Assembly (NCBI GenBank): GCA_003599425.1
Contig: QZKC01000063.1
Location: 2,835 to 66,834 of the forward strand
DNA: 64,000 bases
DNA from: Nitrospiraceae bacterium
Lineage (GTDB): Bacteria; Nitrospirota; Thermodesulfovibrionia; UBA6902
Direction of reading: 5' to 3'
In this document: positions 1 to 64,000 of the stretch, in pieces
Layout: each line of letters starts with the position of its first letter
Position numbering within the stretch: the first letter of the stretch is position 1
The notes under the pieces: generated by a model
The model's input: the letters and a program-made list of their open reading frames with translations, nothing else
Database searches by the model: none
What the model was told of the DNA's origin: nothing
Made by a program: the position numbers and the translations under genes

Positions 1-261
1 CCTAATCAACATTAAACAACAGCGATCAGCAATCAGCTTTCAGCTACCAAGAAAAAAACAAAAGGTATTATTTATGAGCTGACCGCTGATAGCTCATGGC
101 TCTATTCTGAAACCTTCCGCCAGCCTTATATCTGTGCATGTCATGAGGGCAGAGTTCCGCATGTAAGATGCAAGTTAGATATATTTAAATGAAACATAAA
201 CAAATAAATCAAGTGATCTCGATAGCGCTTTGAACAATAAGCTGATATTATATACCTTACA

Positions 262-558
262 ATGGCGGCAAAGAGTCTATTCATTTTTCTCCTGGTGCTT
301 GTCCTGACAGGCTGCACGCAGATTCGGGAAAGCGTCTTCACCCCATCTGATATTGAACGTTATTGCCATCGGATCTTTGGAGACTCAGATGATTCCATAA
401 GCACCTGCATTAAGGAGGAGCGTAGTGCAAAAAATCAACTCTCCGGTATGCGCATCTCCCCTGATATTGAAAAACGCTGCCGCAGGCTTTCCGAATCCAC
501 AGGCGGCAGTTACCAGGTGATGCTGACCTGTGTACAGCAGGAAATGAAGCGCAAGTAA
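262..558 (+). CDS. small exported lipoprotein, unknown function
   Basis: 98-aa ORF. Hydrophobic N-terminus ends in a lipobox-like LTGC. Two internal repeats each carry a Cys pair (DIERYC...STCIKEE / DIEKRC...LTCVQQE). No family recognised. Confidence 0.45.
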   Translation: MAAKSLFIFLLVLVLTGCTQIRESVFTPSDIERYCHRIFGDSDDSISTCIKEERSAKNQLSGMRISPDIEKRCRRLSESTGGSYQVMLTCVQQEMKRK

Positions 559-645
559 TTTGATAAAAAATGCCCTTTTATATCTCAACATCGTCATTAC
601 TCCAACACCCTTTTTTTTGCCAGGAAGAAAAAAAGCTTTGCCTTC

Positions 646-1551
646 TCATCGTTTTTTGTTAGACAGGTTATACCTGAAAAATGATGCAAGAATTAACGTC
701 CATATTATCTGCAGTAATCGTCCAAGGGCTGCGGCATGGACGCTCTCATTTATGCCGACTCCATGAGATTTTGAGATGAGTATGATTATGGCTTCCCTGA
801 TGCCAAGATTGCCCGGGATGAGATTAAGCAGTCCCGTAATCGTTGTGAACGCTGCTATTGTTCCGCTGGCATTTGCGGAAATATTGACAGAAAAGGCCCG
901 GAAAGACAGATAGGTATTCAGAGCAGCCGAAAGAAAGAGAAAAAGGCTCACGTAGATCAGCCTGCGTATGGTCCTGTAGTCAACCCGTATCTTTTGCCAT
1001 TCATCGATAATATTCAGGAAATGCTTGCTGGCAGTGACGTCCAGTTTTTTTAGTTTGTGTCCCAGGGCAAGGAACAGCAGTGAAGCGGAGAATATAAGAC
1101 TGCTGACTCCAAAGAGGAACATATTAACATCCACATCCGACACGATAAGGAATAAGAGAGAAATAAATGCATATAACATTATTTTGATAATTGTTGTCAT
1201 ACCCATGGAAGCGATGAATGAGCTGTAACGGAACTGCAGCAGTTTATTCAGATACACGGCCTTAAAAGAAGCGCTAACGGCAAAGGGTAAAAATAAATTG
1301 ATAAAACTGCTTGCACGCGAAATGCCAAAACACTGAAAGAAACCAATGCCCAGTTTGTAGTGATCCATCAGAATTTTCAACTGCAATCCGTACAACAGCG
1401 TGATGAGAACAAAAACAAAAGAGAGCGCGACTACGGCGCTCACTGAAACAGATGTTAGAAGGTAGAAGTCTTCCTTGTGTCTGAAATAGTAAATGATGCC
1501 GGCTGCAGCTATGCCAACGAGGAATAAGGCCGAGATCAGTCTTTTATGCAT
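646..1551 (-). CDS. polytopic membrane protein, flippase-like / lysyl-PG-synthase-TM (UPF0104)-like
   Basis: 301-aa ORF, hydrophobic throughout (about 8 predicted TM segments). Last gene of the minus-strand glycosylation operon. Family resemblance is from memory, not a search. Confidence 0.45.
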   Translation of the reverse strand: MHKRLISALFLVGIAAAGIIYYFRHKEDFYLLTSVSVSAVVALSFVFVLITLLYGLQLKILMDHYKLGIGFFQCFGISRASSFINLFLPFAVSASFKAVYLNKLLQFRYSSFIASMGMTTIIKIMLYAFISLLFLIVSDVDVNMFLFGVSSLIFSASLLFLALGHKLKKLDVTASKHFLNIIDEWQKIRVDYRTIRRLIYVSLFLFLSAALNTYLSFRAFSVNISANASGTIAAFTTITGLLNLIPGNLGIREAIIILISKSHGVGINESVHAAALGRLLQIIWTLILASFFRYNLSNKKR

Positions 1552-1580
1552 TCTTCATTCACCAGAGTCATGGAAAGGTT

Positions 1581-2696
1581 TTATCGCTGCCCGATTGGAT
1601 TGAGTTCCTTACAGTACAGCGCTGTTCCCTCGCGTGAGCGTCCTTCATAGGGACATTGGGAGCAGAAACCGATTTTATTGCGCCCGCTCCGTACATTTTT
1701 TCGGAGTTCAACCGCCCGGGGACTGTTCCATATATCAGTAAAACTCTGCTGTCCAATCCTTCCGAAGGCGTAGTCCAGATTATGGTCATATTCACATCCA
1801 ACAACAGTGCCGTCCCAGAATACGATAGGTTGGCGGAAAGGAAAAATGCATTCAGTAAGTTTATGCCCGCCTCCGGAGGCCCCTGAATATTCGAACCTTC
1901 GCATGCTTTTTTCAGCGGGTGCATAATCATTAAAATTATCATCCTTAACCAGACACCCCAGGCTCTTGTACGAAAACATATTCACTCCAAGGCTGGCAGC
2001 AAGTTTTTCAATCTCCGCAAGATCATTCGCATTGTCCGAAGTGACAACACTCCTTATCACTGTGTAGGGGGTCTTTGAATTGCAGCGCGCCTTTGCTTCT
2101 TCAATGAGAGACGCGAACTTTTTGACCTTTTCAAGGTCTCCTCCCTTGCGATATGACTGATAGATTTCCTGGGTGCTTCCGTCAATTGCAATGATCAGGG
2201 CTGTCAGCCCTGCCTCTACAATCTTCATTGCCTCATCAAGCGTCTGGACACAATTACCGTTTGTGGAAGTGAGGGTGATAATGTTCCGGGCCGTGCATGC
2301 CTCGATCATTTTTGTAATACTTTTGTTGAGAAATGGTTCTCCAAAGTTGAAAAGGTATATGCCAATAAGTACGTGGTCCAGGTCATTGAGCGTTTTCATG
2401 AATGTTTCCTCTGTCATGATCCCTTTCGGCCTCTTCAGTGTATTTGATCCTGTGGGACAGAGTGGACAATGCAGATTACAGATATTCGTAAGTTCCGTAT
2501 GAATAAGCGGTGGCAGTCCTCTCTCTACACTTAACCGCAAGATCTTATCAATTCCGACTATTGTCAAGTTCAATCTTTTCCGGAACGAAAGTCCCTTCGC
2601 CATCAGAGGAATGCCGTCAAAATCGAAAGACAATTTCCCCTGAAACAACAGGGCCGGCAACTTCATCAACGCTTCGCTTGTTTTCATCCAGCTCAT
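1581..2696 (-). CDS. radical SAM enzyme with C-terminal SPASM/twitch-like Cys cluster (paralogue 1)
   Basis: CNLHCPLCP (CxxxCxxC) motif and FGEPFL motif. C-terminal Cys-rich region (ECIFPF...GCEYD...FCSQCPY). GGAGG Shine-Dalgarno 6 nt upstream of ATG 2696. Confidence 0.8.
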   Translation of the reverse strand: MSWMKTSEALMKLPALLFQGKLSFDFDGIPLMAKGLSFRKRLNLTIVGIDKILRLSVERGLPPLIHTELTNICNLHCPLCPTGSNTLKRPKGIMTEETFMKTLNDLDHVLIGIYLFNFGEPFLNKSITKMIEACTARNIITLTSTNGNCVQTLDEAMKIVEAGLTALIIAIDGSTQEIYQSYRKGGDLEKVKKFASLIEEAKARCNSKTPYTVIRSVVTSDNANDLAEIEKLAASLGVNMFSYKSLGCLVKDDNFNDYAPAEKSMRRFEYSGASGGGHKLTECIFPFRQPIVFWDGTVVGCEYDHNLDYAFGRIGQQSFTDIWNSPRAVELRKNVRSGRNKIGFCSQCPYEGRSREGTALYCKELNPIGQR

Positions 2697-2738
2697 TTGA
2701 TCCTCCTTTTATTCATTGATTCAAAGTAGATCATCATG

Positions 2739-3785
2739 TCATTCCTTGCCAAAAGCAGATAACTTGTTGAAGGTCGAAGAACGACTTTTGCGCCAGGGGA
2801 ATAAAAAACCCAGTCCCCGGGCAAAATGAATGGACATCAGTAAAACAGGAACATATGCAACAACAGAAAATCGCTTTGTACGATAAAGCCCTCCCAGGGC
2901 GCCATAAAGCAATATAAGACCATAACACATCATGACAACTACGAAAACATTCCGGAGAGGATGAAAGTAAGTGGAGGACAAGAAAATACCGGGCATGCCG
3001 AGCATGAAGATCGACAGTACGCTGTGCGGCAGCATATGTACACCTATGCTTCGTGAGGTCCGTGCCATATTAAAATTCCGCATTACAAATGACGGCAGGG
3101 TTGTATCACGTGAATGCAGTACCCTGACTTCCGGGGCGTAGACAATGAGTTTCCCCAATTGTTCAATACGGCTGACAAGTTCAACATCTTCGTGGACAGT
3201 CAGAGATTCATCAAAAACATGCGATAAACCGTTAGATGTTTTCGAGGCAACATGATCGGCAATTTCACGGGGGATCGCCATATTCCACAACTTAGGATAA
3301 TATTTGCCTACCCTCTGCCCTATACCTCTACGAAGACCTCCTGTGCCAATGAAAGAGTTGAAGATATGATCAAGGGCAAGATTGAAAGATGACTCATTTT
3401 CCGCCTGTATGTCCTGCCCCCCGACAACACCGACATTATGTTCCTGCGCTAATACTGAATCAATGTTGTTAAGCCAATCCGAAAGAAATATGCAGTCATC
3501 GTCTGCAAATACAAGGACCCTCCCGCGTGCTTCATTGATTGACAAATTTAACATTGCGGAACGGTTCTTTGTATCGGTTTCGATATATGTCACTGCTGCT
3601 TTCATACGAGACGACTCTTCCGTTATGATGGCTTGTGACACACTGTCATCCGCTTGAACTGCAATCCGCACTTCAAATAATTCCGGCGGGTAGTCCATTT
3701 TATCAAGCGATCTGAGGGCACTTTTCAGGAAGGTGCCTCCGTGACAGACCGGCAAAATGATGCTGAACCTGACGTCTCCGCTCAT
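2739..3785 (-). CDS. family-2 glycosyltransferase with C-terminal membrane domain
   Basis: FSIILPVCHGG N-terminus and DxD-type FADDDCIF. C-terminal hydrophobic segments. I moved the start to ATG 3785 (MSGDVRF...), which forms an ATGA overlap with the upstream stop. The track ORF starts at 3842. Confidence 0.7.
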   Translation of the reverse strand: MSGDVRFSIILPVCHGGTFLKSALRSLDKMDYPPELFEVRIAVQADDSVSQAIITEESSRMKAAVTYIETDTKNRSAMLNLSINEARGRVLVFADDDCIFLSDWLNNIDSVLAQEHNVGVVGGQDIQAENESSFNLALDHIFNSFIGTGGLRRGIGQRVGKYYPKLWNMAIPREIADHVASKTSNGLSHVFDESLTVHEDVELVSRIEQLGKLIVYAPEVRVLHSRDTTLPSFVMRNFNMARTSRSIGVHMLPHSVLSIFMLGMPGIFLSSTYFHPLRNVFVVVMMCYGLILLYGALGGLYRTKRFSVVAYVPVLLMSIHFARGLGFLFPWRKSRSSTFNKLSAFGKE

Positions 3786-4696
3786 GCCTTCCTCACGGAT
3801 TTGTTCCAGTTTCTCAATCCGCGGGCAGCTCCCCAGCACCAAGCCAATTTCAGGGCATAGATCACAGGTGCTGTCCAGACATACCTGAAAAGCCTATAAT
3901 TCTGGAAATAAATGCCCCCTGCCACCCGCAGGGCAATGATAGGAGACGCAACAAGAAGGAAGCCCGGGCTTCTGAGCACAAAAGGTGTTTGCAGGACTGA
4001 TCGGTATTTGTTGCGTAGGATGATCGTGAAAGCAGCATGATCAGCAGAATACTTAAAGATACTCTTCAATGTTGTACGCGGAGGATCATGGAGAACAGCA
4101 GCGTCAGGAGTAAAATATATACTATACCCTTGTTGACGTGCCCTGAGAATGAGTTCCATATCAGGACTGCAGTTTCTCCCCGCCTGAAAACCCTTCAGTT
4201 CTTCCAGAACAGGCCGTCTGAATCCCATATTGGCGCCTGCAATGAATCTGACGAATCTGGCCTTTTGACCAGACAGAAAGGGATGAAATTCAGAGATATT
4301 ATGGCAGAGCTTGACAAATTCCCTGTCAGGGCTTTCTATGGCGCCGGCAACAACAGGTTCCCTGTCAAGCGCAGCGCACATACGCTCTGCCCAGTCCCTG
4401 CGGGGGATGCAGTCATCATCTGTAAACAACAGATAGTCGCCCTCTGCTGACCGGATACCCATATTTGCGGCATCTGCAAGACCGATATTTTTTCCAACAG
4501 AAACATATGTTATGTTCCTCAGTCTGCCCCTCAACTCATCACACACTGCGCGTGTCGTGTCCTTGGAGCCGTCATCCACCACCACGACTTCAAAACGTTC
4601 AGAGGACAGTGTCTGATGTGAGAGGGAGAGCAGCAGGCGTTCAAGCAGATGTGCCCGGTTATAGGTGCAGATGATTATACTGACCGGTTTGTTCAT
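3782..4696 (-). CDS. family-2 glycosyltransferase
   Basis: VSIIICTYNRAHLLERLLLSLSHQT, VVVVDDGSKD and FTDDDCIP motifs typical of GT2. ATGA overlap with the upstream gene. Confidence 0.8.
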   Translation of the reverse strand: MNKPVSIIICTYNRAHLLERLLLSLSHQTLSSERFEVVVVDDGSKDTTRAVCDELRGRLRNITYVSVGKNIGLADAANMGIRSAEGDYLLFTDDDCIPRRDWAERMCAALDREPVVAGAIESPDREFVKLCHNISEFHPFLSGQKARFVRFIAGANMGFRRPVLEELKGFQAGRNCSPDMELILRARQQGYSIYFTPDAAVLHDPPRTTLKSIFKYSADHAAFTIILRNKYRSVLQTPFVLRSPGFLLVASPIIALRVAGGIYFQNYRLFRYVWTAPVIYALKLAWCWGAARGLRNWNKSVRKA

Positions 4697-5886
4697 GCTG
4701 TCTCCCCTTCAATATCCATACTGTAGAGTGAGAGCTTTCTTGAATTGTTCTTATTATTATCATGTAACTCACTGTTCAAAAATATTGTCTGAACATTTGC
4801 CGTAGTATGTTTTGTATCCCTGAGTTCACATTCCCTGCAAAAAGAAAAGGAGTTCAGGTCGAAGCAAAACTCCTTATAGAGCTGGCGTGATTGGTCAGAA
4901 GAAAGAATTTCAAGAATGCTTTTTTTTGCAACATTTCCAAGTGGGAGTGTTGCATCGAAATCATTTTCACATAACACGATGTCACCATTGCTCAAAATCG
5001 TCAGGTTGGCATATGGTCGATGGCAATAATTCTTTTCCGCTTTGATCATACTCACGGCTAACGGTCCGCTATTATTGATGAAACGCCGGAAACGCGGTGT
5101 CTTCGGGGCAAGGCTGTTCTCAAGATCAACCCCTTTACGCCGTATAACTGCTGATCGAAATGTGACAACATCAACGCCAAGATCTTTGGCAAAATCCCTG
5201 ACCCCCTCTAACTGATGTTCATTATGTTTCATGACGATGAAGCGGAAAGTAAGAAGGGGATGCCGAGCCCCAGCTTTTGAACGCTCCGAGATCAGATTTT
5301 CTATAGATTTAATGACATGCTTAAAATTCCCTCTCTTCCGGTACTTTTCATAGGTCTGCTGATCAAGTCCATCCACTGCAACTATCAGACTGTCGAGCCC
5401 AGAGTCTATGAGAGCCCTTGCCTGCTCTTTTACGGTAAAGAAATGTCCGTTGGTGCTTGAATGCACAAAAAGCCCGCAATCTTTTGCGTACCGTATCATC
5501 CTGCATGCATCCTTATTCATAAAAGGCTCTCCCCATGACCAGAAGACAAGAAGGAGTGCATGGTCTTTTATTTGGTCTATTACATTGCGATAAGTGTAAA
5601 AGGGCATAGCGAATGGAGCGCGTTTCATTAATCCGGCCCCTGTCGGACAGGTGAGGCACCCGAGATTGCATACATTTGAAGGCTCAAGTTGCACGATTGG
5701 CGGGATACCGGCAGCGACGCCTGACCGCATCATAAAGCGCACTCCATGTGCTAATAAATCAAGCCGCTTCTTCATGGGGAGCCCGCTCCGTAAGAATCGT
5801 AAATTATCGAAAGTCATCGGGTACTGCCCCCGGAAAAGGAGCTGGAGACTGGTATTCAGCGCGAATGTGACCGATGGTTTTTTCAT
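4693..5886 (-). CDS. radical SAM enzyme with C-terminal SPASM/twitch-like Cys cluster (paralogue 2)
   Basis: CNLGCLTCP (CxxxCxxC) and WGEPFMN motifs. C-terminal YCHRPY...LCEND...FCRECE. Colinear similarity to the 1581-2696 product, including the roughly 70-aa region before the cluster motif. Confidence 0.8.
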   Translation of the reverse strand: MKKPSVTFALNTSLQLLFRGQYPMTFDNLRFLRSGLPMKKRLDLLAHGVRFMMRSGVAAGIPPIVQLEPSNVCNLGCLTCPTGAGLMKRAPFAMPFYTYRNVIDQIKDHALLLVFWSWGEPFMNKDACRMIRYAKDCGLFVHSSTNGHFFTVKEQARALIDSGLDSLIVAVDGLDQQTYEKYRKRGNFKHVIKSIENLISERSKAGARHPLLTFRFIVMKHNEHQLEGVRDFAKDLGVDVVTFRSAVIRRKGVDLENSLAPKTPRFRRFINNSGPLAVSMIKAEKNYCHRPYANLTILSNGDIVLCENDFDATLPLGNVAKKSILEILSSDQSRQLYKEFCFDLNSFSFCRECELRDTKHTTANVQTIFLNSELHDNNKNNSRKLSLYSMDIEGETA

Positions 5887-6986
5887 CTTCTACCGATAGT
5901 ATTCAGAATGCATTCTGCCAGACTGTCCCATGTCATCTTTTCAGCGACCTTTCGTACTCCCTCCCTCATACTTTCCGCCGATGTATGAAGAAATTCCCGG
6001 ATGACTTCTGCAAGGGCATATGGATTTTCAGCCTCGAACAGCCGTCCCGAAACACCGTCCATAACCACCTCAGGTATCCCCCCTGTCTTTGCCGCGATGA
6101 CCGGCTTACCATAATGATAAGCCAGTGGAATGACCCCTGTTCCTGTCGCAGAGCGGTAGGGCAGAACAACGGCATCTGCTCTACAGAAATAATTCGCCGC
6201 TTCCTCTTCAGAAACATATCTGTCAACAACTTCCACCCTGGACGGCAGACTTGTATTTTTCAGCATGTTTATTAATACGGCGTCCCTCTCCCACCACTCA
6301 CCAACGACAGAGAGGAATATATCCTCTTCTTTCAGGAATGACAAAGAATCAACAAGCACATCAAGTCCCTTATATCGTCGGACGAAACCAAAGAAAAGGA
6401 GCTCAAGTTTAGCGCGCCGGGGCAAGTTTACCTTTGCAGGAGGGAACTGTTTGTAAACGGGATGTGGGTGGACCAGGACTTGTGCCCCGGGCACTAACTG
6501 GCCCAGTTTTTCCTTTTCTCTATTCGTATGTACGCAAAAAACATTCCCCTTTGAAAGAGCCCTCCGGCATAATTCCACTTTCCAGAAGGATGCTTCATGG
6601 TCTATCACGTTATGACACAAAAACATAACCTGCACCCCTCTTTTACGAAAATACCTTGCCATAAAACCCAGATATGGCGCTCCGAAAAAGGTACACCAAA
6701 CAATGATCACCAACTGTGGCGAACAATTCATCAATATGCGGCATGCCTTTTTCCATGTGACAGGGTTTAAGGAATCGATTACATATTGCACATCCGGCTC
6801 AGAATATCCCATATATTCAGGATCACGGTCATCTTTCCCTGGATACAAATATCGTGGATACTGTCTTCTGAATGAAACAGTACAAAGGCTGGACCTCATG
6901 CTCAAACTTCTGTGCAGCATCGTTGTGTGCTGTGCAATACCGCCGCGATACGGCAAAATCGGGCCGATTAATCCTACGCGCTCCAC
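5883..6986 (-). CDS. GT-B (family 1/4-like) glycosyltransferase
   Basis: 367 aa. C-terminal GGIPEVVMDGVSGRLFE (EX7E-type) motif. GTG start at 6986. 4-nt overlap with the downstream gene. Confidence 0.75.
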   Translation of the reverse strand: MERVGLIGPILPYRGGIAQHTTMLHRSLSMRSSLCTVSFRRQYPRYLYPGKDDRDPEYMGYSEPDVQYVIDSLNPVTWKKACRILMNCSPQLVIIVWCTFFGAPYLGFMARYFRKRGVQVMFLCHNVIDHEASFWKVELCRRALSKGNVFCVHTNREKEKLGQLVPGAQVLVHPHPVYKQFPPAKVNLPRRAKLELLFFGFVRRYKGLDVLVDSLSFLKEEDIFLSVVGEWWERDAVLINMLKNTSLPSRVEVVDRYVSEEEAANYFCRADAVVLPYRSATGTGVIPLAYHYGKPVIAAKTGGIPEVVMDGVSGRLFEAENPYALAEVIREFLHTSAESMREGVRKVAEKMTWDSLAECILNTIGRR

Positions 6987-7028
6987 TATTGCATGATCCT
7001 TTGATTTTTGCTGTCGTGTATATTCAAG

Positions 7029-7991
7029 CTACGGTTTCCTGTCCCGGTTTCTTATTTTCTCTTCAACCTTGCTTATACGCAAATCGACCTTTTCCAGTAA
7101 CCTACGGTTTACAGAAATGAGATCAGCCAGCAGACCAACAAGAACGAGAGAAAACCCTATTCCCATAAGAAGCGCTGCCAGGATGAGAGACTGAACGTGT
7201 CCAGCCCCTTCTTTGGAAATATAGTAGTAGAGAAACCGAAAACCGATCATAACCCCTAAGGTAAACGACAGTAGTCCCGGAATCGCAAAAAATCTAAACG
7301 GCCTGTACACCATGAAAATTCGAACTATGGTATTGGCTGCCATCAGGATGTAATGCGGTATATTTTTAATAAGTCTTGACGGGCGAAGGCTCTTGTTTGT
7401 GTGCACCGGGACAAACTTTATGTTCCATCCTCCTCTGCCTGCCTGGATAATCGTCTCTATTGTGTAGGTATAACCGTCAAATACATTTAAGCTCATTGCT
7501 ACATTCCGGCTCATCGCCCTGAAGCCGCTGGGGCCATCAGGTATATCTGTCCTGCTTGCAAGACGGACAACCCAGCTCCCCATTTTTTGCAGGTATTTCT
7601 TTACTTTCGAAAAATCTTCTATGCTGTCGATCGGCCTGGAGCCGATAACGAAATCGGCAGTGCCCTCTAAGATGGGCTGAATAAGCTTAGGGATATCAGA
7701 AGCACGATACTGGTTGTCACCATCTGTATTAACGATAATATCAGCGCCAGCCTCAAGGCACGCCTCGAGGCCAGCCATAAACGCCTTTGCCAGCCCTTGC
7801 CTTCGATGAAGCCTAACGACATGATCTATGCCATGTGAAAGTGCGACTTCAACAGTCCGGTCCGTACAGCCATCGTCAATGATAAGCCATTCAACAATAT
7901 CGACCCCTGGCAGTTCCCGGGGCAGAGCAGACAAGCACACCGCAATTGAATCTTCCTCGTTATAGCAGGGGATTTGTATAATGGCTTTCAT
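7029..7991 (-). CDS. polyprenyl-phosphate glycosyltransferase (GtrB / Dpm1-like GT2)
   Basis: IQIPCYNEEDSI, IIDDGCTDRT and TDGDNQY motifs plus two C-terminal TM helices. This is the typical architecture of bactoprenol-phosphate sugar synthases. Confidence 0.8.
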   Translation of the reverse strand: MKAIIQIPCYNEEDSIAVCLSALPRELPGVDIVEWLIIDDGCTDRTVEVALSHGIDHVVRLHRRQGLAKAFMAGLEACLEAGADIIVNTDGDNQYRASDIPKLIQPILEGTADFVIGSRPIDSIEDFSKVKKYLQKMGSWVVRLASRTDIPDGPSGFRAMSRNVAMSLNVFDGYTYTIETIIQAGRGGWNIKFVPVHTNKSLRPSRLIKNIPHYILMAANTIVRIFMVYRPFRFFAIPGLLSFTLGVMIGFRFLYYYISKEGAGHVQSLILAALLMGIGFSLVLVGLLADLISVNRRLLEKVDLRISKVEEKIRNRDRKP

Positions 7992-9812
7992 TTATTCATC
8001 CTCGGGGAATGTAACACTTTCCCCCCTGGTTTTTGACGGGCCCCCCGGCGTTATATTAATCATTTTACCCGGCCACGTGGCAATATCGTATATGTAATAA
8101 TTTTTTCCTTCCACATTATATATGTACACAGGGTTGGGGGCCTCCTTGGTAGTAATGCTATAAAGCTTACCGTTCAAGTTCACATCGTGAGATGAATATT
8201 CATCGAAAGAGATAAATTTAATTGATGGCATGCCACCCGATTCAGACACCCAAAACTGAAGAGATTGTTCCACCCGCAGACCAGACTTGCTGAGCAGATC
8301 TGTTTGATTGCTTACTATAATAATTTTATCAAGATCTTTCTTGACTTCCTGTTTTATGAACGGCGATAACGCGCGGCCGTGCAACTGATATCCCGTTCGA
8401 TTTAAAAGTATATATTTGTATGCCGCGAAAGGTGTATAGGCCTGGACCACTATTACCAGCGTCGAAACAAGAAGGACGAAATGTCTTGCCACAAGCCTGT
8501 TTTGACCGCTCAATGAGAGGATTATACCCATAATAAAAATAATTATTGCAGCTAAAAAGATAAAAAATGTTTTGTCATGTATAAAAAAAGCCGGATAGCT
8601 TTCAGACAATAAACGCTCATAATGTGAAAGAAACAGCAATACAAATGGAATAGATAAGATGATGAAGCAGGTGATACAGGAATACAGGCGCTGAGTCAAA
8701 TTCGATCCTGCCACTTTGTCCTTTACTTTATAAAGAGCAATCATAAATACAATTACCCAAAGAGGCTTGAGGTGCATCAAATATCTGCCATGCATTCGAT
8801 ATGGCAGGGGATAATTGTATCCTGCACGCCACGAGTGCTGTACTGCAGTCATAAGAAAAACAGCGCTTAATAGCATCACCGCGAGGATAAAGAATGTTTC
8901 CTGCCGGTTATTCTTTACATTTTTAGAAGAAAGCATTAATACATAGAAAACCAGGACTAAGAGGAAAGGCGCAAGAGAGAGAAGGCTGTAGGACAGATAT
9001 ACACAGGTCCAGAGGACTAAATTTTCCAGATCGGCAAATTGGGGAATGCCTTTAAGAACAAATTTAGCTCCCATTCCTCCAAATATGCCGAAACCTGAAT
9101 AATACTTATAGACGTACCATGGAAGAAACATCGACATAAAGCCAGCAGCCATTGCCAGTAATTCAAACCATCGGGAGGCTTTTCTGACCTTTCTTTCCAA
9201 AGGATCGTCATGGAACAGCGGTTTAATGAACCACAGGAAGAGAAGAACGGGGATTGCCACGAGGTAGATATATTTAGTCATATATCCCAGGGCCATCGTA
9301 ATGCCGAGCAGCGCACTGATAGTCATTTTCTTTGATTGCGGTCCTATGCCTGTATGAAGTAACAGATATACAGAAAATACAAAGACGGGCACATAAAGAT
9401 TCTCACTCATGATCAAGCCGGGATAAAAGAAGTGAAAAGCATAAAGGCTGCTGATGAGAAGAACTGATAGCGATGCTCCCCGCGATAAAAACCTGAGACT
9501 TATAAACCAAACAGGAATAAGTATCAACGAAGACAGAACGGCATTTATATAAAACATCCATTGATACCAATTATTTTTTGAAAAGAAAGCGAAGCTTAAT
9601 AAAAGAGGGTAAAACGGCGGATAGTGATCGCTATAGTAAAAGGTCTTATTAAAAATACTTTCAGAATTGAGCCGGTAAATAAGTTCATCTTTCAGCCCCA
9701 GCGGTCCGATCGTCCCGGATGACAGTACATTATTTAGTAAGAAAATCTTGACGGCTACAAGTATAATGAAAGCTGTTGCAATCGTGATTTTTCTACCCGC
9801 ATTAGAACCCAT
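7992..9812 (-). CDS. ArnT/PMT-like (GT39/GT83-type) polytopic membrane glycosyltransferase
   Basis: 606 aa with more than 10 hydrophobic segments, followed by a soluble C-terminal domain of about 130 aa. First gene of the operon, directly abutting the GtrB-like gene. Family call rests on architecture and context. Confidence 0.6.
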   Translation of the reverse strand: MGSNAGRKITIATAFIILVAVKIFLLNNVLSSGTIGPLGLKDELIYRLNSESIFNKTFYYSDHYPPFYPLLLSFAFFSKNNWYQWMFYINAVLSSLILIPVWFISLRFLSRGASLSVLLISSLYAFHFFYPGLIMSENLYVPVFVFSVYLLLHTGIGPQSKKMTISALLGITMALGYMTKYIYLVAIPVLLFLWFIKPLFHDDPLERKVRKASRWFELLAMAAGFMSMFLPWYVYKYYSGFGIFGGMGAKFVLKGIPQFADLENLVLWTCVYLSYSLLSLAPFLLVLVFYVLMLSSKNVKNNRQETFFILAVMLLSAVFLMTAVQHSWRAGYNYPLPYRMHGRYLMHLKPLWVIVFMIALYKVKDKVAGSNLTQRLYSCITCFIILSIPFVLLFLSHYERLLSESYPAFFIHDKTFFIFLAAIIIFIMGIILSLSGQNRLVARHFVLLVSTLVIVVQAYTPFAAYKYILLNRTGYQLHGRALSPFIKQEVKKDLDKIIIVSNQTDLLSKSGLRVEQSLQFWVSESGGMPSIKFISFDEYSSHDVNLNGKLYSITTKEAPNPVYIYNVEGKNYYIYDIATWPGKMINITPGGPSKTRGESVTFPEDE

Positions 9813-9820
9813 GATTAATT

Positions 9821-9848
9821 ATGCTATCAAAACCAACAAGGTTGTCAA
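9821..9848 (-). promoter_or_regulatory. candidate sigma-70 promoter of the glycosylation operon (TTGACA-N16-TAGCAT)
   Basis: The minus strand reads TTGACA (9848-9843), 16 nt, TAGCAT (9826-9821). The -10 hexamer ends 8 nt before ATG 9812 and there is no SD, so the transcript may be leaderless. Confidence 0.3.
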
Positions 9849-9956
9849 GTTATTTTACATAAATAAGGAGTCATTTAAGACCTATAGAAAGGATGAATAT
9901 GACCTGTTCTTTCGCACCCAATAGGCCGATTGATCAGAAAAAAGACTACTATCAGC

Positions 9957-10622
9957 CTACGGCTGGTAAATGATATTCTCGGACTTTTCCACCAGGGACC
10001 AGTAGATGGAGCGGGCGTCCTCTACACTCATCGTCACATAAATGGAAGTGAACGGCCTGCCTTTGATTGAATTCCATATGGTGAGTATCGGGCGTGAAAC
10101 GTACCATCCGAGATAATTTGCGGCTCTAACAACTCCCGGAACAAATCCCTCCTTCTTAGATCTGACTGACAGGGATATCCCATCGCGGAATTCGACGCGG
10201 TAACTGGTCGGCATGTCCTGAAGTTCCAGAGCGTCGATGTTAAAGGCGCCTGGAGTTGGATTGGGAGTATTACTCGTATCTGTTTCTTCTTCCTTGTTCT
10301 TGTCAGGATCGATATTTATCCGTTTGGGTTCAAACAGTGTGCTCTTTTTCACCACAACTCTCGGTTTAGCGTCCACCGGATCACCCCAGAATTCCATATC
10401 ATCGATCTTCATCTCCCTCAGGATAAGGCCGCGCGATTTCAGCAATACTGTCTTCTCTTGCAGATTGAAAATAAAATAGATGATCGGCTTTTTTGCCAGG
10501 GTCAGTTCTGAAGCAAGGAGGGAAGTTTCACCCTGAGCAACAGTTTTATTGCCGGACAGGGCATCCGGGCATATGGAAACAAAAAGGAGCAAGGCAAGGG
10601 AAAAGATGAAAAAGTGTTTCAT
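9957..10622 (-). CDS. exported hypothetical protein
   Basis: 221-aa ORF with a signal peptide (MKHFFIFSLALLLFVSICPDALSG). Last gene of the lipoprotein/L,D-transpeptidase operon. Confidence 0.5.
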   Translation of the reverse strand: MKHFFIFSLALLLFVSICPDALSGNKTVAQGETSLLASELTLAKKPIIYFIFNLQEKTVLLKSRGLILREMKIDDMEFWGDPVDAKPRVVVKKSTLFEPKRINIDPDKNKEEETDTSNTPNPTPGAFNIDALELQDMPTSYRVEFRDGISLSVRSKKEGFVPGVVRAANYLGWYVSRPILTIWNSIKGRPFTSIYVTMSVEDARSIYWSLVEKSENIIYQP

Positions 10623-10623
10623 G

Positions 10624-11259
10624 TTAAAAGATCAATACCTTGGTGCCGATGGGAATGGAGTCGTAGAGTTCTTTAAGATCTTTGTCGCCGACCCTTACGC
10701 ATCCGTGTGTCACGTTACGGCCGAGAAGCCTTGTATACAATGTACCATGAATCATGTACCCGTCGCCGAGCTCAAACGCATAGTCTCCGAGCACGCCTTC
10801 TTCTACCCTCTCTTTGAAGCTTTTCGGAACTGATTCACCTTCTTCAATAAAGGCCCAATCAGGTTTTGTCCATACTGGGTCTGTCTTTTTTCGCTGTACT
10901 GAATGCTCGCCTCGCGGGGTATCAAAGATCCATTGCCGGTTCCCGGCAGGGTCTTTGAGAATACTGCCGCTTCCTGTTGAAACCACAACCTCTTTCAGCG
11001 TCTGCTCGCCTTTTTTTACATAAAGCCTGTTCTTTGCGGTATCTATTACAAGATATGTACTTTTTGGCGCAAGAGCCGCGAGGCGCTTTTTAAATGACAT
11101 GGTTTTGGCCTGAATATCCTGAATGGCCTTGCCACTTACAGCGCTTCGGGATGCCCCAACCGTATGGCCGCGTCTTGAGAGATAGAAACCGAACGCCTCA
11201 AGCGCCAGAACAAAAGCAAAGATTACAAGCGATATGGTGAGTATTTTCTTTTTCATCAC
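10624..11259 (-). CDS. L,D-transpeptidase (YkuD domain)
   Basis: N-terminal TM anchor. Catalytic motif HGT...THGCVRV near the C-terminus. Confidence 0.8.
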   Translation of the reverse strand: MMKKKILTISLVIFAFVLALEAFGFYLSRRGHTVGASRSAVSGKAIQDIQAKTMSFKKRLAALAPKSTYLVIDTAKNRLYVKKGEQTLKEVVVSTGSGSILKDPAGNRQWIFDTPRGEHSVQRKKTDPVWTKPDWAFIEEGESVPKSFKERVEEGVLGDYAFELGDGYMIHGTLYTRLLGRNVTHGCVRVGDKDLKELYDSIPIGTKVLIF

Positions 11260-12365
11260 TACATGTCCTTTATGGAAGAGGAAATAATATTATCGTAGTC
11301 TATGGCCCCGACGATTGTCACGGGAGTTCCCACATCGACAAGATTATATAGTTCAGCGACATGGTTATTGTCCATTGCAATGCACCCGTATGTCATCCCT
11401 TCAGTTCCACCCCCATGTATCTCGATAAGTCCGCCAATGCCGGCCCGGGCGGGAATAAGCCCTTTTTTCTTGGCAGCGGCAAACTGCCGCAAATCATCAT
11501 CATTGGGATAATTGATAAGCAATGCTTTGTAATAGCGGCTTCTTGCAATTTTTTTTGTAATTCGGTACTTGCCTTCCGGGGTCGCAAGGTCGCCAGCATG
11601 GAGCTTGTCATGAAATCCGTTCTTCCCAAGCCCTATTGAATACGTCTTGTAAGGATCTCCGTTTTTGTAAACTACGAGTTTTCTGTCAATCTTACTCACA
11701 AAGATCGAAAAAATTCCTCCCTCTCTTGATGTCTGAATGGTCTCGTTAACCCATCTCCGCCATTTCTCTATCTGCCCCTTGTCGGCATACCGGTTCAATA
11801 CGGGAGATATGGCTTCCTGCGCCGATGCCAGGTATACGGGGATTATCTTAAGTTTCTTTTCAGCCTCTGAATATTTTTCTTTCTCAGAAAGTCGCTCTGC
11901 TTCCCTCAGAAGCAGTTCCGCGCTCATCAACTGCCTCCTTGAAAGTCTTCCCTCATTGATGAGAGTGGTTAATTTCTTGAGCGTTTCGATCCTCGTCTGG
12001 AAATGAGCGATCCTGCCTGCTACGGTGTTTAGCTTTGCCTGTTTTTCGGTGAGGATCTTTTCGAGCAGGGCATTGCCGGTTGCAAGGATATCGATGAATT
12101 CCTTGCGGACCGCTTCATAATCCCTGAACCATACAAACCTCCCCATCTCATGAATGAGATGGTCCTTTCCATTTCTGAGCAGTGCCTTGTAAGCTTTGTA
12201 CTCAGAAGGTACAAAAGTTTCTGCACCAGCCCTCCAGAGTTCATGTTCCTGCGTTTCCGCAATCGCAACTTCTGGAGGAACTGGTGCAGATTTACATCCG
12301 TAGAGAATGCTCAGGCATACAAGAAGTAATGTACCAGCTATGCCATGAATAAAACGAAACTGCAT
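11259..12365 (-). CDS. L,D-transpeptidase family lipoprotein with long helical N-terminal domain
   Basis: Lipobox LYGC. C-terminal YkuD-type IEIHGGG...TYGCIAMDN catalytic His/Cys motif. Confidence 0.8.
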   Translation of the reverse strand: MQFRFIHGIAGTLLLVCLSILYGCKSAPVPPEVAIAETQEHELWRAGAETFVPSEYKAYKALLRNGKDHLIHEMGRFVWFRDYEAVRKEFIDILATGNALLEKILTEKQAKLNTVAGRIAHFQTRIETLKKLTTLINEGRLSRRQLMSAELLLREAERLSEKEKYSEAEKKLKIIPVYLASAQEAISPVLNRYADKGQIEKWRRWVNETIQTSREGGIFSIFVSKIDRKLVVYKNGDPYKTYSIGLGKNGFHDKLHAGDLATPEGKYRITKKIARSRYYKALLINYPNDDDLRQFAAAKKKGLIPARAGIGGLIEIHGGGTEGMTYGCIAMDNNHVAELYNLVDVGTPVTIVGAIDYDNIISSSIKDM

Positions 12366-12369
12366 TCCC

Positions 12370-12957
12370 TTACTTCTTCTTTTCCATTGCCGCTGTGATC
12401 TGGCCGGAGACTTCGGCTGCTTTGTCTTTTATGCCGTTAGCTTTGTCAAGAGCACCAAGATAGTCCTGACCATCGATCATAGTCTGAACTTCAGCAAGAG
12501 AAGCCTCAATTCCCGCGATATCAGCGCGCATTGCTTCGATATCTGCCTTTGTGCCTTTGCCTTTCGGTGCCTTGGCAAGCATCGCCTTTGCGTCAGTGAC
12601 CGCAGTTTTTGCAGCTTCAAGTGCAGCCATGGCATCATTCTTTGCTTTTTCGATTCTTGCCGGGATCTCGGCCTTCAGGGCATCAGCGCTGCCTTTTACT
12701 TTTGCAAGCATCTCTTTTGCCTTGTCGTAGTTCTTGAAGAATTTGCCATCCTGCACCTTTACTTCATCCATAGCAGCAGTTAACTGATCATTGAGTTGTT
12801 TCACTTCCTCATTTGCGTATTTGTCGCCACCCTCTGCAATAACCGCGTCGATGCCCGCCTTTGTGTCGTTCATCTCCTGTGTCGGCTGTTTTGCGCAGGA
12901 TGTCAGTACCACCAGCATGGTAAGAGCGAGTGTCAAAGAAAGTAATATTCTTTTCAT
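12370..12957 (-). CDS. Ala/Lys-rich alpha-helical lipoprotein
   Basis: Lipobox LTSC. Low-complexity helical A/K/E-rich sequence. AAGGAGG SD upstream of ATG 12957. Confidence 0.7.
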   Translation of the reverse strand: MKRILLSLTLALTMLVVLTSCAKQPTQEMNDTKAGIDAVIAEGGDKYANEEVKQLNDQLTAAMDEVKVQDGKFFKNYDKAKEMLAKVKGSADALKAEIPARIEKAKNDAMAALEAAKTAVTDAKAMLAKAPKGKGTKADIEAMRADIAGIEASLAEVQTMIDGQDYLGALDKANGIKDKAAEVSGQITAAMEKKK

Positions 12958-13019
12958 TTTATGTTCCTCCTTTCCCTAAGGGTTATAATGAATACCTATG
13001 GTATTTGAGGAACATATAA

Positions 13020-13035
13020 CGCAAATTGAATGCCA
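13020..13035 (-). promoter_or_regulatory. sigma-54 (-24/-12) promoter
   Basis: The minus strand reads TGGCATTCAATTTGCG, i.e. TGGCAT-N5-TTGC with canonical GG/GC spacing. It lies about 63 nt upstream of ATG 12957. Confidence 0.55.
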
Positions 13036-13077
13036 CATGAAATTTATTGTAGAACAGGAGGTTACAAATCCGCAACT

Positions 13078-13113
13078 GTCCTCATTTGAGGACATGCTCC
13101 TTATTTGAGGAAG
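13078..13113. promoter_or_regulatory. tandem palindromic sites (candidate enhancer-binding-protein UAS)
   Basis: Perfect palindrome GTCCTCA-TT-TGAGGAC at 13078-13093 and imperfect CTCCTTA-TT-TGAGGAAG at 13097-13113. They sit about 70-100 nt upstream of the sigma-54 element. The 9-mer ATTTGAGGA occurs three times (13003, 13084, 13103). Confidence 0.4.
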
Positions 13114-13163
13114 TTATACTGCATTAAAAATATCTTGCCTGAATATTGCATCAAGGTCCCGGC

Positions 13164-13586
13164 TTAAACAACGATCTCTTTAAAGTCTCTCTCTATATCT
13201 GTAATGAATCTCTCTCTTCTTTTTTTGTAAAAAGATATCTTCTGCTTCATGTACATCCTGAAATTGAGGAAGAAAAAAACTTCAAAGCAGCAGCCGCTTA
13301 CCGCCAGAATAACAATGATCTCTTTCAGCCTGGCAAGGGCCGGATAAATATCTGGGTCTATTTTAAAGATGAACAGAGTGATAACTGCCAGGATGCTTAC
13401 AATAATCTTTGAAATCTTGAAAAATCTTCTCTCGATTTCCGACATCTCGATTTTTTCAATATAATCAAACAGCCTTCCTGCGTTGACCTTGAACGTATCC
13501 CAATCGCATTTTTTTGCATAAAAAAGCAGAGCGTTCCTGTACCTGTTCACTTCATCATTAAATGTTCTGTTCAACTCCTCAGTCAT
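13164..13586 (-). CDS. hypothetical membrane protein
   Basis: 140-aa ORF with two central hydrophobic helices. No family recognised. Confidence 0.4.
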   Translation of the reverse strand: MTEELNRTFNDEVNRYRNALLFYAKKCDWDTFKVNAGRLFDYIEKIEMSEIERRFFKISKIIVSILAVITLFIFKIDPDIYPALARLKEIIVILAVSGCCFEVFFFLNFRMYMKQKISFYKKRRERFITDIERDFKEIVV

Positions 13587-13684
13587 GGCAACTGATAATT
13601 ATATTTTTTTATTGTTCCGTTAAATAACCTTTCTGATTTTTATATCGGTCTTGAGGTAAAAATCCTTTAGTATAAGCCAGCATG

Positions 13685-13747
13685 GTGTCAGTGATTAGTG
13701 ACAGTGCCAGTAAAGAAACGCCTGACACTAACAACTGACACTGACAC
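13685..13747. repeat. long imperfect inverted repeat / hairpin built from GTGTCAG/CTGACAC words
   Basis: GTGTCAGTG (13685-13693) is the exact complement of CACTGACAC (13739-13747), with further partial pairing inside. It lies just downstream of the stop of the cupin-like gene. Confidence 0.5.
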
Positions 13748-13766
13748 AAATTGAAAGCCTGTCCGT

Positions 13767-14321
13767 CTAATACTCTAAGTCCTGTATCGGCTGATCAAGA
13801 TACCCCTCCCTGATCACACGGAAGGCTCCGGTCTCCATATTAACGTCATAGATATTAAAATTCGTCCTGATGTCGATCCCTTTGTTGTGGACCGCGAAGT
13901 TGATCGCAACTGAACCTTCTTCAAGGCTGCTGACACGGTGAAATACCGCTGTCGGCCAGCAAAGCATTGCAGCTCCCTCGTAAATCACTTTGCCGCCTTT
14001 TTTGATGATCTCAGAAGACACCTCGAAGTTCTCTATTTTCCCGTGCTTCCTTGTATAAAGTTCGACATGCCGCGTACCATGCAGCACGATCAGGTTATCT
14101 TCCTGATGTGGATGCATATACCAGGGGCGTTTTACATCGCCGACCGGGCCCGGGGAGGAAGCCCTGCTGACATGTACCACCCGGTCGATTGCCCCGATGT
14201 TCGGGAATGCCTTTGTCGGTACATTATCAAACAGGACCCCTGGGGTCCTGCGGAAAATATTGAGCGGAATAAGCTTATATAAACCAGGGACTTCTTCAAT
14301 TATCCTTATTTCATTGATCAT
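13767..14321 (-). CDS. cupin-fold protein, function unknown
   Basis: Beta-rich sequence with HxH-type WYMHPHQEDNLIVLHG. I moved the start to ATG 14321 (MINEIRI...). The track start at 14510 would overlap the divergent amylase gene. Confidence 0.5.
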   Translation of the reverse strand: MINEIRIIEEVPGLYKLIPLNIFRRTPGVLFDNVPTKAFPNIGAIDRVVHVSRASSPGPVGDVKRPWYMHPHQEDNLIVLHGTRHVELYTRKHGKIENFEVSSEIIKKGGKVIYEGAAMLCWPTAVFHRVSSLEEGSVAINFAVHNKGIDIRTNFNIYDVNMETGAFRVIREGYLDQPIQDLEY

Positions 14322-14397
14322 GCTCCCACTCCTTGTTTTGAAGGTTGATAGATGGCGCCTCTCTATACAATAATTATACCGCACTAAAACTGATATA

Positions 14398-15909
14398 ATG
14401 ATTCTCATGAAAAGAAATCCGAAGCTGTACGAGATCAACGCCGTAGCATGGCTGTACGAGCTATCGGTTGCATACGGCAGGAATTTCACCATAGGGAATG
14501 TCCCTGCCATAGAATGGGACCGGCTGAGACAACTGGGTTTTGAATTTGTATGGATGATGGGCGTCTGGAAGAGAAGCGCAGCCGGAATACGTATATTTCA
14601 GAGTGAGCCGGAATATGAGCACTTCAAAACCCTCTTTGATTCCGTGCTCCCGGGATGGAGCGTTCAGGAAGACCTTGTCGGCTCGCCATATTCCATAGCA
14701 GCGTATGAACCCGACCCTCTTGTTGGGGACCGGGATGATATTGTTGCCTTACGAAAAGAACTTCGTTCACGGGGAATGGGGCTCATCCTTGATTTTGTCC
14801 CGAATCACACAGCCCCGGACCATCCATGGATATTTGAACACCCGGACTATTATATTCAGGCCAGGGAATCTGATTACAAAGAAAACCGCAGCGCTTACCT
14901 TCCGATCCATAAAGATGGCAGGACCCTCTACATTGCGCACGGGAAAGACCCTTACTTCCCTCCCTGGACTGATACAGTGCAACTGAACCACTTTAACCCG
15001 GAGATGCGTTCAGCCCTTATCAAAGAACTGAAAAAGATATCAGAATACTGTGACGGGGTGCGGTGCGATATGGCTATGCTTGTCCTGAACGATATCTTTC
15101 ACCGGACATGGGCCTGGGCGAACAGGTATTCAGGGCACGAAAAACCCGGTGGCGAGTTCTGGAAAGATATAAGATCTGAAATCCCTGAACTCCTGCTTAT
15201 GGCAGAAGCCTACTGGGACACAGAGGATGCCCTGCTGTCCCTCGGTTTTGATTATGTCTATGACAAACGCCTCTACGATCACGTGCGGAATTCATCAGCA
15301 GAAGAAGTTGTTGAACATCTGAAATCGAATGCATCTTTTCAGGAAAAACTTGTCTGTTTCATCGAGAACCATGATGAGCCGAGGAGCGCAGATGTATTCG
15401 GCAGGGAAAAACTTGATGCGGCTGCTGTGCTGTTAATGACCCTCCCTGGAATGAGGCTCTGCCATCATGGCCAGTTTGAGGGCAGGAAGATCAGGCTTCC
15501 TGTTCAGCTCAGGAGGACGCTGAATGAAGAGACTGATACAGGTTTGCGCGCATTTTATGAAAAACTCCTGAAGGTCACAAAACTGGATGTTTTTTCTGAG
15601 GGGGTATGGGAATTAAAGGACGTCTCTCCGGTATTTGATGAAAGCAGCAGAAACCTCATCGCTTACACATGGACCACGGATAAGGCCCTGGCGCTTGTCG
15701 TGGTGAATTTAAGCGGCAACTATTCCCAGGGAAGGATATCTCTTGCACGAGAGATCGCAGCCGCGGATTCGGATTATATTCTCGTTGATGAATTGCATGA
15801 ACAGGTCTATAAAAGAAACGGCCGTGAACTGATGGACCCGGGACTGCATGTGATACTGGAAGGCTGTCATGCGCACATTTTTTTCATGCCAAGGAATTTT
15901 TCGTTTTGA
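14398..15909 (+). CDS. GH13 alpha-amylase-family glycoside hydrolase
   Basis: DFVPNHTAPDHPW, GVRCDMA (nucleophile Asp), EAYW (acid/base Glu) and FIENHDEPR motifs. The start could be ATG 14407 instead. Confidence 0.8.
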   Translation: MILMKRNPKLYEINAVAWLYELSVAYGRNFTIGNVPAIEWDRLRQLGFEFVWMMGVWKRSAAGIRIFQSEPEYEHFKTLFDSVLPGWSVQEDLVGSPYSIAAYEPDPLVGDRDDIVALRKELRSRGMGLILDFVPNHTAPDHPWIFEHPDYYIQARESDYKENRSAYLPIHKDGRTLYIAHGKDPYFPPWTDTVQLNHFNPEMRSALIKELKKISEYCDGVRCDMAMLVLNDIFHRTWAWANRYSGHEKPGGEFWKDIRSEIPELLLMAEAYWDTEDALLSLGFDYVYDKRLYDHVRNSSAEEVVEHLKSNASFQEKLVCFIENHDEPRSADVFGREKLDAAAVLLMTLPGMRLCHHGQFEGRKIRLPVQLRRTLNEETDTGLRAFYEKLLKVTKLDVFSEGVWELKDVSPVFDESSRNLIAYTWTTDKALALVVVNLSGNYSQGRISLAREIAAADSDYILVDELHEQVYKRNGRELMDPGLHVILEGCHAHIFFMPRNFSF

Positions 15910-16002
15910 CTGATATATTGGAAGCAGATAAACCTGCCGACTTGCAGGCAAACTCAGATTTGAACCTCCACGCCTCAGAGACTGTGGGGTACCACCATAA
16001 AG

Positions 16003-16094
16003 TTTCCCCTCCCTTGACGGGAGGGGATGAAGGGGAGGGTGAAAAAACAATCTTATGCACCCCCACCCTAACCCTCCCCCGTCAAGGGGGAGGG
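16003..16094 (+). repeat. G/C-tract structured intergenic repeat, copy A
   Basis: About 92 bp, near-identical to 26845-26936 in the same orientation. Contains hairpin CCCCTCCC-TTGAC-GGGAGGGG, G-tract run 16019-16039, C-tract run 16060-16080, and hairpin CCCTCCCCC-GTCAA-GGGGGAGGG. Confidence 0.85.
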
Positions 16095-16105
16095 CAGCAA
16101 GGAAT

Positions 16106-17281
16106 ATGCTCACACTGAAAGTTAAAAACCAGAAAACAGGCCCGGTCATAAACCGTCACCCGTGGGTGTTTTCACAGGCATTGGAAAAAATCCCTGACAA
16201 TCTGAAACCCGGGACCCCGGTCAAGCTAATCAGCGACCGCACCGGATATCTGGCGACAGGATATTTTAATTCTTATTCCCAGATCGCTGTAAGGCTGTGG
16301 GGTTACGATGAACAGGAGGAGATCAATAAAGATTTTTTTGTGCGCCGTATCCAGAGGGCATCTGATATCCGCAGGAAATATGTTGAAACCCCGGAGACCA
16401 ATGCATACCGGCTGATAAACGGTGAGAATGACTTCCTGCCCGGTTTTATCGTTGATAAATATGACAGGCATCTGGTCATCCAGTGCCATACGCGGGGCAT
16501 TGAAGCTTGGAAAGATGCTATCGTAGAGGCATTGATAGAAGCAGTGAACCCAACCGGAATATTTGAACGGTCTGACAGTTCATCACGAAAGATCGAGGGC
16601 ATGGAAAATAATTCCGGATTGCTGTACGGCAATGTTCCCGATGTAGTGACCATGAAAGAGAACGGCTTTACGTTCCTTGCAGATGTCAAACAAGGGCAGA
16701 AGACGGGTTTCTTTCTGGATCAACGCGACAAACGATATGCGCTTATGAAGTATGCACGGGACAGATCTGTCCTGAACTGCTTCTGCTACACAGGCGGTTT
16801 CTCGATCTATGCCCTTGCAGGAGGGGCCCGCAGAGTTGCAGGGGTTGATGTCTCAGCCTCAGCACTGGAACTTGCGAAGGAGAATGTGAAACTGAACGGT
16901 CTTGACGCCGGGAAATGCGAATTTGTCCGCGATGACGTAAAAGCATATCTGAAGAATGCGCAGACCGGGGAATTCGATGTGATCATCCTTGACCCACCGG
17001 CTTTTATAAAGGACCGGAAGAAGAAAATGGAAGGACTGGTCGGTTACAGAAGTATTAATGAGATGGCGCTCAGAATGTTGCCTGAGAACGGAATACTGAC
17101 AACCTGTTCCTGTTCCGCCCATTTGCCCCTGCTGGATTTCCGCTATCTCCTTTCAGAGACCGGCGGGAAAGCAAAGAGGTCTCTCAGGTTTCTGGAGACA
17201 TATACTCATGGAATAGACCACGCTGTCTTGGCGCCATTTCTTGAAGGAGAATACCTGAAGTGTTTTTTCGTGATGCTTTAG
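16106..17281 (+). CDS. rlmI: 23S rRNA m5C methyltransferase RlmI-like (PUA + class I SAM MTase)
   Basis: N-terminal HPWVF PUA-like region, then GxFLDQR...LNCFCYTGGFS...DPPAF motifs. I moved the start to ATG 16106; the track start at 16055 reads through the repeat. Confidence 0.75.
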   Translation: MLTLKVKNQKTGPVINRHPWVFSQALEKIPDNLKPGTPVKLISDRTGYLATGYFNSYSQIAVRLWGYDEQEEINKDFFVRRIQRASDIRRKYVETPETNAYRLINGENDFLPGFIVDKYDRHLVIQCHTRGIEAWKDAIVEALIEAVNPTGIFERSDSSSRKIEGMENNSGLLYGNVPDVVTMKENGFTFLADVKQGQKTGFFLDQRDKRYALMKYARDRSVLNCFCYTGGFSIYALAGGARRVAGVDVSASALELAKENVKLNGLDAGKCEFVRDDVKAYLKNAQTGEFDVIILDPPAFIKDRKKKMEGLVGYRSINEMALRMLPENGILTTCSCSAHLPLLDFRYLLSETGGKAKRSLRFLETYTHGIDHAVLAPFLEGEYLKCFFVML

Positions 17282-17288
17282 ATTAAAA

Positions 17289-17334
17289 ACCACTGAGTGC
17301 ACTGAGAAAGACACCTCTGTGTCTACGTGGTTCA
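17289..17334 (+). terminator. nested stem-loop after rlmI
   Basis: AACCAC...AGACAC-CTCT-GTGTCT-AC-GTGGTT nested pairing immediately after the rlmI stop. There is no clean T-run, so terminator function is uncertain. Confidence 0.35.
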
Positions 17335-17357
17335 ATAAAAGAAGGAGGTCTTTTATA

Positions 17358-18026
17358 ATGTTTCTTAAAAAAATACTGTTCACACTCTCTATCGTTTTTT
17401 TCATCCTTATCCTTGCGGTCTCTGCCCCCGTATCTGCAGAGGAGACAACGCAGCAGAAGGCAGGAATAATACTGCCTAAGCCACAGGTTGAATACTCCGC
17501 GGATAACTCTCTTGAAATCGGTGGCGCATCTTTTAGCCAGAAAATTTACTATACCCCCGACAGGGAGAGGCGGGACACAAAGACGGATGAAGGGACTCAG
17601 ATTATCATTATTCGAACTGACAGGAAAGTCTCATGGCATTTGATATCCGACCAGAAAATGTACATGGATATGAATGTTATGAAAGGCAGGATAAAAATGA
17701 ACGACATCCTCTCCTACTACAGGATCGTAAAGACCCCGGACGGGGAAGAGGTCATCAATAACATACCGGCACAAAAGAGCAAAGTGGCCATAACAGACCC
17801 CCGCGGCAGAATATATGACGGACTCATGTGGACATCCAAAGAAAATATCGTGCTGAAAATAGAGGCTGCCGCCCGTGATAACGCAACTCAGGACCGATTA
17901 AGGATTGAACTAACGAACCTGCATATCGAAAAACAGGACCCCGGACTTTTTGAGATCCCTGAAGGATACGCAAAAACCGTTATCCTCCCCGGCAGCGGTT
18001 CCATATTAAAGATACCGGTTAAATGA
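17358..18026 (+). CDS. exported hypothetical protein
   Basis: I moved the start to ATG 17358 (MFLKKILF..., signal peptide ending VSA), which has GAAGGAGG 9 nt upstream. No family recognised with confidence. Confidence 0.55.
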   Translation: MFLKKILFTLSIVFFILILAVSAPVSAEETTQQKAGIILPKPQVEYSADNSLEIGGASFSQKIYYTPDRERRDTKTDEGTQIIIIRTDRKVSWHLISDQKMYMDMNVMKGRIKMNDILSYYRIVKTPDGEEVINNIPAQKSKVAITDPRGRIYDGLMWTSKENIVLKIEAAARDNATQDRLRIELTNLHIEKQDPGLFEIPEGYAKTVILPGSGSILKIPVK

Positions 18027-18251
18027 CTCTCACCGTTGCTCTGTTCATGATATTTTGAACAAGAAGGCCGGATGCCGAAGAAACTCAATGGCGACTCCTT
18101 TAAAAAAGAGACAGGCATTTGCCAGATCACGCCTGCAATATGAACCAGAATTATACATATATCAAAATCATATTGGCATCTTAAAAGATTTGTCGATTCA
18201 TTGTGTTTATGAGCTTGAATCGTCTGATCAGTACAGGCTTGCCTCGTCTCT

Positions 18252-19331
18252 TCATATCCACTTCTTCCTGCGGAAGAACATAAGCATCACCAGAGCTGTT
18301 GCTATCATCAGCCCCAGTGCAAACGGATACCCGAGGTACCAGTTAAGTTCCGGCATATTGAACGGACTTTTCTCCACATTGAAATTCATACCGTAAATGC
18401 CTGCGATAAGAGTAAGAGGGATGAAAATTGACGCGAATATCGTAAGCACCTTCATGACCTCATTCATCCTGTTGCTGAGGCTTGAGAGGTACATGTCAAG
18501 AATGCCGGATATTATGTCCCTGAATGTTTCGACCCCATCGATAACCTGGATGGTATGGTCATACAGGTCTTTAAGATATACACGAGTTGATGCACTGATG
18601 AATGTGCTCCCGTCACGTTCAAGTGCACTGATTATCTCACGCAGCGGCCACACTGATTTACGCAGGTATATTATTTTCCTTTTAAGGGCATGAATTTTCT
18701 GCATCGTATCCCGCGCCGGCTGTTTCAGCAATATCTCTTCGATCTCTTCGATCTCATCGCCGATCTTTTCCTGGATGCCGAAATATTCATCAACGACCGC
18801 GTCCATCAGCGCATAAGCGAGGTAATCGGCTTCTGCCCGGCGTATCATCCCTTTGTCATTTTTTATCCTGGTTCTTACAGCGTCAAAGACATCGCCGCCT
18901 TTTTCCTGGAATGTTATGACGGTATTTTTCAGGAGGACCAGACTCACCTGCTCTATGTTCAGGTTCCTGGTCTGGCCTTCAAATGAGATCATTTTCATAA
19001 CAAAGAAGATGTAATCCTCGAACATTTCCACTTTCGGGCGCTGTTCCATATTCAGGATATCCTCAACAGTGAGAGGGTGGAGGCCGAAGCACTTCCCGAC
19101 TTCTTCTGTTACCGCCACCTCGTGAAGCCCTTCAATATTTATCCACGTTACCGCAGGTTTTTCCCTGTAAGGTACGCATTCTTCAATTTTCTCTATGTCG
19201 CGCATTTCGTATGCGTCTTTGTCGTAATTAATAATCGTTATGCGTATATTCTCTGTTTTCTGCTCGCCTATATAAACCGCTGTCCCCGGCGCAAGTCCTG
19301 CCTTCTGTGATCTTTTTTTTGCACGTTTCAT
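18252..19331 (-). CDS. corA: CorA magnesium/cobalt transporter
   Basis: C-terminal YGMNF motif followed by two TM helices. I moved the start to ATG 19331, preceded by AAGGGAGGG. The track GTG at 19352 lies upstream of that SD. Confidence 0.85.
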   Translation of the reverse strand: MKRAKKRSQKAGLAPGTAVYIGEQKTENIRITIINYDKDAYEMRDIEKIEECVPYREKPAVTWINIEGLHEVAVTEEVGKCFGLHPLTVEDILNMEQRPKVEMFEDYIFFVMKMISFEGQTRNLNIEQVSLVLLKNTVITFQEKGGDVFDAVRTRIKNDKGMIRRAEADYLAYALMDAVVDEYFGIQEKIGDEIEEIEEILLKQPARDTMQKIHALKRKIIYLRKSVWPLREIISALERDGSTFISASTRVYLKDLYDHTIQVIDGVETFRDIISGILDMYLSSLSNRMNEVMKVLTIFASIFIPLTLIAGIYGMNFNVEKSPFNMPELNWYLGYPFALGLMIATALVMLMFFRRKKWI

Positions 19332-19595
19332 TTTCCCTCCCTTTTTTTTCACTTCTTCACTTTATGGCTTCATCACTCGTCCTCTATCGCTTTTAAGGCA
19401 GAAATTAATACTGCAATACTTAAGATAAAGTTTCCCTTTATAATTTACCAGCTTATCTTTTTAAGGTCTTATAACTATTCGTAAATAAATATTTTTATTG
19501 ACAACCCCTCTCTTTTATGATATTTTTTTTGTGAGATTTTTCTTTACCTTTAACAGTAGTTCAACTTCTTAAATTTCATAGAAGGAGGTGGACGT

Positions 19596-20693
19596 ATGAA
19601 TTTCCCATCAGACGATGCACTCAATGAGTCATCTGAAACCATGGAGATTCTCGGTCACAAAGGCATCTCCCGCCGTGACTTCATGAAATTCTGCACCGGC
19701 ATGGCCGCGCTCCTGTCTCTTCCCGCTTCGTTCATTCCCAAAATAGCGGAAGCTGTCAGCAGTAAAAGGCCGTATGTTGTGTGGCTCGAATTTCAGGATT
19801 GCGCCGGAGATTCTGAATCAATGCTGAGGGCCAGCAAACCAACTATCGCCCAGATCGTGCTGGATGTCATCTCGCTCGACTACCATGAGACGATCATGGC
19901 GCCCTCCGGCAAGCAGGCCGAAAAATCACTCATGGATGTTGTCAACAATCAAAAGGGGCAATACATTGCCATTGTCGAGGGTGCGATACCGCTCAAGGAC
20001 GGCGGTGTCTACTGCTGCATCGGCGGCAAGACAGCCCTTGATATTGCAAAGGAAGTGTGCGGCAATGCTGCATTTACCATCAATGTCGGCTCCTGCTCAA
20101 GCTGGGGCGGCATAGCCAGCGCAAAACCCAATCCCACAGGAGCTGTGGGATTGGGAGAGGCTGTCCCCGGGATAACCTACGTAAACCTCCCCGGCTGTCC
20201 CATGAATGTTGAAAATGTGACAGCCACCATTGTTCATTATCTGACCTTCGGTACCCTTCCTGCGGTTGATGAGCGCCACCGGCCCTATTTCGCTCACGGA
20301 AAAACAGTCCATGATAATTGCGAAAGACGGTCGCATTTTGATGCGGGACAGTTCGTCAGGCAGTGGGGAGACGAAGGACACAGGCAGGGATGGTGCCTTT
20401 ATGAAATGGGCTGCAAGGGGCCCATCGCCCACTTTAACTGTCCGTCCATCAGATGGAACGGTGGTACGAGCTGGCCGGTACAGGGAGGGCATGGCTGCAT
20501 AGCATGCGCTACTGACAATAACTGGGATGTTGCCTATCCCTTCTATGGAAGGCTTCCCAATGTGCCGGGATTCGGAATTGAGAAAACAGCCGACAAGATC
20601 GGCGCAGGCCTTGCCGCTGCAACAGCAGCAGGACTTATACTGCACGGAGTCGGCAGGGCAATATCGCCCAAGAAAGATGATGACAATAAATAA
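19596..20693 (+). CDS. [NiFe] hydrogenase small subunit, Tat-exported (atypical proximal-cluster motif DCAGD)
   Basis: Twin-arginine signal SRRDFMKF. Colinear with group-1 small subunits (SLDYHETIMA, GSCSSWGG, PGCP, HDNC, WCLYEMGCKGP, NCP, GHGCIAC). GAAGGAGG SD upstream. Confidence 0.9.
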   Translation: MNFPSDDALNESSETMEILGHKGISRRDFMKFCTGMAALLSLPASFIPKIAEAVSSKRPYVVWLEFQDCAGDSESMLRASKPTIAQIVLDVISLDYHETIMAPSGKQAEKSLMDVVNNQKGQYIAIVEGAIPLKDGGVYCCIGGKTALDIAKEVCGNAAFTINVGSCSSWGGIASAKPNPTGAVGLGEAVPGITYVNLPGCPMNVENVTATIVHYLTFGTLPAVDERHRPYFAHGKTVHDNCERRSHFDAGQFVRQWGDEGHRQGWCLYEMGCKGPIAHFNCPSIRWNGGTSWPVQGGHGCIACATDNNWDVAYPFYGRLPNVPGFGIEKTADKIGAGLAAATAAGLILHGVGRAISPKKDDDNK

Positions 20694-20716
20694 AACTGAA
20701 AAGGAGGTGATCTGCA

Positions 20717-22426
20717 TTGGCTAAATTAGTAATTGACCCGATAACAAGGATCGAAGGACATCTCAGGATCGAGGCAAAGGTCGAGAATGGAAAAGTCGTT
20801 GACGCCTGGAGCTCGAGCACCATGTTCAGGGGCATCGAGATCATTATGAAGGGCCGTGATCCGAGAGACGCATGGCTTTTCACGCAGAGAATATGAGGCG
20901 TCTGAACAACGGTGCACGCAACCGCCTCGGTGAGAGCGGTCGAAAACGCTTTAGGCCTCATAATTCCTGATAACGCACGGATCATCAGAAACCTGATCTC
21001 AGGGATCCAGTACGTTCAGGACCATGTAATACACTTTTATCATCTCCATGCGCTGGACTGGGTGGATATTGTAAGCGCACTGAAGGCGGACCCTGCCAGG
21101 ACGTCCGCGCTCGCGCAATCGATATCCGATTGGAGCAAATCAAGCACAGATTATTTCAAGGGGGTCCAGGACAAGGTGAAGGCTTTCGTTGAAAGCGGCC
21201 AGCTTGGACTTTTCGGCAATGCCTATTGGGGGCACCCCGCGTACAAGCTTCCGGCGGAGGCCAATCTCATGGCAGTAGCCCACTATCTTGAGGCGCTGGA
21301 CTGGCAGAGAGAGGTTATCAAGATGCAGGCGTTGCTGGGCGCAAAGAACCCCCATGCACAGACATACCTTGCAGGAGGCATGTCTATTCCTGTTGATCCC
21401 AACAGTCAGAACGCTCTGAATGCGGGAAGCATTGCCTTCATGCAGGGAGTTTCTCAGAAGGCGCTGGATTTCGTCTCAAAGGTCTATATTCCTGACCTGC
21501 TTGCCGTAGCGTCTTTCTACAAAGATTGGGCTGGGTATGGCACTGGTGTCGGAAACTATCTCTCGTATGGCCAGTTCCCGAACGATGGGGAAAGCAATAC
21601 AGCAAACACCTATTTCCCCAGAGGGATCATAAAAGGAAGGGATCTGAGCATAGTGCATCCGGTAGACCATACCAAGGTATCCGAATATGTAACACACTCC
21701 TGGTATGAATACTCAGGCGGGGATGACAAGTCCAGACATCCATGGGAAGGCGAAACTAACTACAAGTACACCGGTCCGCAGCCGCCGTATGAATATCTCG
21801 ATACGGATAACAAGTACACCTGGCTGAAGGCTCCCCGGTATGAAGACATGTCCATGGAAGTCGGCCCCCTGTCGAGAATGCTTGTCGCATACGCCTCAGG
21901 ACATCAGAGGGTCAAGGAAGTTGTCGATGCTGTCCTGAAACATCTCGGAGTCGGCCCGGCGGCATTATTCTCAACACTCGGACGGGTCGCAGCACGAGGG
22001 ATCGAGACCCTGATCACAGCAGAGATGCTCCCTGTGTGGATCGGCGAGCTTGCTGGAAACATGAAAAAAGGCGACTTCAAGATCCACAACGGCGAAAAAT
22101 GGGACCCTGCCACATGGCCGAAGGAAGCTCAGGGATACGGCCTCTATGAAGCGCCTCGCGGCTCCCTGGGACACTGGGTCAAGATCAAAGATGGAAAGAT
22201 CGAAAACTACCAGTGCGTGGTACCCGGAACATGGAACGGTTCCCCGAGAGACGCCAACAACCAGAGAGGTCCGTATGAAGAAGCACTGATCGGGACCCCG
22301 GTGGCCAACATTGAACAGCCGGTCGAAATACTCAGGACCGTACATTCATTTGATCCATGCATGGCATGTGCTGTTCACGTGGTCGACCCGGACGGCAAAG
22401 AGGTTATCCGGATAAGGGTGAAATAA
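20717..22426 (+). CDS. [NiFe] hydrogenase large subunit with two in-frame TGA codons (candidate selenocysteines) at both Cys positions of RxCGxCxxxH
   Basis: TTG start at 20717, with AAGGAGG in 20701-20708 upstream. The N-terminus DPITRIEGH...RDPRDAWLFTQRI-TGA-GV-TGA-TTVHA is in frame with the track ORF 20912-22426. C-terminal motif is DPCMACAVH plus a 15-aa extension. TGA codons at 20894-20896 and 20903-20905. Confidence 0.85.
20921..20940 (+). other. candidate SECIS-like stem-loop
   Basis: ACCGC (20921-20925) pairs with GCGGT (20936-20940). The 10-nt loop CTCGGTGAGA contains GGU. The loop starts 20 nt after the second TGA and 29 nt after the first. Confidence 0.35.
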
Positions 22427-22440
22427 GAAAGGGGGAAGCT

Positions 22441-23106
22441 ATGGCAAATGAAGGCAAGAGAATATACGCATGGGAATTCCCTGTTCGGTTTACCCACTGG
22501 ATAAACGCGCTCTGCATCTTCGCGCTCTCGATCACTGGGTTTTACATCGGCAACCCCTTCATGTATGCAATATCATCAAAACAGTACATCATGGGATGGA
22601 TGAGGTTCATCCATTTTGTTGCCGCATACATGTTCCTGATGAGCGTGATAATCAGGGTTTACTGGGCTTTTGTGGGTAATAAATACGCTTGTTATAAAGT
22701 TTGGTTCCCGTTCTCAGGAGAAAAGATGAGTGAATTTGTCAACGCGCTCAAGTTCTACTCGTTCATGAGCAGAAAACCGCCGTACACCGTCGGCCATCAC
22801 GCCCTTGCCGGGTTTACGTACCTGATCGTTTACATGATGTTCCTGTTTGAGATCATCTCAGGGTTTGCGCTCTATTCCGTAAACCACAAAGGAGCGATCT
22901 GGTATGCCCTCGGCGGCTGGCTCACGGCCTCCATGGCGCTGCAGATGATAAGGCTTTACCACCATCTCGTCATGTATGTGCTGCTGGCATTTACACTCAT
23001 ACACGTATATTTCGCGTGGTACTCCGACAGCAGGGAGAAGAACGGGCTGATGCTCTCGATTTTCACTGGGTACAAATTCTTAACCGGGAAAGAATCGGAT
23101 ATTTAG
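22441..23106 (+). CDS. Ni/Fe-hydrogenase b-type cytochrome subunit
   Basis: MANEGKRIYAWEFPVRFTHWINA... with four TM helices and conserved His residues. I moved the start to ATG 22441, preceded by GGGGGAAG. Directly follows the large subunit. Confidence 0.85.
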   Translation: MANEGKRIYAWEFPVRFTHWINALCIFALSITGFYIGNPFMYAISSKQYIMGWMRFIHFVAAYMFLMSVIIRVYWAFVGNKYACYKVWFPFSGEKMSEFVNALKFYSFMSRKPPYTVGHHALAGFTYLIVYMMFLFEIISGFALYSVNHKGAIWYALGGWLTASMALQMIRLYHHLVMYVLLAFTLIHVYFAWYSDSREKNGLMLSIFTGYKFLTGKESDI

Positions 23107-23136
23107 AAACACAGATAGCTGTTGTAATGATGAACC

Positions 23137-23172
23137 GGGGAGAAGAAAAAACTTCTCCCCTTTTGTTTTTTT
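23137..23172 (+). terminator. Rho-independent terminator of the hydrogenase operon
   Basis: GGGGAGAAG-AAAAAA-CTTCTCCCC followed by TTTTGTTTTTTT. It lies between convergent genes. Confidence 0.85.
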
Positions 23173-23196
23173 GTCAGTGCACAGGTTTCCTTACGC

Positions 23197-25563
23197 TTAT
23201 GGAGCTTTCCAGTTCCAGTCCTTGATCTCCGGCATGTCCTGGCCGTACTGAACAATATATTGCCTGTGCTCAATAAGCCTGTCGCGGACGAACTGCTTTA
23301 TGTAAGCGGATATGTCTTTCAGTTTCGGGACGCGGTCGATGACATCTGACATGAGATGAAACCGGTCGAGGTCATTACGGACGACCATATCGAAAGGGGT
23401 TGTCGTTGTGCCTTCTTCCTTGTATCCACGGACATGGAGGTTTTTGTGATTAGTCCTTCTGTAAGTAAGCCTGTGTATGAGCCAGGGATATCCGTGGTAG
23501 GCAAAGATGATAGGCCTGTCGGTCGTAAACAGGGCGTCAAACTCCCTGTCTGAAAGGCCGTGGGGATGTTCCTCCCGTGGTTGAAGCGTCATGAGGTCAA
23601 CTATATTGATCACACGGATCTTCAGATCAGGGATATGCGTGCGCAGCAGGTCAACTGCGGCGAGTGTTTCGAGCGTGGGCACATCACCAGCGCATGCCAT
23701 TACAACATCCGGCTCTTTGCCCCTGTCATTGCTTGCCCATTCCCATATTCCGATCCCGGCTGTGCAGTGTTTTATTGCTGAATCCATATCGAGCCACTGA
23801 AGCTCAGGCTGTTTCCCGGCAACGATGACATTGACGAAATTCTGGCTCCTCAGACACTTGTCCGCCACATATAAAAGCGTGTTTGCGTCAGGCGGGAGAT
23901 AGACACGGATGGTATCAGCCTTCTTGTTCACGACGTGATCGATAAAGCCAGGGTCCTGGTGTGAGAATCCGTTATGGTCCTGTCTCCAGACATGGGAAGT
24001 CAACAGATAGTTGAGGGAAGCGACAGGGCGTCGCCAGGGTATCTCTTTTGAAGTTACCTTGAGCCATTTCGCGTGCTGGTTGAACATGGAATCAATAATA
24101 TGGATGAATGCTTCATAGCAGGAAAAAAGGCCATGCCGGCCTGTAAGGAGATACCCTTCCAGCCAACCCTGACAGGTATGTTCACTGAGTATCTCCATAA
24201 CGCGTCCATTTGCTGAGAGGTGGTCATCCTCCGGAAGTTTATCAGCCATCCATGTCTTTTCCGTAACCTCGTACAAAGCACTGAGGCGGTTCGATGCTGT
24301 TTCATCAGGGCCGAAGATGCGGAAATTCTGTGTTTCCATATTCAGCTTCATGATATCCCGCAGGAATTTTCCCATGATGCGGGTAGGTTCAGCATAGACC
24401 TGACCCGGCCCCGGCACCTGTACCGCGTAGTCTCTGAAGTCGGGCATTGTGAGGTCTCTCATCAGCAGGCCTCCGTTTGCGTGCGGATTTGCTCCCATGC
24501 GGCGATCACCTTTGGGCGCAAGCGCGGCAAGCCGGGGGACAAGGTTCCCTTTTTCATCAAAGAGTTCTTCCGGCTTATAGCTCTTCATCCACTCTTCAAG
24601 GAGTTTTATATGGTCCGGTTTCTCTGCCAGTCCGGAAAGCGGGACCTGGTGCGACCGCCAGAAACCCTCGGTCTTCAAGCCGTCAACCTCTTTCGGCCCT
24701 GTCCATCCCTTAGGTGTCTGCAAAATGATCATTGGCCATTGAGGACGTTTGACTATTCCGTTTGTCCGGGCATCGTGTTGTATGGCCTTGATCTCAGATA
24801 GCACTGTATCCAGCGTTTTCGCCATGAGATTATGCATGAGAAAAGGATCAGAGCCTTCCACAAAATACGGGTGATAGCCGTATCCAATGAACAGGTTCTC
24901 AAGCTCTTCACGGCTGATCCTTGCAAGCAGCGTTGGATTTGCGATCTTGTAACCGTTCAGGTGTAATATCGGAAGAACTGCTCCGTCGCGCGCTGGATTG
25001 AGAAACTTGTTCGAATGCCATGAAGTGGCGAGCGGCCCTGTTTCTGCCTCGCCGTCACCCACGACACACGCGGCGATGAGGCCTGGATTATCAAAGACCG
25101 CGCCGTATGCGTGAGAGACCGCGTATCCGAGTTCACCTCCTTCATGTATGGAGCCGGGTGTTTCAGGCGCTGCGTGGCTCGGTATCCCGCCGGGGAATGA
25201 AAACTGCTTGAAGAGTTTTTTCATTCCATCGGCATCCTGAGAAATATGGTGATAGAATTCGCTGTACGTCCCTTCAAGGTAGGTATTTGCAACAAGCGCA
25301 GGGCCGCCGTGTCCGGGGCCTGCAATGTAAATGACATTGAGGTCATGGGCCCTGATGATGCGGTTGAGATGGACATAGATGAAATTGAGCCCCGGGGTTG
25401 TTCCCCAGTGACCGAGCAGCCTCGGCTTGATATGCTCCAGAGTGAGAGGTTGTTTTAGAAGGGGGTTGTCATACAGATATATCTGTCCTACGGAAAGATA
25501 ATTCGCGGCACGCCAGTAAGCGTTTGTATTTTCCAGTTCCTCCTTCGATAGATAATCAGGCAT
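23197..25563 (-). CDS. xfp: xylulose-5-phosphate/fructose-6-phosphate phosphoketolase
   Basis: 788 aa. N-terminus ...[17 protein letters not shown], plus [16 protein letters not shown] and EGGELGY motifs characteristic of phosphoketolase. Confidence 0.9.
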
Positions 25564-25572
25564 GACGTCCTC

Positions 25573-25616
25573 CTCTTTGTGCCTCTGTACCTTTGTGCCT
25601 CTGTGCCTTCTGTAAC
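25573..25616 (-). repeat. 8-nt-period degenerate tandem array (sense GCACAAAG / GCACAGAG / GTACAGAG)
   Basis: The plus strand reads CTTTGTGC CTCTGTAC CTTTGTGC CTCTGTGC CTTCTGTA. It fills the ackA-xfp intercistronic spacer up to the xfp SD. Confidence 0.7.
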
Positions 25617-26720
25617 CTATGTCTGGCAGACTATTGATACCGCTTCCTCTGCAAGAACAGATGCTTCGTCAGCAGGGATGACCCATACAGCAGGTTTGCT
25701 TTTGTTCAGACTGATGCATCCTTCTGTTCCCATTGTAGCATTGTTTGCCTGTGTGTCAAGGAATATGCCAGTCCACTGCATGCCTTCAAGAATATTCTCC
25801 CTTACCTTCGGGGCATTCTCGCCAATGCCGCCGCCAAAGAGGACTGCATCAGCTCCCTGAAGAACAGCAAGGTAGGCGCCGAGATATTTTTTTGCCCGGT
25901 AGCAGAAGAGGTCGATGGCGCGGCTGGCATCAGGATGACTGCTTTCAAGCAATGCCTTCATGTCACTGCTTATTCCGGAAACACCGAGGAGGCCAGAGGA
26001 GTGATTGAGCATAGTTTCGATCTCATCAAAGGACAACCCGCAGGAGCGTCCGAGATGCAATATTATACCCGGATCAATGTCGCCTGAACGTGTTGCCATG
26101 ACAAGTCCTTCAAGAGGAGAAAATCCCATCGAGGTGTCTAAAACTTTCCCGTCCCTTACCGCCGTGATGGAGCAGCCTGCGCCGAGCTGCAGCGAAATGA
26201 GCCTGCTGTCTTTTAGGTGTGGATGAAGTTCTTTCCATCTCTTCCACATTGCGCTGTGCGCAATACCATGAAAACCATAACGCCGGATATGGTGCTTTTT
26301 CATCAGATCAGCAGGCAGCGCATAGGTCATTGATACTTCAGACAGGGCTGCATAAAAAGCTGTGTCGAACACCGCAACCTGAGGGACATGGTCTCCGAAT
26401 TCAGCCCTGCACATCCGTATCCAGTTCAAGGCAAATGGATTGTGCAGCGGCGCAAGCGATGAAAGTTTATCGATCTCGGATTCAACAGAAGGGTTTATCA
26501 GACAGGAGTGTGAGAACTTTGTTCCTCCGTGGACAACACGGTGCGCGACAGCCGATATTTCATAAATGCCATTATCGCGAAGGAATGTCTTCAGGATCGA
26601 TGACGAACTTTCATCAAGTGCGTATTTCCTCGATGCAATCTTCCCGACACCGTTTCTTTTTTTTTCGAATGCAGCGAAGCGTACAGATGAACTCCCTGCG
26701 TTTACAGCCAGAATTGCCAT
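25617..26720 (-). CDS. ackA: acetate kinase
   Basis: [19 protein letters not shown]-terminus, plus HRVVHGG, FDTAF and GFHGIAH motifs. At 367 aa it is shorter than many AckA proteins. Confidence 0.85.
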
Positions 26721-26806
26721 GTGAAAATATTAGCATAAAATGGGGACATATCCCATTTTTTTAACATCAGCTTAATTTATGTTCAGGAGTGAAACGGAGT
26801 TAAGAA

Positions 26807-26827
26807 CCCTGCGCCAAGAGCGCAGGG
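26807..26827 (-). terminator. perfect 8-bp GC hairpin downstream of the exported-protein operon
   Basis: CCCTGCGC-CAAGA-GCGCAGGG. On the minus strand it is followed by TTCTT. A second hairpin, AATGGG...CCCATT plus a T-run, lies around 26738-26762. Confidence 0.45.
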
Positions 26828-26844
26828 CGTAAAAGCTAAAAAAC

Positions 26845-26936
26845 TCTCCCCTCCCTTGACGGGAGGGGATTAAGGGGAGGGTGAACACAGCATGTTTAAT
26901 ACCCCCACCCTCACCCTCCCCCGTAAAGGGGGAGGG
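26845..26936 (+). repeat. G/C-tract structured intergenic repeat, copy B
   Basis: Near-identical to 16003-16094. Contains hairpin 26848-26868, G-tract run 26861-26881, C-tract run 26902-26922 and hairpin 26914-26936. GGGGAGGGTGA (26873-26883) can alternatively pair with TCACCCTCCCC (26911-26921). Confidence 0.85.
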
Positions 26937-27004
26937 AATTATAAGGAAACCCTGTGGCAAGACCACTGGGAGCTCTCTTTCATCTAAAAAAATGCAGGTA
27001 TCCT

Positions 27005-27421
27005 TTACCACTCGCCGGAGCCGGTCTCATCAATGGCCTTTTCTTTTTCGCTCCGTTTATCCGTGCATTCATATTCACACTCATCCATTGTTTCAAATGG
27101 CACCGTGCCATTGCAGCCTCCGTAAAAGAACATCTGGCATTTCCCTGTTGCTTCATCGAAATAATATCTTTCGAAAAGTGCCTTGCACGGGCCTCCATCA
27201 GGTTTGAGCATGCACCTTTCCGGCAGGTTTTTTGAGGGGTTTTTCTCTGGTGCGAGATTCAGTTCATCTTCCCGGTCATTTGACTTTACATCGTTCACTG
27301 TACTCATCAGCATAGTGAGTGTCAGCGCAAGCAGTACGGACAAAATAATCTTCGCAAAGCTTTTTGCCTTTTCCTCGGCAGGCGTTGTTTCTTTTTTGGT
27401 CTTTGACATTTTCTTTTTCAA
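27005..27421 (-). CDS. membrane-anchored Kunitz/BPTI-domain protein (putative serine-protease inhibitor)
   Basis: Lys-rich N-terminus plus one TM helix. Residues 70-119 read C-x8-C-x15-C-x7-C-x11-C-x3-C and contain GGPCKA...YFD...C..F.YGGC, closely colinear with BPTI. The residue after the second Cys (P1 position) is Lys. Confidence 0.8.
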   Translation of the reverse strand: MKKKMSKTKKETTPAEEKAKSFAKIILSVLLALTLTMLMSTVNDVKSNDREDELNLAPEKNPSKNLPERCMLKPDGGPCKALFERYYFDEATGKCQMFFYGGCNGTVPFETMDECEYECTDKRSEKEKAIDETGSGEW

Positions 27422-27463
27422 TGATTCTCCGTGTCAGACGTTAAATATGTTTTGCCACATGAT

Positions 27464-27724
27464 TTATCTTGTCATACCTGCCTTATTGTGGCGATACTTT
27501 TCGTAATGGGTAAACGCGTCGGGCCCTTTTGAAAGTACCATCACGATGCTCGCAACCAGTATGGCCGCTGCAACATATCTGATACTCCTCTTTTCCCGGA
27601 CAGCGGGGAGCAATGCCAGAATACCTGATAAGACAAAGCAAATAAGAGCGACGACTGGATTCATTGCCATGCCGCCGACCAGAATGAGACACAATGACAG
27701 AATGATCGTGACAGAAGGGGTCAT
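27464..27724 (-). CDS. small membrane protein
   Basis: 86-aa ORF with three hydrophobic segments. 4-nt overlap with the upstream gene. Confidence 0.4.
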   Translation of the reverse strand: MTPSVTIILSLCLILVGGMAMNPVVALICFVLSGILALLPAVREKRSIRYVAAAILVASIVMVLSKGPDAFTHYEKYRHNKAGMTR

Positions 27725-28392
27725 TTTATCCCATCTCCTTCATTGGCAGTAGTCTCTGCGCTCTCTTTGCTTTCAGCTGTTCTAAAGGTGTTGACGACCC
27801 GTTCGAACACAGGCAACTGTTCTCCGAACACAGGCTTTGACGCAGAATAGTGCAGAACGTAGAAACCCTCTCTTGAAGGAATAACATATAGCTTCTCTTT
27901 TATACTGATACTTTCATCAGATTTGCTTTGAGGATATAGATAGACCATCCTTTCGCGTTCCAGCTCATAGGCGTTCCTGCCATGAAGTCCGATCTTCTTT
28001 ACGGGCCCGTAATTCTCCCTCGCGTTCTTCGTCTCTCCCGCGACATTTTTTGAATTGCTGTTAAGGAAATCCTTATAATCGTTAAAATCTTCATTGTCAC
28101 GTGCATAGTAGGAAACAAAGATATCTGTTGAGGCCTTTCCGTCCGCCGGGCCTGTTAACCGGATCTCGTATATTTTATATTCAACATCCCTTTCCTCATC
28201 TCTCTGCAGTTGCCAGCTTTCGGGTATTTCACACGAAAAATAGTTATTGTCCATCACATACTTCACGAATTCTGTGGCTTCATCAGCAGAGAGGGAACTG
28301 ACAGCAAAAAAGGAAGTTATAATGGAAAATACTATGGTCGCTGCAAGGCAGACAGAGGGTAATGATAATCCCGGTGCTTTCCTGAGAGTCAT
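27721..28392 (-). CDS. exported hypothetical protein
   Basis: 223-aa ORF with an N-terminal signal/anchor. No family recognised. Confidence 0.5.
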   Translation of the reverse strand: MTLRKAPGLSLPSVCLAATIVFSIITSFFAVSSLSADEATEFVKYVMDNNYFSCEIPESWQLQRDEERDVEYKIYEIRLTGPADGKASTDIFVSYYARDNEDFNDYKDFLNSNSKNVAGETKNARENYGPVKKIGLHGRNAYELERERMVYLYPQSKSDESISIKEKLYVIPSREGFYVLHYSASKPVFGEQLPVFERVVNTFRTAESKESAETTANEGDGIK

Positions 28393-29210
28393 TATATTCC
28401 TTTCCCGCTATTTTTGAGTATCTCTATTACTTCAGGAATTTGCCTCTTTACCGCCATCTCATATGCTGTATCACCCTTGTCGTTCTTCAGGTTGAGGTCT
28501 GCACCTTTTTCAACAAGCAGTTTTACAAAAGCTGTGTCGCCGTAAGCTATGGCTGCATGAATAGGCCTGTCTCCGAATCTGCCGGCGGCATTGATGTCTG
28601 CACCTTTCTCAAGGAGCAGGAGTGCGATATCTCTGTTGCCTTTATCAACGGCGGAATGAAGGGGGCTGTCACCTTTGCCATCTTTCAGATTGACGTCAGC
28701 ACCTTTTGCAAGGAGGAGGTTGGCGATATCAATGTTGCCCGAACGGCACACAGCCCTGAGCGGTGTGAACCCGTAGAGATTCTTAATGTTCACGTCAGCG
28801 CCTTTTTCAATAAGAATTGCTGCGATCTCTCTATGTTCTTGATGGGCCGCAGCGAACAGTGGCGTATTGCCCTCACCGTTTTGCGCATTTACATCAGCAC
28901 CGTGCTCTAACAGAACCATGACTGCATCAACGTGCCCGTAATGGGCAGCAAAGTGCAGGGGTGCGATATGGTACTGTGCATCACGGTAGTTCACGTCAGC
29001 GCCGTACTCTATAAATCCCCTGACGATGTTCGGGTCTCCCTTGCCCTCATTGAGATAGAGCAGGAGCGCTTCAGAGGGAGAAGGTTTTTGAGGCGCGGTC
29101 GACGGTGTTGTATCTTCAGCATGCACAACTCCTGAACCTGTCACTATCAGTAATACAGGCACGGTGCAAAAGAAGATCAGCCTCATTATAGTCGCTCTCA
29201 TTGTGGTCAT
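28392..29210 (-). CDS. exported ankyrin-repeat protein
   Basis: About 6 tandem 33-aa ankyrin repeats (G.TPLH.A...G....LL..GADVN). I moved the start to ATG 29210 (MTTMRATIMRLIFFCTVPVLL..., signal peptide ending VHA), preceded by AAGAGGA. Confidence 0.85.
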   Translation of the reverse strand: MTTMRATIMRLIFFCTVPVLLIVTGSGVVHAEDTTPSTAPQKPSPSEALLLYLNEGKGDPNIVRGFIEYGADVNYRDAQYHIAPLHFAAHYGHVDAVMVLLEHGADVNAQNGEGNTPLFAAAHQEHREIAAILIEKGADVNIKNLYGFTPLRAVCRSGNIDIANLLLAKGADVNLKDGKGDSPLHSAVDKGNRDIALLLLEKGADINAAGRFGDRPIHAAIAYGDTAFVKLLVEKGADLNLKNDKGDTAYEMAVKRQIPEVIEILKNSGKGI

Positions 29211-29229
29211 ATCTCTATCCTCTTGCCGG

Positions 29230-29670
29230 TTATTCCAGTGCCCTTGGCGCATCGCCCTGGATATTGAAAAAAACATCTACATCCTGATCAGGATATGACC
29301 TGCCCTGGCAGGTGATCGAGGTGAATCTTATTTTAACCAGCCAGTTGCCGGGCTGCTGGGGTGTCCCGACAATGTTAAATTTGTCCATTGTTAATCCGGG
29401 AGGAAGATACCCATCAACAATAGAGGGATCATTCGAGTTCCACGTAACCGGACAGTCGGCACGTGCTTGAGATACCATATGAAAGCCTGCCTTGCCTGAA
29501 GTGTTGTTGTACCAGATCTTAAGTTGCTGAATTTGTTTTAACCGCTCTCTCCGGAGATCAGCCTGATCTTTCTGATCATTCACCTGGGGTGGCGCCACAG
29601 CGCAGCTGATTATAAATGCTGAGATCGCTGCACAGAAAATAACGGGGAACAGACTTTTAAACTTTATCAT
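29230..29670 (-). CDS. lipoprotein with putative Ig-like (He_PIG-type) domain
   Basis: Lipobox IISC. The LPPGLT...GTPQQPGNW pattern resembles bacterial 'putative Ig' domains (from memory). Confidence 0.45.
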   Translation of the reverse strand: MIKFKSLFPVIFCAAISAFIISCAVAPPQVNDQKDQADLRRERLKQIQQLKIWYNNTSGKAGFHMVSQARADCPVTWNSNDPSIVDGYLPPGLTMDKFNIVGTPQQPGNWLVKIRFTSITCQGRSYPDQDVDVFFNIQGDAPRALE

Positions 29671-29719
29671 TGATAACTACCTCCTTATCTTGAATGTTCA
29701 TATTAACCGGATCGGATAA

Positions 29720-30904
29720 TTAATCGAGCAAGGGCGGCGGAGTATGAAGCCTGCTGCCGCCCCCACATTTGTTATAGCATCCTTCTCTGTAATCATTCAT
29801 ACAGTCTTTAAGGCACGTGATCTCTTTGATGTTTTTGTTCATGCGGAATGAGAACTCATTGACTTTGTCATAGTATTCGTCATTCTGCTTATTTAAATGA
29901 TTGATCTTTTTCCAGCTATAGCATTCTGCCACAACATTGGTATAGGCCTCGACACTCATCTTATAATGACTGAACGGTTTGGATATGAAGCCAGCAAGCC
30001 AGGAGAGGCCTTCGATGATCTTTTCGTAGTCCTCATCCTTTGATATGTCCCACGCATACAGGTCGTATGTCGTCTTTACCGCTTCAAGGCCGTTTATGAT
30101 GTTCTTATTGTATTCCGCAAGCTTCTTCTCTCCTGCAAGCCATTGCCGGACTGCACGATACTGGTTTCTTTTGTTGGGGTCAGCAGTGCTTGCAAGCAGG
30201 TCTGCTGAACGAATGGATCCCAGTTCGATCTCTTTAAGCCTTTTCCCGAGGAGATCATCGAGTTTGTAGGTCCCGTATTCAAATGGCAGGCCGGCAAGAT
30301 AATCAATACCTTTTTCCCAGGTATCATTCACTGCATCGTCAACCGTGTTCTGCCAGGTCTCGAGTTCGGAGTTGTTGTTAAGAAGCGATCTTGTGAGGAC
30401 CTTCAGATGGGACTGTATTTTTTTAACATTCAGTTCAAGTTCACCGAGCTTTCCTTTAGCCATCTGAAGTTCCTCTTCTTTGGAATATTTCTTCAGAAAT
30501 GACGGATCATAGTTTGTCCCCTGCTCGGTTGATATTAACTTTACGAGGGTTATCTCCCGGTTGTACTCATCAAGTTTGCGGTTGTAGACCTCTATTCCTG
30601 CCAGGAGCTGATCCTTGCGCCGGCTGCAGTCCTGTATCTTTGCGCTGTCATTTGAAGATACGCGGCTGCAGTCCGCATTGAGCATTCTGATGTCTGCTTC
30701 AAGGGCACCCCTGTTATTATCAAGAGACTGTTTGAAAGATTTCAGCTTCTCGTAGTCTTCCCTGTTAATTTCGGTTGGGACAGTCTGGGTTGAGTCAATG
30801 GCAACAGCCCGGGCAGCAGAAACTGACGCAAAAAGAGCAAAGATGATGCATGTCACGTTAGCAGCAACAGCTGTTATTTTATCTGCGTGAATTGTTCTGA
30901 ACAT
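29720..30904 (-). CDS. exported coiled-coil protein with Cys-rich C-terminus
   Basis: 394-aa ORF with a signal peptide and long heptad-like regions. C-terminal sequence is CLKDCMNDYREGCYNKCGGG. No family recognised. Confidence 0.5.
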   Translation of the reverse strand: MFRTIHADKITAVAANVTCIIFALFASVSAARAVAIDSTQTVPTEINREDYEKLKSFKQSLDNNRGALEADIRMLNADCSRVSSNDSAKIQDCSRRKDQLLAGIEVYNRKLDEYNREITLVKLISTEQGTNYDPSFLKKYSKEEELQMAKGKLGELELNVKKIQSHLKVLTRSLLNNNSELETWQNTVDDAVNDTWEKGIDYLAGLPFEYGTYKLDDLLGKRLKEIELGSIRSADLLASTADPNKRNQYRAVRQWLAGEKKLAEYNKNIINGLEAVKTTYDLYAWDISKDEDYEKIIEGLSWLAGFISKPFSHYKMSVEAYTNVVAECYSWKKINHLNKQNDEYYDKVNEFSFRMNKNIKEITCLKDCMNDYREGCYNKCGGGSRLHTPPPLLD

Positions 30905-31673
30905 CGGGTGCTTTCTTCAGTTCAACTTCGATCGAGAAGTTCAGGAAGTTCTCCTGATTTTTCAAGTCGTTCATTTCCTTCTTAACAGTCACTATTTCTT
31001 TCTCGTTCTTGACCGGGTCCTTCTGGAGTTCGGCTATTTTCGTTTGAGTATCGTCACGTTTCTTTTTCAGGGTGGTCTTTATGTTCTCGAGCGCTGATAT
31101 AGCAGGGGTCCTGTTAGCAGAAGTGATGACAGGCTCTTTGTAGGTTTGAAACGGATTATACGCTGGCGCAGGACGGGGCAGGCTTCCGGACTGACTGCCC
31201 GGGGTGTCAAAGCCATATCCTGCCTGTTCCCTTAAAGCCTCTTCTCTTGCACGGTTGAGATTCTTGACCAATGTCGGATTGTAAGGACTATACTGAAGCG
31301 CTTTTTCAAAACTTCTCACCGCGCAGCTCCAGTCCTTTTGCTGAAAGCATCTGATGCCTTTCTCATTCGCGCTGTTCATTGCATTGACACGATTTTTCTC
31401 TCGTTCTTCAGGGGACGGGCCGGAAGGGGTTCGGTGAGATGACGAACGGCTGTCGCTGTCGTCATCGTCCGGATCTTCAAAATCGCATCCTTCAACACAC
31501 TCAGGGTTGCTCACAGGAGGAACATTGCCATAGCCTCCGCCGGATATACCCACTGCCTGCTCCCATGCACCTCCGGATGCGGTCTTGGTGCTGAGCAGTA
31601 ATGACAGGCAACAAGTAGCAACCATAAGAACTGATGCTTCTATTATCTTTTTTACCGTTGTATTTCTTACCAC
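30879..31673 (-). CDS. exported TPR-like / coiled-coil protein
   Basis: 264-aa ORF with a signal peptide, an acidic DPDDDDSD stretch and one TPR-like segment (AVRSFEKALQYSPYNP). Confidence 0.5.
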   Translation of the reverse strand: MVRNTTVKKIIEASVLMVATCCLSLLLSTKTASGGAWEQAVGISGGGYGNVPPVSNPECVEGCDFEDPDDDDSDSRSSSHRTPSGPSPEEREKNRVNAMNSANEKGIRCFQQKDWSCAVRSFEKALQYSPYNPTLVKNLNRAREEALREQAGYGFDTPGSQSGSLPRPAPAYNPFQTYKEPVITSANRTPAISALENIKTTLKKKRDDTQTKIAELQKDPVKNEKEIVTVKKEMNDLKNQENFLNFSIEVELKKAPDVQNNSRR

Positions 31674-32047
31674 TTCTCTCCCATTATCTCGGTCCGCTTC
31701 TTTTTAAATTCATCATCAGTGATCAGTCTGTCATTCTTGAGCGTTTCAAGGTCTCGCAGCCTTTGCATAGGGTCTTTTTGCATGTCTGATCCTGTTTCGA
31801 TATCTATCAGGGACACTCCTTTAGCGTTCTTCAGGTTCCGGACATGATAGACCAGCATAAATATGACTCCTCCGATCCATGCGACGATGAATAGAGGGAA
31901 TATGATCTTCATGACAAGCGGCGCATCATTTTCAATAAGCACGTTCATGACAAGAACACCAAAGCCTATGCCGAACAGGACCATGAAGACCAGTCCAAAG
32001 ACCGCGCCTGCTGACAGAGGTTTGCCTGGTTTAATTTTCATTATCAA
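31667..32047 (-). CDS. membrane protein with C-terminal SHOCT-like motif
   Basis: Two TM helices. The C-terminus LRDLETLKNDRLITDDEFKKKRTEIM resembles a SHOCT domain. Confidence 0.55.
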   Translation of the reverse strand: MIMKIKPGKPLSAGAVFGLVFMVLFGIGFGVLVMNVLIENDAPLVMKIIFPLFIVAWIGGVIFMLVYHVRNLKNAKGVSLIDIETGSDMQKDPMQRLRDLETLKNDRLITDDEFKKKRTEIMGEKW

Positions 32048-32071
32048 TATCCTTTCTTGTATAAGGTATTA

Positions 32072-32650
32072 TCAGAATATCTTCCCTACGCTGCTTCCGG
32101 AAATGGTCCATTTCCCGCTGCCCTTGTGAAGAAAGACATAATGCCCGATCCCTGATTCCGGGGTTGCCACATGCTGTACATAGACCAATGCCTCTGTCCT
32201 GTCCTTGTTGAACCCTGCCCGTGATACATATGTCCTTCCCGTATCAAAGGGGCTCATCCTCATGTCTTTTTGCTCCCTTACCTGTATGTTCAGGCGAGCA
32301 TGTCCAGACGAGGGGAATTTGTCTTCGAGCTGATATCTCATATCGTTCCTGCTGTTGAAATCATCGATCATGGCGCTGTCAATATTTTTCCAGCTTTCTT
32401 TGTTTATCTGTTCTTTTATCGTCTCCTTTTCGAGGACGACATAGTCATCCGGTATGCCATCAAGTTTTCCAGATGAAAAAACCGATACGTATACTTCGTA
32501 TTCTTCCTCCTCAATAACGTCAACTGTCCCAGCTGCCACAGGCTGCGAAGCCTTTTCTGTTTGAGCGTCCTCTGCCCTAAGGCCTTCAGCAAAGACTATA
32601 GCACTAAGCAGGATAACACAGGTGATAACAGCACTGAAAAGCTTGGTCAT
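32072..32650 (-). CDS. exported hypothetical protein
   Basis: I moved the start to ATG 32650 (MTKLFSAVITCVILL...), 8 nt after GGAGGA. The track start at 32713 overlaps the upstream gene. Confidence 0.45.
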   Translation of the reverse strand: MTKLFSAVITCVILLSAIVFAEGLRAEDAQTEKASQPVAAGTVDVIEEEEYEVYVSVFSSGKLDGIPDDYVVLEKETIKEQINKESWKNIDSAMIDDFNSRNDMRYQLEDKFPSSGHARLNIQVREQKDMRMSPFDTGRTYVSRAGFNKDRTEALVYVQHVATPESGIGHYVFLHKGSGKWTISGSSVGKIF

Positions 32651-32670
32651 AAACATTCCTCCATTATTTT

Positions 32671-32877
32671 CTATTTCGGCAGAAACCATAAAATATACCC
32701 GCACCGATCGCATACATAGTTGTCAGCCTCTTTGTTCAGCCAGTCAAGTTCCCAGAACGTCAGGCCCTTTGTATTCATGAGCGTCTTGCGCTTCCAGAAT
32801 TCTTCGTGCCCGCAGATGGGACATTTCATGTCTCTTCCACCCGCTTCGTATCTTATGGCCTTTTTCCTGCCAGACAT
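32671..32877 (-). CDS. small zinc-ribbon protein
   Basis: 68 aa with CPICG...CDRCG Cys pairs. First gene of the minus-strand operon. Confidence 0.5.
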   Translation of the reverse strand: MSGRKKAIRYEAGGRDMKCPICGHEEFWKRKTLMNTKGLTFWELDWLNKEADNYVCDRCGYILWFLPK

Positions 32878-33125
32878 TATTTATTTCTTCATAAACCTGA
32901 GCTGTGCTGCGATAGTGCAATGGCCAAGTATAAAAAACATTTAATTCGTGTCTTCCTGCAAAGTAATATATTGTTCTCTACCCGGTATATTCGGAATAAT
33001 CTCTGTTTTTCTAAAGCGAGGGTTATGCGGGTTCTGTCAAGAATTTGATCGTTTCCCGAGCCGGTTCTGAGTTAACCGGCATAATATTGAAATTATCGGA
33101 TGATTCGTTTATAGTTTACGTTACT

Positions 33126-33902
33126 GTGAAGATAGTGAATACATATAACAGGGTGGTGGTTCTGCTGCTGGGTGTCCTGTTTATCGGCACTGTAAGTACG
33201 CGTTCATTTGCTGATTCCACGTACACAGTGAAAAAAGGCGACAGCCTTTACCGGATAGCAAAAGAATTTGGCGTTAGTATTAGAGCTGTCAGGAAAGCCA
33301 ATGGACTCAGGTCTCATAAGCTTTCGATTGGTAAACAATTGGCGATACCCGATGGCAGGCCTGTCCAAACCGGTGAAACTGATCCACCCAATGCAACCAG
33401 CGAATCAAATGGAGCAGTTGTACTTCAGGCTGTTCAACCCCAACCTGACATTCATATCGCAGACGGCCCTGAGCAGGTCTCGCGTGACGCCGGAATTAGC
33501 AAGAGCAGACTGAAGGAATTCGTGACCTATGTCGCCCAGCAGACGATCGGTATCCCTTACAGGTTCGGGAGTAATTCCGTTAAAGGCACTGACTGTTCAG
33601 GATATGTGCAGAGGTTTTTCAGCTTCCTTGGGGTGCAGCTTCCGAGGAGCGCGCGTGAACAGTTCAATGTCGGAACGTCTGTGAACAGGGAAGACCTGCT
33701 GGTTGGCGACCTGGTGTTCTTCAAGACGTATGCTCCATTCCCTTCCCATGTCGGCATCTATCTCGGAGATAATCTCTTCGTGCACGCATCGAGGTTTGCC
33801 AAAAAAGTGACCATCGACAGCCTCAACACGCCGTATTTCGTCAAGAGATATATTGGCGCCAAACGTCTGCTGGCTTCCGAAGAGGAAAGTCTGACTGACT
33901 AA
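33126..33902 (+). CDS. LysM-domain NlpC/P60 (C40) peptidoglycan endopeptidase
   Basis: LysM segment YTVKKGDSLYRIAKEFGVSIRAVRKANGL. NlpC/P60 segment GTDCSGYVQRFF...HVGIYLG...H. The start is uncertain: GTG 33126, GTG 33135, or the track TTG 33045. Confidence 0.75.
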   Translation: MKIVNTYNRVVVLLLGVLFIGTVSTRSFADSTYTVKKGDSLYRIAKEFGVSIRAVRKANGLRSHKLSIGKQLAIPDGRPVQTGETDPPNATSESNGAVVLQAVQPQPDIHIADGPEQVSRDAGISKSRLKEFVTYVAQQTIGIPYRFGSNSVKGTDCSGYVQRFFSFLGVQLPRSAREQFNVGTSVNREDLLVGDLVFFKTYAPFPSHVGIYLGDNLFVHASRFAKKVTIDSLNTPYFVKRYIGAKRLLASEEESLTD

Positions 33903-33915
33903 GAGTTGAGCAGGT

Positions 33916-34953
33916 ATGACCGGTCCCGCCAGAAAATATTTTCTCCAGGCAGAAAAACACAGGAAATCTGCTGAATACAGCCGTGCCATTTCACTGTACC
34001 AGAAGGCGCTTGCACAGTTCAGGGACCGGTCGGATGTCAACGGTACTCTTGATTGCGTTCTTTCACTTGCTGATACATTCAGGGCAAAGGGTGACTTTAC
34101 AGAGGCTGGGATACATTACACAGAAGGACTCGAAATCGCTCAAGCTCTTGATGACATGACCGCAGAGGCAGACGCGATGGCCGGGCTTGGTCTCAGCATG
34201 AGAGCGCTCGGCAACTGGAAGTTCGCCCTGGATCTGATCGGCAGGGCCGGGAGATCGTACAGACTCCTCAACGATAAGAAAGGGGAAGCATTTTCTGTCT
34301 GGGCGCGGGGAGGCGCGTACAGAATAAAAGGGGACATAAAAAAGGCCCTAAAGGATTTCCATGCGGCTTTGAAAAAGTTCAGACAATTGAAAGACAGTTC
34401 AGGCGTCGCCTATTCATATTGCGGCCTTGGGGGGAGTTCGAGGATAGCAGGGAAATTCGGCGATTCCGGAAAATACTATTCCCTGGCCAACAGGATGTTC
34501 AGCAGATTAAAAGACCGCTTCGGCCTTGCCTATTCATATTGCGGTTTGGGAAATGTGCAGAGAATGAAAGGCGACTATAAAGGCGCCCTCGATTATTTTC
34601 AGAAAGCTGAAGTCCTTTACAGGCAGATCGGGGACCGGGTAAGTTACGCGTACACCCTCTGGAGCATCGGAACTTCCTGGAAAATGCTCGGCGAATATGG
34701 GAAGGCATTGAAGAGCTTTCAGGCGGCTTCTGAATTTTTCAGTCAGACAAAAGACCCCAGAGGGCACATATACTGCATCCTTGGGGCCGGCGAGATCGAT
34801 TATCTGAACGGCAGGGGAAAAAGAGCGGGAAAAGTATTTTTGAAGGCCCTCAAACTTGCGGAGCGCTACAGGTTTGGCGTTGAGACAGGATACGCGAAGA
34901 GGCTTCTAACTTCCTGCGAACGAGGGAAGGGTTTCCCTGTAAATCTGCCTTAA
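33916..34953 (+). CDS. tetratricopeptide-repeat protein
   Basis: Repeated roughly 40-aa units (..AYSYCGLG...R..G.....A...F..AL) throughout the 345 aa. Confidence 0.7.
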   Translation: MTGPARKYFLQAEKHRKSAEYSRAISLYQKALAQFRDRSDVNGTLDCVLSLADTFRAKGDFTEAGIHYTEGLEIAQALDDMTAEADAMAGLGLSMRALGNWKFALDLIGRAGRSYRLLNDKKGEAFSVWARGGAYRIKGDIKKALKDFHAALKKFRQLKDSSGVAYSYCGLGGSSRIAGKFGDSGKYYSLANRMFSRLKDRFGLAYSYCGLGNVQRMKGDYKGALDYFQKAEVLYRQIGDRVSYAYTLWSIGTSWKMLGEYGKALKSFQAASEFFSQTKDPRGHIYCILGAGEIDYLNGRGKRAGKVFLKALKLAERYRFGVETGYAKRLLTSCERGKGFPVNLP

Positions 34954-35048
34954 AATCAGGAAAAGCTTCATTGATAATTTCTGCCTTTTCAAATTATACT
35001 GTTTCTTGAAATTAAACAATCTATCTGTTAGTATCTATTGAAATTAAC

Positions 35049-35537
35049 ATGAGCGTTTCTGAGTCCCTTTTTGATCAACCAGTCAGCGAGCATAAAGAAT
35101 CAGGAAAAGCAGGGCTGTTAAACAGGATAATAGCCAGGACCATCGATTTCATCATCGTTGCCGCTCTGTATGAGGTGATACCAAAGGTAGGTTTTTTTGC
35201 GGGGCTTACTTATCTTCTTATAGCCGACGGGCTGTTTGAAGGAAGGAGCGTAGGCAAAAAGCTCATAGGGCTCAGGGTATATGTTTATGACAATACGGAT
35301 AATGTCAGGGCCTGCAGTTTCAGGGAGTCGATACTGAGAAATTTCCCTTTCGCCGTTGGGTTTGTCCTTTTCGGGATCTTCAATGTGATCCCCCTGATCG
35401 GCTGGCTTTTCTCACTTCTCATAGTCGCTGCAGTGGTCCTTTTTGAAAGCCTTGTTCTGATGGGGAGCGAAAAAGGCATGAGGGTCGGCGATGAGCTTGC
35501 AAAGACCCATGTTGTTCAGGAAAGACAGGAGGAATAG
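35049..35537 (+). CDS. RDD-family membrane protein
   Basis: AGLLNRIIARTIDFIIV pattern plus three TM segments. Abuts mreB. Confidence 0.6.
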   Translation: MSVSESLFDQPVSEHKESGKAGLLNRIIARTIDFIIVAALYEVIPKVGFFAGLTYLLIADGLFEGRSVGKKLIGLRVYVYDNTDNVRACSFRESILRNFPFAVGFVLFGIFNVIPLIGWLFSLLIVAAVVLFESLVLMGSEKGMRVGDELAKTHVVQERQEE

Positions 35538-36554
<1,017 letters not shown>

Positions 36555-36561
36555 CAGATTA

Positions 36562-37326
36562 ATGTTTAAAAAAAAAATTATCCTTTTTGCCCTCCTTTTA
36601 CTTTTCTTTCTCGCGCTGCTGACATTCCAGAGTATCAAAGGGGAAAAGCATTTTCTTGATTTCACCATGTATCCTCTCGAAATCCTTGGGAAGGGCGGCA
36701 CTGCTGTTGCAAATATTTTCAGCAGTATACCTTTTTTCAAAAAGGACGATACCCTTGAACGGCTCGGCAGGTGTGAGGAAGAGAGAACAAGATACAAAGA
36801 AGCCGCGTATGAGAATGAAAGGCTCCGCAGCCTTCTGGAGCTGAAAGCCCGGCAGCCCGGGTATGTTGCCGCCGCGCAGGTGTTTGCGAGGGAACCGACC
36901 AACTGGTTCCAGGTGCTCTGGATAAATAAAGGATTTGCCAGCGGAGTTGTGAAGGACATGGTTGCGGTCACTCCCTTCGGCCTTGTGGGAAAGATCCACA
37001 GGGTTTTCAGCGAACGGGCAAATGTCGTTCTCATATCGGATGTGAACTCTTCAGTTGCCGTCAGGCTCGAAACTTCAAGGATAGAGGGAATACTTGAAGG
37101 AAACGGCGAACACGCATGCATCCTGAAATACGTGTCAAAGGACTTCGAGGCAGAGGTGGGGGAGAACGTCATCACTTCAGGACTTGATGGCATATATCCT
37201 GAGGGGATCGCAGTAGGATATGTCAGCTCTGTGGACCGGGAGAGCGGAGAAGTATTCCAGGCGATTGAAGTGACGCCCTCGCAGCATCTGAACAGAGTGG
37301 AAGAAGTGGCGGTGCTGAAGAGATGA
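36562..37326 (+). CDS. mreC: rod-shape-determining protein MreC
   Basis: N-terminal TM, coiled-coil ENERLRSLLELK and beta-rich C-terminal domain. Position between mreB and mreD. Confidence 0.85.
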   Translation: MFKKKIILFALLLLFFLALLTFQSIKGEKHFLDFTMYPLEILGKGGTAVANIFSSIPFFKKDDTLERLGRCEEERTRYKEAAYENERLRSLLELKARQPGYVAAAQVFAREPTNWFQVLWINKGFASGVVKDMVAVTPFGLVGKIHRVFSERANVVLISDVNSSVAVRLETSRIEGILEGNGEHACILKYVSKDFEAEVGENVITSGLDGIYPEGIAVGYVSSVDRESGEVFQAIEVTPSQHLNRVEEVAVLKR

Positions 37327-37796
37327 AGACTTTTTTCATGTACATTGCGCTTGTTTACGTGGCGCTTGCCATACAGGGAATGATCTTTCATGGAACAAAA
37401 CCAGACCTCGTGCTTATTCTTGTGTGTTTTTTTTCGGTGAGGCACGAGCAGGGCAGGGGTATGCTGTTCGGGGCGCTTGCAGGCCTTCTGACGGATATAT
37501 CGAGCGGGTTCATCCTCGGCCCGAATGTCTTCAGCAAGACCATGGCTGCTTTCCTTTCCCGCACCATCAGGGAAAACCTGTTCCAGTGGAATATCATTAT
37601 AAGCACGTTTCTAATTGCGTCTCTTTCAATAATTGATATTGCTATTGTCCATGTATGTTATGAGGCCTTCTCAAAGATGTCCTTTGTAAACAGATCATGG
37701 GGAGTATCTGTCGCCACCGTTGCTTATACGATCGCGGCTTCTCTTATGCTGTATCCCCTGTTTCATCCCAGGAAGGAGAAAACGATGTGGTATTAG
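37323..37796 (+). CDS. mreD: rod-shape-determining protein MreD
   Basis: 157-aa polytopic membrane protein. 4-nt overlap with mreC. Canonical position. Confidence 0.75.
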   Translation: MKTFFMYIALVYVALAIQGMIFHGTKPDLVLILVCFFSVRHEQGRGMLFGALAGLLTDISSGFILGPNVFSKTMAAFLSRTIRENLFQWNIIISTFLIASLSIIDIAIVHVCYEAFSKMSFVNRSWGVSVATVAYTIAASLMLYPLFHPRKEKTMWY

Positions 37797-37832
37797 CAGT
37801 TCTTGCAGCCATTTATCGGAATGTAGTCTGTT

Positions 37833-39686
37833 ATGGATAAAAGGATAAGCATTGCATTCTCCTTAGTGCTTTTTATATTAGCCATACTGGTCATAAGGCT
37901 CTGGCATCTTCAGATAATAAAAGGCAGTGAATATAAAAGGCTTGATGAGCGCAACAGGTCCAGGGTCATTGATATCATTGCTCCGCGCGGGGTGATATAT
38001 GACAGGAACGGGAACCCTCTCGTGAAGAACGTCCTTTCCTTCAATGTATCTATGGTCAGTGAGGATATGCCGAAAGACGCCGAAACTCTGGCCGAACTCG
38101 GCAGGCTCGTCGGGCTCGAGACCGAACAGTTAATAAAACTTGCGAAGGCATCAACAAGTCCTTATGAGAACATTTATCTTATGCGTGATGCTTCATTTGA
38201 AGAAGTTGCGAAGGTTGAGGCAAGGAAGATAGATTTCCCCGGCCTGCAGGTGGAAGTATCAAGCTCCAGAGGATATCTCTATGGGCAGACGGCTGCTCAT
38301 GTGCTGGGATATCTGGGGATCCCAACACAGAAACAATTAGAGTCGCCAGAATACAGCGGGATACCAAAACAGGCCTTCATCGGCCAGTTCGGCATTGAAA
38401 AGAGGTATGACAGAATACTGAGAGGCATTGCGGGCAAGAAAGTTGTCGAGGTCGACGCGCTGGGCAATATGATCAGGTCTGTCAGGATACAGAAACCTGT
38501 AAGAGGCAAGGACCTGACACTGACGATCGATGTGAATGTACAGATGGAGGCGGAAAAGGCGCTGCAGGACAAGACCGGCGCAGTGGTCGCGATCAAGGCT
38601 GATACAGGAGAAGTCCTGGCCCTGGCCAGCGCTCCTTCTTTTGACCCCAATCTCTTTGTCGGAGGTATAAGTTACGACCACTGGAAGATGCTTATTGAAG
38701 ACTCAAGAAAACCCTTAATGAACAGGGCCATCCAGAACCAGTACCCTCCCGGTTCAACTTTTAAAACAGTAACGGCCCTTTCCGCCCTTGAAAAAGGGAT
38801 CATCGACGAGGACACCACATTTTTCTGCGGAGGGTCGCTTTTTTTCGGCAGGACCTTCAGGTGCTGGAAGGACGGAGGGCATGGAAGAGTCAGCCTTCAC
38901 AGGGCTATCGTTGAATCCTGTGACGTATACTTTTATGAAGTGGGCAAAAGGATCGGTATCGATACTCTCGCGCAGTATGCGTCCGCATTCGGCCTGGGCA
39001 CGCCAACGGACATAGAACTTGACGGGGAGGCCTCAGGCATTGTCCCTTCCACAGCATGGAAGCTCAGGACGAAAAAGGAAAAATGGTATCAGGGTGAAAC
39101 GCTCAATACTGTAATAGGTCAGGGGTATTTAACTGTTACACCGATACAGATGGCGAGGCTGATGGCAGCAGCAGTGAACGGAGGAAAACTCTTCAAACCC
39201 CATTTGGTACATGGGGAGCATGAAGGCGCTGAATATAAAATCGCTGCAGATATCAGGCCTGAATATACAGAGTTTGTTAAAAAGGCCCTTTTGGGAGTCG
39301 TATATGAAGGAGGCGGAACAGCGAGGGCAGCACGCTCTGACATTGTCAGCATAGGAGGCAAGACAGGAACCGCCCAGGTTATTGGAGGAGCTGTCAAGGA
39401 AAAAGACCTTCCTGACCATTACAAGGACCATGCGTGGTTTACTGCTTTTGCTCCGGAATATAAACCGGAAATAGCTGTATCAGTATTTGTCGAGCATGGA
39501 GGGCACGGAGGGAGCGCGGCAGCCCCCATAGCCAGGAAGGTGATCGAGGCCCACTTCAATCCGCCAAAGCCTGAGGAAGAGATGGAGAACGCTCAGGTTC
39601 CAGAGGCTGTGAAGCAGGAAGAACAGGTTACGACAGTACAGCAGCAGGACGGTAATACGCAGAGCAGGGAAAGCGCAGGCGATTAA
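37833..39686 (+). CDS. mrdA: penicillin-binding protein 2 (elongasome transpeptidase)
   Basis: N-terminal TM and dimerisation domain. Transpeptidase motifs STFK (PGSTFKTVTA) and KTGT (GGKTGTAQV). Confidence 0.9.
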   Translation: MDKRISIAFSLVLFILAILVIRLWHLQIIKGSEYKRLDERNRSRVIDIIAPRGVIYDRNGNPLVKNVLSFNVSMVSEDMPKDAETLAELGRLVGLETEQLIKLAKASTSPYENIYLMRDASFEEVAKVEARKIDFPGLQVEVSSSRGYLYGQTAAHVLGYLGIPTQKQLESPEYSGIPKQAFIGQFGIEKRYDRILRGIAGKKVVEVDALGNMIRSVRIQKPVRGKDLTLTIDVNVQMEAEKALQDKTGAVVAIKADTGEVLALASAPSFDPNLFVGGISYDHWKMLIEDSRKPLMNRAIQNQYPPGSTFKTVTALSALEKGIIDEDTTFFCGGSLFFGRTFRCWKDGGHGRVSLHRAIVESCDVYFYEVGKRIGIDTLAQYASAFGLGTPTDIELDGEASGIVPSTAWKLRTKKEKWYQGETLNTVIGQGYLTVTPIQMARLMAAAVNGGKLFKPHLVHGEHEGAEYKIAADIRPEYTEFVKKALLGVVYEGGGTARAARSDIVSIGGKTGTAQVIGGAVKEKDLPDHYKDHAWFTAFAPEYKPEIAVSVFVEHGGHGGSAAAPIARKVIEAHFNPPKPEEEMENAQVPEAVKQEEQVTTVQQQDGNTQSRESAGD

Positions 39687-39689
39687 AAT

Positions 39690-40811
39690 ATGATAGACCG
39701 CAGGCTCATAAGGGATTTTGACTGGGGATTGCTGGCAGCAGCAGTCATGCTCTCCCTCATAGGGGTGATGACCATTTACAGTTCAACAAGGCCGTTGCTT
39801 GACATGCAGCAGGAGTCTTTTTATCTGAAACAGCTCAACTGGATCATACTGAGCCTTGTATGCTCTTCCCTCGTGCTGGCCATCGATTATAGATGGTTTA
39901 CCAGGTTCGCTTACATTTTTTATATCATCGGCATCATACTTCTTGTGTTCGTCCTCATTGCGGGAAGAACAGGAATGGGGGCGAAGAGATGGATCAGCCT
40001 CGGATTCTTCTCCTTTCAGCCCTCGGAGTTTTTCAAGATATTTTTTATTGCGACCCTTACACGGTATCTTTCAGGCCTGGACCAGGATTTAAACCTGGGC
40101 CTCAGAGAGCTCCTGAAGATAACCGCAGGGTTCTTTCTCCTTCCGTCTCTGCTCATTCTCAAGCAGCCGGACCTCGGGACCATGCTGATACTGCTGTTTG
40201 TTTTTACAGCCATGATCCTGACTGCCGGGATCAAGAAAAAGATTGTCGTTACAGCGCTTGTTATCGGCCTTGCAGTTTCGCCTCTTGTGGGGAAGATATT
40301 CTGGGGAGGATTAAAGGATTATCAGAAAAACAGGATTATAGCATTCATCGACCCTCAGGCAGACCCAAAAGGCATCGGGTATCACATAACCCAGTCCAAA
40401 GTTTCCATAGGAGCGGGAGGGTTTATCGGGAAAGGCTATCTGAAAGGCACCCAGGGGCCGTACAGGTTCCTGCCCGAAAACCATACTGATTTCATCTTCT
40501 CGATATTTGCGGAGGAGTGGGGATTTCTGGGCAGCATCGTGCTTTTTGGATTTTACCTGTTCATCATCTGGAGGGGGTTTGATGCGGCAAGGTCCGCAAG
40601 GGACCCGGAAGGACGTATGTTGGCGCTCGGCGTAACATACATGTTCACCTTCTATTTCATCATCAATGTCGGGATGACCCTCGGGCTGCTCCCGGTTGTC
40701 GGAGTCCCGCTGCCGCTCATGAGCTACGGCGGCACAGCACTCCTTTCCAACTTCCTCGCCCTCAGCGTAATTGAGAATGTGAGAATGCGCAGGTTCGCGT
40801 CTTATTATTAA
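39690..40811 (+). CDS. rodA: SEDS glycosyltransferase RodA
   Basis: FtsW/RodA family pattern (FQPSEF.K, PDLGT, TDFIFS...EE.GF.G, GVPLPLMSYGGT). Follows mrdA. Confidence 0.9.
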   Translation: MIDRRLIRDFDWGLLAAAVMLSLIGVMTIYSSTRPLLDMQQESFYLKQLNWIILSLVCSSLVLAIDYRWFTRFAYIFYIIGIILLVFVLIAGRTGMGAKRWISLGFFSFQPSEFFKIFFIATLTRYLSGLDQDLNLGLRELLKITAGFFLLPSLLILKQPDLGTMLILLFVFTAMILTAGIKKKIVVTALVIGLAVSPLVGKIFWGGLKDYQKNRIIAFIDPQADPKGIGYHITQSKVSIGAGGFIGKGYLKGTQGPYRFLPENHTDFIFSIFAEEWGFLGSIVLFGFYLFIIWRGFDAARSARDPEGRMLALGVTYMFTFYFIINVGMTLGLLPVVGVPLPLMSYGGTALLSNFLALSVIENVRMRRFASYY

Positions 40812-40933
40812 GCAATATTCCAATAAATTCTCTGATTGAGTCCATTTAAAATTTTATTTTCCCTTTTTCAAGGCTGGGGTATAATAGGGCGATCTTTAAA
40901 TATAACTTGCGTGCGAATATAATTATGTAACTT

Positions 40934-43900
40934 ATGCCAAAGACCTTGATGCCGCATGAAAAGTTCTTCACTTCATTGCGGGATTTTGCCGGGCAGTTGA
41001 CGGCAAAGTTTTCAGCAATGGCTGCGGGTGAGCCGGAAGACCAGCTCAAGCCTCCGGTTGATCATCTCTTTGCCGCATATGGCAAAATCATCTCCCGCAA
41101 TATTGTCCTGAAAGGCGAGTCCGGTTTGAAGGACCGGCTGGGACGCCCGGACTTCGCAGCGCACAGCGACACTCTTCCTGTCGGTTATGTTGAACTCAAG
41201 GCTCCAGGCAAAGGCGCGAATCCCGAACACTTTAAGGGACATGATCGTGAGCAGTGGAATCGCTTTAAGAATGTCCCGAACCTGATATACACTGACGGCA
41301 ACGAATGGGCGTTGTACCAGAATGGAGAACTGGCGGCAAAATGCATCCGGCTTGATGGTGATATTCGCACTGACGGGAAAGACGCAGTCTCTCAAAGCAA
41401 TGCGCTGGACCTTTTTCAGTTATTTGCCGAATTCACAAGCTGGGCTCCGATAGTTCCCAAGAATCCCAAAGAGCTTGCCGCATTCCTGGCCCCGTTCTGC
41501 CGGTTGATACGGGAGGAGGTGCTTGATTCTCTCAAAGACACGGCATCGCTCATGCACATTCTCAAAAAAGACATCAAGGCGCTCCTGTTTCCTGACGCAA
41601 ATGACCAGCAGTTCGCCGATGCATACGCTCAGACCGTTGTCTTCGCCCTGCTTCTGGGGCAGATGGAAGGCGCAAACGTCCTCGATCTCCGTAACACATA
41701 CGACACACTTGAACATCATCATTCACTCCTGTCGCGTTCGCTTGAATTTCTGACCGACAAGGAAGCGAGAAAGGAGATCATCGCGTCACTCAGCATGACC
41801 CAGCGTGTAATTCACGAGATACCTGTGCAACTGCTCACGGCAACATCGGCAACCAAAGACCCGTGGCTGTTTTTCTATGAAGACTTTCTTGCAAGCTATG
41901 ATCCAAAGCTTCGTAAGGAATCAGGCGTCTACTTTACGCCGCTTGAGGTTGTACGTTGTCAAGTCAGGCTTATTGACGAAATCCTGCACAAACATCTGGG
42001 CCGGAATATGGGCTTTGTGGAAGCAGGAGTCGCAACGCTTGATCCCGCTGTCGGCACCGGCACATACCTTTTGGGAATCATTGATCATGCCCTTTCGCGT
42101 GTTGAAGAGGAAGAAGGTTCAGGCGCTATCAAAGGCGGCGCACGCGCGCTGTTTCACAATCTGCACGGATTTGAATGGATGGTCGGTCCCTACGCTGTGG
42201 CACAGCTTCGCTTTTCTCAGGCATTGACCAAGCGCGGCATCTCTTTGCCTGCTACCGGACCTGGGATTTACCTTACAAACACACTTGAATCACCTCATAC
42301 GCACCCGCCGGCTCCTCCGCTGTTTCACGTGCCGATTGCCCGCGAGCATGAGCGTGCTTTGAAGATAAAAGACTCTGAACATATTCTCGTCTGTCTTGGA
42401 AATCCGCCCTACGGCAGACACGAAGCCGCAACAGCAGACAATCAGGCATTGACCGGTGGATGGGTCCGCTTTGGAGACAAGAACAATCCTTCCACAAAAT
42501 CAATTATGGAAGACTTTCTCGAACCCGTGCGGAAAGCCGGTTATGGAGTGCATCTGAAGAACCTCTATAATCTTTACGTGTATTTCATCCGCTGGTCTCT
42601 GTGGAAGGTCTTTGAGCACAAGACCGCAACGGGGCCGGGCATTCTCACGTTTATTACCGCTTCATCCTATCTCGACGGAGACGCCTTCGCAGGCGTGCGC
42701 GAGCATATGAGGCGCGTTTGCGATTACATAGACATCATCGATCTCGGCGGAGAAGGACGCGGGACTCGAAAGGAAGAAAACGTTTTCGCAATCCAGACGC
42801 CAGTGGCTATCTTCATCGCATGGCGGAAGAGTAAATCTAATCCTGAAACTCCTGCCGTTGTACGTTACACAAGAATTGAAGGCACGAGAGAAGAAAAGCT
42901 TGCGACTCTCAACTTCGTTAAATCAATCAATGATCTTAAATGGGAGAATGTCCCCAGCGACTGGCAAGCTCCGTTTAAGCCGGTCTCGACCCAAAACTAT
43001 TTTTCATGGCCCAAATTGATTGACCTGTTTTCATGGCAGCAGTCCGGTGTACAAGTTACACGACTATGGCCTATTGCTCCTGATGTAGAAGTTCTGAGGA
43101 CTCGCTGGGATGAATTTGTTATCAGCAATAATAAAACAGAACTCTTCAGAGAAACCCGTGATCGGCAAATTGACAAGCAATATTTTGATATAAGAGATGA
43201 AAATATAATCTTACCTATATTAGAGAAAGCTACTAGGCAAGATTTGATTCCTCCAGTTAGATATACTTACCGCTCTTTTGACAGACAATGGATTATTCCT
43301 GATAACCGTCTTGGCGATTATTTTCGTCCAGTCTTGTGGCAAGTGCATAGCATTAATCAAATATATCTCACAAGTCTCTTTAACCATCCTCTTGGAGACG
43401 GCCCCTCGATGACTGCCTGTTCAGAAATTCCTGATCGGCATCATTTTCGGGGATCTTACGGTGGAAAGGATATTCTTCCTCTTTATCGTGATTCTGAATG
43501 TACTAAGCCGAACATACTGCCGGGCTTGCTCGAAGTGCTTGCAAAGAATTACGGCAAAGCGGTGACGCCGGAGGATTTCGCGGGCTATGTGTACGGTCTG
43601 CTTGCACAGCCGGAATATACACGGCGGTTTGCCGATGAGCTTGCAAGCAGGGAAGTGCGTGTGCCCCTGACGAAAGACGGAAAGCTGTTTGAAAAAGTCG
43701 CTGACTTCGGCAAGGAGCTTATCTATCTTCACACATACGGAGAGCGTTTATACGACGCTAAACATCCGAAGGGAAAAATCCCTCACGGATCGGCTCGATG
43801 TACAAAGGCTGTATCAGACAGAGAAGACAAATACCCGAATGAGTTTCATTATGCTGACACTACAAAAACCCTGCATGTAGGCGACGGTGAGTTCACGCCT

Positions 43901-44248
43901 GTGTCACCGGACATTTGGGAGTTTGAAGTGTCAGGGCTGAAGGTTGTTCAATCCTGGCTCGGCTACCGCATGAAAGACAGAAGCGGAAAGAAATCCTCTC
44001 CGCTTGACGACATCCGTCCCCGCATCTGGACACGAGAGTTCAACACGGAACTTTTGGAATTACTCTGGGTCCTTGGAAAGACTGTCGAAGGATATCCAAA
44101 ACAGAAACAACTTCTTGAAGCCGTCCTTGAAGGCGTGCTGTTCAGGGCAGACGAACTGCCCGACGTCCCCGCCGACTCCCGCGAGGCGCCTAAAGTGACA
44201 AAATTACGCAGTTCACAAGAGCAATTACCTCTCACTAATGATGAATGA
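40934..44248 (+). CDS. single-polypeptide restriction-modification enzyme (Type IIG/IIL-like): PD-ExK nuclease + gamma-class N6-adenine MTase + C-terminal specificity region
   Basis: N-terminal GRPDF (Asp codon 41150-41152) and VELK (41189-41200). SAM-binding-like DPAVGTGTYL. Catalytic NPPY (42401-42412). The C-terminal region with RYTYRSFDRQW resembles Type ISP/MmeI-type specificity domains (from memory). Confidence 0.75.
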   Translation: MPKTLMPHEKFFTSLRDFAGQLTAKFSAMAAGEPEDQLKPPVDHLFAAYGKIISRNIVLKGESGLKDRLGRPDFAAHSDTLPVGYVELKAPGKGANPEHFKGHDREQWNRFKNVPNLIYTDGNEWALYQNGELAAKCIRLDGDIRTDGKDAVSQSNALDLFQLFAEFTSWAPIVPKNPKELAAFLAPFCRLIREEVLDSLKDTASLMHILKKDIKALLFPDANDQQFADAYAQTVVFALLLGQMEGANVLDLRNTYDTLEHHHSLLSRSLEFLTDKEARKEIIASLSMTQRVIHEIPVQLLTATSATKDPWLFFYEDFLASYDPKLRKESGVYFTPLEVVRCQVRLIDEILHKHLGRNMGFVEAGVATLDPAVGTGTYLLGIIDHALSRVEEEEGSGAIKGGARALFHNLHGFEWMVGPYAVAQLRFSQALTKRGISLPATGPGIYLTNTLESPHTHPPAPPLFHVPIAREHERALKIKDSEHILVCLGNPPYGRHEAATADNQALTGGWVRFGDKNNPSTKSIMEDFLEPVRKAGYGVHLKNLYNLYVYFIRWSLWKVFEHKTATGPGILTFITASSYLDGDAFAGVREHMRRVCDYIDIIDLGGEGRGTRKEENVFAIQTPVAIFIAWRKSKSNPETPAVVRYTRIEGTREEKLATLNFVKSINDLKWENVPSDWQAPFKPVSTQNYFSWPKLIDLFSWQQSGVQVTRLWPIAPDVEVLRTRWDEFVISNNKTELFRETRDRQIDKQYFDIRDENIILPILEKATRQDLIPPVRYTYRSFDRQWIIPDNRLGDYFRPVLWQVHSINQIYLTSLFNHPLGDGPSMTACSEIPDRHHFRGSYGGKDILPLYRDSECTKPNILPGLLEVLAKNYGKAVTPEDFAGYVYGLLAQPEYTRRFADELASREVRVPLTKDGKLFEKVADFGKELIYLHTYGERLYDAKHPKGKIPHGSARCTKAVSDREDKYPNEFHYADTTKTLHVGDGEFTPVSPDIWEFEVSGLKVVQSWLGYRMKDRSGKKSSPLDDIRPRIWTREFNTELLELLWVLGKTVEGYPKQKQLLEAVLEGVLFRADELPDVPADSREAPKVTKLRSSQEQLPLTNDE

Positions 44249-44297
44249 GAAAGGAAAATGTTGATTGAAAAACAGGTGGGGCCATAATGCAAGATAC

Positions 44298-46561
44298 TAG
44301 TACTACAGCGAAGTTTTCCATTTACCCGCAATGGACGCCAGCAGTCTTTTTCTATGTGAGCGATAAGCGACATAGTTTCTCCTCGTGTGGTATCTCAGGA
44401 TTTCCAGTGCATAAGTGATCGTGAATGTTTTGTGAGGCAACACTACTGCAACCAGCATCCTCGCTTGCTGTAGCGTCAATGCAGGAGTTTTTTTTAAACC
44501 GAATCCGCAACCGGAGCAAAAAATGCAGGGCGAGGAAGACGTATATCATATGTCGATGCCATGCCGGCCAGGAGCGGTGCTCATAATGATCCATGCCGAC
44601 CTGGCTCTTTCCATCCTGAAAGCATTGCTCAATCGGCCAGCGCATTGTGGCTGCTTTACAGAACTCGGAAAGGGGCATGTCTTCCGGAGCATTCGAAAAC
44701 GCATATTTGATCTGTCCGTCCGATGTGCGTCTTAAAATGAGCCAGACAGCAGCGTTCAGCGGCAACCCCTTGCGGGACGGGTAAACTCTGATGCAGGCGA
44801 CATCCGCCAAAATGGGGCCTTTCGCCCCTTCAGCAAGAACCACCTTTGCCCAGGAACACCTTTTAGACTTTGCGATCTCGCCAACCGTGTGGACCTTTCC
44901 CTTTATGATGTGTTTCTTACCGGGACGGCGGCCATGCCCTTGATAGGTCGGCAGAGCCACAGCGGATTTTTGAAGAAAGACCTGGGCGTTCGACCTGATG
45001 CCGGCAAAATAGTATTTCCCGCCCGGCAAGGCTTCAAGGAATTCCCAATCGGACCCGAAAGTGGCGTCACAGCCGATCCACTTGGCGGGAAACAGATTCG
45101 TCTTGTTTATTTTATCGATGAGGTCCCTGGCGATTTCCGGTTTTGTCTGAAAGACTATATCTTCAGGAACAAGGTTATAGTTGCGTCGCTCTTCCTGCTC
45201 TTTGGCGAACCAACTTTCCGGCATATACAGCCTGCCAGTCAAAAGCCCATAGCCTTTCTCGCTGGTGTAGCCGACAAAAACGCCGGATTGACAGTTATCT
45301 ACTTTCCCCAAAGCTCCGCAATATTGCCGGGCAACTCCTACAGACTCTTTTCCCTTTTTGGCAAACTCGCTGCTGTCGACGGTGATCATGCCCTCAGGAC
45401 AAGAGATGGATTCCGCCAGTAAGGTTTGATGGCTTCGCTCCATCGCCTCATGATCCCACCTGTGGGATTTCATAAACTGCTGCAGGGGTCGTACTGAGTT
45501 TTCATCCAAAAACTCAAGGGCGATGGGCTCGACGGATTTGGCTTCTTTGTTGCTCAGAAGACCGGAAATGTATGCCAGACCCAGCCGCCTCTGCTCCTTA
45601 CGGCCAAAACAACTATGAAACTGTCCGTGAAACTGCACGAGTTCTTCCGCTATCATTTCTATATCTGTTTCCGTAAGATTCATCCAGGGAGCAATATTGG
45701 GATCCCACCCGGCATGACGTAATATCATATGCAGCGCCTCCACTTTCTTGATTGATGGTGAAGGACGGTGAAAGAGTCTGTAAGTTTTCTTTTCGCATCC
45801 TATCTTTTCCCGGAAGCGTCGCTCTAATTCATAAACATATACCTCCTTGATGCAGCCGTGATATACATAGCCTTTCCCAAGCTTTCCGCTGCCCTGGGTT
45901 TGCCCGATGAATTTCCAGTTTGCCGCACGGTAGCTGGTTCCTTTGAACAGGGCCGGATCAACAAAGGTCTCTGCCAGCCACAGTCGTTTTCCAAACCGCT
46001 CTTGCCAATCATGACTGATTCGGGCAAGCGCCAGGGCAAGCACATGGGATGCAAGATTCTTGACTTTCACCCAGGGAAATATGAGAAACCGACTGTTATT
46101 GGCGATCCTGCCCAGATGGATTTCCCTCTGCTCAGCGGACCATCCGATATACTTGTCTCGTACTCGCAGTTTCAAGGCCGGAGCGCTAAAGGACAAGGCC
46201 GACACGGGCCGCTCCCCCATGAATGCAAGATATTTGAGGCGATGACCTAAAAGTCTTTGATAGCCCAGATAATGATGTTCGCGTACCAACTGGTCCCACA
46301 CATTCTCCAGATTCGTTTGGCTCGCTATCTGCAAACTAATCGCCGACAGTGTATCTATAGCGCCGTAAATAGGCGTTGTATCGATTGCAATGTCTTTATG
46401 CCTCATATCGCTATTACCCGTTATCGGCGCGCTAATCTTCCGCTGCCTGTAGATATATCTTATCCCGGCAATGTATGCAGGCTCTCTTTCACTCGCCTTT
46501 ATGAAATCTATATTACAGAATCCCATTTTGTTTGTCTATAGAAATCTTCGCTGTAGTACTA
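44298..46561 (-). mobile_element. insertion sequence, about 2.26 kb, IS701-like, bounded by 21-bp terminal inverted repeats
   Basis: Left end TAGTACTACAGCGAAGTTTTC (44298-44318). The reverse complement of the right end is TAGTACTACAGCGAAGATTTC (46541-46561), a 20/21 match. One long transposase ORF fills the element. Confidence 0.85.
44352..46526 (-). CDS. DDE transposase (IS701/COG5659-like) with N-terminal DUF4338-like domain
   Basis: The C-terminal two-thirds has VEPIALEF..., D-containing segments (ITVDSSEF, IGCDATFGSD) and RWPIEQCFQDGKSQVGMDHYEHRSWPAWHRH. The N-terminal roughly 230 aa (REHHYLGYQRLLGHRLKYLAF...TSYRAANW) resembles DUF4338 (from memory). Confidence 0.75.
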   Translation of the reverse strand: MGFCNIDFIKASEREPAYIAGIRYIYRQRKISAPITGNSDMRHKDIAIDTTPIYGAIDTLSAISLQIASQTNLENVWDQLVREHHYLGYQRLLGHRLKYLAFMGERPVSALSFSAPALKLRVRDKYIGWSAEQREIHLGRIANNSRFLIFPWVKVKNLASHVLALALARISHDWQERFGKRLWLAETFVDPALFKGTSYRAANWKFIGQTQGSGKLGKGYVYHGCIKEVYVYELERRFREKIGCEKKTYRLFHRPSPSIKKVEALHMILRHAGWDPNIAPWMNLTETDIEMIAEELVQFHGQFHSCFGRKEQRRLGLAYISGLLSNKEAKSVEPIALEFLDENSVRPLQQFMKSHRWDHEAMERSHQTLLAESISCPEGMITVDSSEFAKKGKESVGVARQYCGALGKVDNCQSGVFVGYTSEKGYGLLTGRLYMPESWFAKEQEERRNYNLVPEDIVFQTKPEIARDLIDKINKTNLFPAKWIGCDATFGSDWEFLEALPGGKYYFAGIRSNAQVFLQKSAVALPTYQGHGRRPGKKHIIKGKVHTVGEIAKSKRCSWAKVVLAEGAKGPILADVACIRVYPSRKGLPLNAAVWLILRRTSDGQIKYAFSNAPEDMPLSEFCKAATMRWPIEQCFQDGKSQVGMDHYEHRSWPAWHRHMIYVFLALHFLLRLRIRFKKNSCIDATASEDAGCSSVASQNIHDHLCTGNPEIPHEEKLCRLSLT

Positions 46562-46716
46562 AGAAGTAATATGGAATCGCCATGGAGGCATTTCGCAAGT
46601 TTTTGGTTGGCGAGATTGAGCAGGTTTATTGCTCAGGGGATAGAGCGGGTTAGGAGATATTTAATAGTGAGATGATCGCAGGTCGGCTGCATTAGTTTAA
46701 ATTAAGAGACTTATCG

Positions 46717-46722
46717 TATAAT
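46717..46722 (+). promoter_or_regulatory. candidate -10 box (TATAAT) for the DUF433/PIN-like/MazG genes
   Basis: ATCGTATAAT lies 32 nt upstream of ATG 46755. The same 10-mer, ATCGTATAAT, recurs at 47775-47784. No convincing -35 element. Confidence 0.3.
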
Positions 46723-46754
46723 GTTCATATATCGGTTAACACTCTGAGGAGGAT

Positions 46755-47009
46755 ATGAAAATGGGCACAAGAAAAGATTACAGAGAAAGGATAATGATTG
46801 ACAGCTTAGTCCACTTCGGCAAACCGTGTATAGCGGGGACAAGGATTCCAGTTGAGGATGTGCTCGAACTGGTTCAGGAGAATATCCCATTCACTGAAAT
46901 CATTGATAATTATTACCCTGATATCACTATCGAGGACATAAAGGCCTGCGTGAGATACGCAACAGATATTGTCCGCTCGGAAGAAGTTCATCTTGAGAAG
47001 ACATCGTGA
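46755..47009 (+). CDS. DUF433-family protein (putative antitoxin)
   Basis: The HFGKPCIAGTRIPVEDVLELV pattern is typical of DUF433. GAGGAGG SD upstream. The start may be ATG 46761. Confidence 0.65.
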   Translation: MKMGTRKDYRERIMIDSLVHFGKPCIAGTRIPVEDVLELVQENIPFTEIIDNYYPDITIEDIKACVRYATDIVRSEEVHLEKTS

Positions 47010-47368
47010 GATTTTTGATTGATCAAGATGTTTACCGTGTAACATCAGATCAGTTGAAAGCTTGGGGATATGATGTTGTGCTTGCTCAAGATATTGGGAT
47101 GCAGCGTGCTGCTGACAGGTCACTGCTTTTGCATGCGAAAGAGACCGGTAGGCTGCTTGTCACTCGAGATAAGGATTATGGTTCGCTTGTTTTTCTTGAG
47201 GAAATATGTTCATCAGGTGTGATTCTCCTGCGTATGACCCCGCTCAGCATTGATGACGTTCATAAAGAGCTCCGCTTGTTTTTACAGAAATATACTGAAG
47301 AAGAGTTGAAATACCTCTTCTGTGTAATTGAACCGCATCGCTTCAGGATAAGACATTTAAAAATGTAA
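47006..47368 (+). CDS. PIN-like (DUF5615/Mut7-C-type) putative toxin
   Basis: N-terminus MRFLIDQDV plus TRDKDYG. The GTG start overlaps the upstream stop (GTGA). Usual partner of DUF433 genes (from memory). Confidence 0.55.
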   Translation: MRFLIDQDVYRVTSDQLKAWGYDVVLAQDIGMQRAADRSLLLHAKETGRLLVTRDKDYGSLVFLEEICSSGVILLRMTPLSIDDVHKELRLFLQKYTEEELKYLFCVIEPHRFRIRHLKM

Positions 47369-47370
47369 TC

Positions 47371-47721
47371 ATGAACCTCCACGACATCCAGCAACATCTC
47401 CGCAAGTTCGCAGAAGAAAGAAACTGGGACCAGTTCCACAGTCCCAAGAACCTCTCGATGGCACTTGCCGCTGAAACGGCTGAACTGCTTGAGCTCTTTC
47501 AGTGGCTCACTGAGCAGCAGTCAAAGGATATAGTGAACTCTGAAAAAGATATCGCGGAAGTTAAAAAAGAGGTCGCCGATGTCTTTATCTACCTCGTCCG
47601 CCTTGCTGACAAATTGAACATCGACATCGAAAAAGAAGTCCTTGCCAAAATCGCCCTCAATGAAAAGAAATACCCTGTAGACCTGTCCAAAGACAGCGCC
47701 ACGAAATACAACAAGAGATAA
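47371..47721 (+). CDS. MazG-like nucleotide pyrophosphohydrolase
   Basis: FAEERNWDQFHSPKNLSMALAAETAELLELFQW...EVADVFIYLVRLA is the single MazG-type four-helix EExxE/D pattern. The gene starts 2 nt after the previous stop. Confidence 0.75.
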   Translation: MNLHDIQQHLRKFAEERNWDQFHSPKNLSMALAAETAELLELFQWLTEQQSKDIVNSEKDIAEVKKEVADVFIYLVRLADKLNIDIEKEVLAKIALNEKKYPVDLSKDSATKYNKR

Positions 47722-47778
47722 TGCCAAATTCTTAATTCGCTCTGTATTTCCCCCTTTTTTGTATGTATCAAAATATCG

Positions 47779-47784
47779 TATAAT
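47779..47784 (+). promoter_or_regulatory. candidate -10 box (TATAAT) 5 nt upstream of the mlaE ATG (possible leaderless mRNA)
   Basis: ATCGTATAATCCTTCATG. No SD lies between the hexamer and ATG 47790. Confidence 0.3.
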
Positions 47785-47789
47785 CCTTC

Positions 47790-48566
47790 ATGCTGCTAAA
47801 ACTCATTGAACGCTTCGGGGCGGCTGTCGAGAGGCCTGTCGAAGGTGTGGGCAGGTGTTTGATACTTCTTTCAGCGACAATTAAATGGATATTCAGGCCT
47901 CCTGCGGATATCAGGAATATTTTCAAACAGATGCTCGAGATCGGCGTCAACTCACTTCCGGTAGTCCTGATCACGGCTGTCTTTACCGGAATGGTGCTTG
48001 CGCTTCAGAGCTATACGGGGTTCAAGCGTTTTGGAGCAGAAGGCCTTGTCGGTTCTGTTGTCGCCCTTTCAATGACACGGGAGCTGGGGCCGGTGCTCTC
48101 AGCCCTGATAGTAACGGGACGGGCGGGCGCTTCAATGGCAGCAGAACTTGGGACCATGCGGGTGACTGAGCAGATCGACGCGCTCGAGACCCTTGCTACA
48201 AATCCCGTAAAATATCTGGTCGTGCCGAGGTTTTTGTCTGGTACGATCATGCTTCCTGCGCTTGCTGTGGTTACTGACATCGTAGGCATCATCGGGGGAT
48301 ATTTTGTTACGGTAATGCTGTTAGGCGCGAGTTCAAAGGCTTATCTCAGGGCAACGTGGGACTATCTAAATGTTGACGATATATACAGCGGCCTGATCAA
48401 GGCATGTTTTTTCGGCGCTTCGTTTGCGCTCATCTCCTGTTATAAAGGGTTTTACACGAAAGGCGGCGCCGAAGGAGTTGGAAGGGCAACGACCGGTGCG
48501 GTTGTCGTTTCATCCATGACGATACTGATATCGGATTATTTTCTTTCGGCATGGCTTTTTAAGTGA
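47790..48566 (+). CDS. mlaE: MlaE-family ABC transporter permease
   Basis: 258 aa. Pattern REL.P...A..V.GR.G.....ELG.M.V.EQIDAL..L is typical of MlaE. Confidence 0.85.
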   Translation: MLLKLIERFGAAVERPVEGVGRCLILLSATIKWIFRPPADIRNIFKQMLEIGVNSLPVVLITAVFTGMVLALQSYTGFKRFGAEGLVGSVVALSMTRELGPVLSALIVTGRAGASMAAELGTMRVTEQIDALETLATNPVKYLVVPRFLSGTIMLPALAVVTDIVGIIGGYFVTVMLLGASSKAYLRATWDYLNVDDIYSGLIKACFFGASFALISCYKGFYTKGGAEGVGRATTGAVVVSSMTILISDYFLSAWLFK

Positions 48567-48743
48567 GGTGGAATATTCATGAATTTTACCTGGACAAGCC
48601 AAGATTCAAAAACATCTTGAACGCGATAGATCTTTTTATATATACGAGAAAAAGAACGTTTTCAGGTGCCGGATGCTATGGTATCGCTCAATATGTTTTT
48701 TCACCTCACTTGTCAAAGTTGGCAATTTGAGATAGTGAATGAA

Positions 48744-49502
48744 ATGATCGAACTTATAGATGTACATAAAGCGTTTGCAGGCAAAGCGGTACTGAGGGGA
48801 GTCAACCTGAAGGTCGAAAAGGGAGAGAGCGTTGTCGTTATCGGCGGCAGCGGTTCGGGAAAGAGCGTGCTTTTGAAACATATCATCGGGCTCCTGAAGC
48901 CGGACCAGGGGACTGTGATGGTCAGTTCGATCGATCTTTCGGAAGTTGATGAGGATGGGCTGAATGAGATAAGGAAAAAATTCGGCATGCTGTTTCAGTC
49001 TGCAGCTTTATTTGACTCCATGACCGTCTGGGAAAATGTGGGCTTTGGACTTAAGCGGCATACCCTGCTGACAGAAGAGGAAATAAAGGATACCGCCATA
49101 CAGAAATTAAGGCTGGTAGGGCTTGTGAATGTTGCGGACCTGATGCCGTCCGAGCTTTCCGGGGGCATGAGGAAAAGAGTAGGCCTTGCACGTGCCATTG
49201 CCATGGAACCGGAGATCCTCCTTTATGATGAGCCGACCACCGGACTGGACCCCATTATGGCTGATGCCATCAATGAACTTATTATAAAAATGAGGGAAAC
49301 GCTGAATGTTACTTCTGTAGCGATCACACACGACATGAAGAGCGCGTATAAGATTGCAGATACGATCGCCATGCTTTATAATGGTGAAATTGTCGCAAAA
49401 GGCACCCCTGAGGAGATCAGGAACACATCTGATCCGGTGGTGAGACAGTTCATCGAAGGGAGGGCGGAAGGCCCCATCGTTTTAGAGGGCGTGGAAAGAT
49501 GA
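48744..49502 (+). CDS. mlaF: MlaF-family ABC transporter ATP-binding protein
   Basis: Walker A GGSGSGKS, signature LSGGMRKR, Walker B LLYDEPTTGLD. I moved the start to ATG 48744 (MIELIDVHKAF). Confidence 0.85.
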   Translation: MIELIDVHKAFAGKAVLRGVNLKVEKGESVVVIGGSGSGKSVLLKHIIGLLKPDQGTVMVSSIDLSEVDEDGLNEIRKKFGMLFQSAALFDSMTVWENVGFGLKRHTLLTEEEIKDTAIQKLRLVGLVNVADLMPSELSGGMRKRVGLARAIAMEPEILLYDEPTTGLDPIMADAINELIIKMRETLNVTSVAITHDMKSAYKIADTIAMLYNGEIVAKGTPEEIRNTSDPVVRQFIEGRAEGPIVLEGVER

Positions 49503-50974
49503 AAGAGATATCCACTGAACTGAAAGTCGGTGTTTTTGCGCTGCTTGTCATTATCGTTCTGACCTATATGACCTTCAAGGTCGGAAGGCTTCCTTTTATA
49601 TGGGAGAAGGGATACAGGCTTTACGCGGAGTTTGAAGATGTGGTCGGCCTTGACGAAAGGTCGAGGATCAAGATCGCAGGCGTTGACGCGGGGATCGTGG
49701 ACCAGATAGATATTCACGAAGGCAAGGCCCGGCTCAGTTTTCTTCTGAATCCTGATATCAAGATATACAAGAACGCAAAGGTTGCGTTGAAGATGACCGG
49801 TCTTCTCGGAGACCGGTACATTTCCATATCAACAGGCACTCCCGACGAACCTTTGCTGAGATCCGGCGATACCATAACGAATGTGGTCCAGTCCGCTGAT
49901 GTTGATACTCTCCTGAATGAACTCACCTCAGCCGCTGCTTATGTAAGCGATCTGGCTAAAAATCTCCAGGACGTGTTTGGCGATCCGGAGAAAAAAGCCC
50001 TTTCCGGGGCCATTCACAATCTCAGGGCGATGACCGAAAATCTCAGGGATATCTCTGAAGAGAACAGGGTGCCCTTGCGCACAGTCATTGCCCAGCTCGA
50101 AAAATTCACTAAAGAGCTGTCCGAAAAAGGCCCGACCCTGGTGGATGATATGAGCAGGGCGGCAAAGAGCTTCGGAGAAAAAGGCCCGAAGATGATGGAC
50201 GACCTCAGCGTGCTCGCGCAGGACCTGAAGGAAGTGATCGAGGAGAACAGATACTCGCTGAAAGAGAGCATAGATAATATCAAAACAGTTTCAAAGTCAG
50301 CGAGCACTATTGCGCAAAAGATTGAAAGCGGAGAGGGGACGATCGGCAAGCTGGTAAAGGACGGCAAGCTGTATGACTCCCTGAGCAAGGTATCTGAACA
50401 GGCGGAAAAATCACTTGACGTTGTCGGCAGGCTGAGGACCTTCCTCGACTTTCATACGGAATATAATACCGGCGAAGGTGAATGGAAGGGATATTTCGAT
50501 CTCACCCTTCAGCCTAAAGAAGATAAGTACTACATACTTGGCGTAATTTCTGACCCGAAGGGTTCTGTCAGGGAAACAGACCGTGTTATCAATGGCGTCA
50601 GGACCACAGAAGAGGAGACAGAGAGCAAGGTGGAGTTTAGCGCCCAGTTCGCGAAACGGTTCGATGACCTGGCGCTCAGGATAGGTTTGATGGAGAACAC
50701 CTTTGGGCTCGGCGCAGATTATTTCTTCCATAATGATAAAGGCAAAGTGAAATTAGACATGTGGGATTTCAGCGCAAAAGAGGCTGAAGCAGACAGGTCT
50801 CATGCCCGGGTCGGAGTCGATTACAGGATATTTAAATATATTTTTGTGAGCAGCGGTATCGACAACCTCCTCAATTCCAACCGGAGAGGGATATATGTAG
50901 GCGGCGGATTCAGGTTTGAGGATGAGGATTTCAAATATCTGTTCGGTAAGCCGGGCAGCCTGCCACTGCCTTAA
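49499..50974 (+). CDS. mlaD: MCE/MlaD-family protein with long helical C-terminal extension
   Basis: N-terminal TM plus MCE domain (ELKVGVFALLVI...SRIKIAGVDAGIV). 4-nt overlap with mlaF. Confidence 0.75.
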   Translation: MKEISTELKVGVFALLVIIVLTYMTFKVGRLPFIWEKGYRLYAEFEDVVGLDERSRIKIAGVDAGIVDQIDIHEGKARLSFLLNPDIKIYKNAKVALKMTGLLGDRYISISTGTPDEPLLRSGDTITNVVQSADVDTLLNELTSAAAYVSDLAKNLQDVFGDPEKKALSGAIHNLRAMTENLRDISEENRVPLRTVIAQLEKFTKELSEKGPTLVDDMSRAAKSFGEKGPKMMDDLSVLAQDLKEVIEENRYSLKESIDNIKTVSKSASTIAQKIESGEGTIGKLVKDGKLYDSLSKVSEQAEKSLDVVGRLRTFLDFHTEYNTGEGEWKGYFDLTLQPKEDKYYILGVISDPKGSVRETDRVINGVRTTEEETESKVEFSAQFAKRFDDLALRIGLMENTFGLGADYFFHNDKGKVKLDMWDFSAKEAEADRSHARVGVDYRIFKYIFVSSGIDNLLNSNRRGIYVGGGFRFEDEDFKYLFGKPGSLPLP

Positions 50975-51016
50975 TAAATTATAATTAAATTAACATGTGT
51001 TTAAAATCTCCCCTGT

Positions 51017-51040
51017 CCCCTCTTTACTAAAGAGGGGTTT
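51017..51040 (+). terminator. Rho-independent-type terminator after mlaD
   Basis: CCCCTCTTT-ACT-AAAGAGGGG followed by TTTAT. Confidence 0.55.
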
Positions 51041-51129
51041 ATACCTTCCTTTTGGAATAAGAAGTTTTGAATAAGTTATAATAACACCTTCTTTAAGGAA
51101 ACAAAGAAGAAAAACTGAGGAATCAAGAC

Positions 51130-52905
51130 ATGAAAAAAATCTGTACAGCCGCATTGACCATATTTTTATTTCTTTGTTCAAGCCTCCAGGCATCTGAAAA
51201 TCCAGCATCGGCAAAAGGGAGCGAAACTGCGATTCAGCAGGCCAGGGAAATGATTCTTTCATATTTCAATCCTGCCGAAGGGACGATCTCGGACATCAAG
51301 GGCAATATGGTTTCCGTGAAGTTCCCTGAGGGGGCCCAGATCAGGAAAGGCATGAGATTTTCTGTCTTCAGGCAGGGAAAGCCGTTCCACCACCCTGTCA
51401 CCAATGAACTGATCGGATATGCCGAGGAAATCGCAGGAAGGTTAGAACTCTCAGGAGAAAAAGGAAATGACGGGTTGCATTCGTGCGTGGTAATACGGGG
51501 TGAGCTGAAAGCCGGGGATACGGTACGGATAACGGAATCAAGGATAAAGCTCGCATTCTTCCAGGAGAGGAAATCGGATTGGGAATTGTCAGAGGCCTTT
51601 TACGGTTCCCTGAAAGGATCAGGGCGTTTTGAGATTTTCGAAGCATATACACCGTCGTACAAACCTGAGGACTTATCGCAGCTTGCACTTAAAATGAATG
51701 CCGAGGCGGTCCTCCTGTTTTCGACCCCTTTGAAAAATGAAAAGAGGTTCCTGAGTGTGACATTGTACTGGGCGGAAGATGCTAAACCGTTTGCTGAAAA
51801 AGAGGAGTCAGTAGGTCCGGCAGGCACGATCATGCATGCTCCGGAAGAGGAGTTCATAGCCAGGTCTTTGTCTGATACGGAACCGTGGGGCAGTTACCGT
51901 CTTGCCTCAGGAGAGTTCTTTGCGATGGGCGATGTTGACGGCAATGGCGTTGCTGAACTCGTTGTGAGCGACGGCAATACGATCAGTATTTACAATTTCA
52001 GGGAACAGCTACAGGAGACATGGACCATAAAAGGAACATCCGCAGAAAATCATATATCCATAGATGTTCTTGATCTCAACATGAACGGCAGGGCTGAGAT
52101 ATTTGTCACAGCGTTTTTTAGCGGCGCCGTGACAAAAACGGATGACAGCATATTGAGCAGGAGAAAGCCAGGAGACACGGCCGTAGAGTCTTTTGTGCTG
52201 GAGTTTGACCCTGCGGAGGGTTACAGGAAGACCAGGAGCAGCATACCGTACTTCTTCAGGGTGAGCGGCAAGAGGCTGCTTATGCAGAAGTTTGATGAAA
52301 ACAGGATATTCAGCGGCCCGGTTTACGAAGGGGAATGGGAAAACGGAGATTATGCAGCAAAAAAGCAATTGTCTCTTCCCTCTGATGTCAATATATACGG
52401 GTTTACTTTTATTGACTGGCAGCATAAGGGGGAGAGCCAGATCATGACGTTTGATGACGCAGGATACTTAATTCTTTATGACAGCAAGGGGCAGGCGGTA
52501 TGGAAAAGCAGCCGGTCCTATGGCAAGTTCGCCCTGTCTTTAGAGAGTGAATCTTTCTCGATGGCAAACCCGATAAAAAAGTGGTTTCTCCGGGGCAGGC
52601 TTATTACTGCTGTAACAGAGAAGAAAGAAGAGGTAATTGTCTTAAATAAAATACCTGTCGTAGCACAGGTGCCGGGGCTTGGATCAAAAGGATCAGAGGT
52701 TTATTCATTATGGTGGGACGGAAGCGACATTGAGGAAAAATTGATCCTCTCTCAGGTGCCAGGGACTATAACCGATTACTGGGTGCATGGAGGAGAACTG
52801 TTCCTGCTTGCAAAAGGCAACCTCCTTTCTTTAGTCAAGAACGCTGTTACGGGTGAATTTGCAAAGGGAAGCGCGCTTTATTATTACAGGATGGGAGAGA
52901 AATAA
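51130..52905 (+). CDS. exported FG-GAP/VCBS-repeat protein
   Basis: Signal peptide with possible lipobox (LFLCS). FG-GAP-like segments GDVDGNGVAELVVSDG and DLNMNGRAEIFVTA. Confidence 0.6.
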   Translation: MKKICTAALTIFLFLCSSLQASENPASAKGSETAIQQAREMILSYFNPAEGTISDIKGNMVSVKFPEGAQIRKGMRFSVFRQGKPFHHPVTNELIGYAEEIAGRLELSGEKGNDGLHSCVVIRGELKAGDTVRITESRIKLAFFQERKSDWELSEAFYGSLKGSGRFEIFEAYTPSYKPEDLSQLALKMNAEAVLLFSTPLKNEKRFLSVTLYWAEDAKPFAEKEESVGPAGTIMHAPEEEFIARSLSDTEPWGSYRLASGEFFAMGDVDGNGVAELVVSDGNTISIYNFREQLQETWTIKGTSAENHISIDVLDLNMNGRAEIFVTAFFSGAVTKTDDSILSRRKPGDTAVESFVLEFDPAEGYRKTRSSIPYFFRVSGKRLLMQKFDENRIFSGPVYEGEWENGDYAAKKQLSLPSDVNIYGFTFIDWQHKGESQIMTFDDAGYLILYDSKGQAVWKSSRSYGKFALSLESESFSMANPIKKWFLRGRLITAVTEKKEEVIVLNKIPVVAQVPGLGSKGSEVYSLWWDGSDIEEKLILSQVPGTITDYWVHGGELFLLAKGNLLSLVKNAVTGEFAKGSALYYYRMGEK

Positions 52906-52912
52906 AAACAGT

Positions 52913-52925
52913 TGTCAGCTATCAG
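52913..52925 (+). repeat. TGTCAGCTATCAG dispersed repeat core, copy 1
   Basis: Exact 13-mer, 8 nt after the stop of the FG-GAP gene. Embedded in CAGC/TCAG-word sequence running to the uppS ATG. Confidence 0.8.
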
Positions 52926-52956
52926 TTCTCAGCCTGACAGCTAAAAGCTAATTATT

Positions 52957-53658
52957 ATGAACATCAGGCATGTAGCTCTTATCATGGACGGGAACGGACG
53001 CTGGGCCAGGCAGAAAGGGCTTCCCCGCATCGAGGGGCATCGGCAAGGTGTCAAAAAGGTGAATGAGGCGATCGATACAGCTATCGAACTGGGGCTGCAG
53101 GCGGTTACATTTTATACGTTCTCGACAGAGAACTGGAAAAGGCCGTCCACAGAAGTGAAGGCCCTAATGAGGCTTCTCGCCACATATTTGAAGAGTGAAA
53201 TGCAGAGGCTTCATAGCATGAACATTGTATTCAGGGCTGTTGGCGACACAAGGAAACTCCCGCAGAATGTACAGGACCTGCTGCATGATTTTGAGAAACT
53301 GACCCGGAACAATACCGGGCTCATACTGGCGAGCGCGCTCAATTATGGCAGCAGGCTTGAGATATTGCATGCCCTTAAACAGATCGTCAGGGACAATGTA
53401 CCGGCAAAAGACATTGATGAAAAACTGTTTTCTTCGTATCTTTACACTAACGGGATACCTGACCCGGACCTTATTGTCCGCACGAGCGGGGAAATGAGGC
53501 TCAGCAATTTTCTCCTCTGGCAGGCAGCATACTCGGAGTTTTATTTTACAGAGACGCTCTGGCCTGACTTCGGCAGGGAGGAATTCATTTCAGCCGTCAG
53601 GGAGTTCGAAGGGCGTGAGAGACGTTTTGGCGCGCTTTCCACTCGTGCGACCGGATAG
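52957..53658 (+). CDS. uppS: undecaprenyl-diphosphate synthase (cis-isoprenyl transferase)
   Basis: HVALIMDGNGRWA, FSTENWKRP and RTSGEMRLSNFLLWQ motifs. Confidence 0.95.
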   Translation: MNIRHVALIMDGNGRWARQKGLPRIEGHRQGVKKVNEAIDTAIELGLQAVTFYTFSTENWKRPSTEVKALMRLLATYLKSEMQRLHSMNIVFRAVGDTRKLPQNVQDLLHDFEKLTRNNTGLILASALNYGSRLEILHALKQIVRDNVPAKDIDEKLFSSYLYTNGIPDPDLIVRTSGEMRLSNFLLWQAAYSEFYFTETLWPDFGREEFISAVREFEGRERRFGALSTRATG

Positions 53659-53675
53659 GGCCAATAGTAATTGAC

Positions 53676-54491
53676 ATGCAAAAAGAAAGCAAAGTCAGCT
53701 CATTGATAAAAAGGCATATCGTCGGCGCCCTGTTCCTGCCGGTCTTTTTTGCTTACCTTTATTATCTTCCTCCTTCACCATATTTTTTTGCCTTGCTGCT
53801 TATTGTGGCAGTTATCGCACTGCGCGAGCTGTTCACGATGTATAATGTGCCTGCCGCTGTCTCAGCTTCAGGCATTGTAACAGGCGCTGCGCTTTTATAT
53901 GCCTTCTGCTATTATCCTGAGTATTACCTGGAAAGTATTTTTGCCGCCTTGTGTCTGCTCCTGCTGATCAGGCTTCTGCTCATAGCTTCGCCTTCAGGAT
54001 GCATGTCTCACATCGGGCCTGTCGTCACCGGTTATTTTTATGTCGCATTCTTCCTGAGCTTCCAGTGGCTGTTGCGTTTTGGAGATAACGGGCTTGAATA
54101 CATTTTCATGCTCTATATATCAGTGTGGCTTGCGGACAGCATGGCGTATTATATAGGGAGTTCTGTCGGGCGGCATAAGCTGTATCCTTCAGTCAGTCCC
54201 AATAAGACTGTTGAAGGGGCCGTGGGCAGCCTGATCGGAGGCATGGCTGGAGTTTTTATTGTGAAAACTGTTTTCCACCTTTCTGTCATATCAACGTTCT
54301 CTGCCGTAATGACCGGCATCATGTTCGGGGTGGCCGCGCTGGCAGGAGATCTTGTCGAATCGATGCTGAAGCGCGACGCAGGGGTCAAGGACTCAGGCGC
54401 TTTTATCCCGGGACACGGTGGCATCCTTGACAAGATAGACGGGTTTCTTGTATCAGGGCCGGTGCTTTATTTCATGACGAGGTACTTTTGA
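53676..54491 (+). CDS. cdsA: phosphatidate cytidylyltransferase
   Basis: Polytopic membrane protein with C-terminal SMLKRDAGVKDSGAFIPGHGGILDKID signature. Confidence 0.9.
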   Translation: MQKESKVSSLIKRHIVGALFLPVFFAYLYYLPPSPYFFALLLIVAVIALRELFTMYNVPAAVSASGIVTGAALLYAFCYYPEYYLESIFAALCLLLLIRLLLIASPSGCMSHIGPVVTGYFYVAFFLSFQWLLRFGDNGLEYIFMLYISVWLADSMAYYIGSSVGRHKLYPSVSPNKTVEGAVGSLIGGMAGVFIVKTVFHLSVISTFSAVMTGIMFGVAALAGDLVESMLKRDAGVKDSGAFIPGHGGILDKIDGFLVSGPVLYFMTRYF

Positions 54492-55654
54492 AAAAAATAT
54501 CCATTTTGGGTTCAACAGGGTCGATAGGTAAAAGCACCATCGATGTTATAAAAAACCATCCCGATAAATTCAGGATAGTCGGGCTTGCGGCAAGAAACAA
54601 TGTGGTTCTTCTTGAGGAGCAGATACGTTTTTTCAAACCTGAAATAGCGGCAGTGTATGATGATGAGGCTGCGGAAACTCTCAGGAGGAAAAAACTCCCG
54701 GTAGAAATACTGTCAGGAGAAGACGGCATCATACGTGTAGCAACCCATGCTGAGGCGGACACGGTTGTATCTGCAATAGTTGGATCTGCAGGACTGGTCC
54801 CGACGCATGAGGCTATAAAGAGCGGAAAAGACATAGCGCTTGCCACGAAAGAGGCGCTTGTCATGGCAGGCAGCATTATCATGAACGAGGCAGCGAAGAA
54901 AAATGTCAGGATCCTGCCGGTGGACAGTGAGCACAGCGCGGTATTTCAGTGCCTTCACGGACGTGACATGAATGAGGTTGACAAGGTCGTCCTCACTGCT
55001 TCAGGAGGGCCGTTCCTCGGAAAGGATATCGCTGAACTCGATTCAGTGACACCGGAGGACGCGCTGAAACACCCGACGTGGGACATGGGCAGAAAGATCA
55101 GCATTGATTCAGCGACGCTGATGAACAAGGGGCTTGAAGTGATAGAGGCCTGCTGGCTTTTTGATCTCCCGCCTGAAAAGGTCGAGGTTATCCTGCATCC
55201 GCAGAGCATTGTTCATTGTATGGTAAAATTTGTCGACGGCAGCATGATCGCGCATATGTCGGTTCCGGACATGAAGGGGCCTATAAGTTACGCTTTGTCG
55301 TATCCTGAGAGATTCGGCGGAGTGATCCCCAAGGTGGATCTCGCTGAGGTAAGAGACCTGACATTTTTCAGACCTGATGAAAAAAAATATCCCGCATTGC
55401 AGCTCACCTATGCTGCGCTCCGGGCCGGCGGCACCATGCCGTGCGTGATGAACGCGGCGAATGAGATAGCGGTAGAAGCTTTCCTTGAAAGTAAGATAGC
55501 TTTTACCTCGATAACGCGTGTTGTATCGATGACCATGACTGCACATAAAGTTCAGAAAACTGATAGTATAGATACCGTCATTTCGTCCTCAGGCTGGGCG
55601 AAGGAAACGGCAAAAGATATAGTTGAGAATTCGGAATTAAGAATTCAGAATTAA
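54488..55654 (+). CDS. dxr: 1-deoxy-D-xylulose-5-phosphate reductoisomerase
   Basis: ILGSTGSIG, LATKEALV, PVDSEHSA and LTASGGPF motifs. TTG start overlaps the cdsA stop. The last roughly 9 codons are encoded by a GAATT-word repeat. Confidence 0.9.
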   Translation: MKKISILGSTGSIGKSTIDVIKNHPDKFRIVGLAARNNVVLLEEQIRFFKPEIAAVYDDEAAETLRRKKLPVEILSGEDGIIRVATHAEADTVVSAIVGSAGLVPTHEAIKSGKDIALATKEALVMAGSIIMNEAAKKNVRILPVDSEHSAVFQCLHGRDMNEVDKVVLTASGGPFLGKDIAELDSVTPEDALKHPTWDMGRKISIDSATLMNKGLEVIEACWLFDLPPEKVEVILHPQSIVHCMVKFVDGSMIAHMSVPDMKGPISYALSYPERFGGVIPKVDLAEVRDLTFFRPDEKKYPALQLTYAALRAGGTMPCVMNAANEIAVEAFLESKIAFTSITRVVSMTMTAHKVQKTDSIDTVISSSGWAKETAKDIVENSELRIQN

Positions 55655-55703
55655 AAAATAAGTATGGGCGAGGCGGTGCCTCGTCCATTTAGGAGTTTAA
55701 GAC

Positions 55704-56810
55704 ATGACATTTTTATGGGCAGTAATTTTTTTTGGCATATTGATATTTTTTCATGAATTAGGTCATTTCATACTTTCGAAGCTCGTCGGGGTAAAAGTGC
55801 TGAAGTTCTCTCTCGGATTTGGCCCGAAGGTGCTGGGGAAAAAGATCGGTGAGACCGAATACCTCATTTCGGCAATACCTCTTGGAGGATATGTAAAGCC
55901 GCTTGGAGAGGAGCCGGGCGAGGAACTGAGCGAAGAAGACAAGCCGAGGGCGTTTCAGTTCCAGCCTGTGTGGAAAAGGGCGCTGATCGTGCTGGCAGGG
56001 CCTGTGTTCAATATCCTGCTGGCGTATATTATTTTCCTGTTTTTTCTGGGGATGAATCTTCCGGTTGCAATACCGTCGCTTGATAGCATGACGCCGACAA
56101 TAGAGAATGTGCTGGATGGTTCTCCGGCCATGAAAGCAGGACTGGTAAAAGATGATGCCATTACCGAGATCAACGGGAAGGCGATCTCTGACTGGAATGA
56201 GATGGCCGAGATCTTCTCAAAGAATCCCGGGAATGAACTGAGCCTGAAGGTCAAAAGAGGTGAAGAGGTCATAAGTGTCCTTATAACTCCTGAACCGGCT
56301 GAGGCCCAGGATGAAACTGGCAAACAGATCGTTGTTGGAAGAATAGGCATTTCCAAGAAATTAGATGCAACAGTGATACAGAGTTCAGGCATTTTTAGCG
56401 CTCCTGTCAAAGCTCTTCAGGCAGTATACGGGTGGTGCGCGCTTACAGTGGAGGTTGTGGTGAAATTGTTTTCAGGCTCTGTGTCCGCAAAACAGGTCGG
56501 CGGGCCCATATTGATTGTGGATGCTGCTGCAAAGGCTGCATCGGTGGGGGCATTCACCTATTTTAATTTCATCGCGATAATCAGCATCAACCTCGCGGTA
56601 CTTAATCTGCTTCCTGTGCCTGTGCTTGATGGAGGGCACCTCACGTTCTTTATGATAGAAGCAGTGAGAGGCCGGCCGTTGAGTGATAAAATAATAACTG
56701 CTGCAAACAGGGTCGGCATGGCTCTTTTATTCCTGTTGATAGCCCTTGTTTTTTACAACGACATCATGAGAATTGTTGTCCCATGGATACAGAGAAGCGT
56801 GTCGCAGTAA
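55704..56810 (+). CDS. rseP: site-2 protease RseP (zinc metalloprotease with PDZ domain)
   Basis: HELGH at the N-terminus, a central PDZ-like region, and C-terminal NLLPVPVLDGGH. Confidence 0.9.
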   Translation: MTFLWAVIFFGILIFFHELGHFILSKLVGVKVLKFSLGFGPKVLGKKIGETEYLISAIPLGGYVKPLGEEPGEELSEEDKPRAFQFQPVWKRALIVLAGPVFNILLAYIIFLFFLGMNLPVAIPSLDSMTPTIENVLDGSPAMKAGLVKDDAITEINGKAISDWNEMAEIFSKNPGNELSLKVKRGEEVISVLITPEPAEAQDETGKQIVVGRIGISKKLDATVIQSSGIFSAPVKALQAVYGWCALTVEVVVKLFSGSVSAKQVGGPILIVDAAAKAASVGAFTYFNFIAIISINLAVLNLLPVPVLDGGHLTFFMIEAVRGRPLSDKIITAANRVGMALLFLLIALVFYNDIMRIVVPWIQRSVSQ

Positions 56811-56816
56811 AAGATC

Positions 56817-57263
56817 ATGAAGAAACCTCCAGTCATAAAGAGACAGGTATCATCCGGAGGGGTCATATTCCGCGCACCAGATAACGCAGCCGAAGTAGCG
56901 CTCGTTTCCGTGAGAGGCAGAAAGGCATGGTGCCTTCCAAAGGGATTAATTGACAGGAACGAGGATGCGCCATCTGCCGCATTGAGGGAAGTAAGGGAAG
57001 AGTCCGGACTTCACGGTGAAATTGTCGGCAAGATAGGGCACATATCCTACTGGTATTTTGCTGATGAAGAAAGGGTGAAGGTGCACAAGACAGTGCATTT
57101 CTTCCTTCTGAAATATACGAAAGGCAGCAACGCTGACCACGACCATGAAGTGGATGAGTCGAGATGGTTTCCCATAGATGAGGCGATCGCGACCCTGTCC
57201 TATAAAAGTGAAAAGAACATAATGCAGAAGGCAAAGGAAATGATAGAGGGGTTAAAGAAGTAG
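56817..57263 (+). CDS. NUDIX hydrolase
   Basis: NUDIX box G...EDAPSAALREVREESGL. Confidence 0.8.
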   Translation: MKKPPVIKRQVSSGGVIFRAPDNAAEVALVSVRGRKAWCLPKGLIDRNEDAPSAALREVREESGLHGEIVGKIGHISYWYFADEERVKVHKTVHFFLLKYTKGSNADHDHEVDESRWFPIDEAIATLSYKSEKNIMQKAKEMIEGLKK

Positions 57264-57272
57264 CCGATGGAA

Positions 57273-57312
57273 GGCACATAGGCACAAAGAGGCAAAGGCA
57301 CAAAGGCAAGGC
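57273..57312 (+). repeat. degenerate GGCACAAA tandem array
   Basis: GGCACATA GGCACAAAGA GGCAAA GGCACAAA GGCAAG, starting 10 nt after the NUDIX stop. Same word family, in the same sense orientation relative to flanking genes, as 25573-25616. Confidence 0.7.
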
Positions 57313-57345
57313 TGACGAAGATTTCTGAATTTAGCCATCATAAGC

Positions 57346-57358
57346 TGTCAGCTATCAG
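57346..57358 (+). repeat. TGTCAGCTATCAG dispersed repeat core, copy 2
   Basis: Exact 13-mer in the NUDIX-aconitase spacer. Confidence 0.8.
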
Positions 57359-57436
57359 CGGTAAGCTCAATACTGCTTCTGATTGCTGAAACCTGATTAT
57401 TATAGCATATAAATAGAGGCCAAAGGAGACGTTAGT

Positions 57437-59359
57437 ATGAACATCGCGCAGAAACTGATTTCATCACACCTTGTATCAGGCAGTATGAAGCCCGGGGAGG
57501 AGATAGCGATCTCCATTGACCAGACCCTGACACAGGATGCGACAGGGACCATGGCGTATCTTGAGTTTGAGGCAATGGGCATACCGAAAGTGCGGACAAA
57601 GCTCTCGGTGAGCTATGTGGACCACAACACTCTGCAGACCGGATTTGAGAATGCGGACGACCACAGGTTTCTCCAGACTATCGCTGCAAAATACGGGATA
57701 TATTTTTCCAAACCAGGCAATGGCATCTGCCACCAGGTTCATCTTGAGAGGTTTGCAAAGCCAGGGCAGACCCTGCTCGGCTCTGACAGCCACACTCCTA
57801 ATGCAGGCGCTGTCGGTATGCTTGCGATCGGAGCAGGGGGGCTGAACGTTGCTCTCGCGATGGCAGGCGAACCTTTTTATCTTATCATGCCGAAAGTTGT
57901 CCGGGTGGAATTGAAAGGCAAACTGAAAAATGGAGTTGCTGCCAAGGACATCATCCTTGAAGTCCTCAGGAGATTAACTGTAAAAGGCGGTGTCGGGAAG
58001 GTCATTGAATATACCGGCGCCGGGGTAAAGACTCTCACTGTGCCTGAAAGGGCCACGATAACGAACATGGGGGCGGAGCTTGGGGCAACATCTTCCGTGT
58101 TCCCCTCAGATGAGCAGACCAAGGCCTTTCTCAAGGCGCAGAAACGCGGGGCGGACTGGACCGAGCTGCTCCCTGATGCTGACGCAGCATATGATGAAGA
58201 GCTCATCATTGACCTTGATAAACTCGTACCTATGACCGCACTGCCTTCAAGTCCGGACAATGTAAAACGCGTAAAAGATGTTAACGGCACACCAATAAAG
58301 CAGGTGTGCATCGGGAGCTGCGTTAATTCTTCTTACGCTGACCTTATGCTTGCTGCAAAGATACTTAAAAAGCGCAAGGTCCATCCTGATGTGAGCCTTA
58401 CAATCAGTCCAGGCTCACGGCAGGCGCTTCAGATGATCACTGAAAATGGGGCGTTATCAGACATTATCTCAGCAGGCGCACGAGTGCTGGAATCATCGTG
58501 CGGCCCGTGCATCGGCATGGGACAGGCGCCGCCGACTGGCGCAGTCTCCCTCAGGACCTTCAACAGGAATTTCCCCGGAAGAAGCGGTACAGCCAATGAC
58601 CAGGTGTATCTGTGCAGCCCGTTGACAGCAGCGGTGTCGGCGATTACAGGCAAGATAACTGACCCGCGTGATGTCATAAAAAAACCTCTCAGGTTTAAGC
58701 TCCCCGAAAAATTTACCATAGACGATTCGCTGATCATTCCTCCGTTAAAGAAGCCAGATAAGGTAGTTGTCGAGAGAGGGCCTAACATAAAACCATTGCC
58801 TGTCAGGGGCGCTCTTGAGGACTCACTGAAGGCAAAGGTGGTGCTGAAAGTTGGAGATAATATCACTACTGACGACATCATGCCTGCAGGCGCAAAGATA
58901 CTTCCCCTCAGATCCAACATTCCTGCGATATCCGAGCATGTGTTCTCCAAGGTTGATCCTGCATTTCCATCAAGGGCGAAAACTTCGGGTAGTGGAGTGG
59001 TGATGGGCGGGAATAACTACGGCCAGGGTTCAAGCAGGGAGCACGCGGCCCTTGCGCCGATGTACCTTGGGATAAAAGCGATATTGGCGAAGTCCTTTGC
59101 CCGGATACATAAGGACAACCTGATCAACTTCGGCATCCTGCCCCTGACTGTTCCGCCGGATGTTTATGACTCGCTTGAACAGGATGCGGAACTGGAATTC
59201 CCTTCACTTGCCAAAGACGTCAGGGAATCGTCAGAGGTTACATTCATTGACGCAAGGACACGCAAGACTTACAAGGCGGAACACGGCCTGTCGGAAAGAC
59301 AGAGACAGATAATTCTGGTTGGCGGGATGCTGAATGTGGTGAAGGGAAAGAAGGGTTAA
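57437..59359 (+). CDS. aconitate hydratase (about 640-aa short form)
   Basis: Aconitase family: IDQTLTQDATG, GSDSHT, Fe-S ligand region GSCVNSS...SCGPCIGMG, and swivel domain NYGQGSSREHAA. Confidence 0.85.
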   Translation: MNIAQKLISSHLVSGSMKPGEEIAISIDQTLTQDATGTMAYLEFEAMGIPKVRTKLSVSYVDHNTLQTGFENADDHRFLQTIAAKYGIYFSKPGNGICHQVHLERFAKPGQTLLGSDSHTPNAGAVGMLAIGAGGLNVALAMAGEPFYLIMPKVVRVELKGKLKNGVAAKDIILEVLRRLTVKGGVGKVIEYTGAGVKTLTVPERATITNMGAELGATSSVFPSDEQTKAFLKAQKRGADWTELLPDADAAYDEELIIDLDKLVPMTALPSSPDNVKRVKDVNGTPIKQVCIGSCVNSSYADLMLAAKILKKRKVHPDVSLTISPGSRQALQMITENGALSDIISAGARVLESSCGPCIGMGQAPPTGAVSLRTFNRNFPGRSGTANDQVYLCSPLTAAVSAITGKITDPRDVIKKPLRFKLPEKFTIDDSLIIPPLKKPDKVVVERGPNIKPLPVRGALEDSLKAKVVLKVGDNITTDDIMPAGAKILPLRSNIPAISEHVFSKVDPAFPSRAKTSGSGVVMGGNNYGQGSSREHAALAPMYLGIKAILAKSFARIHKDNLINFGILPLTVPPDVYDSLEQDAELEFPSLAKDVRESSEVTFIDARTRKTYKAEHGLSERQRQIILVGGMLNVVKGKKG

Positions 59360-59373
59360 AAATAAACCTTTCC

Positions 59374-59403
59374 TTGACACGCTCATTTGGATAGCAGTAT
59401 ACT
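59374..59403 (+). promoter_or_regulatory. sigma-70 promoter of the thi operon (TTGACA-N18-TATACT)
   Basis: TTGACA at 59374-59379 and TATACT at 59398-59403, immediately upstream of the riboswitch. Confidence 0.55.
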
Positions 59404-59404
59404 T

Positions 59405-59575
59405 TACTTACCCTAGGGGAGGCATCAGCCTGAGAGTTTCAGGGCAGAGCACAGAACCCAGAGTCAGACAACAGATGAAAATAAAAAATCTGTAGTCTGT
59501 GTTCTGAAATCTTAGTTCTGCTTTGAATGACCCTCTGAACCTGAACTGGATAATACCAGCGAAGGAAACGGGAAA
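59405..59575 (+). promoter_or_regulatory. TPP (THI-box) riboswitch with unusually long P3 insertion
   Basis: Conserved cores GGGGAGGC...GCCTGAGAG (59415-59436) and ACCCTCTGAACCTGAACTGGATAATACCAGCGAAGGAAACGG (59530-59571). They are separated by a 93-nt self-complementary insertion (59437-59529). Confidence 0.85.
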
Positions 59576-59592
59576 AGCAGAACGTTAGTTAG

Positions 59593-59635
59593 CCGTATTT
59601 CCTGGAAGATGCTTCACAGGGAATACGGTTTTTTT
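59593..59635 (+). terminator. riboswitch expression-platform terminator
   Basis: CCGTATTTCCTG...CAGGGAATACGG stem followed by TTTTTTT (59629-59635). Confidence 0.7.
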
Positions 59636-59729
59636 GTTTGGGAAGAGCAGTGAGAAATTATGTTGAGACGGACAGGACTCAATATTTTCAGCTCAAATAT
59701 TGAGCCCGGTCCGCCTTTAGGTGAATTGT

Positions 59730-61037
59730 ATGATACAAAAAAATTGTGACTCGCCCCGCGTTAAAGACATTCTTGCCAAATCACTTGACCTGCAGGTATT
59801 GAACCTCGCAGAGGTTTCTGCCTTACTCTCTTTGGAGGACAGGGACCTTTGGGCCGAGGTCTTTGATGCTGCGCGCAGGGTAAAGGAAAAAGTTTATGGC
59901 AAAAGGATCGTTCTCTTTGCACCCCTGTATCTTTCCAATGAGTGCACTAACGACTGCCTTTATTGCGGTTTCAGGAGCGGCAACAGGGACGCAAGGAGAA
60001 AAACATTGACGGTGCATGAAGCAGTAGAAGAGGCAAACCTCCTGTCAAACAGAGGGTATAAGAGACTGCTCCTCGTGGCAAGTGAGCACCCCCAATTAGC
60101 CGGTATATCTTATATAGAACAGGTTGTTCATGCGATTTACAAAGAAACAGACATCCGTATCTTGCACGCAAACACAGCGCCGATGAGCGTTGATGATTTC
60201 AGGAGACTGAAGGAATGCAGAATCGGAGTATATCAGTGTTTTCAGGAGACGTACCACATCCCCACGTACCGCTCTATGCATTCGAAAGGTACCAAGGCTG
60301 ATTACGCTTGGAGGCTTAACGTCATGGACCGGGCGGTCGAAGCGGGGTTTGAGGATGTGGGTATGGGCGTGCTTCTCGGTCTTTATGACTGGCGGTGGGA
60401 GGCTGGCGCCTTGATCGCGCACAGCAGGCGGCTGATGAGCAAATATGGATTTGGGCCGCATACACTCTCAGTGCCGAGACTACAGCCGGCACAGGGTTCA
60501 GAGATGAAGGATGTTCATTACAGGGTTTCAGATGAGGACCTGAAGAAGATAGTTGCCATATACAGGCTGGCCCTTCCTTATGTCGGAGTCGTGGTTTCCA
60601 CGCGCGAGCCGGCAGGGCTGAGGGACGAGCTGCTTGTAACCGGCGCGTCACAGATATCGGCAGGGTCCAAGACAAGCCCGTCAGGATACATGAAGGATGG
60701 CGATACGGAGCAGTTTGAAATAGGCGACACAAGGAGCCTGGAAGAGGTTATAAACAGGATCGTGAGCCTGGGTCTTGTGCCGAGTCTTTGCACGGCCTGT
60801 TACAGAGAAGGCAGGAGTGGGGAGAGTTTCAGACACCTCGCTGAACAGGAGACCATGAAGGCCTTCTGTCAGGAAAATGCGATCCTGAGCCTGAAGGAAT
60901 ATATGGAGGACTGCGCTTCAGGGGAAGCGAAGGATATGCTAAAGAAGCTGCTGAACGAAGAGATTGAAAAAAGTGCAAATGGCCTGACGGAAAAGTTTAA
61001 GTTGATAGAGAAGGGGAAAAGGGATGTACACATTTAG
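59730..61037 (+). CDS. thiH: tyrosine-lyase radical SAM enzyme in the ThiH position, with a HydG-type C-terminal CX2CX22C motif
   Basis: PLYLSNECTNDCLYCGF radical-SAM motif, colinear with ThiH/HydG. C-terminal extension has CTAC-x22-C (Cys codons 60789, 60798, 60867). Start is ATG 59730 (AGGTG SD) or the track GTG 59721. Confidence 0.75.
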   Translation: MIQKNCDSPRVKDILAKSLDLQVLNLAEVSALLSLEDRDLWAEVFDAARRVKEKVYGKRIVLFAPLYLSNECTNDCLYCGFRSGNRDARRKTLTVHEAVEEANLLSNRGYKRLLLVASEHPQLAGISYIEQVVHAIYKETDIRILHANTAPMSVDDFRRLKECRIGVYQCFQETYHIPTYRSMHSKGTKADYAWRLNVMDRAVEAGFEDVGMGVLLGLYDWRWEAGALIAHSRRLMSKYGFGPHTLSVPRLQPAQGSEMKDVHYRVSDEDLKKIVAIYRLALPYVGVVVSTREPAGLRDELLVTGASQISAGSKTSPSGYMKDGDTEQFEIGDTRSLEEVINRIVSLGLVPSLCTACYREGRSGESFRHLAEQETMKAFCQENAILSLKEYMEDCASGEAKDMLKKLLNEEIEKSANGLTEKFKLIEKGKRDVHI

Positions 61038-61045
61038 CTGATAAC

Positions 61046-61058
61046 TGTCAGCTATCAG
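61046..61058 (+). repeat. TGTCAGCTATCAG dispersed repeat core, copy 3
   Basis: Exact 13-mer in the 36-nt thiH-thiS spacer (TAGCTGATAACTGTCAGCTATCAGCTTATAGCTTAAAAG). Confidence 0.8.
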
Positions 61059-61073
61059 CTTATAGCTTAAAAG

Positions 61074-61274
61074 ATGAAACTCAAACTAAACGGAACAGAT
61101 TCAGAGATTACGGACGGCATCACGGTTACCGGTCTGCTTGAAACATTGAAGATAGAACCAGGTCGCGTTGCGGTCGAGGTGAACCTGCACATCGTAAAAA
61201 AATGCGATTACGATGCTCACACACTGAAAGACGGTGACTCGGTCGAGATAGTGAATTTTGTAGGAGGAGGTTAA
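61074..61274 (+). CDS. thiS: sulfur-carrier protein ThiS
   Basis: 66 aa ending in GG. Located upstream of thiG. Confidence 0.85.
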
Positions 61275-61275
61275 C

Positions 61276-62049
61276 TTGTTAAACGACAAACTGATAATCA
61301 GAGGTATCGAATTCAGATCCCGTCTCTGGGTAGGGACTGGAAAGTATAAAGACTTTGAAGAGACGGCGAAGGCTATCGAAGTGTCCGGGGCAGATGTTGT
61401 GACAGTTGCGGTGAGGAGGACGAACATATTCGACAAGAAGTCAGAAAATCTTCTTGATTATATCGATCCTGAAAAATACAAGATACTGCCAAATACGGCA
61501 GGGTGCTATACGATGGAAGATGCATTGCGCTACGCGAGGCTTGCGAGAGAAACCGGGGTGTCTGATCTTATCAAACTTGAGGTGATCGGAGATGAAAAGA
61601 CCCTTTTCCCGGATGCATGCGCCACGCTGAAAGCAACAGAGATATTGGCCAAGGAGGGTTTCATTGTCCTTCCATACATTAATGATGATCCGGTCATGGC
61701 ATTGAGACTGGTTGATGCAGGGGCTGCGGCTGTCATGCCTCTTGCAGCGCCGATCGGTTCAGGGCTTGGCATACGCAATCCCTATAACATCAAAATAATA
61801 CTTGAACAGGCAAAAGTACCCATTGTTGTTGACGCAGGGGTCGGCACTGCTTCTGACGTGGCAGTTGCGATGGAGCTTGGATGTGACGCAGTTCTTCTGA
61901 ACACTGCGATTGCTGGTGCGAAGGACCCCATATCAATGGCTGAGGCCATGAAGCATGCTGTTATTGCCGGGCGTCTTGCGTACAGGGCAGGGAGAATTCA
62001 AAGGAAGCTATATGCAACTGCAAGCAGCCCGATCGAGGGAATGCTGTGA
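61276..62049 (+). CDS. thiG: thiazole synthase ThiG
   Basis: GTGKY, LPNTAGC, KLEVIGD and [10 protein letters not shown] motifs. TTG start 1 nt after the thiS stop. Confidence 0.9.
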
Positions 62050-62726
62050 AAAAAGTCAGAAATCAGGAGTCAAAAGTCAAAGGTGAGAAAACAAACCATA
62101 ACCTGTGGACTTTAGACTTTAGATTTTATTTAATTACAGACAGGAAGCTGATTACTGATCGCTGTTCGCTGATAGCTGCTGTTAAGGATGCTTTAAAAGG
62201 CGGCGTAAAAGCGATTCAACTGAGAGAAAAAGACCTTGACACGAGGGAACTTTTAAAACTGGCGTATAAAATGAGAGAGCTGACAGCTAAACATGATGCA
62301 AGGCTTTTTATCAATGACCGTTTTGATGTTGCGCTCGCAGTTGGCGCAGACGGGGTTCATCTCACGCAGAACAGTATCCCTGCGGATGCTGTGCGAAAAA
62401 CTGTCAGAAGAAAGCTTCTCATGGGCGTTTCAACGCACTCATTGAAAGAAGCAAAGGAAGCCGAAAAAGCAGGCGCTGACTTTATAACATCTGGGCCGGT
62501 CTACAGGACACCTTCCAAGCTGAAATACGGGAGGCCCCTGGGAATTGATGCATTGAGAAATATTTGCAGCAAAGTGAATATCCCTGTCTTTGCTATCGGC
62601 GGGATCAAGAGCCGCAGAATAAACGAAGTGAGGCAGGCAGGGGCATATGGAGTTGCGATGATATCGGAGATATTTGGGGCGGAAGATATAAGCAAAAAAT
62701 CCGGAGAGATTATAAATAAATTGTAG
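62046..62726 (+). CDS. thiE: thiamine-phosphate synthase ThiE (N-terminal about 28 codons lie in repeat-like sequence)
   Basis: FYLITDR...[14 protein letters not shown]...GADGVHL...GPVY.T.SK...FAIGGI. The GTG start at 62046 overlaps the thiG stop (GTGA). The true start could be internal. Confidence 0.8.
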
Positions 62727-62777
62727 TAGGGGTTTGATTAATCAAACCCCTACTTTATTCCGCATCTGGTGCGGAAT
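62726..62777 (+). terminator. two consecutive perfect hairpins between thiE and thiC
   Basis: GTAGGGGTTTGAT-TA-ATCAAACCCCTAC (62726-62753) followed by TTTATT. Then ATTCCGCA-TCTGG-TGCGGAAT (62757-62777). Confidence 0.55.
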
Positions 62778-62795
62778 GACAAAGAGGAGTTTACC

Positions 62796-64000
62796 ATGAT
62801 CAAAACATTACAGCATACAAGAATCGAGCTTGCACGGAAGGGTATTATCACTGATGAGGTGAAACAGGTTGCGCATGATGAGGGACTTGCGCCTGAAAGG
62901 CTTTCAGAGGACATTGCATCAGGCGTCAGTGTTATCTCAAGGAACGCCTTTCATGACATAAAACCTCTTGGCATCGGCAGAGGGATGAAGACAAAGATAA
63001 ACGCGAATATCGGGACTTCAAAGGATAAGATATCCCTTGAGGACGAGATGGAGAAGCTTGACGTGCTGGTGAAGTACGGCGCTGATGCTGTTATGGATCT
63101 TTCTACGGGCGGTCCCATACAGGACATCAGGAAACTTCTCCTCAGGAAATCATCTGTCTCGGTGGGGACAGTTCCCATTTACGAGGCCGTTGCAAGGGCT
63201 GCTGAGGGAAAAGGCTCAATCGCAAAGATGAGCGCTGACGATCTCTTTTCCGTAATTGAAGAGCATGCGGAGCAGGGGGTCGATTTCGTGACGGTTCACT
63301 GCGGACTGACAAGGAAGACGATCGAGACGCTGAGGGAAGACGGCAGGGTCCTTGATATAGTGAGCCGCGGCGGCGCGTTCCTCGTCGAATGGATGATCTA
63401 TAATGACAGGGAGAACCCTCTTTACGAAAAGTACGACAGGCTTCTTGAGATATCGAAAAAATATGATCTAACACTGAGCCTCGGAGACGGAGCGCGTCCT
63501 GGATGTCTTGCAGACGCAACCGACAGGACACAGATCGATGAGCTTCTGACACTTGGCAGGTTAAGAGATCTGGCGGTTGAAGCAGGCGTGCAGGTTATTA
63601 TCGAAGGACCGGGGCATGTGCCGCTGAATCAGGTTGAACTGAACATCAGGATGCAGAAAGAGATTTGCAAGGGGGCGCCGTTTTATGTGCTCGGCCCTCT
63701 CGTGACTGATATCGCGATGGGATATGACCATATCGCTGCAGCGATCGGCGGGGCCATTGCAGGCGCTGCCGGAGCGGATTTCCTTTGCTATGTGACGCCG
63801 TCCGAGCACATCAGGCTGCCTAATATTGAAGATGTGAAAGAAGGCGTTATCGCATCAAAGATCGCAGCGCATGCGGCGGACATCGCAAAGGGGGTTAAAG
63901 GGGCGATTGATCTGGACATCGAGATGGCTAAGAGGAGAAAGGCGCTCGACTGGAACGGCCAGATAGCGCTTTCACTTAATCCAGATAAAGTCAGGCAATG
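62796..64000 (+). CDS. thiC: phosphomethylpyrimidine synthase ThiC (partial; continues beyond the window)
   Basis: ATG 62796 preceded by AGAGGAG. The translation MIKTLQHTRIELARKGIIT...GMKTKINANIGTS...AVMDLSTGG...VGTVPIYEA...VTVHCG... is colinear with ThiC. Not in the ORF track because there is no stop inside the window. Confidence 0.85.
   Translation, partial: MIKTLQHTRIELARKGIITDEVKQVAHDEGLAPERLSEDIASGVSVISRNAFHDIKPLGIGRGMKTKINANIGTSKDKISLEDEMEKLDVLVKYGADAVMDLSTGGPIQDIRKLLLRKSSVSVGTVPIYEAVARAAEGKGSIAKMSADDLFSVIEEHAEQGVDFVTVHCGLTRKTIETLREDGRVLDIVSRGGAFLVEWMIYNDRENPLYEKYDRLLEISKKYDLTLSLGDGARPGCLADATDRTQIDELLTLGRLRDLAVEAGVQVIIEGPGHVPLNQVELNIRMQKEICKGAPFYVLGPLVTDIAMGYDHIAAAIGGAIAGAAGADFLCYVTPSEHIRLPNIEDVKEGVIASKIAAHAADIAKGVKGAIDLDIEMAKRRKALDWNGQIALSLNPDKVRQ

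Follow-up and report, generated by a model that had tools for sequence, protein, structure and literature searches.

How is a hydrogenase large subunit to be read from a gene whose frame is interrupted twice, both times by TGA and both times at a codon for a ligand of the active-site nickel? This question is raised by a contig of a Nitrospiraceae bacterium, of which a stretch of 64,000 nucleotides (the window) was analysed. Re-translation bore out the frame given in a preliminary description of this DNA: a single frame runs from a TTG start to TAA (22424-22426), with the TGAs at codons 60 and 63 as its only in-frame stops and no frameshift or further stop in 569 codons. The 504-aa ORF beginning at GTG 20912 lies in this same frame, as had been claimed. 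The features of the locus are collected in Table 1.

Table 1. Features of the hydrogenase locus, in window coordinates.
Feature	Position	Strand	Basis and remarks
[NiFe] hydrogenase small subunit	19596..20693	+	Pfam Oxidored_q6, NiFe_hyd_SSU_C; translation; motif survey
Shine-Dalgarno AAGGAGGTG	20701..20709	+	Sequence; precedes TTG start 20717
Full-length [NiFe] hydrogenase large subunit	20717..22426	+	569 codons including two UGAs; PF00374, 717 bits
UGA1, codon 60	20894..20896	+	Column of first (terminal, Ni-only) Cys ligand, RxCGxCxxxH
UGA2, codon 63	20903..20905	+	Column of second (Ni-Fe bridging) Cys ligand, RxCGxCxxxH
SECIS-type hairpin ACCGCCUC-GGUGA-GAGCGGU	20921..20940	+	Covariation, folding, Cys-type controls
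C-terminal Ni-binding motif DPCMACAVH	22352..22378	+	Translation; both ligands Cys
Cytochrome b subunit (Ni_hydr_CYTB)	22441..23106	+	Likely true start ATG 22441 after AAGGGGGAAG, not ORF start 22357

The N-terminal motif of the window protein translates as QRI-*-GV-*-TTVH, each asterisk marking a TGA. It matches, with no gap, the QRICGVCTLVH of 3MYR from Allochromatium vinosum (E 6e-221, residues 3-554), which places the TGAs on both cysteine columns of RxCGxCxxxH. Both ligands of the C-terminal motif are cysteine, again as described beforehand; the Cys-Cys pair recurs in 80 of 80 complete genes (of 81, comprising 80 genome loci and the window) and, among complete metagenome genes, in 53 of 53. 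Fifteen residues extend beyond His554; such an extension is the usual substrate of the maturation endopeptidase. The expected mass is ~62 kDa, falling to ~60 kDa once the C-terminus is processed.

The large-subunit gene matches PF00374 and contains both metal-binding motifs of a Group 1 enzyme, the N-terminal cysteine columns being encoded by UGA. Its partners are also of the Group 1 type. The Fe-S small subunit carries a twin-arginine (Tat) signal (SRRDFMKF) and, at its C-terminus, a hydrophobic anchor; a cytochrome b subunit is encoded downstream. The small-subunit proximal-cluster motif is CAGD; in the motif survey, Asp or Asn at this position proved to be a clade feature with no link to UGA type. 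We take the nearest solved structure, A. vinosum 3MYR, to belong to HydDB class 1e (Isp-type), while Hya of the nearest cultured Cys-type relatives (Geobacter, Malonomonas) is presumably 1f. The three genes probably form a functional operon, encoding a Group 1 hydrogenase that is anchored in the membrane and oxidises H2 on the periplasmic side. Pfam and NCBIfam scans of the window ORFs revealed no antiporter-like subunits adjoining the hydrogenase genes, and neither hyp nor maturation-protease genes were found among the roughly 50 ORFs scanned. The 3.5 kb of contig beyond the window start encode a histidine kinase together with a sigma-54 regulator. One window protein has an exact match on contig Ga0104756_1000208 of JGI sample 3300007352, which appears to be the metagenome from which the window derives.

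In-frame TGA might simply reflect a reassigned code, in which TGA specifies Trp or Gly, or errors of sequencing or assembly. What speaks for either is the bare presence of the two codons. Against them, TGA is a real stop at 15907, 37324 and 62047 of the window, in agreement with the preliminary description. Of 42 stop-to-stop ORFs no shorter than 250 codons, 15 end in TGA; mreC and thiG, which have overlapping starts, are among them. In-frame TGA is confined to the cysteine columns, and the same codons recur in more than 100 independent assemblies. Both explanations are refuted.

Against a selenoprotein, neither selA, selB, selC or selD nor any other selenoprotein gene is visible in the window and the extra 3.5 kb of contig; Pfam and NCBIfam scans of the approximately 50 window ORFs likewise revealed no sel gene, and in the window no tRNA was detected by ARAGORN and no RNA family by Rfam. 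A TGA read-through scan of the window yielded no second convincing selenoprotein candidate, and neither tRNA-Sec nor selC* lies beside the orthologous gene in any of 88 loci. Complete selABCD sets have been reported in the Nitrospirae and Thermodesulfovibrio genomes that bear selC* (PMC5389517).

Chance nonsense mutation at exactly these two codons had been considered unlikely, and comparison of orthologues for TGA as opposed to TGC/TGT shows that chance falls far short as an explanation. In the closest 80 species-representative genomes, the two codons are TGA/TGA in 32, TGY/TGA in 6 (CxxU loci L014, L026, L057, L064, L066 and L069) and TGY/TGY in 42; no UXXC type occurs among the loci compared. 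The MAGs behind these loci (L001-L080) include JBKBUB01, BDTR01 and JAPYWT01. UGA types (UxxU and CxxU) thus make up about half of these species. Their hosts belong to the Nitrospirota, Thermodesulfobacteriota, Chloroflexota and Methylomirabilota, at amino acid identities down to about 70%. The UxxU signature is additionally present on at least 120 metagenome contigs, a tally that is a lower bound. Recurrence of the same TGA-x-x-TGA on this scale argues that the codons result neither from decay nor from error. The pattern TGAGGNGTNTGAAC can be used to screen for genes of the UGA type. The UGA pair is not peculiar to the source genome; it is the prevalent state of a large Nitrospirota/Chloroflexota clade and is common in uncultured members of both phyla.

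In a pseudogene or split gene translation would end at 20894, and the most that could be made is a fragment of 498 to 504 aa, initiated at GTG 20912 or farther downstream and without either N-terminal nickel ligand. Models of this kind are what gene callers return (in the window, 504 aa starting at 20912), 77 of the best 120 database homologues are truncated just past the N-terminal motif, and GTG 20912 is preceded at 13 nt by a GAGG. However, the predicted internal start is inconsistent between database models (498, 499 or 504 aa), and a protein without residues 1-65 would lose two of the four metal ligands together with the conserved RIEGH glutamate region. Furthermore, the 57 codons upstream of the UGA pair are stop-free in 38 UGA-type loci, nearly all of which possess a Shine-Dalgarno sequence and an ATG, TTG or GTG start at the equivalent place. 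Across these loci, differences from the window number 474, 195 and 1221 at first, second and third codon positions, respectively. Freedom from stops, with change mostly at third positions, indicates that the N-terminal segment is translated; by this substitution pattern, the upstream codons are under purifying selection in the 38 loci. Coding conservation is seen on both sides of in-frame UGAs that align with cysteine in homologues, as expected of a bacterial selenoprotein gene. With a TGA pair that is conserved and not scattered, 569 otherwise intact codons and the covarying hairpin described below, a non-functional gene, dismissed along with a reassigned code in the preliminary description, is very improbable. 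Among large-subunit residues, nothing besides Val72 cleanly tracks the Sec or Cys type in a comparison that is confounded by phylogeny.

Val72 lies in the loop of a hairpin just downstream of UGA2. The stem can be drawn with 7 bp and one bulged nucleotide, or with 8 bp and a GGU triloop; the apical loop (20929-20933), GGUGA in the window, holds an invariant GUG, the Val72 codon, in the form (C/G)GUG(A/C). Among UGA-type genes, pairing holds in 90% of cells, with double compensatory changes at four of the six pairs (AU/UA/GC, GC/CG, CG/UA and UA/GC). This degree of pairing was matched by 0 of 500 shuffles, and slid controls had 33-59% of cells paired. The stem is kept through amino-acid changes, with Ala/Ser/Cys codons pairing with Ala/Gly/Ser codons. 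A perfect stem (6-bp or 7-bp-plus-bulge) was present in 37 of 39 UGA-type genes versus 2 of 42 Cys-type genes, in which 58% pairing at this site equals the shuffle level. Similarly, the loop GUG occurs in 39/39 UGA-type and 6/42 Cys-type genes (Fisher 7e-17), and mean folding energies are -8.9 and -5.1 kcal/mol, respectively (p 4e-10). In a held-out test, 68 of 75 unique metagenome segments contained the perfect hairpin. The hairpin is thus real, covarying and restricted to UGA-type genes.

The position and loop of this element are those of a bacterial SECIS, with a spacing that fits UGA2 better than UGA1. From the start of the loop it is 23 nt to UGA2 and 32 nt to UGA1, both inside the bacterial consensus range of 16-37 nt. 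The spacers between the hairpin and the codons, about 15-17 and 24-26 nt, exceed the distance of about 11 nt required of the minimal SECIS of E. coli; this, and the need for one element to act twice within three codons, counts against the assignment by analogy. A search of 20860-21000 against Rfam at a permissive E-value matched no SECIS or other family, a further point against the assignment, although the SECIS elements of bacteria are short and differ from gene to gene. Two further structures were considered. A long-range helix between AAUAUGAGGC and GCCUCAUAAUU (z -3.2) was rejected, its 3' partner not being conserved at other loci. A small helix around UGA2 (20897-20901 with 20916-20920) is 88% paired with almost no covariation, in columns set by the protein sequence. 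The loop G (20930) is conserved, as has been reported for the Sec variants of Group 4 hydrogenases, in which this base likewise opens a GUG codon for Val (PMC13582414).

Taken together, the cross-phylum TGAs, the coding character of the upstream codons and a covarying hairpin found only in UGA-type genes support the original suggestion of a candidate U-x-x-U selenoenzyme. The large-subunit gene is most likely decoded by SelB/SECIS recoding of both UGAs, giving two selenium ligands; we put the probability of this reading, jointly with that of the functional three-gene operon, at roughly 0.74. The mRNA would be translated from TTG to TAA, the UGAs, 9 nt apart, not being read as stops. The hairpin, with its apical G-U, would recruit SelB·GTP·Sec-tRNA(Sec), and Sec would be inserted first at codon 60 and next at codon 63. 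We infer that a single hairpin serves both UGAs and that the residue inserted is Sec. The predicted mature site is Ni(Sec60)(µ-Sec63)(Cys548)(µ-Cys551)Fe, in which the N-terminal motif would contribute two selenolates and the C-terminal motif two thiolates. As to catalysis, engineered variants of E. coli Hyd-1 (C76U and C79U) have a lower apparent KM for H2 and have lost O2 tolerance, which by analogy suggests that the window enzyme would combine a higher affinity for H2 with a lower tolerance of O2 (PMC8020662). The same variants retain 3% and 13% activity, respectively, and are O2-sensitive, which counts against a benefit of Sec (PMC8020662).

This loss of activity on introducing Sec, one position at a time, also favours a different outcome of the same machinery and hairpin. 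One or both UGAs might be read as Cys by a SelB-delivered selC* tRNA-Cys (tRNA-ReC), always or at low selenium; the enzyme would then have the usual all-Cys [NiFe] chemistry, or would contain Sec and Cys in mixture. The selC* tRNA-Cys genes of Thermodesulfovibrio and of Nitrospirae-like contigs decode UGA as Cys (PMC5389517), and tRNA-ReC occurs in about 56% of genomes with Group 4 UXXU enzymes, as against about 2% of the remaining Sec-type genomes (PMC13582414). Moreover, Cys is compatible with the scaffold, given that the Cys-type enzymes P0003-P0006 are 81-83% identical to the window protein (17-19% divergence). Encoding Cys by UGA would nevertheless be odd, TGC or TGT being cheaper and safer, and that two UGAs together with a SECIS have long been conserved across four phyla speaks for at least intermittent selection of Sec. 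The lineages reported for selC* also do not include Chloroflexota and Methylomirabilota, both of which have the UU type (PMC5389517), and no selC* was found in the window or the related loci, a small amount of DNA to have searched. We consider decoding as Cys unlikely. This option was absent from the preliminary description.

Beyond the double-Sec reading of this one gene, a broader picture may be drawn, which we advance tentatively and as doubtful in its full extent. A widespread clade of respiratory uptake hydrogenases in four phyla might use a NiFe site with terminal and bridging selenolates, specified by one minimal SECIS, and might set sulfur or selenium by selenium supply where selC* is present. 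If so, the first coordination sphere of a metal site would be tuned at translation, and hydrogen uptake in UGA-type lineages would be tied to selenium availability. The prevailing view holds that selenium helps only at the C-terminal terminal ligand; the enzyme would offer a natural and abundant counter-example, with two Se atoms at the other two ligand positions. That counter-example would fall in the best-studied group, for which structures, spectroscopy and electrochemistry are mature and the C76U and C79U variants are available for comparison. The locus would also provide a test system for the spacing flexibility of a bacterial SECIS serving two UGAs three codons apart. For annotation, hundreds of database models of the "Ni,Fe-hydrogenase I large subunit" are N-terminally truncated and without two metal ligands, and NCBI-style pipelines would label UGA-type genes as pseudogenes. 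Such errors bias surveys of how Nitrospirota and Chloroflexota from sediments, groundwater and hot springs metabolise H2.

Among known systems, the canonical [NiFeSe] hydrogenases (HydDB group 1a of Desulfomicrobium baculatum, 1CC1, and Desulfovibrio vulgaris Hys; group 3 Fru/Vhu of Methanococcus) share with the window enzyme PF00374 and a UGA-encoded nickel ligand, and in the bacterial examples the SECIS likewise lies in the coding sequence just downstream of the UGA. Their arrangement is the reverse, however: a single Sec sits in the C-terminal DPUxxC, as the terminal ligand cis to the substrate site, and the N-terminal pair is Cys-Cys, whereas the window protein has cysteine in the C-terminal motif and UGA at both N-terminal ligands. 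PDB NiFeSe chains aligned with it only from residue 177 (E about 1e-100), versus 6e-221 for the standard Group 1 enzyme.

A closer parallel was described by Takano et al. (Front Microbiol, Sept 2026), who reported N-terminal CXXU, UXXC and UXXU motifs in Group 4 hydrogenases in silico (PMC13582414). These variants resemble the window enzyme in carrying Sec columns in the N-terminal motif alone, UXXU included, in a single downstream SECIS inferred for both UGAs, and in an apical-loop G that is conserved and is lost by a Val-to-Ile change in Cys-type relatives (PMC13582414). A mosaic Sec/Cys distribution and misannotation caused by UGA are also common to them and the window clade (PMC13582414). 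The Group 4 enzymes, however, are energy-converting, cytoplasm-facing multisubunit complexes, in which the variants are rare (47 of 23,473, about 0.2%; PMC13582414). The window encodes instead a Tat-exported uptake enzyme with Group 1-type subunits and a cytochrome b, which sets it outside Group 4, and UGA types are common among its nearest relatives. The earlier statement that no example of such a Sec pair had been described thus fails for Group 4 and stands for Group 1: in the literature searched, UXXU in a Group 1 enzyme appears to be new, and no earlier description of it was found. According to PMC13582414, Baltazar et al. 2011 noted two Group 1 sequences with Sec at the bridging N-terminal position (CXXU), as in our six CxxU loci; on that account, the window adds a UGA at the terminal ligand.

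Hyd-1 C76U and C79U (Evans et al. 2021) are also of Group 1, each with Sec at one of the same two positions; both were assembled and were able to oxidise H2 (PMC8020662). Each was made by UAG suppression as a single substitution, the parent enzyme being O2-tolerant (PMC8020662), whereas the window enzyme is a predicted double. The membrane-bound [NiFe] hydrogenase of A. vinosum, the best solved-structure match and colinear over the aligned residues, has Cys at both N-terminal ligands. The same is true of the Cys-type relatives from Geobacter, Malonomonas, Roseiflexus and Acidobacteriota, which are 66-70% identical to the window protein and many of which share the small-subunit motif C-x-G-[D/N/C]; these relatives are without the hairpin, whereas the window gene possesses both the UGA pair and the hairpin.

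Translation of the large-subunit frame of the [NiFe] hydrogenase revealed exactly two in-frame stops, both TGA, and placed the mechanically predicted 504-aa ORF in the same frame as the full gene, in agreement with the preliminary description. The motif region reads DAWLFTQRI-stop-GV-stop-TTVHATASVRAVENALG. The best solved-structure match was the membrane-bound [NiFe] hydrogenase of Allochromatium vinosum (3MYR, E 6e-221, colinear across residues 3-554), and both TGAs aligned without gaps to the two cysteines of its QRICGVCTLVH motif, so that their proposed location at both N-terminal cysteine columns was upheld. In Group 1 structures the first cysteine of RxCGxCxxxH coordinates Ni as a terminal ligand, and the second forms a bridge between Ni and Fe (E. 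coli Hyd-1 C76 and C79; PMC13582414, PMC8020662). The C-terminal motif is indeed all-cysteine (SFDPCMACAVH, followed by a 15-residue tail).

Features of the hydrogenase locus and of other parts of the window
Feature	Position	Strand	Basis or remark
Flippase-like membrane protein	646-1551		
Radical SAM/SPASM and glycosyltransferase cluster	1581-7991	-	
Hydrogenase small subunit	19596-20693		upstream of large subunit; SRRDFMKF twin-arginine signal, Oxidored_q6 and NiFe_hyd_SSU_C domains, hydrophobic C-terminal tail
Shine-Dalgarno AAGGAGGTG	20701-20709	+	GGAGG core nine bases before TTG 20717
Large-subunit frame	TTG 20717 to TAA 22424-22426	+	sequence, translation
Ile codon directly 5' of UGA1	20891-20893		A1 columns 4-6; loci L001-L160
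UGA1 (codon 60)	20894-20896		terminal Ni ligand column
Possible 5-bp helix (GGCGU/ACGCN)	20897-20901 / 20916-20920		UGA2 inside its loop
UGA2 (codon 63)	20903-20905		bridging column
504-aa ORF	from GTG 20912		mechanical ORF-finding
Hairpin, bulged class	20921-20940		ACCGCCUC-GGUGA-GAGCGGU
Mechanical cytochrome b ORF	from 22357		overlaps large-subunit gene by 70 nt (window 22357-22440)
Cytochrome b (Ni_hydr_CYTB)	probable start ATG 22441		downstream of large subunit, behind AAGGGGGAAG; domain match, sequence
Phosphoketolase (XFP) and acetate kinase	23197-26720	-	directly 3' of the operon
1104-aa protein, Type ISP restriction-enzyme C-terminal domain	40934-44248	+	
724-aa protein, DruA-like (Druantia) and DDE_5 transposase domains	44352-46526	-	adjoins the Type ISP protein

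TGA is an ordinary stop elsewhere in the window, as had been claimed: it terminates 15 of 42 long ORFs, including an alpha-amylase-family gene (stop 15907), mreC (37324) and thiG (62047). Among the best 120 protein homologues, 77 were 498-504-aa gene models starting just past the motif and 43 were full-length proteins with both cysteines (CxxC); the C-terminal motif was Cys-Cys in all of them. Public gene models of this hydrogenase clade are all truncated, without any flag. One database model of a related large subunit (P0149, of the P0089 cluster; 606 aa) lacks the last His of DPCMACAVH and runs on into unrelated sequence, apparently through a frameshift or misassembly of its contig.

For the 80 closest species-representative genomes, the ligand codons were read directly at the DNA level. 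The two columns carried TGA/TGA (UxxU) in 32 loci, TGY/TGA (CxxU) in 6 and TGY/TGY (CxxC) in 42; TGA/TGY (UxxC) occurred in none of the 80. Recurrence of the same pair in 32 genomes bears out the earlier argument that two random nonsense mutations are unlikely. TGA/TGA genes were found in Nitrospirota, Thermodesulfobacteriota, Chloroflexota (Anaerolineae, Thermoflexus, Caldilineales) and Methylomirabilota, at protein identities to the window down to approximately 70%, and a pattern scan located the UxxU signature in at least 120 metagenome contigs. In the 38 UGA-type loci (UxxU and CxxU), no stop interrupted the 57 codons preceding the motif, and nearly all loci had an ATG, TTG or GTG start behind a Shine-Dalgarno sequence. 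Differences from the window in these codons numbered 474, 195 and 1221 at positions 1, 2 and 3; this third-position excess and the lack of stops identify the upstream segment as translated, selected coding sequence. A pseudogene, a split gene, sequencing error and code reassignment are thus untenable, the comparative evidence being decisive and the ordinary use of TGA as a stop adding to it.

Alignment of the 81 nt from the motif Arg codon in 39 UGA-type genes (A1, including the window) and 42 Cys-type (CxxC) genes (A2) revealed a short, UGA-type-specific hairpin. In a 6-bp register (columns 36-41 / 47-52), 90% of cells were paired in UGA-type genes and 58% in Cys-type genes, the latter at the level of shuffled alignments (83 of 500 reached this value). 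The observed covariation was matched by 0 of 500 shuffles for A1 and 92 of 500 for A2. Perfect stems were present in 37 of 39 UGA-type genes (28 plain 6-bp and 9 bulged 7-bp) but only 2 of 42 Cys-type genes (none plain, 2 bulged), and sliding the 3' partner by 1-3 columns left just 33-59% of cells paired. The loop, of consensus (C/G)GUG(A/C), contained GUG (Val72) in 39/39 UGA-type and 6/42 Cys-type genes, the latter having mostly AUC Ile (Fisher 7e-17). Mean folding energies of the 23-nt segment were -8.9 and -5.1 kcal/mol, respectively (p 4e-10). Four of the six stem pairs showed double compensatory changes (AU/UA/GC, GC/CG, CG/UA and UA/GC). The stem is kept partly through amino-acid changes (Ala/Ser/Cys codons on one side, Ala/Gly/Ser codons opposite), which is difficult to account for without selection on RNA structure. 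A held-out set of 75 unique metagenome segments, taken from the matches listed and found by the UGA pattern alone, had a perfect stem in either register in 68 cases, with the same loops predominating.

The loop starts 23 nt past UGA2 and 32 nt past UGA1; the bacterial consensus spacing of a selenocysteine insertion (SECIS) hairpin is 16-37 nt, and in E. coli the minimal element lies about 11 nt from the UGA. CxxU genes carry the same hairpin in the same place, so the element looks positioned for UGA2, with UGA1 a later addition under it. The Ile codon preceding UGA1 is ATA in 31/33 UxxU genes and in 57 of the 75 unique metagenome UxxU segments (matches listed), ATC in 6/6 CxxU genes and ATA in just 1/42 CxxC genes; this may reflect a codon-context requirement for decoding a UGA far from the SECIS. 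The possible helix enclosing UGA2 is 88% paired in UGA-type genes with almost no covariation, its columns being constrained by Gly-Val and His-Ala/Ser codons.

A selenocysteine (Sec) reading has three observed supports: UGAs conserved at both ligand columns, translated sequence on either side of them, and a covarying hairpin, with G in its loop, that is limited to UGA types. SelB·GTP·Sec-tRNA(Sec) bound to the hairpin would decode UGA1; three codons on, with the hairpin still intact and some 15-17 nt downstream of the A site, a second complex would decode UGA2, one SECIS presumably serving both. In the one serious rival reading, one or both UGAs would be decoded, substantially or exclusively, as Cys by the tRNA-Cys selC* (tRNA-ReC) through the same SECIS/SelB route. 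This tRNA is present in Thermodesulfovibrio and Nitrospirae, always with a complete selABCD set (PMC5389517), and is strongly enriched in genomes having Group 4 UXXU enzymes (PMC13582414). However, TGC lies just one mutation away, yet two UGAs and a SECIS have long been maintained in four phyla, some without reported selC*, which argues against Cys as the sole explanation; we regard this alternative as unlikely. No tRNA-Sec-like gene was found in the window or in any related locus fetched. We place the probability that both sites carry Sec, at least when selenium is replete, at roughly three in four, and leave very little to explanations other than Sec and Cys.

Selenocysteine insertion would yield a full-length large subunit holding Ni through Sec60 (terminal), Sec63 (bridging), Cys548 (terminal) and Cys551 (bridging). 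Once the cofactor had been inserted by the Hyp-dependent route and the C-terminus cleaved, it would be exported by Tat together with the small subunit, and the exported enzyme would pass electrons from H2 to quinone through cytochrome b. The operon is built like those of Group 1 uptake hydrogenases that face the periplasm and reduce quinone; its cytochrome b gene likely starts at the ATG and not at the ORF start. In E. coli Hyd-1, activity falls to 3% in the single variant C76U and to 13% in C79U, and both show a lower apparent KM for H2 and a loss of O2 tolerance (PMC8020662). By analogy, a high-affinity, strictly anaerobic uptake hydrogenase is plausible.

In the small subunit the first proximal Fe-S cluster motif (WLEFQDCAGDSES) has C-A-G-D in place of the C-T-G-C of standard Group 1 enzymes; in the 80 related loci the position is Asp, Asn or Cys whichever type of large subunit is present, which points to a clade whose proximal cluster is Asp/Asn-ligated or unusual in some other way. 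The neighbours of the operon are corA (minus strand) and the oppositely oriented phosphoketolase and acetate kinase genes, and finding these last two together is unusual in a Nitrospirota-like genome. Nowhere in the 64-kb window were hyp or sel genes, a maturation protease or tRNAs found. The window has 47.7% G+C and is most closely related to MAGs of Thermodesulfovibrionales/Nitrospirota; one of its proteins was matched exactly on JGI metagenome contig Ga0104756_1000208 (sample 3300007352). Elsewhere, the Type ISP and DruA-like genes may form a defence or mobile island, and the minus-strand cluster has four or five glycosyltransferases interspersed with two radical SAM/SPASM maturase-like genes, along with the flippase-like protein.

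A neighbour-joining tree of 81 large subunits (distance-based, without bootstrap) confined UGA types to two regions, a Nitrospirota/Thermodesulfobacteriota clade and a Chloroflexota/Methylomirabilota clade, each a mosaic of UxxU, CxxU and occasional CxxC. Branches of Acidobacteriota, Gemmatimonadota and Geobacter/Desulfuromonadales were uniformly CxxC. Cys-type homologues (P0003-P0006) share 81-83% identity with the window protein. Some CxxC loci (e.g. L063, L031 and L035) keep a degraded hairpin, suggesting reversions. Since UxxC was not seen, the simplest order would be CxxC to CxxU to UxxU, with repeated losses.

Canonical [NiFeSe] hydrogenases carry one Sec in a C-terminal DPUxxC motif, a defining feature that the window enzyme lacks. 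A May 2026 review of prokaryotic selenoproteins gives hydrogenase Sec motifs as UxxC only, confined to sulfate reducers and methanogens (PMC13188914). Takano et al. (September 2026) described 47 Group 4 sequences with N-terminal CXXU, UXXC or UXXU, calling the latter two previously unrecognised; the same paper places Sec of Groups 1 and 3 C-terminally, except in two Group 1 and one Group 3 CXXU sequences of Baltazar et al. 2011 (PMC13582414). The preliminary description, which knew of no described N-terminal Sec pair, is therefore outdated for Group 4 and stands for Group 1, where no prior UXXU enzyme was found in the literature searched. In Group 4, one SECIS was likewise inferred for both UGAs and, as in the window clade, the conserved loop G opens a Val GUG codon and is lost by Val-to-Ile change in Cys-type relatives (PMC13582414). 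The motif type is thus already known from Group 4; the novelty lies in finding it among respiratory uptake enzymes, where it is the common state of whole lineages, compared with a 0.2% rarity in Group 4.
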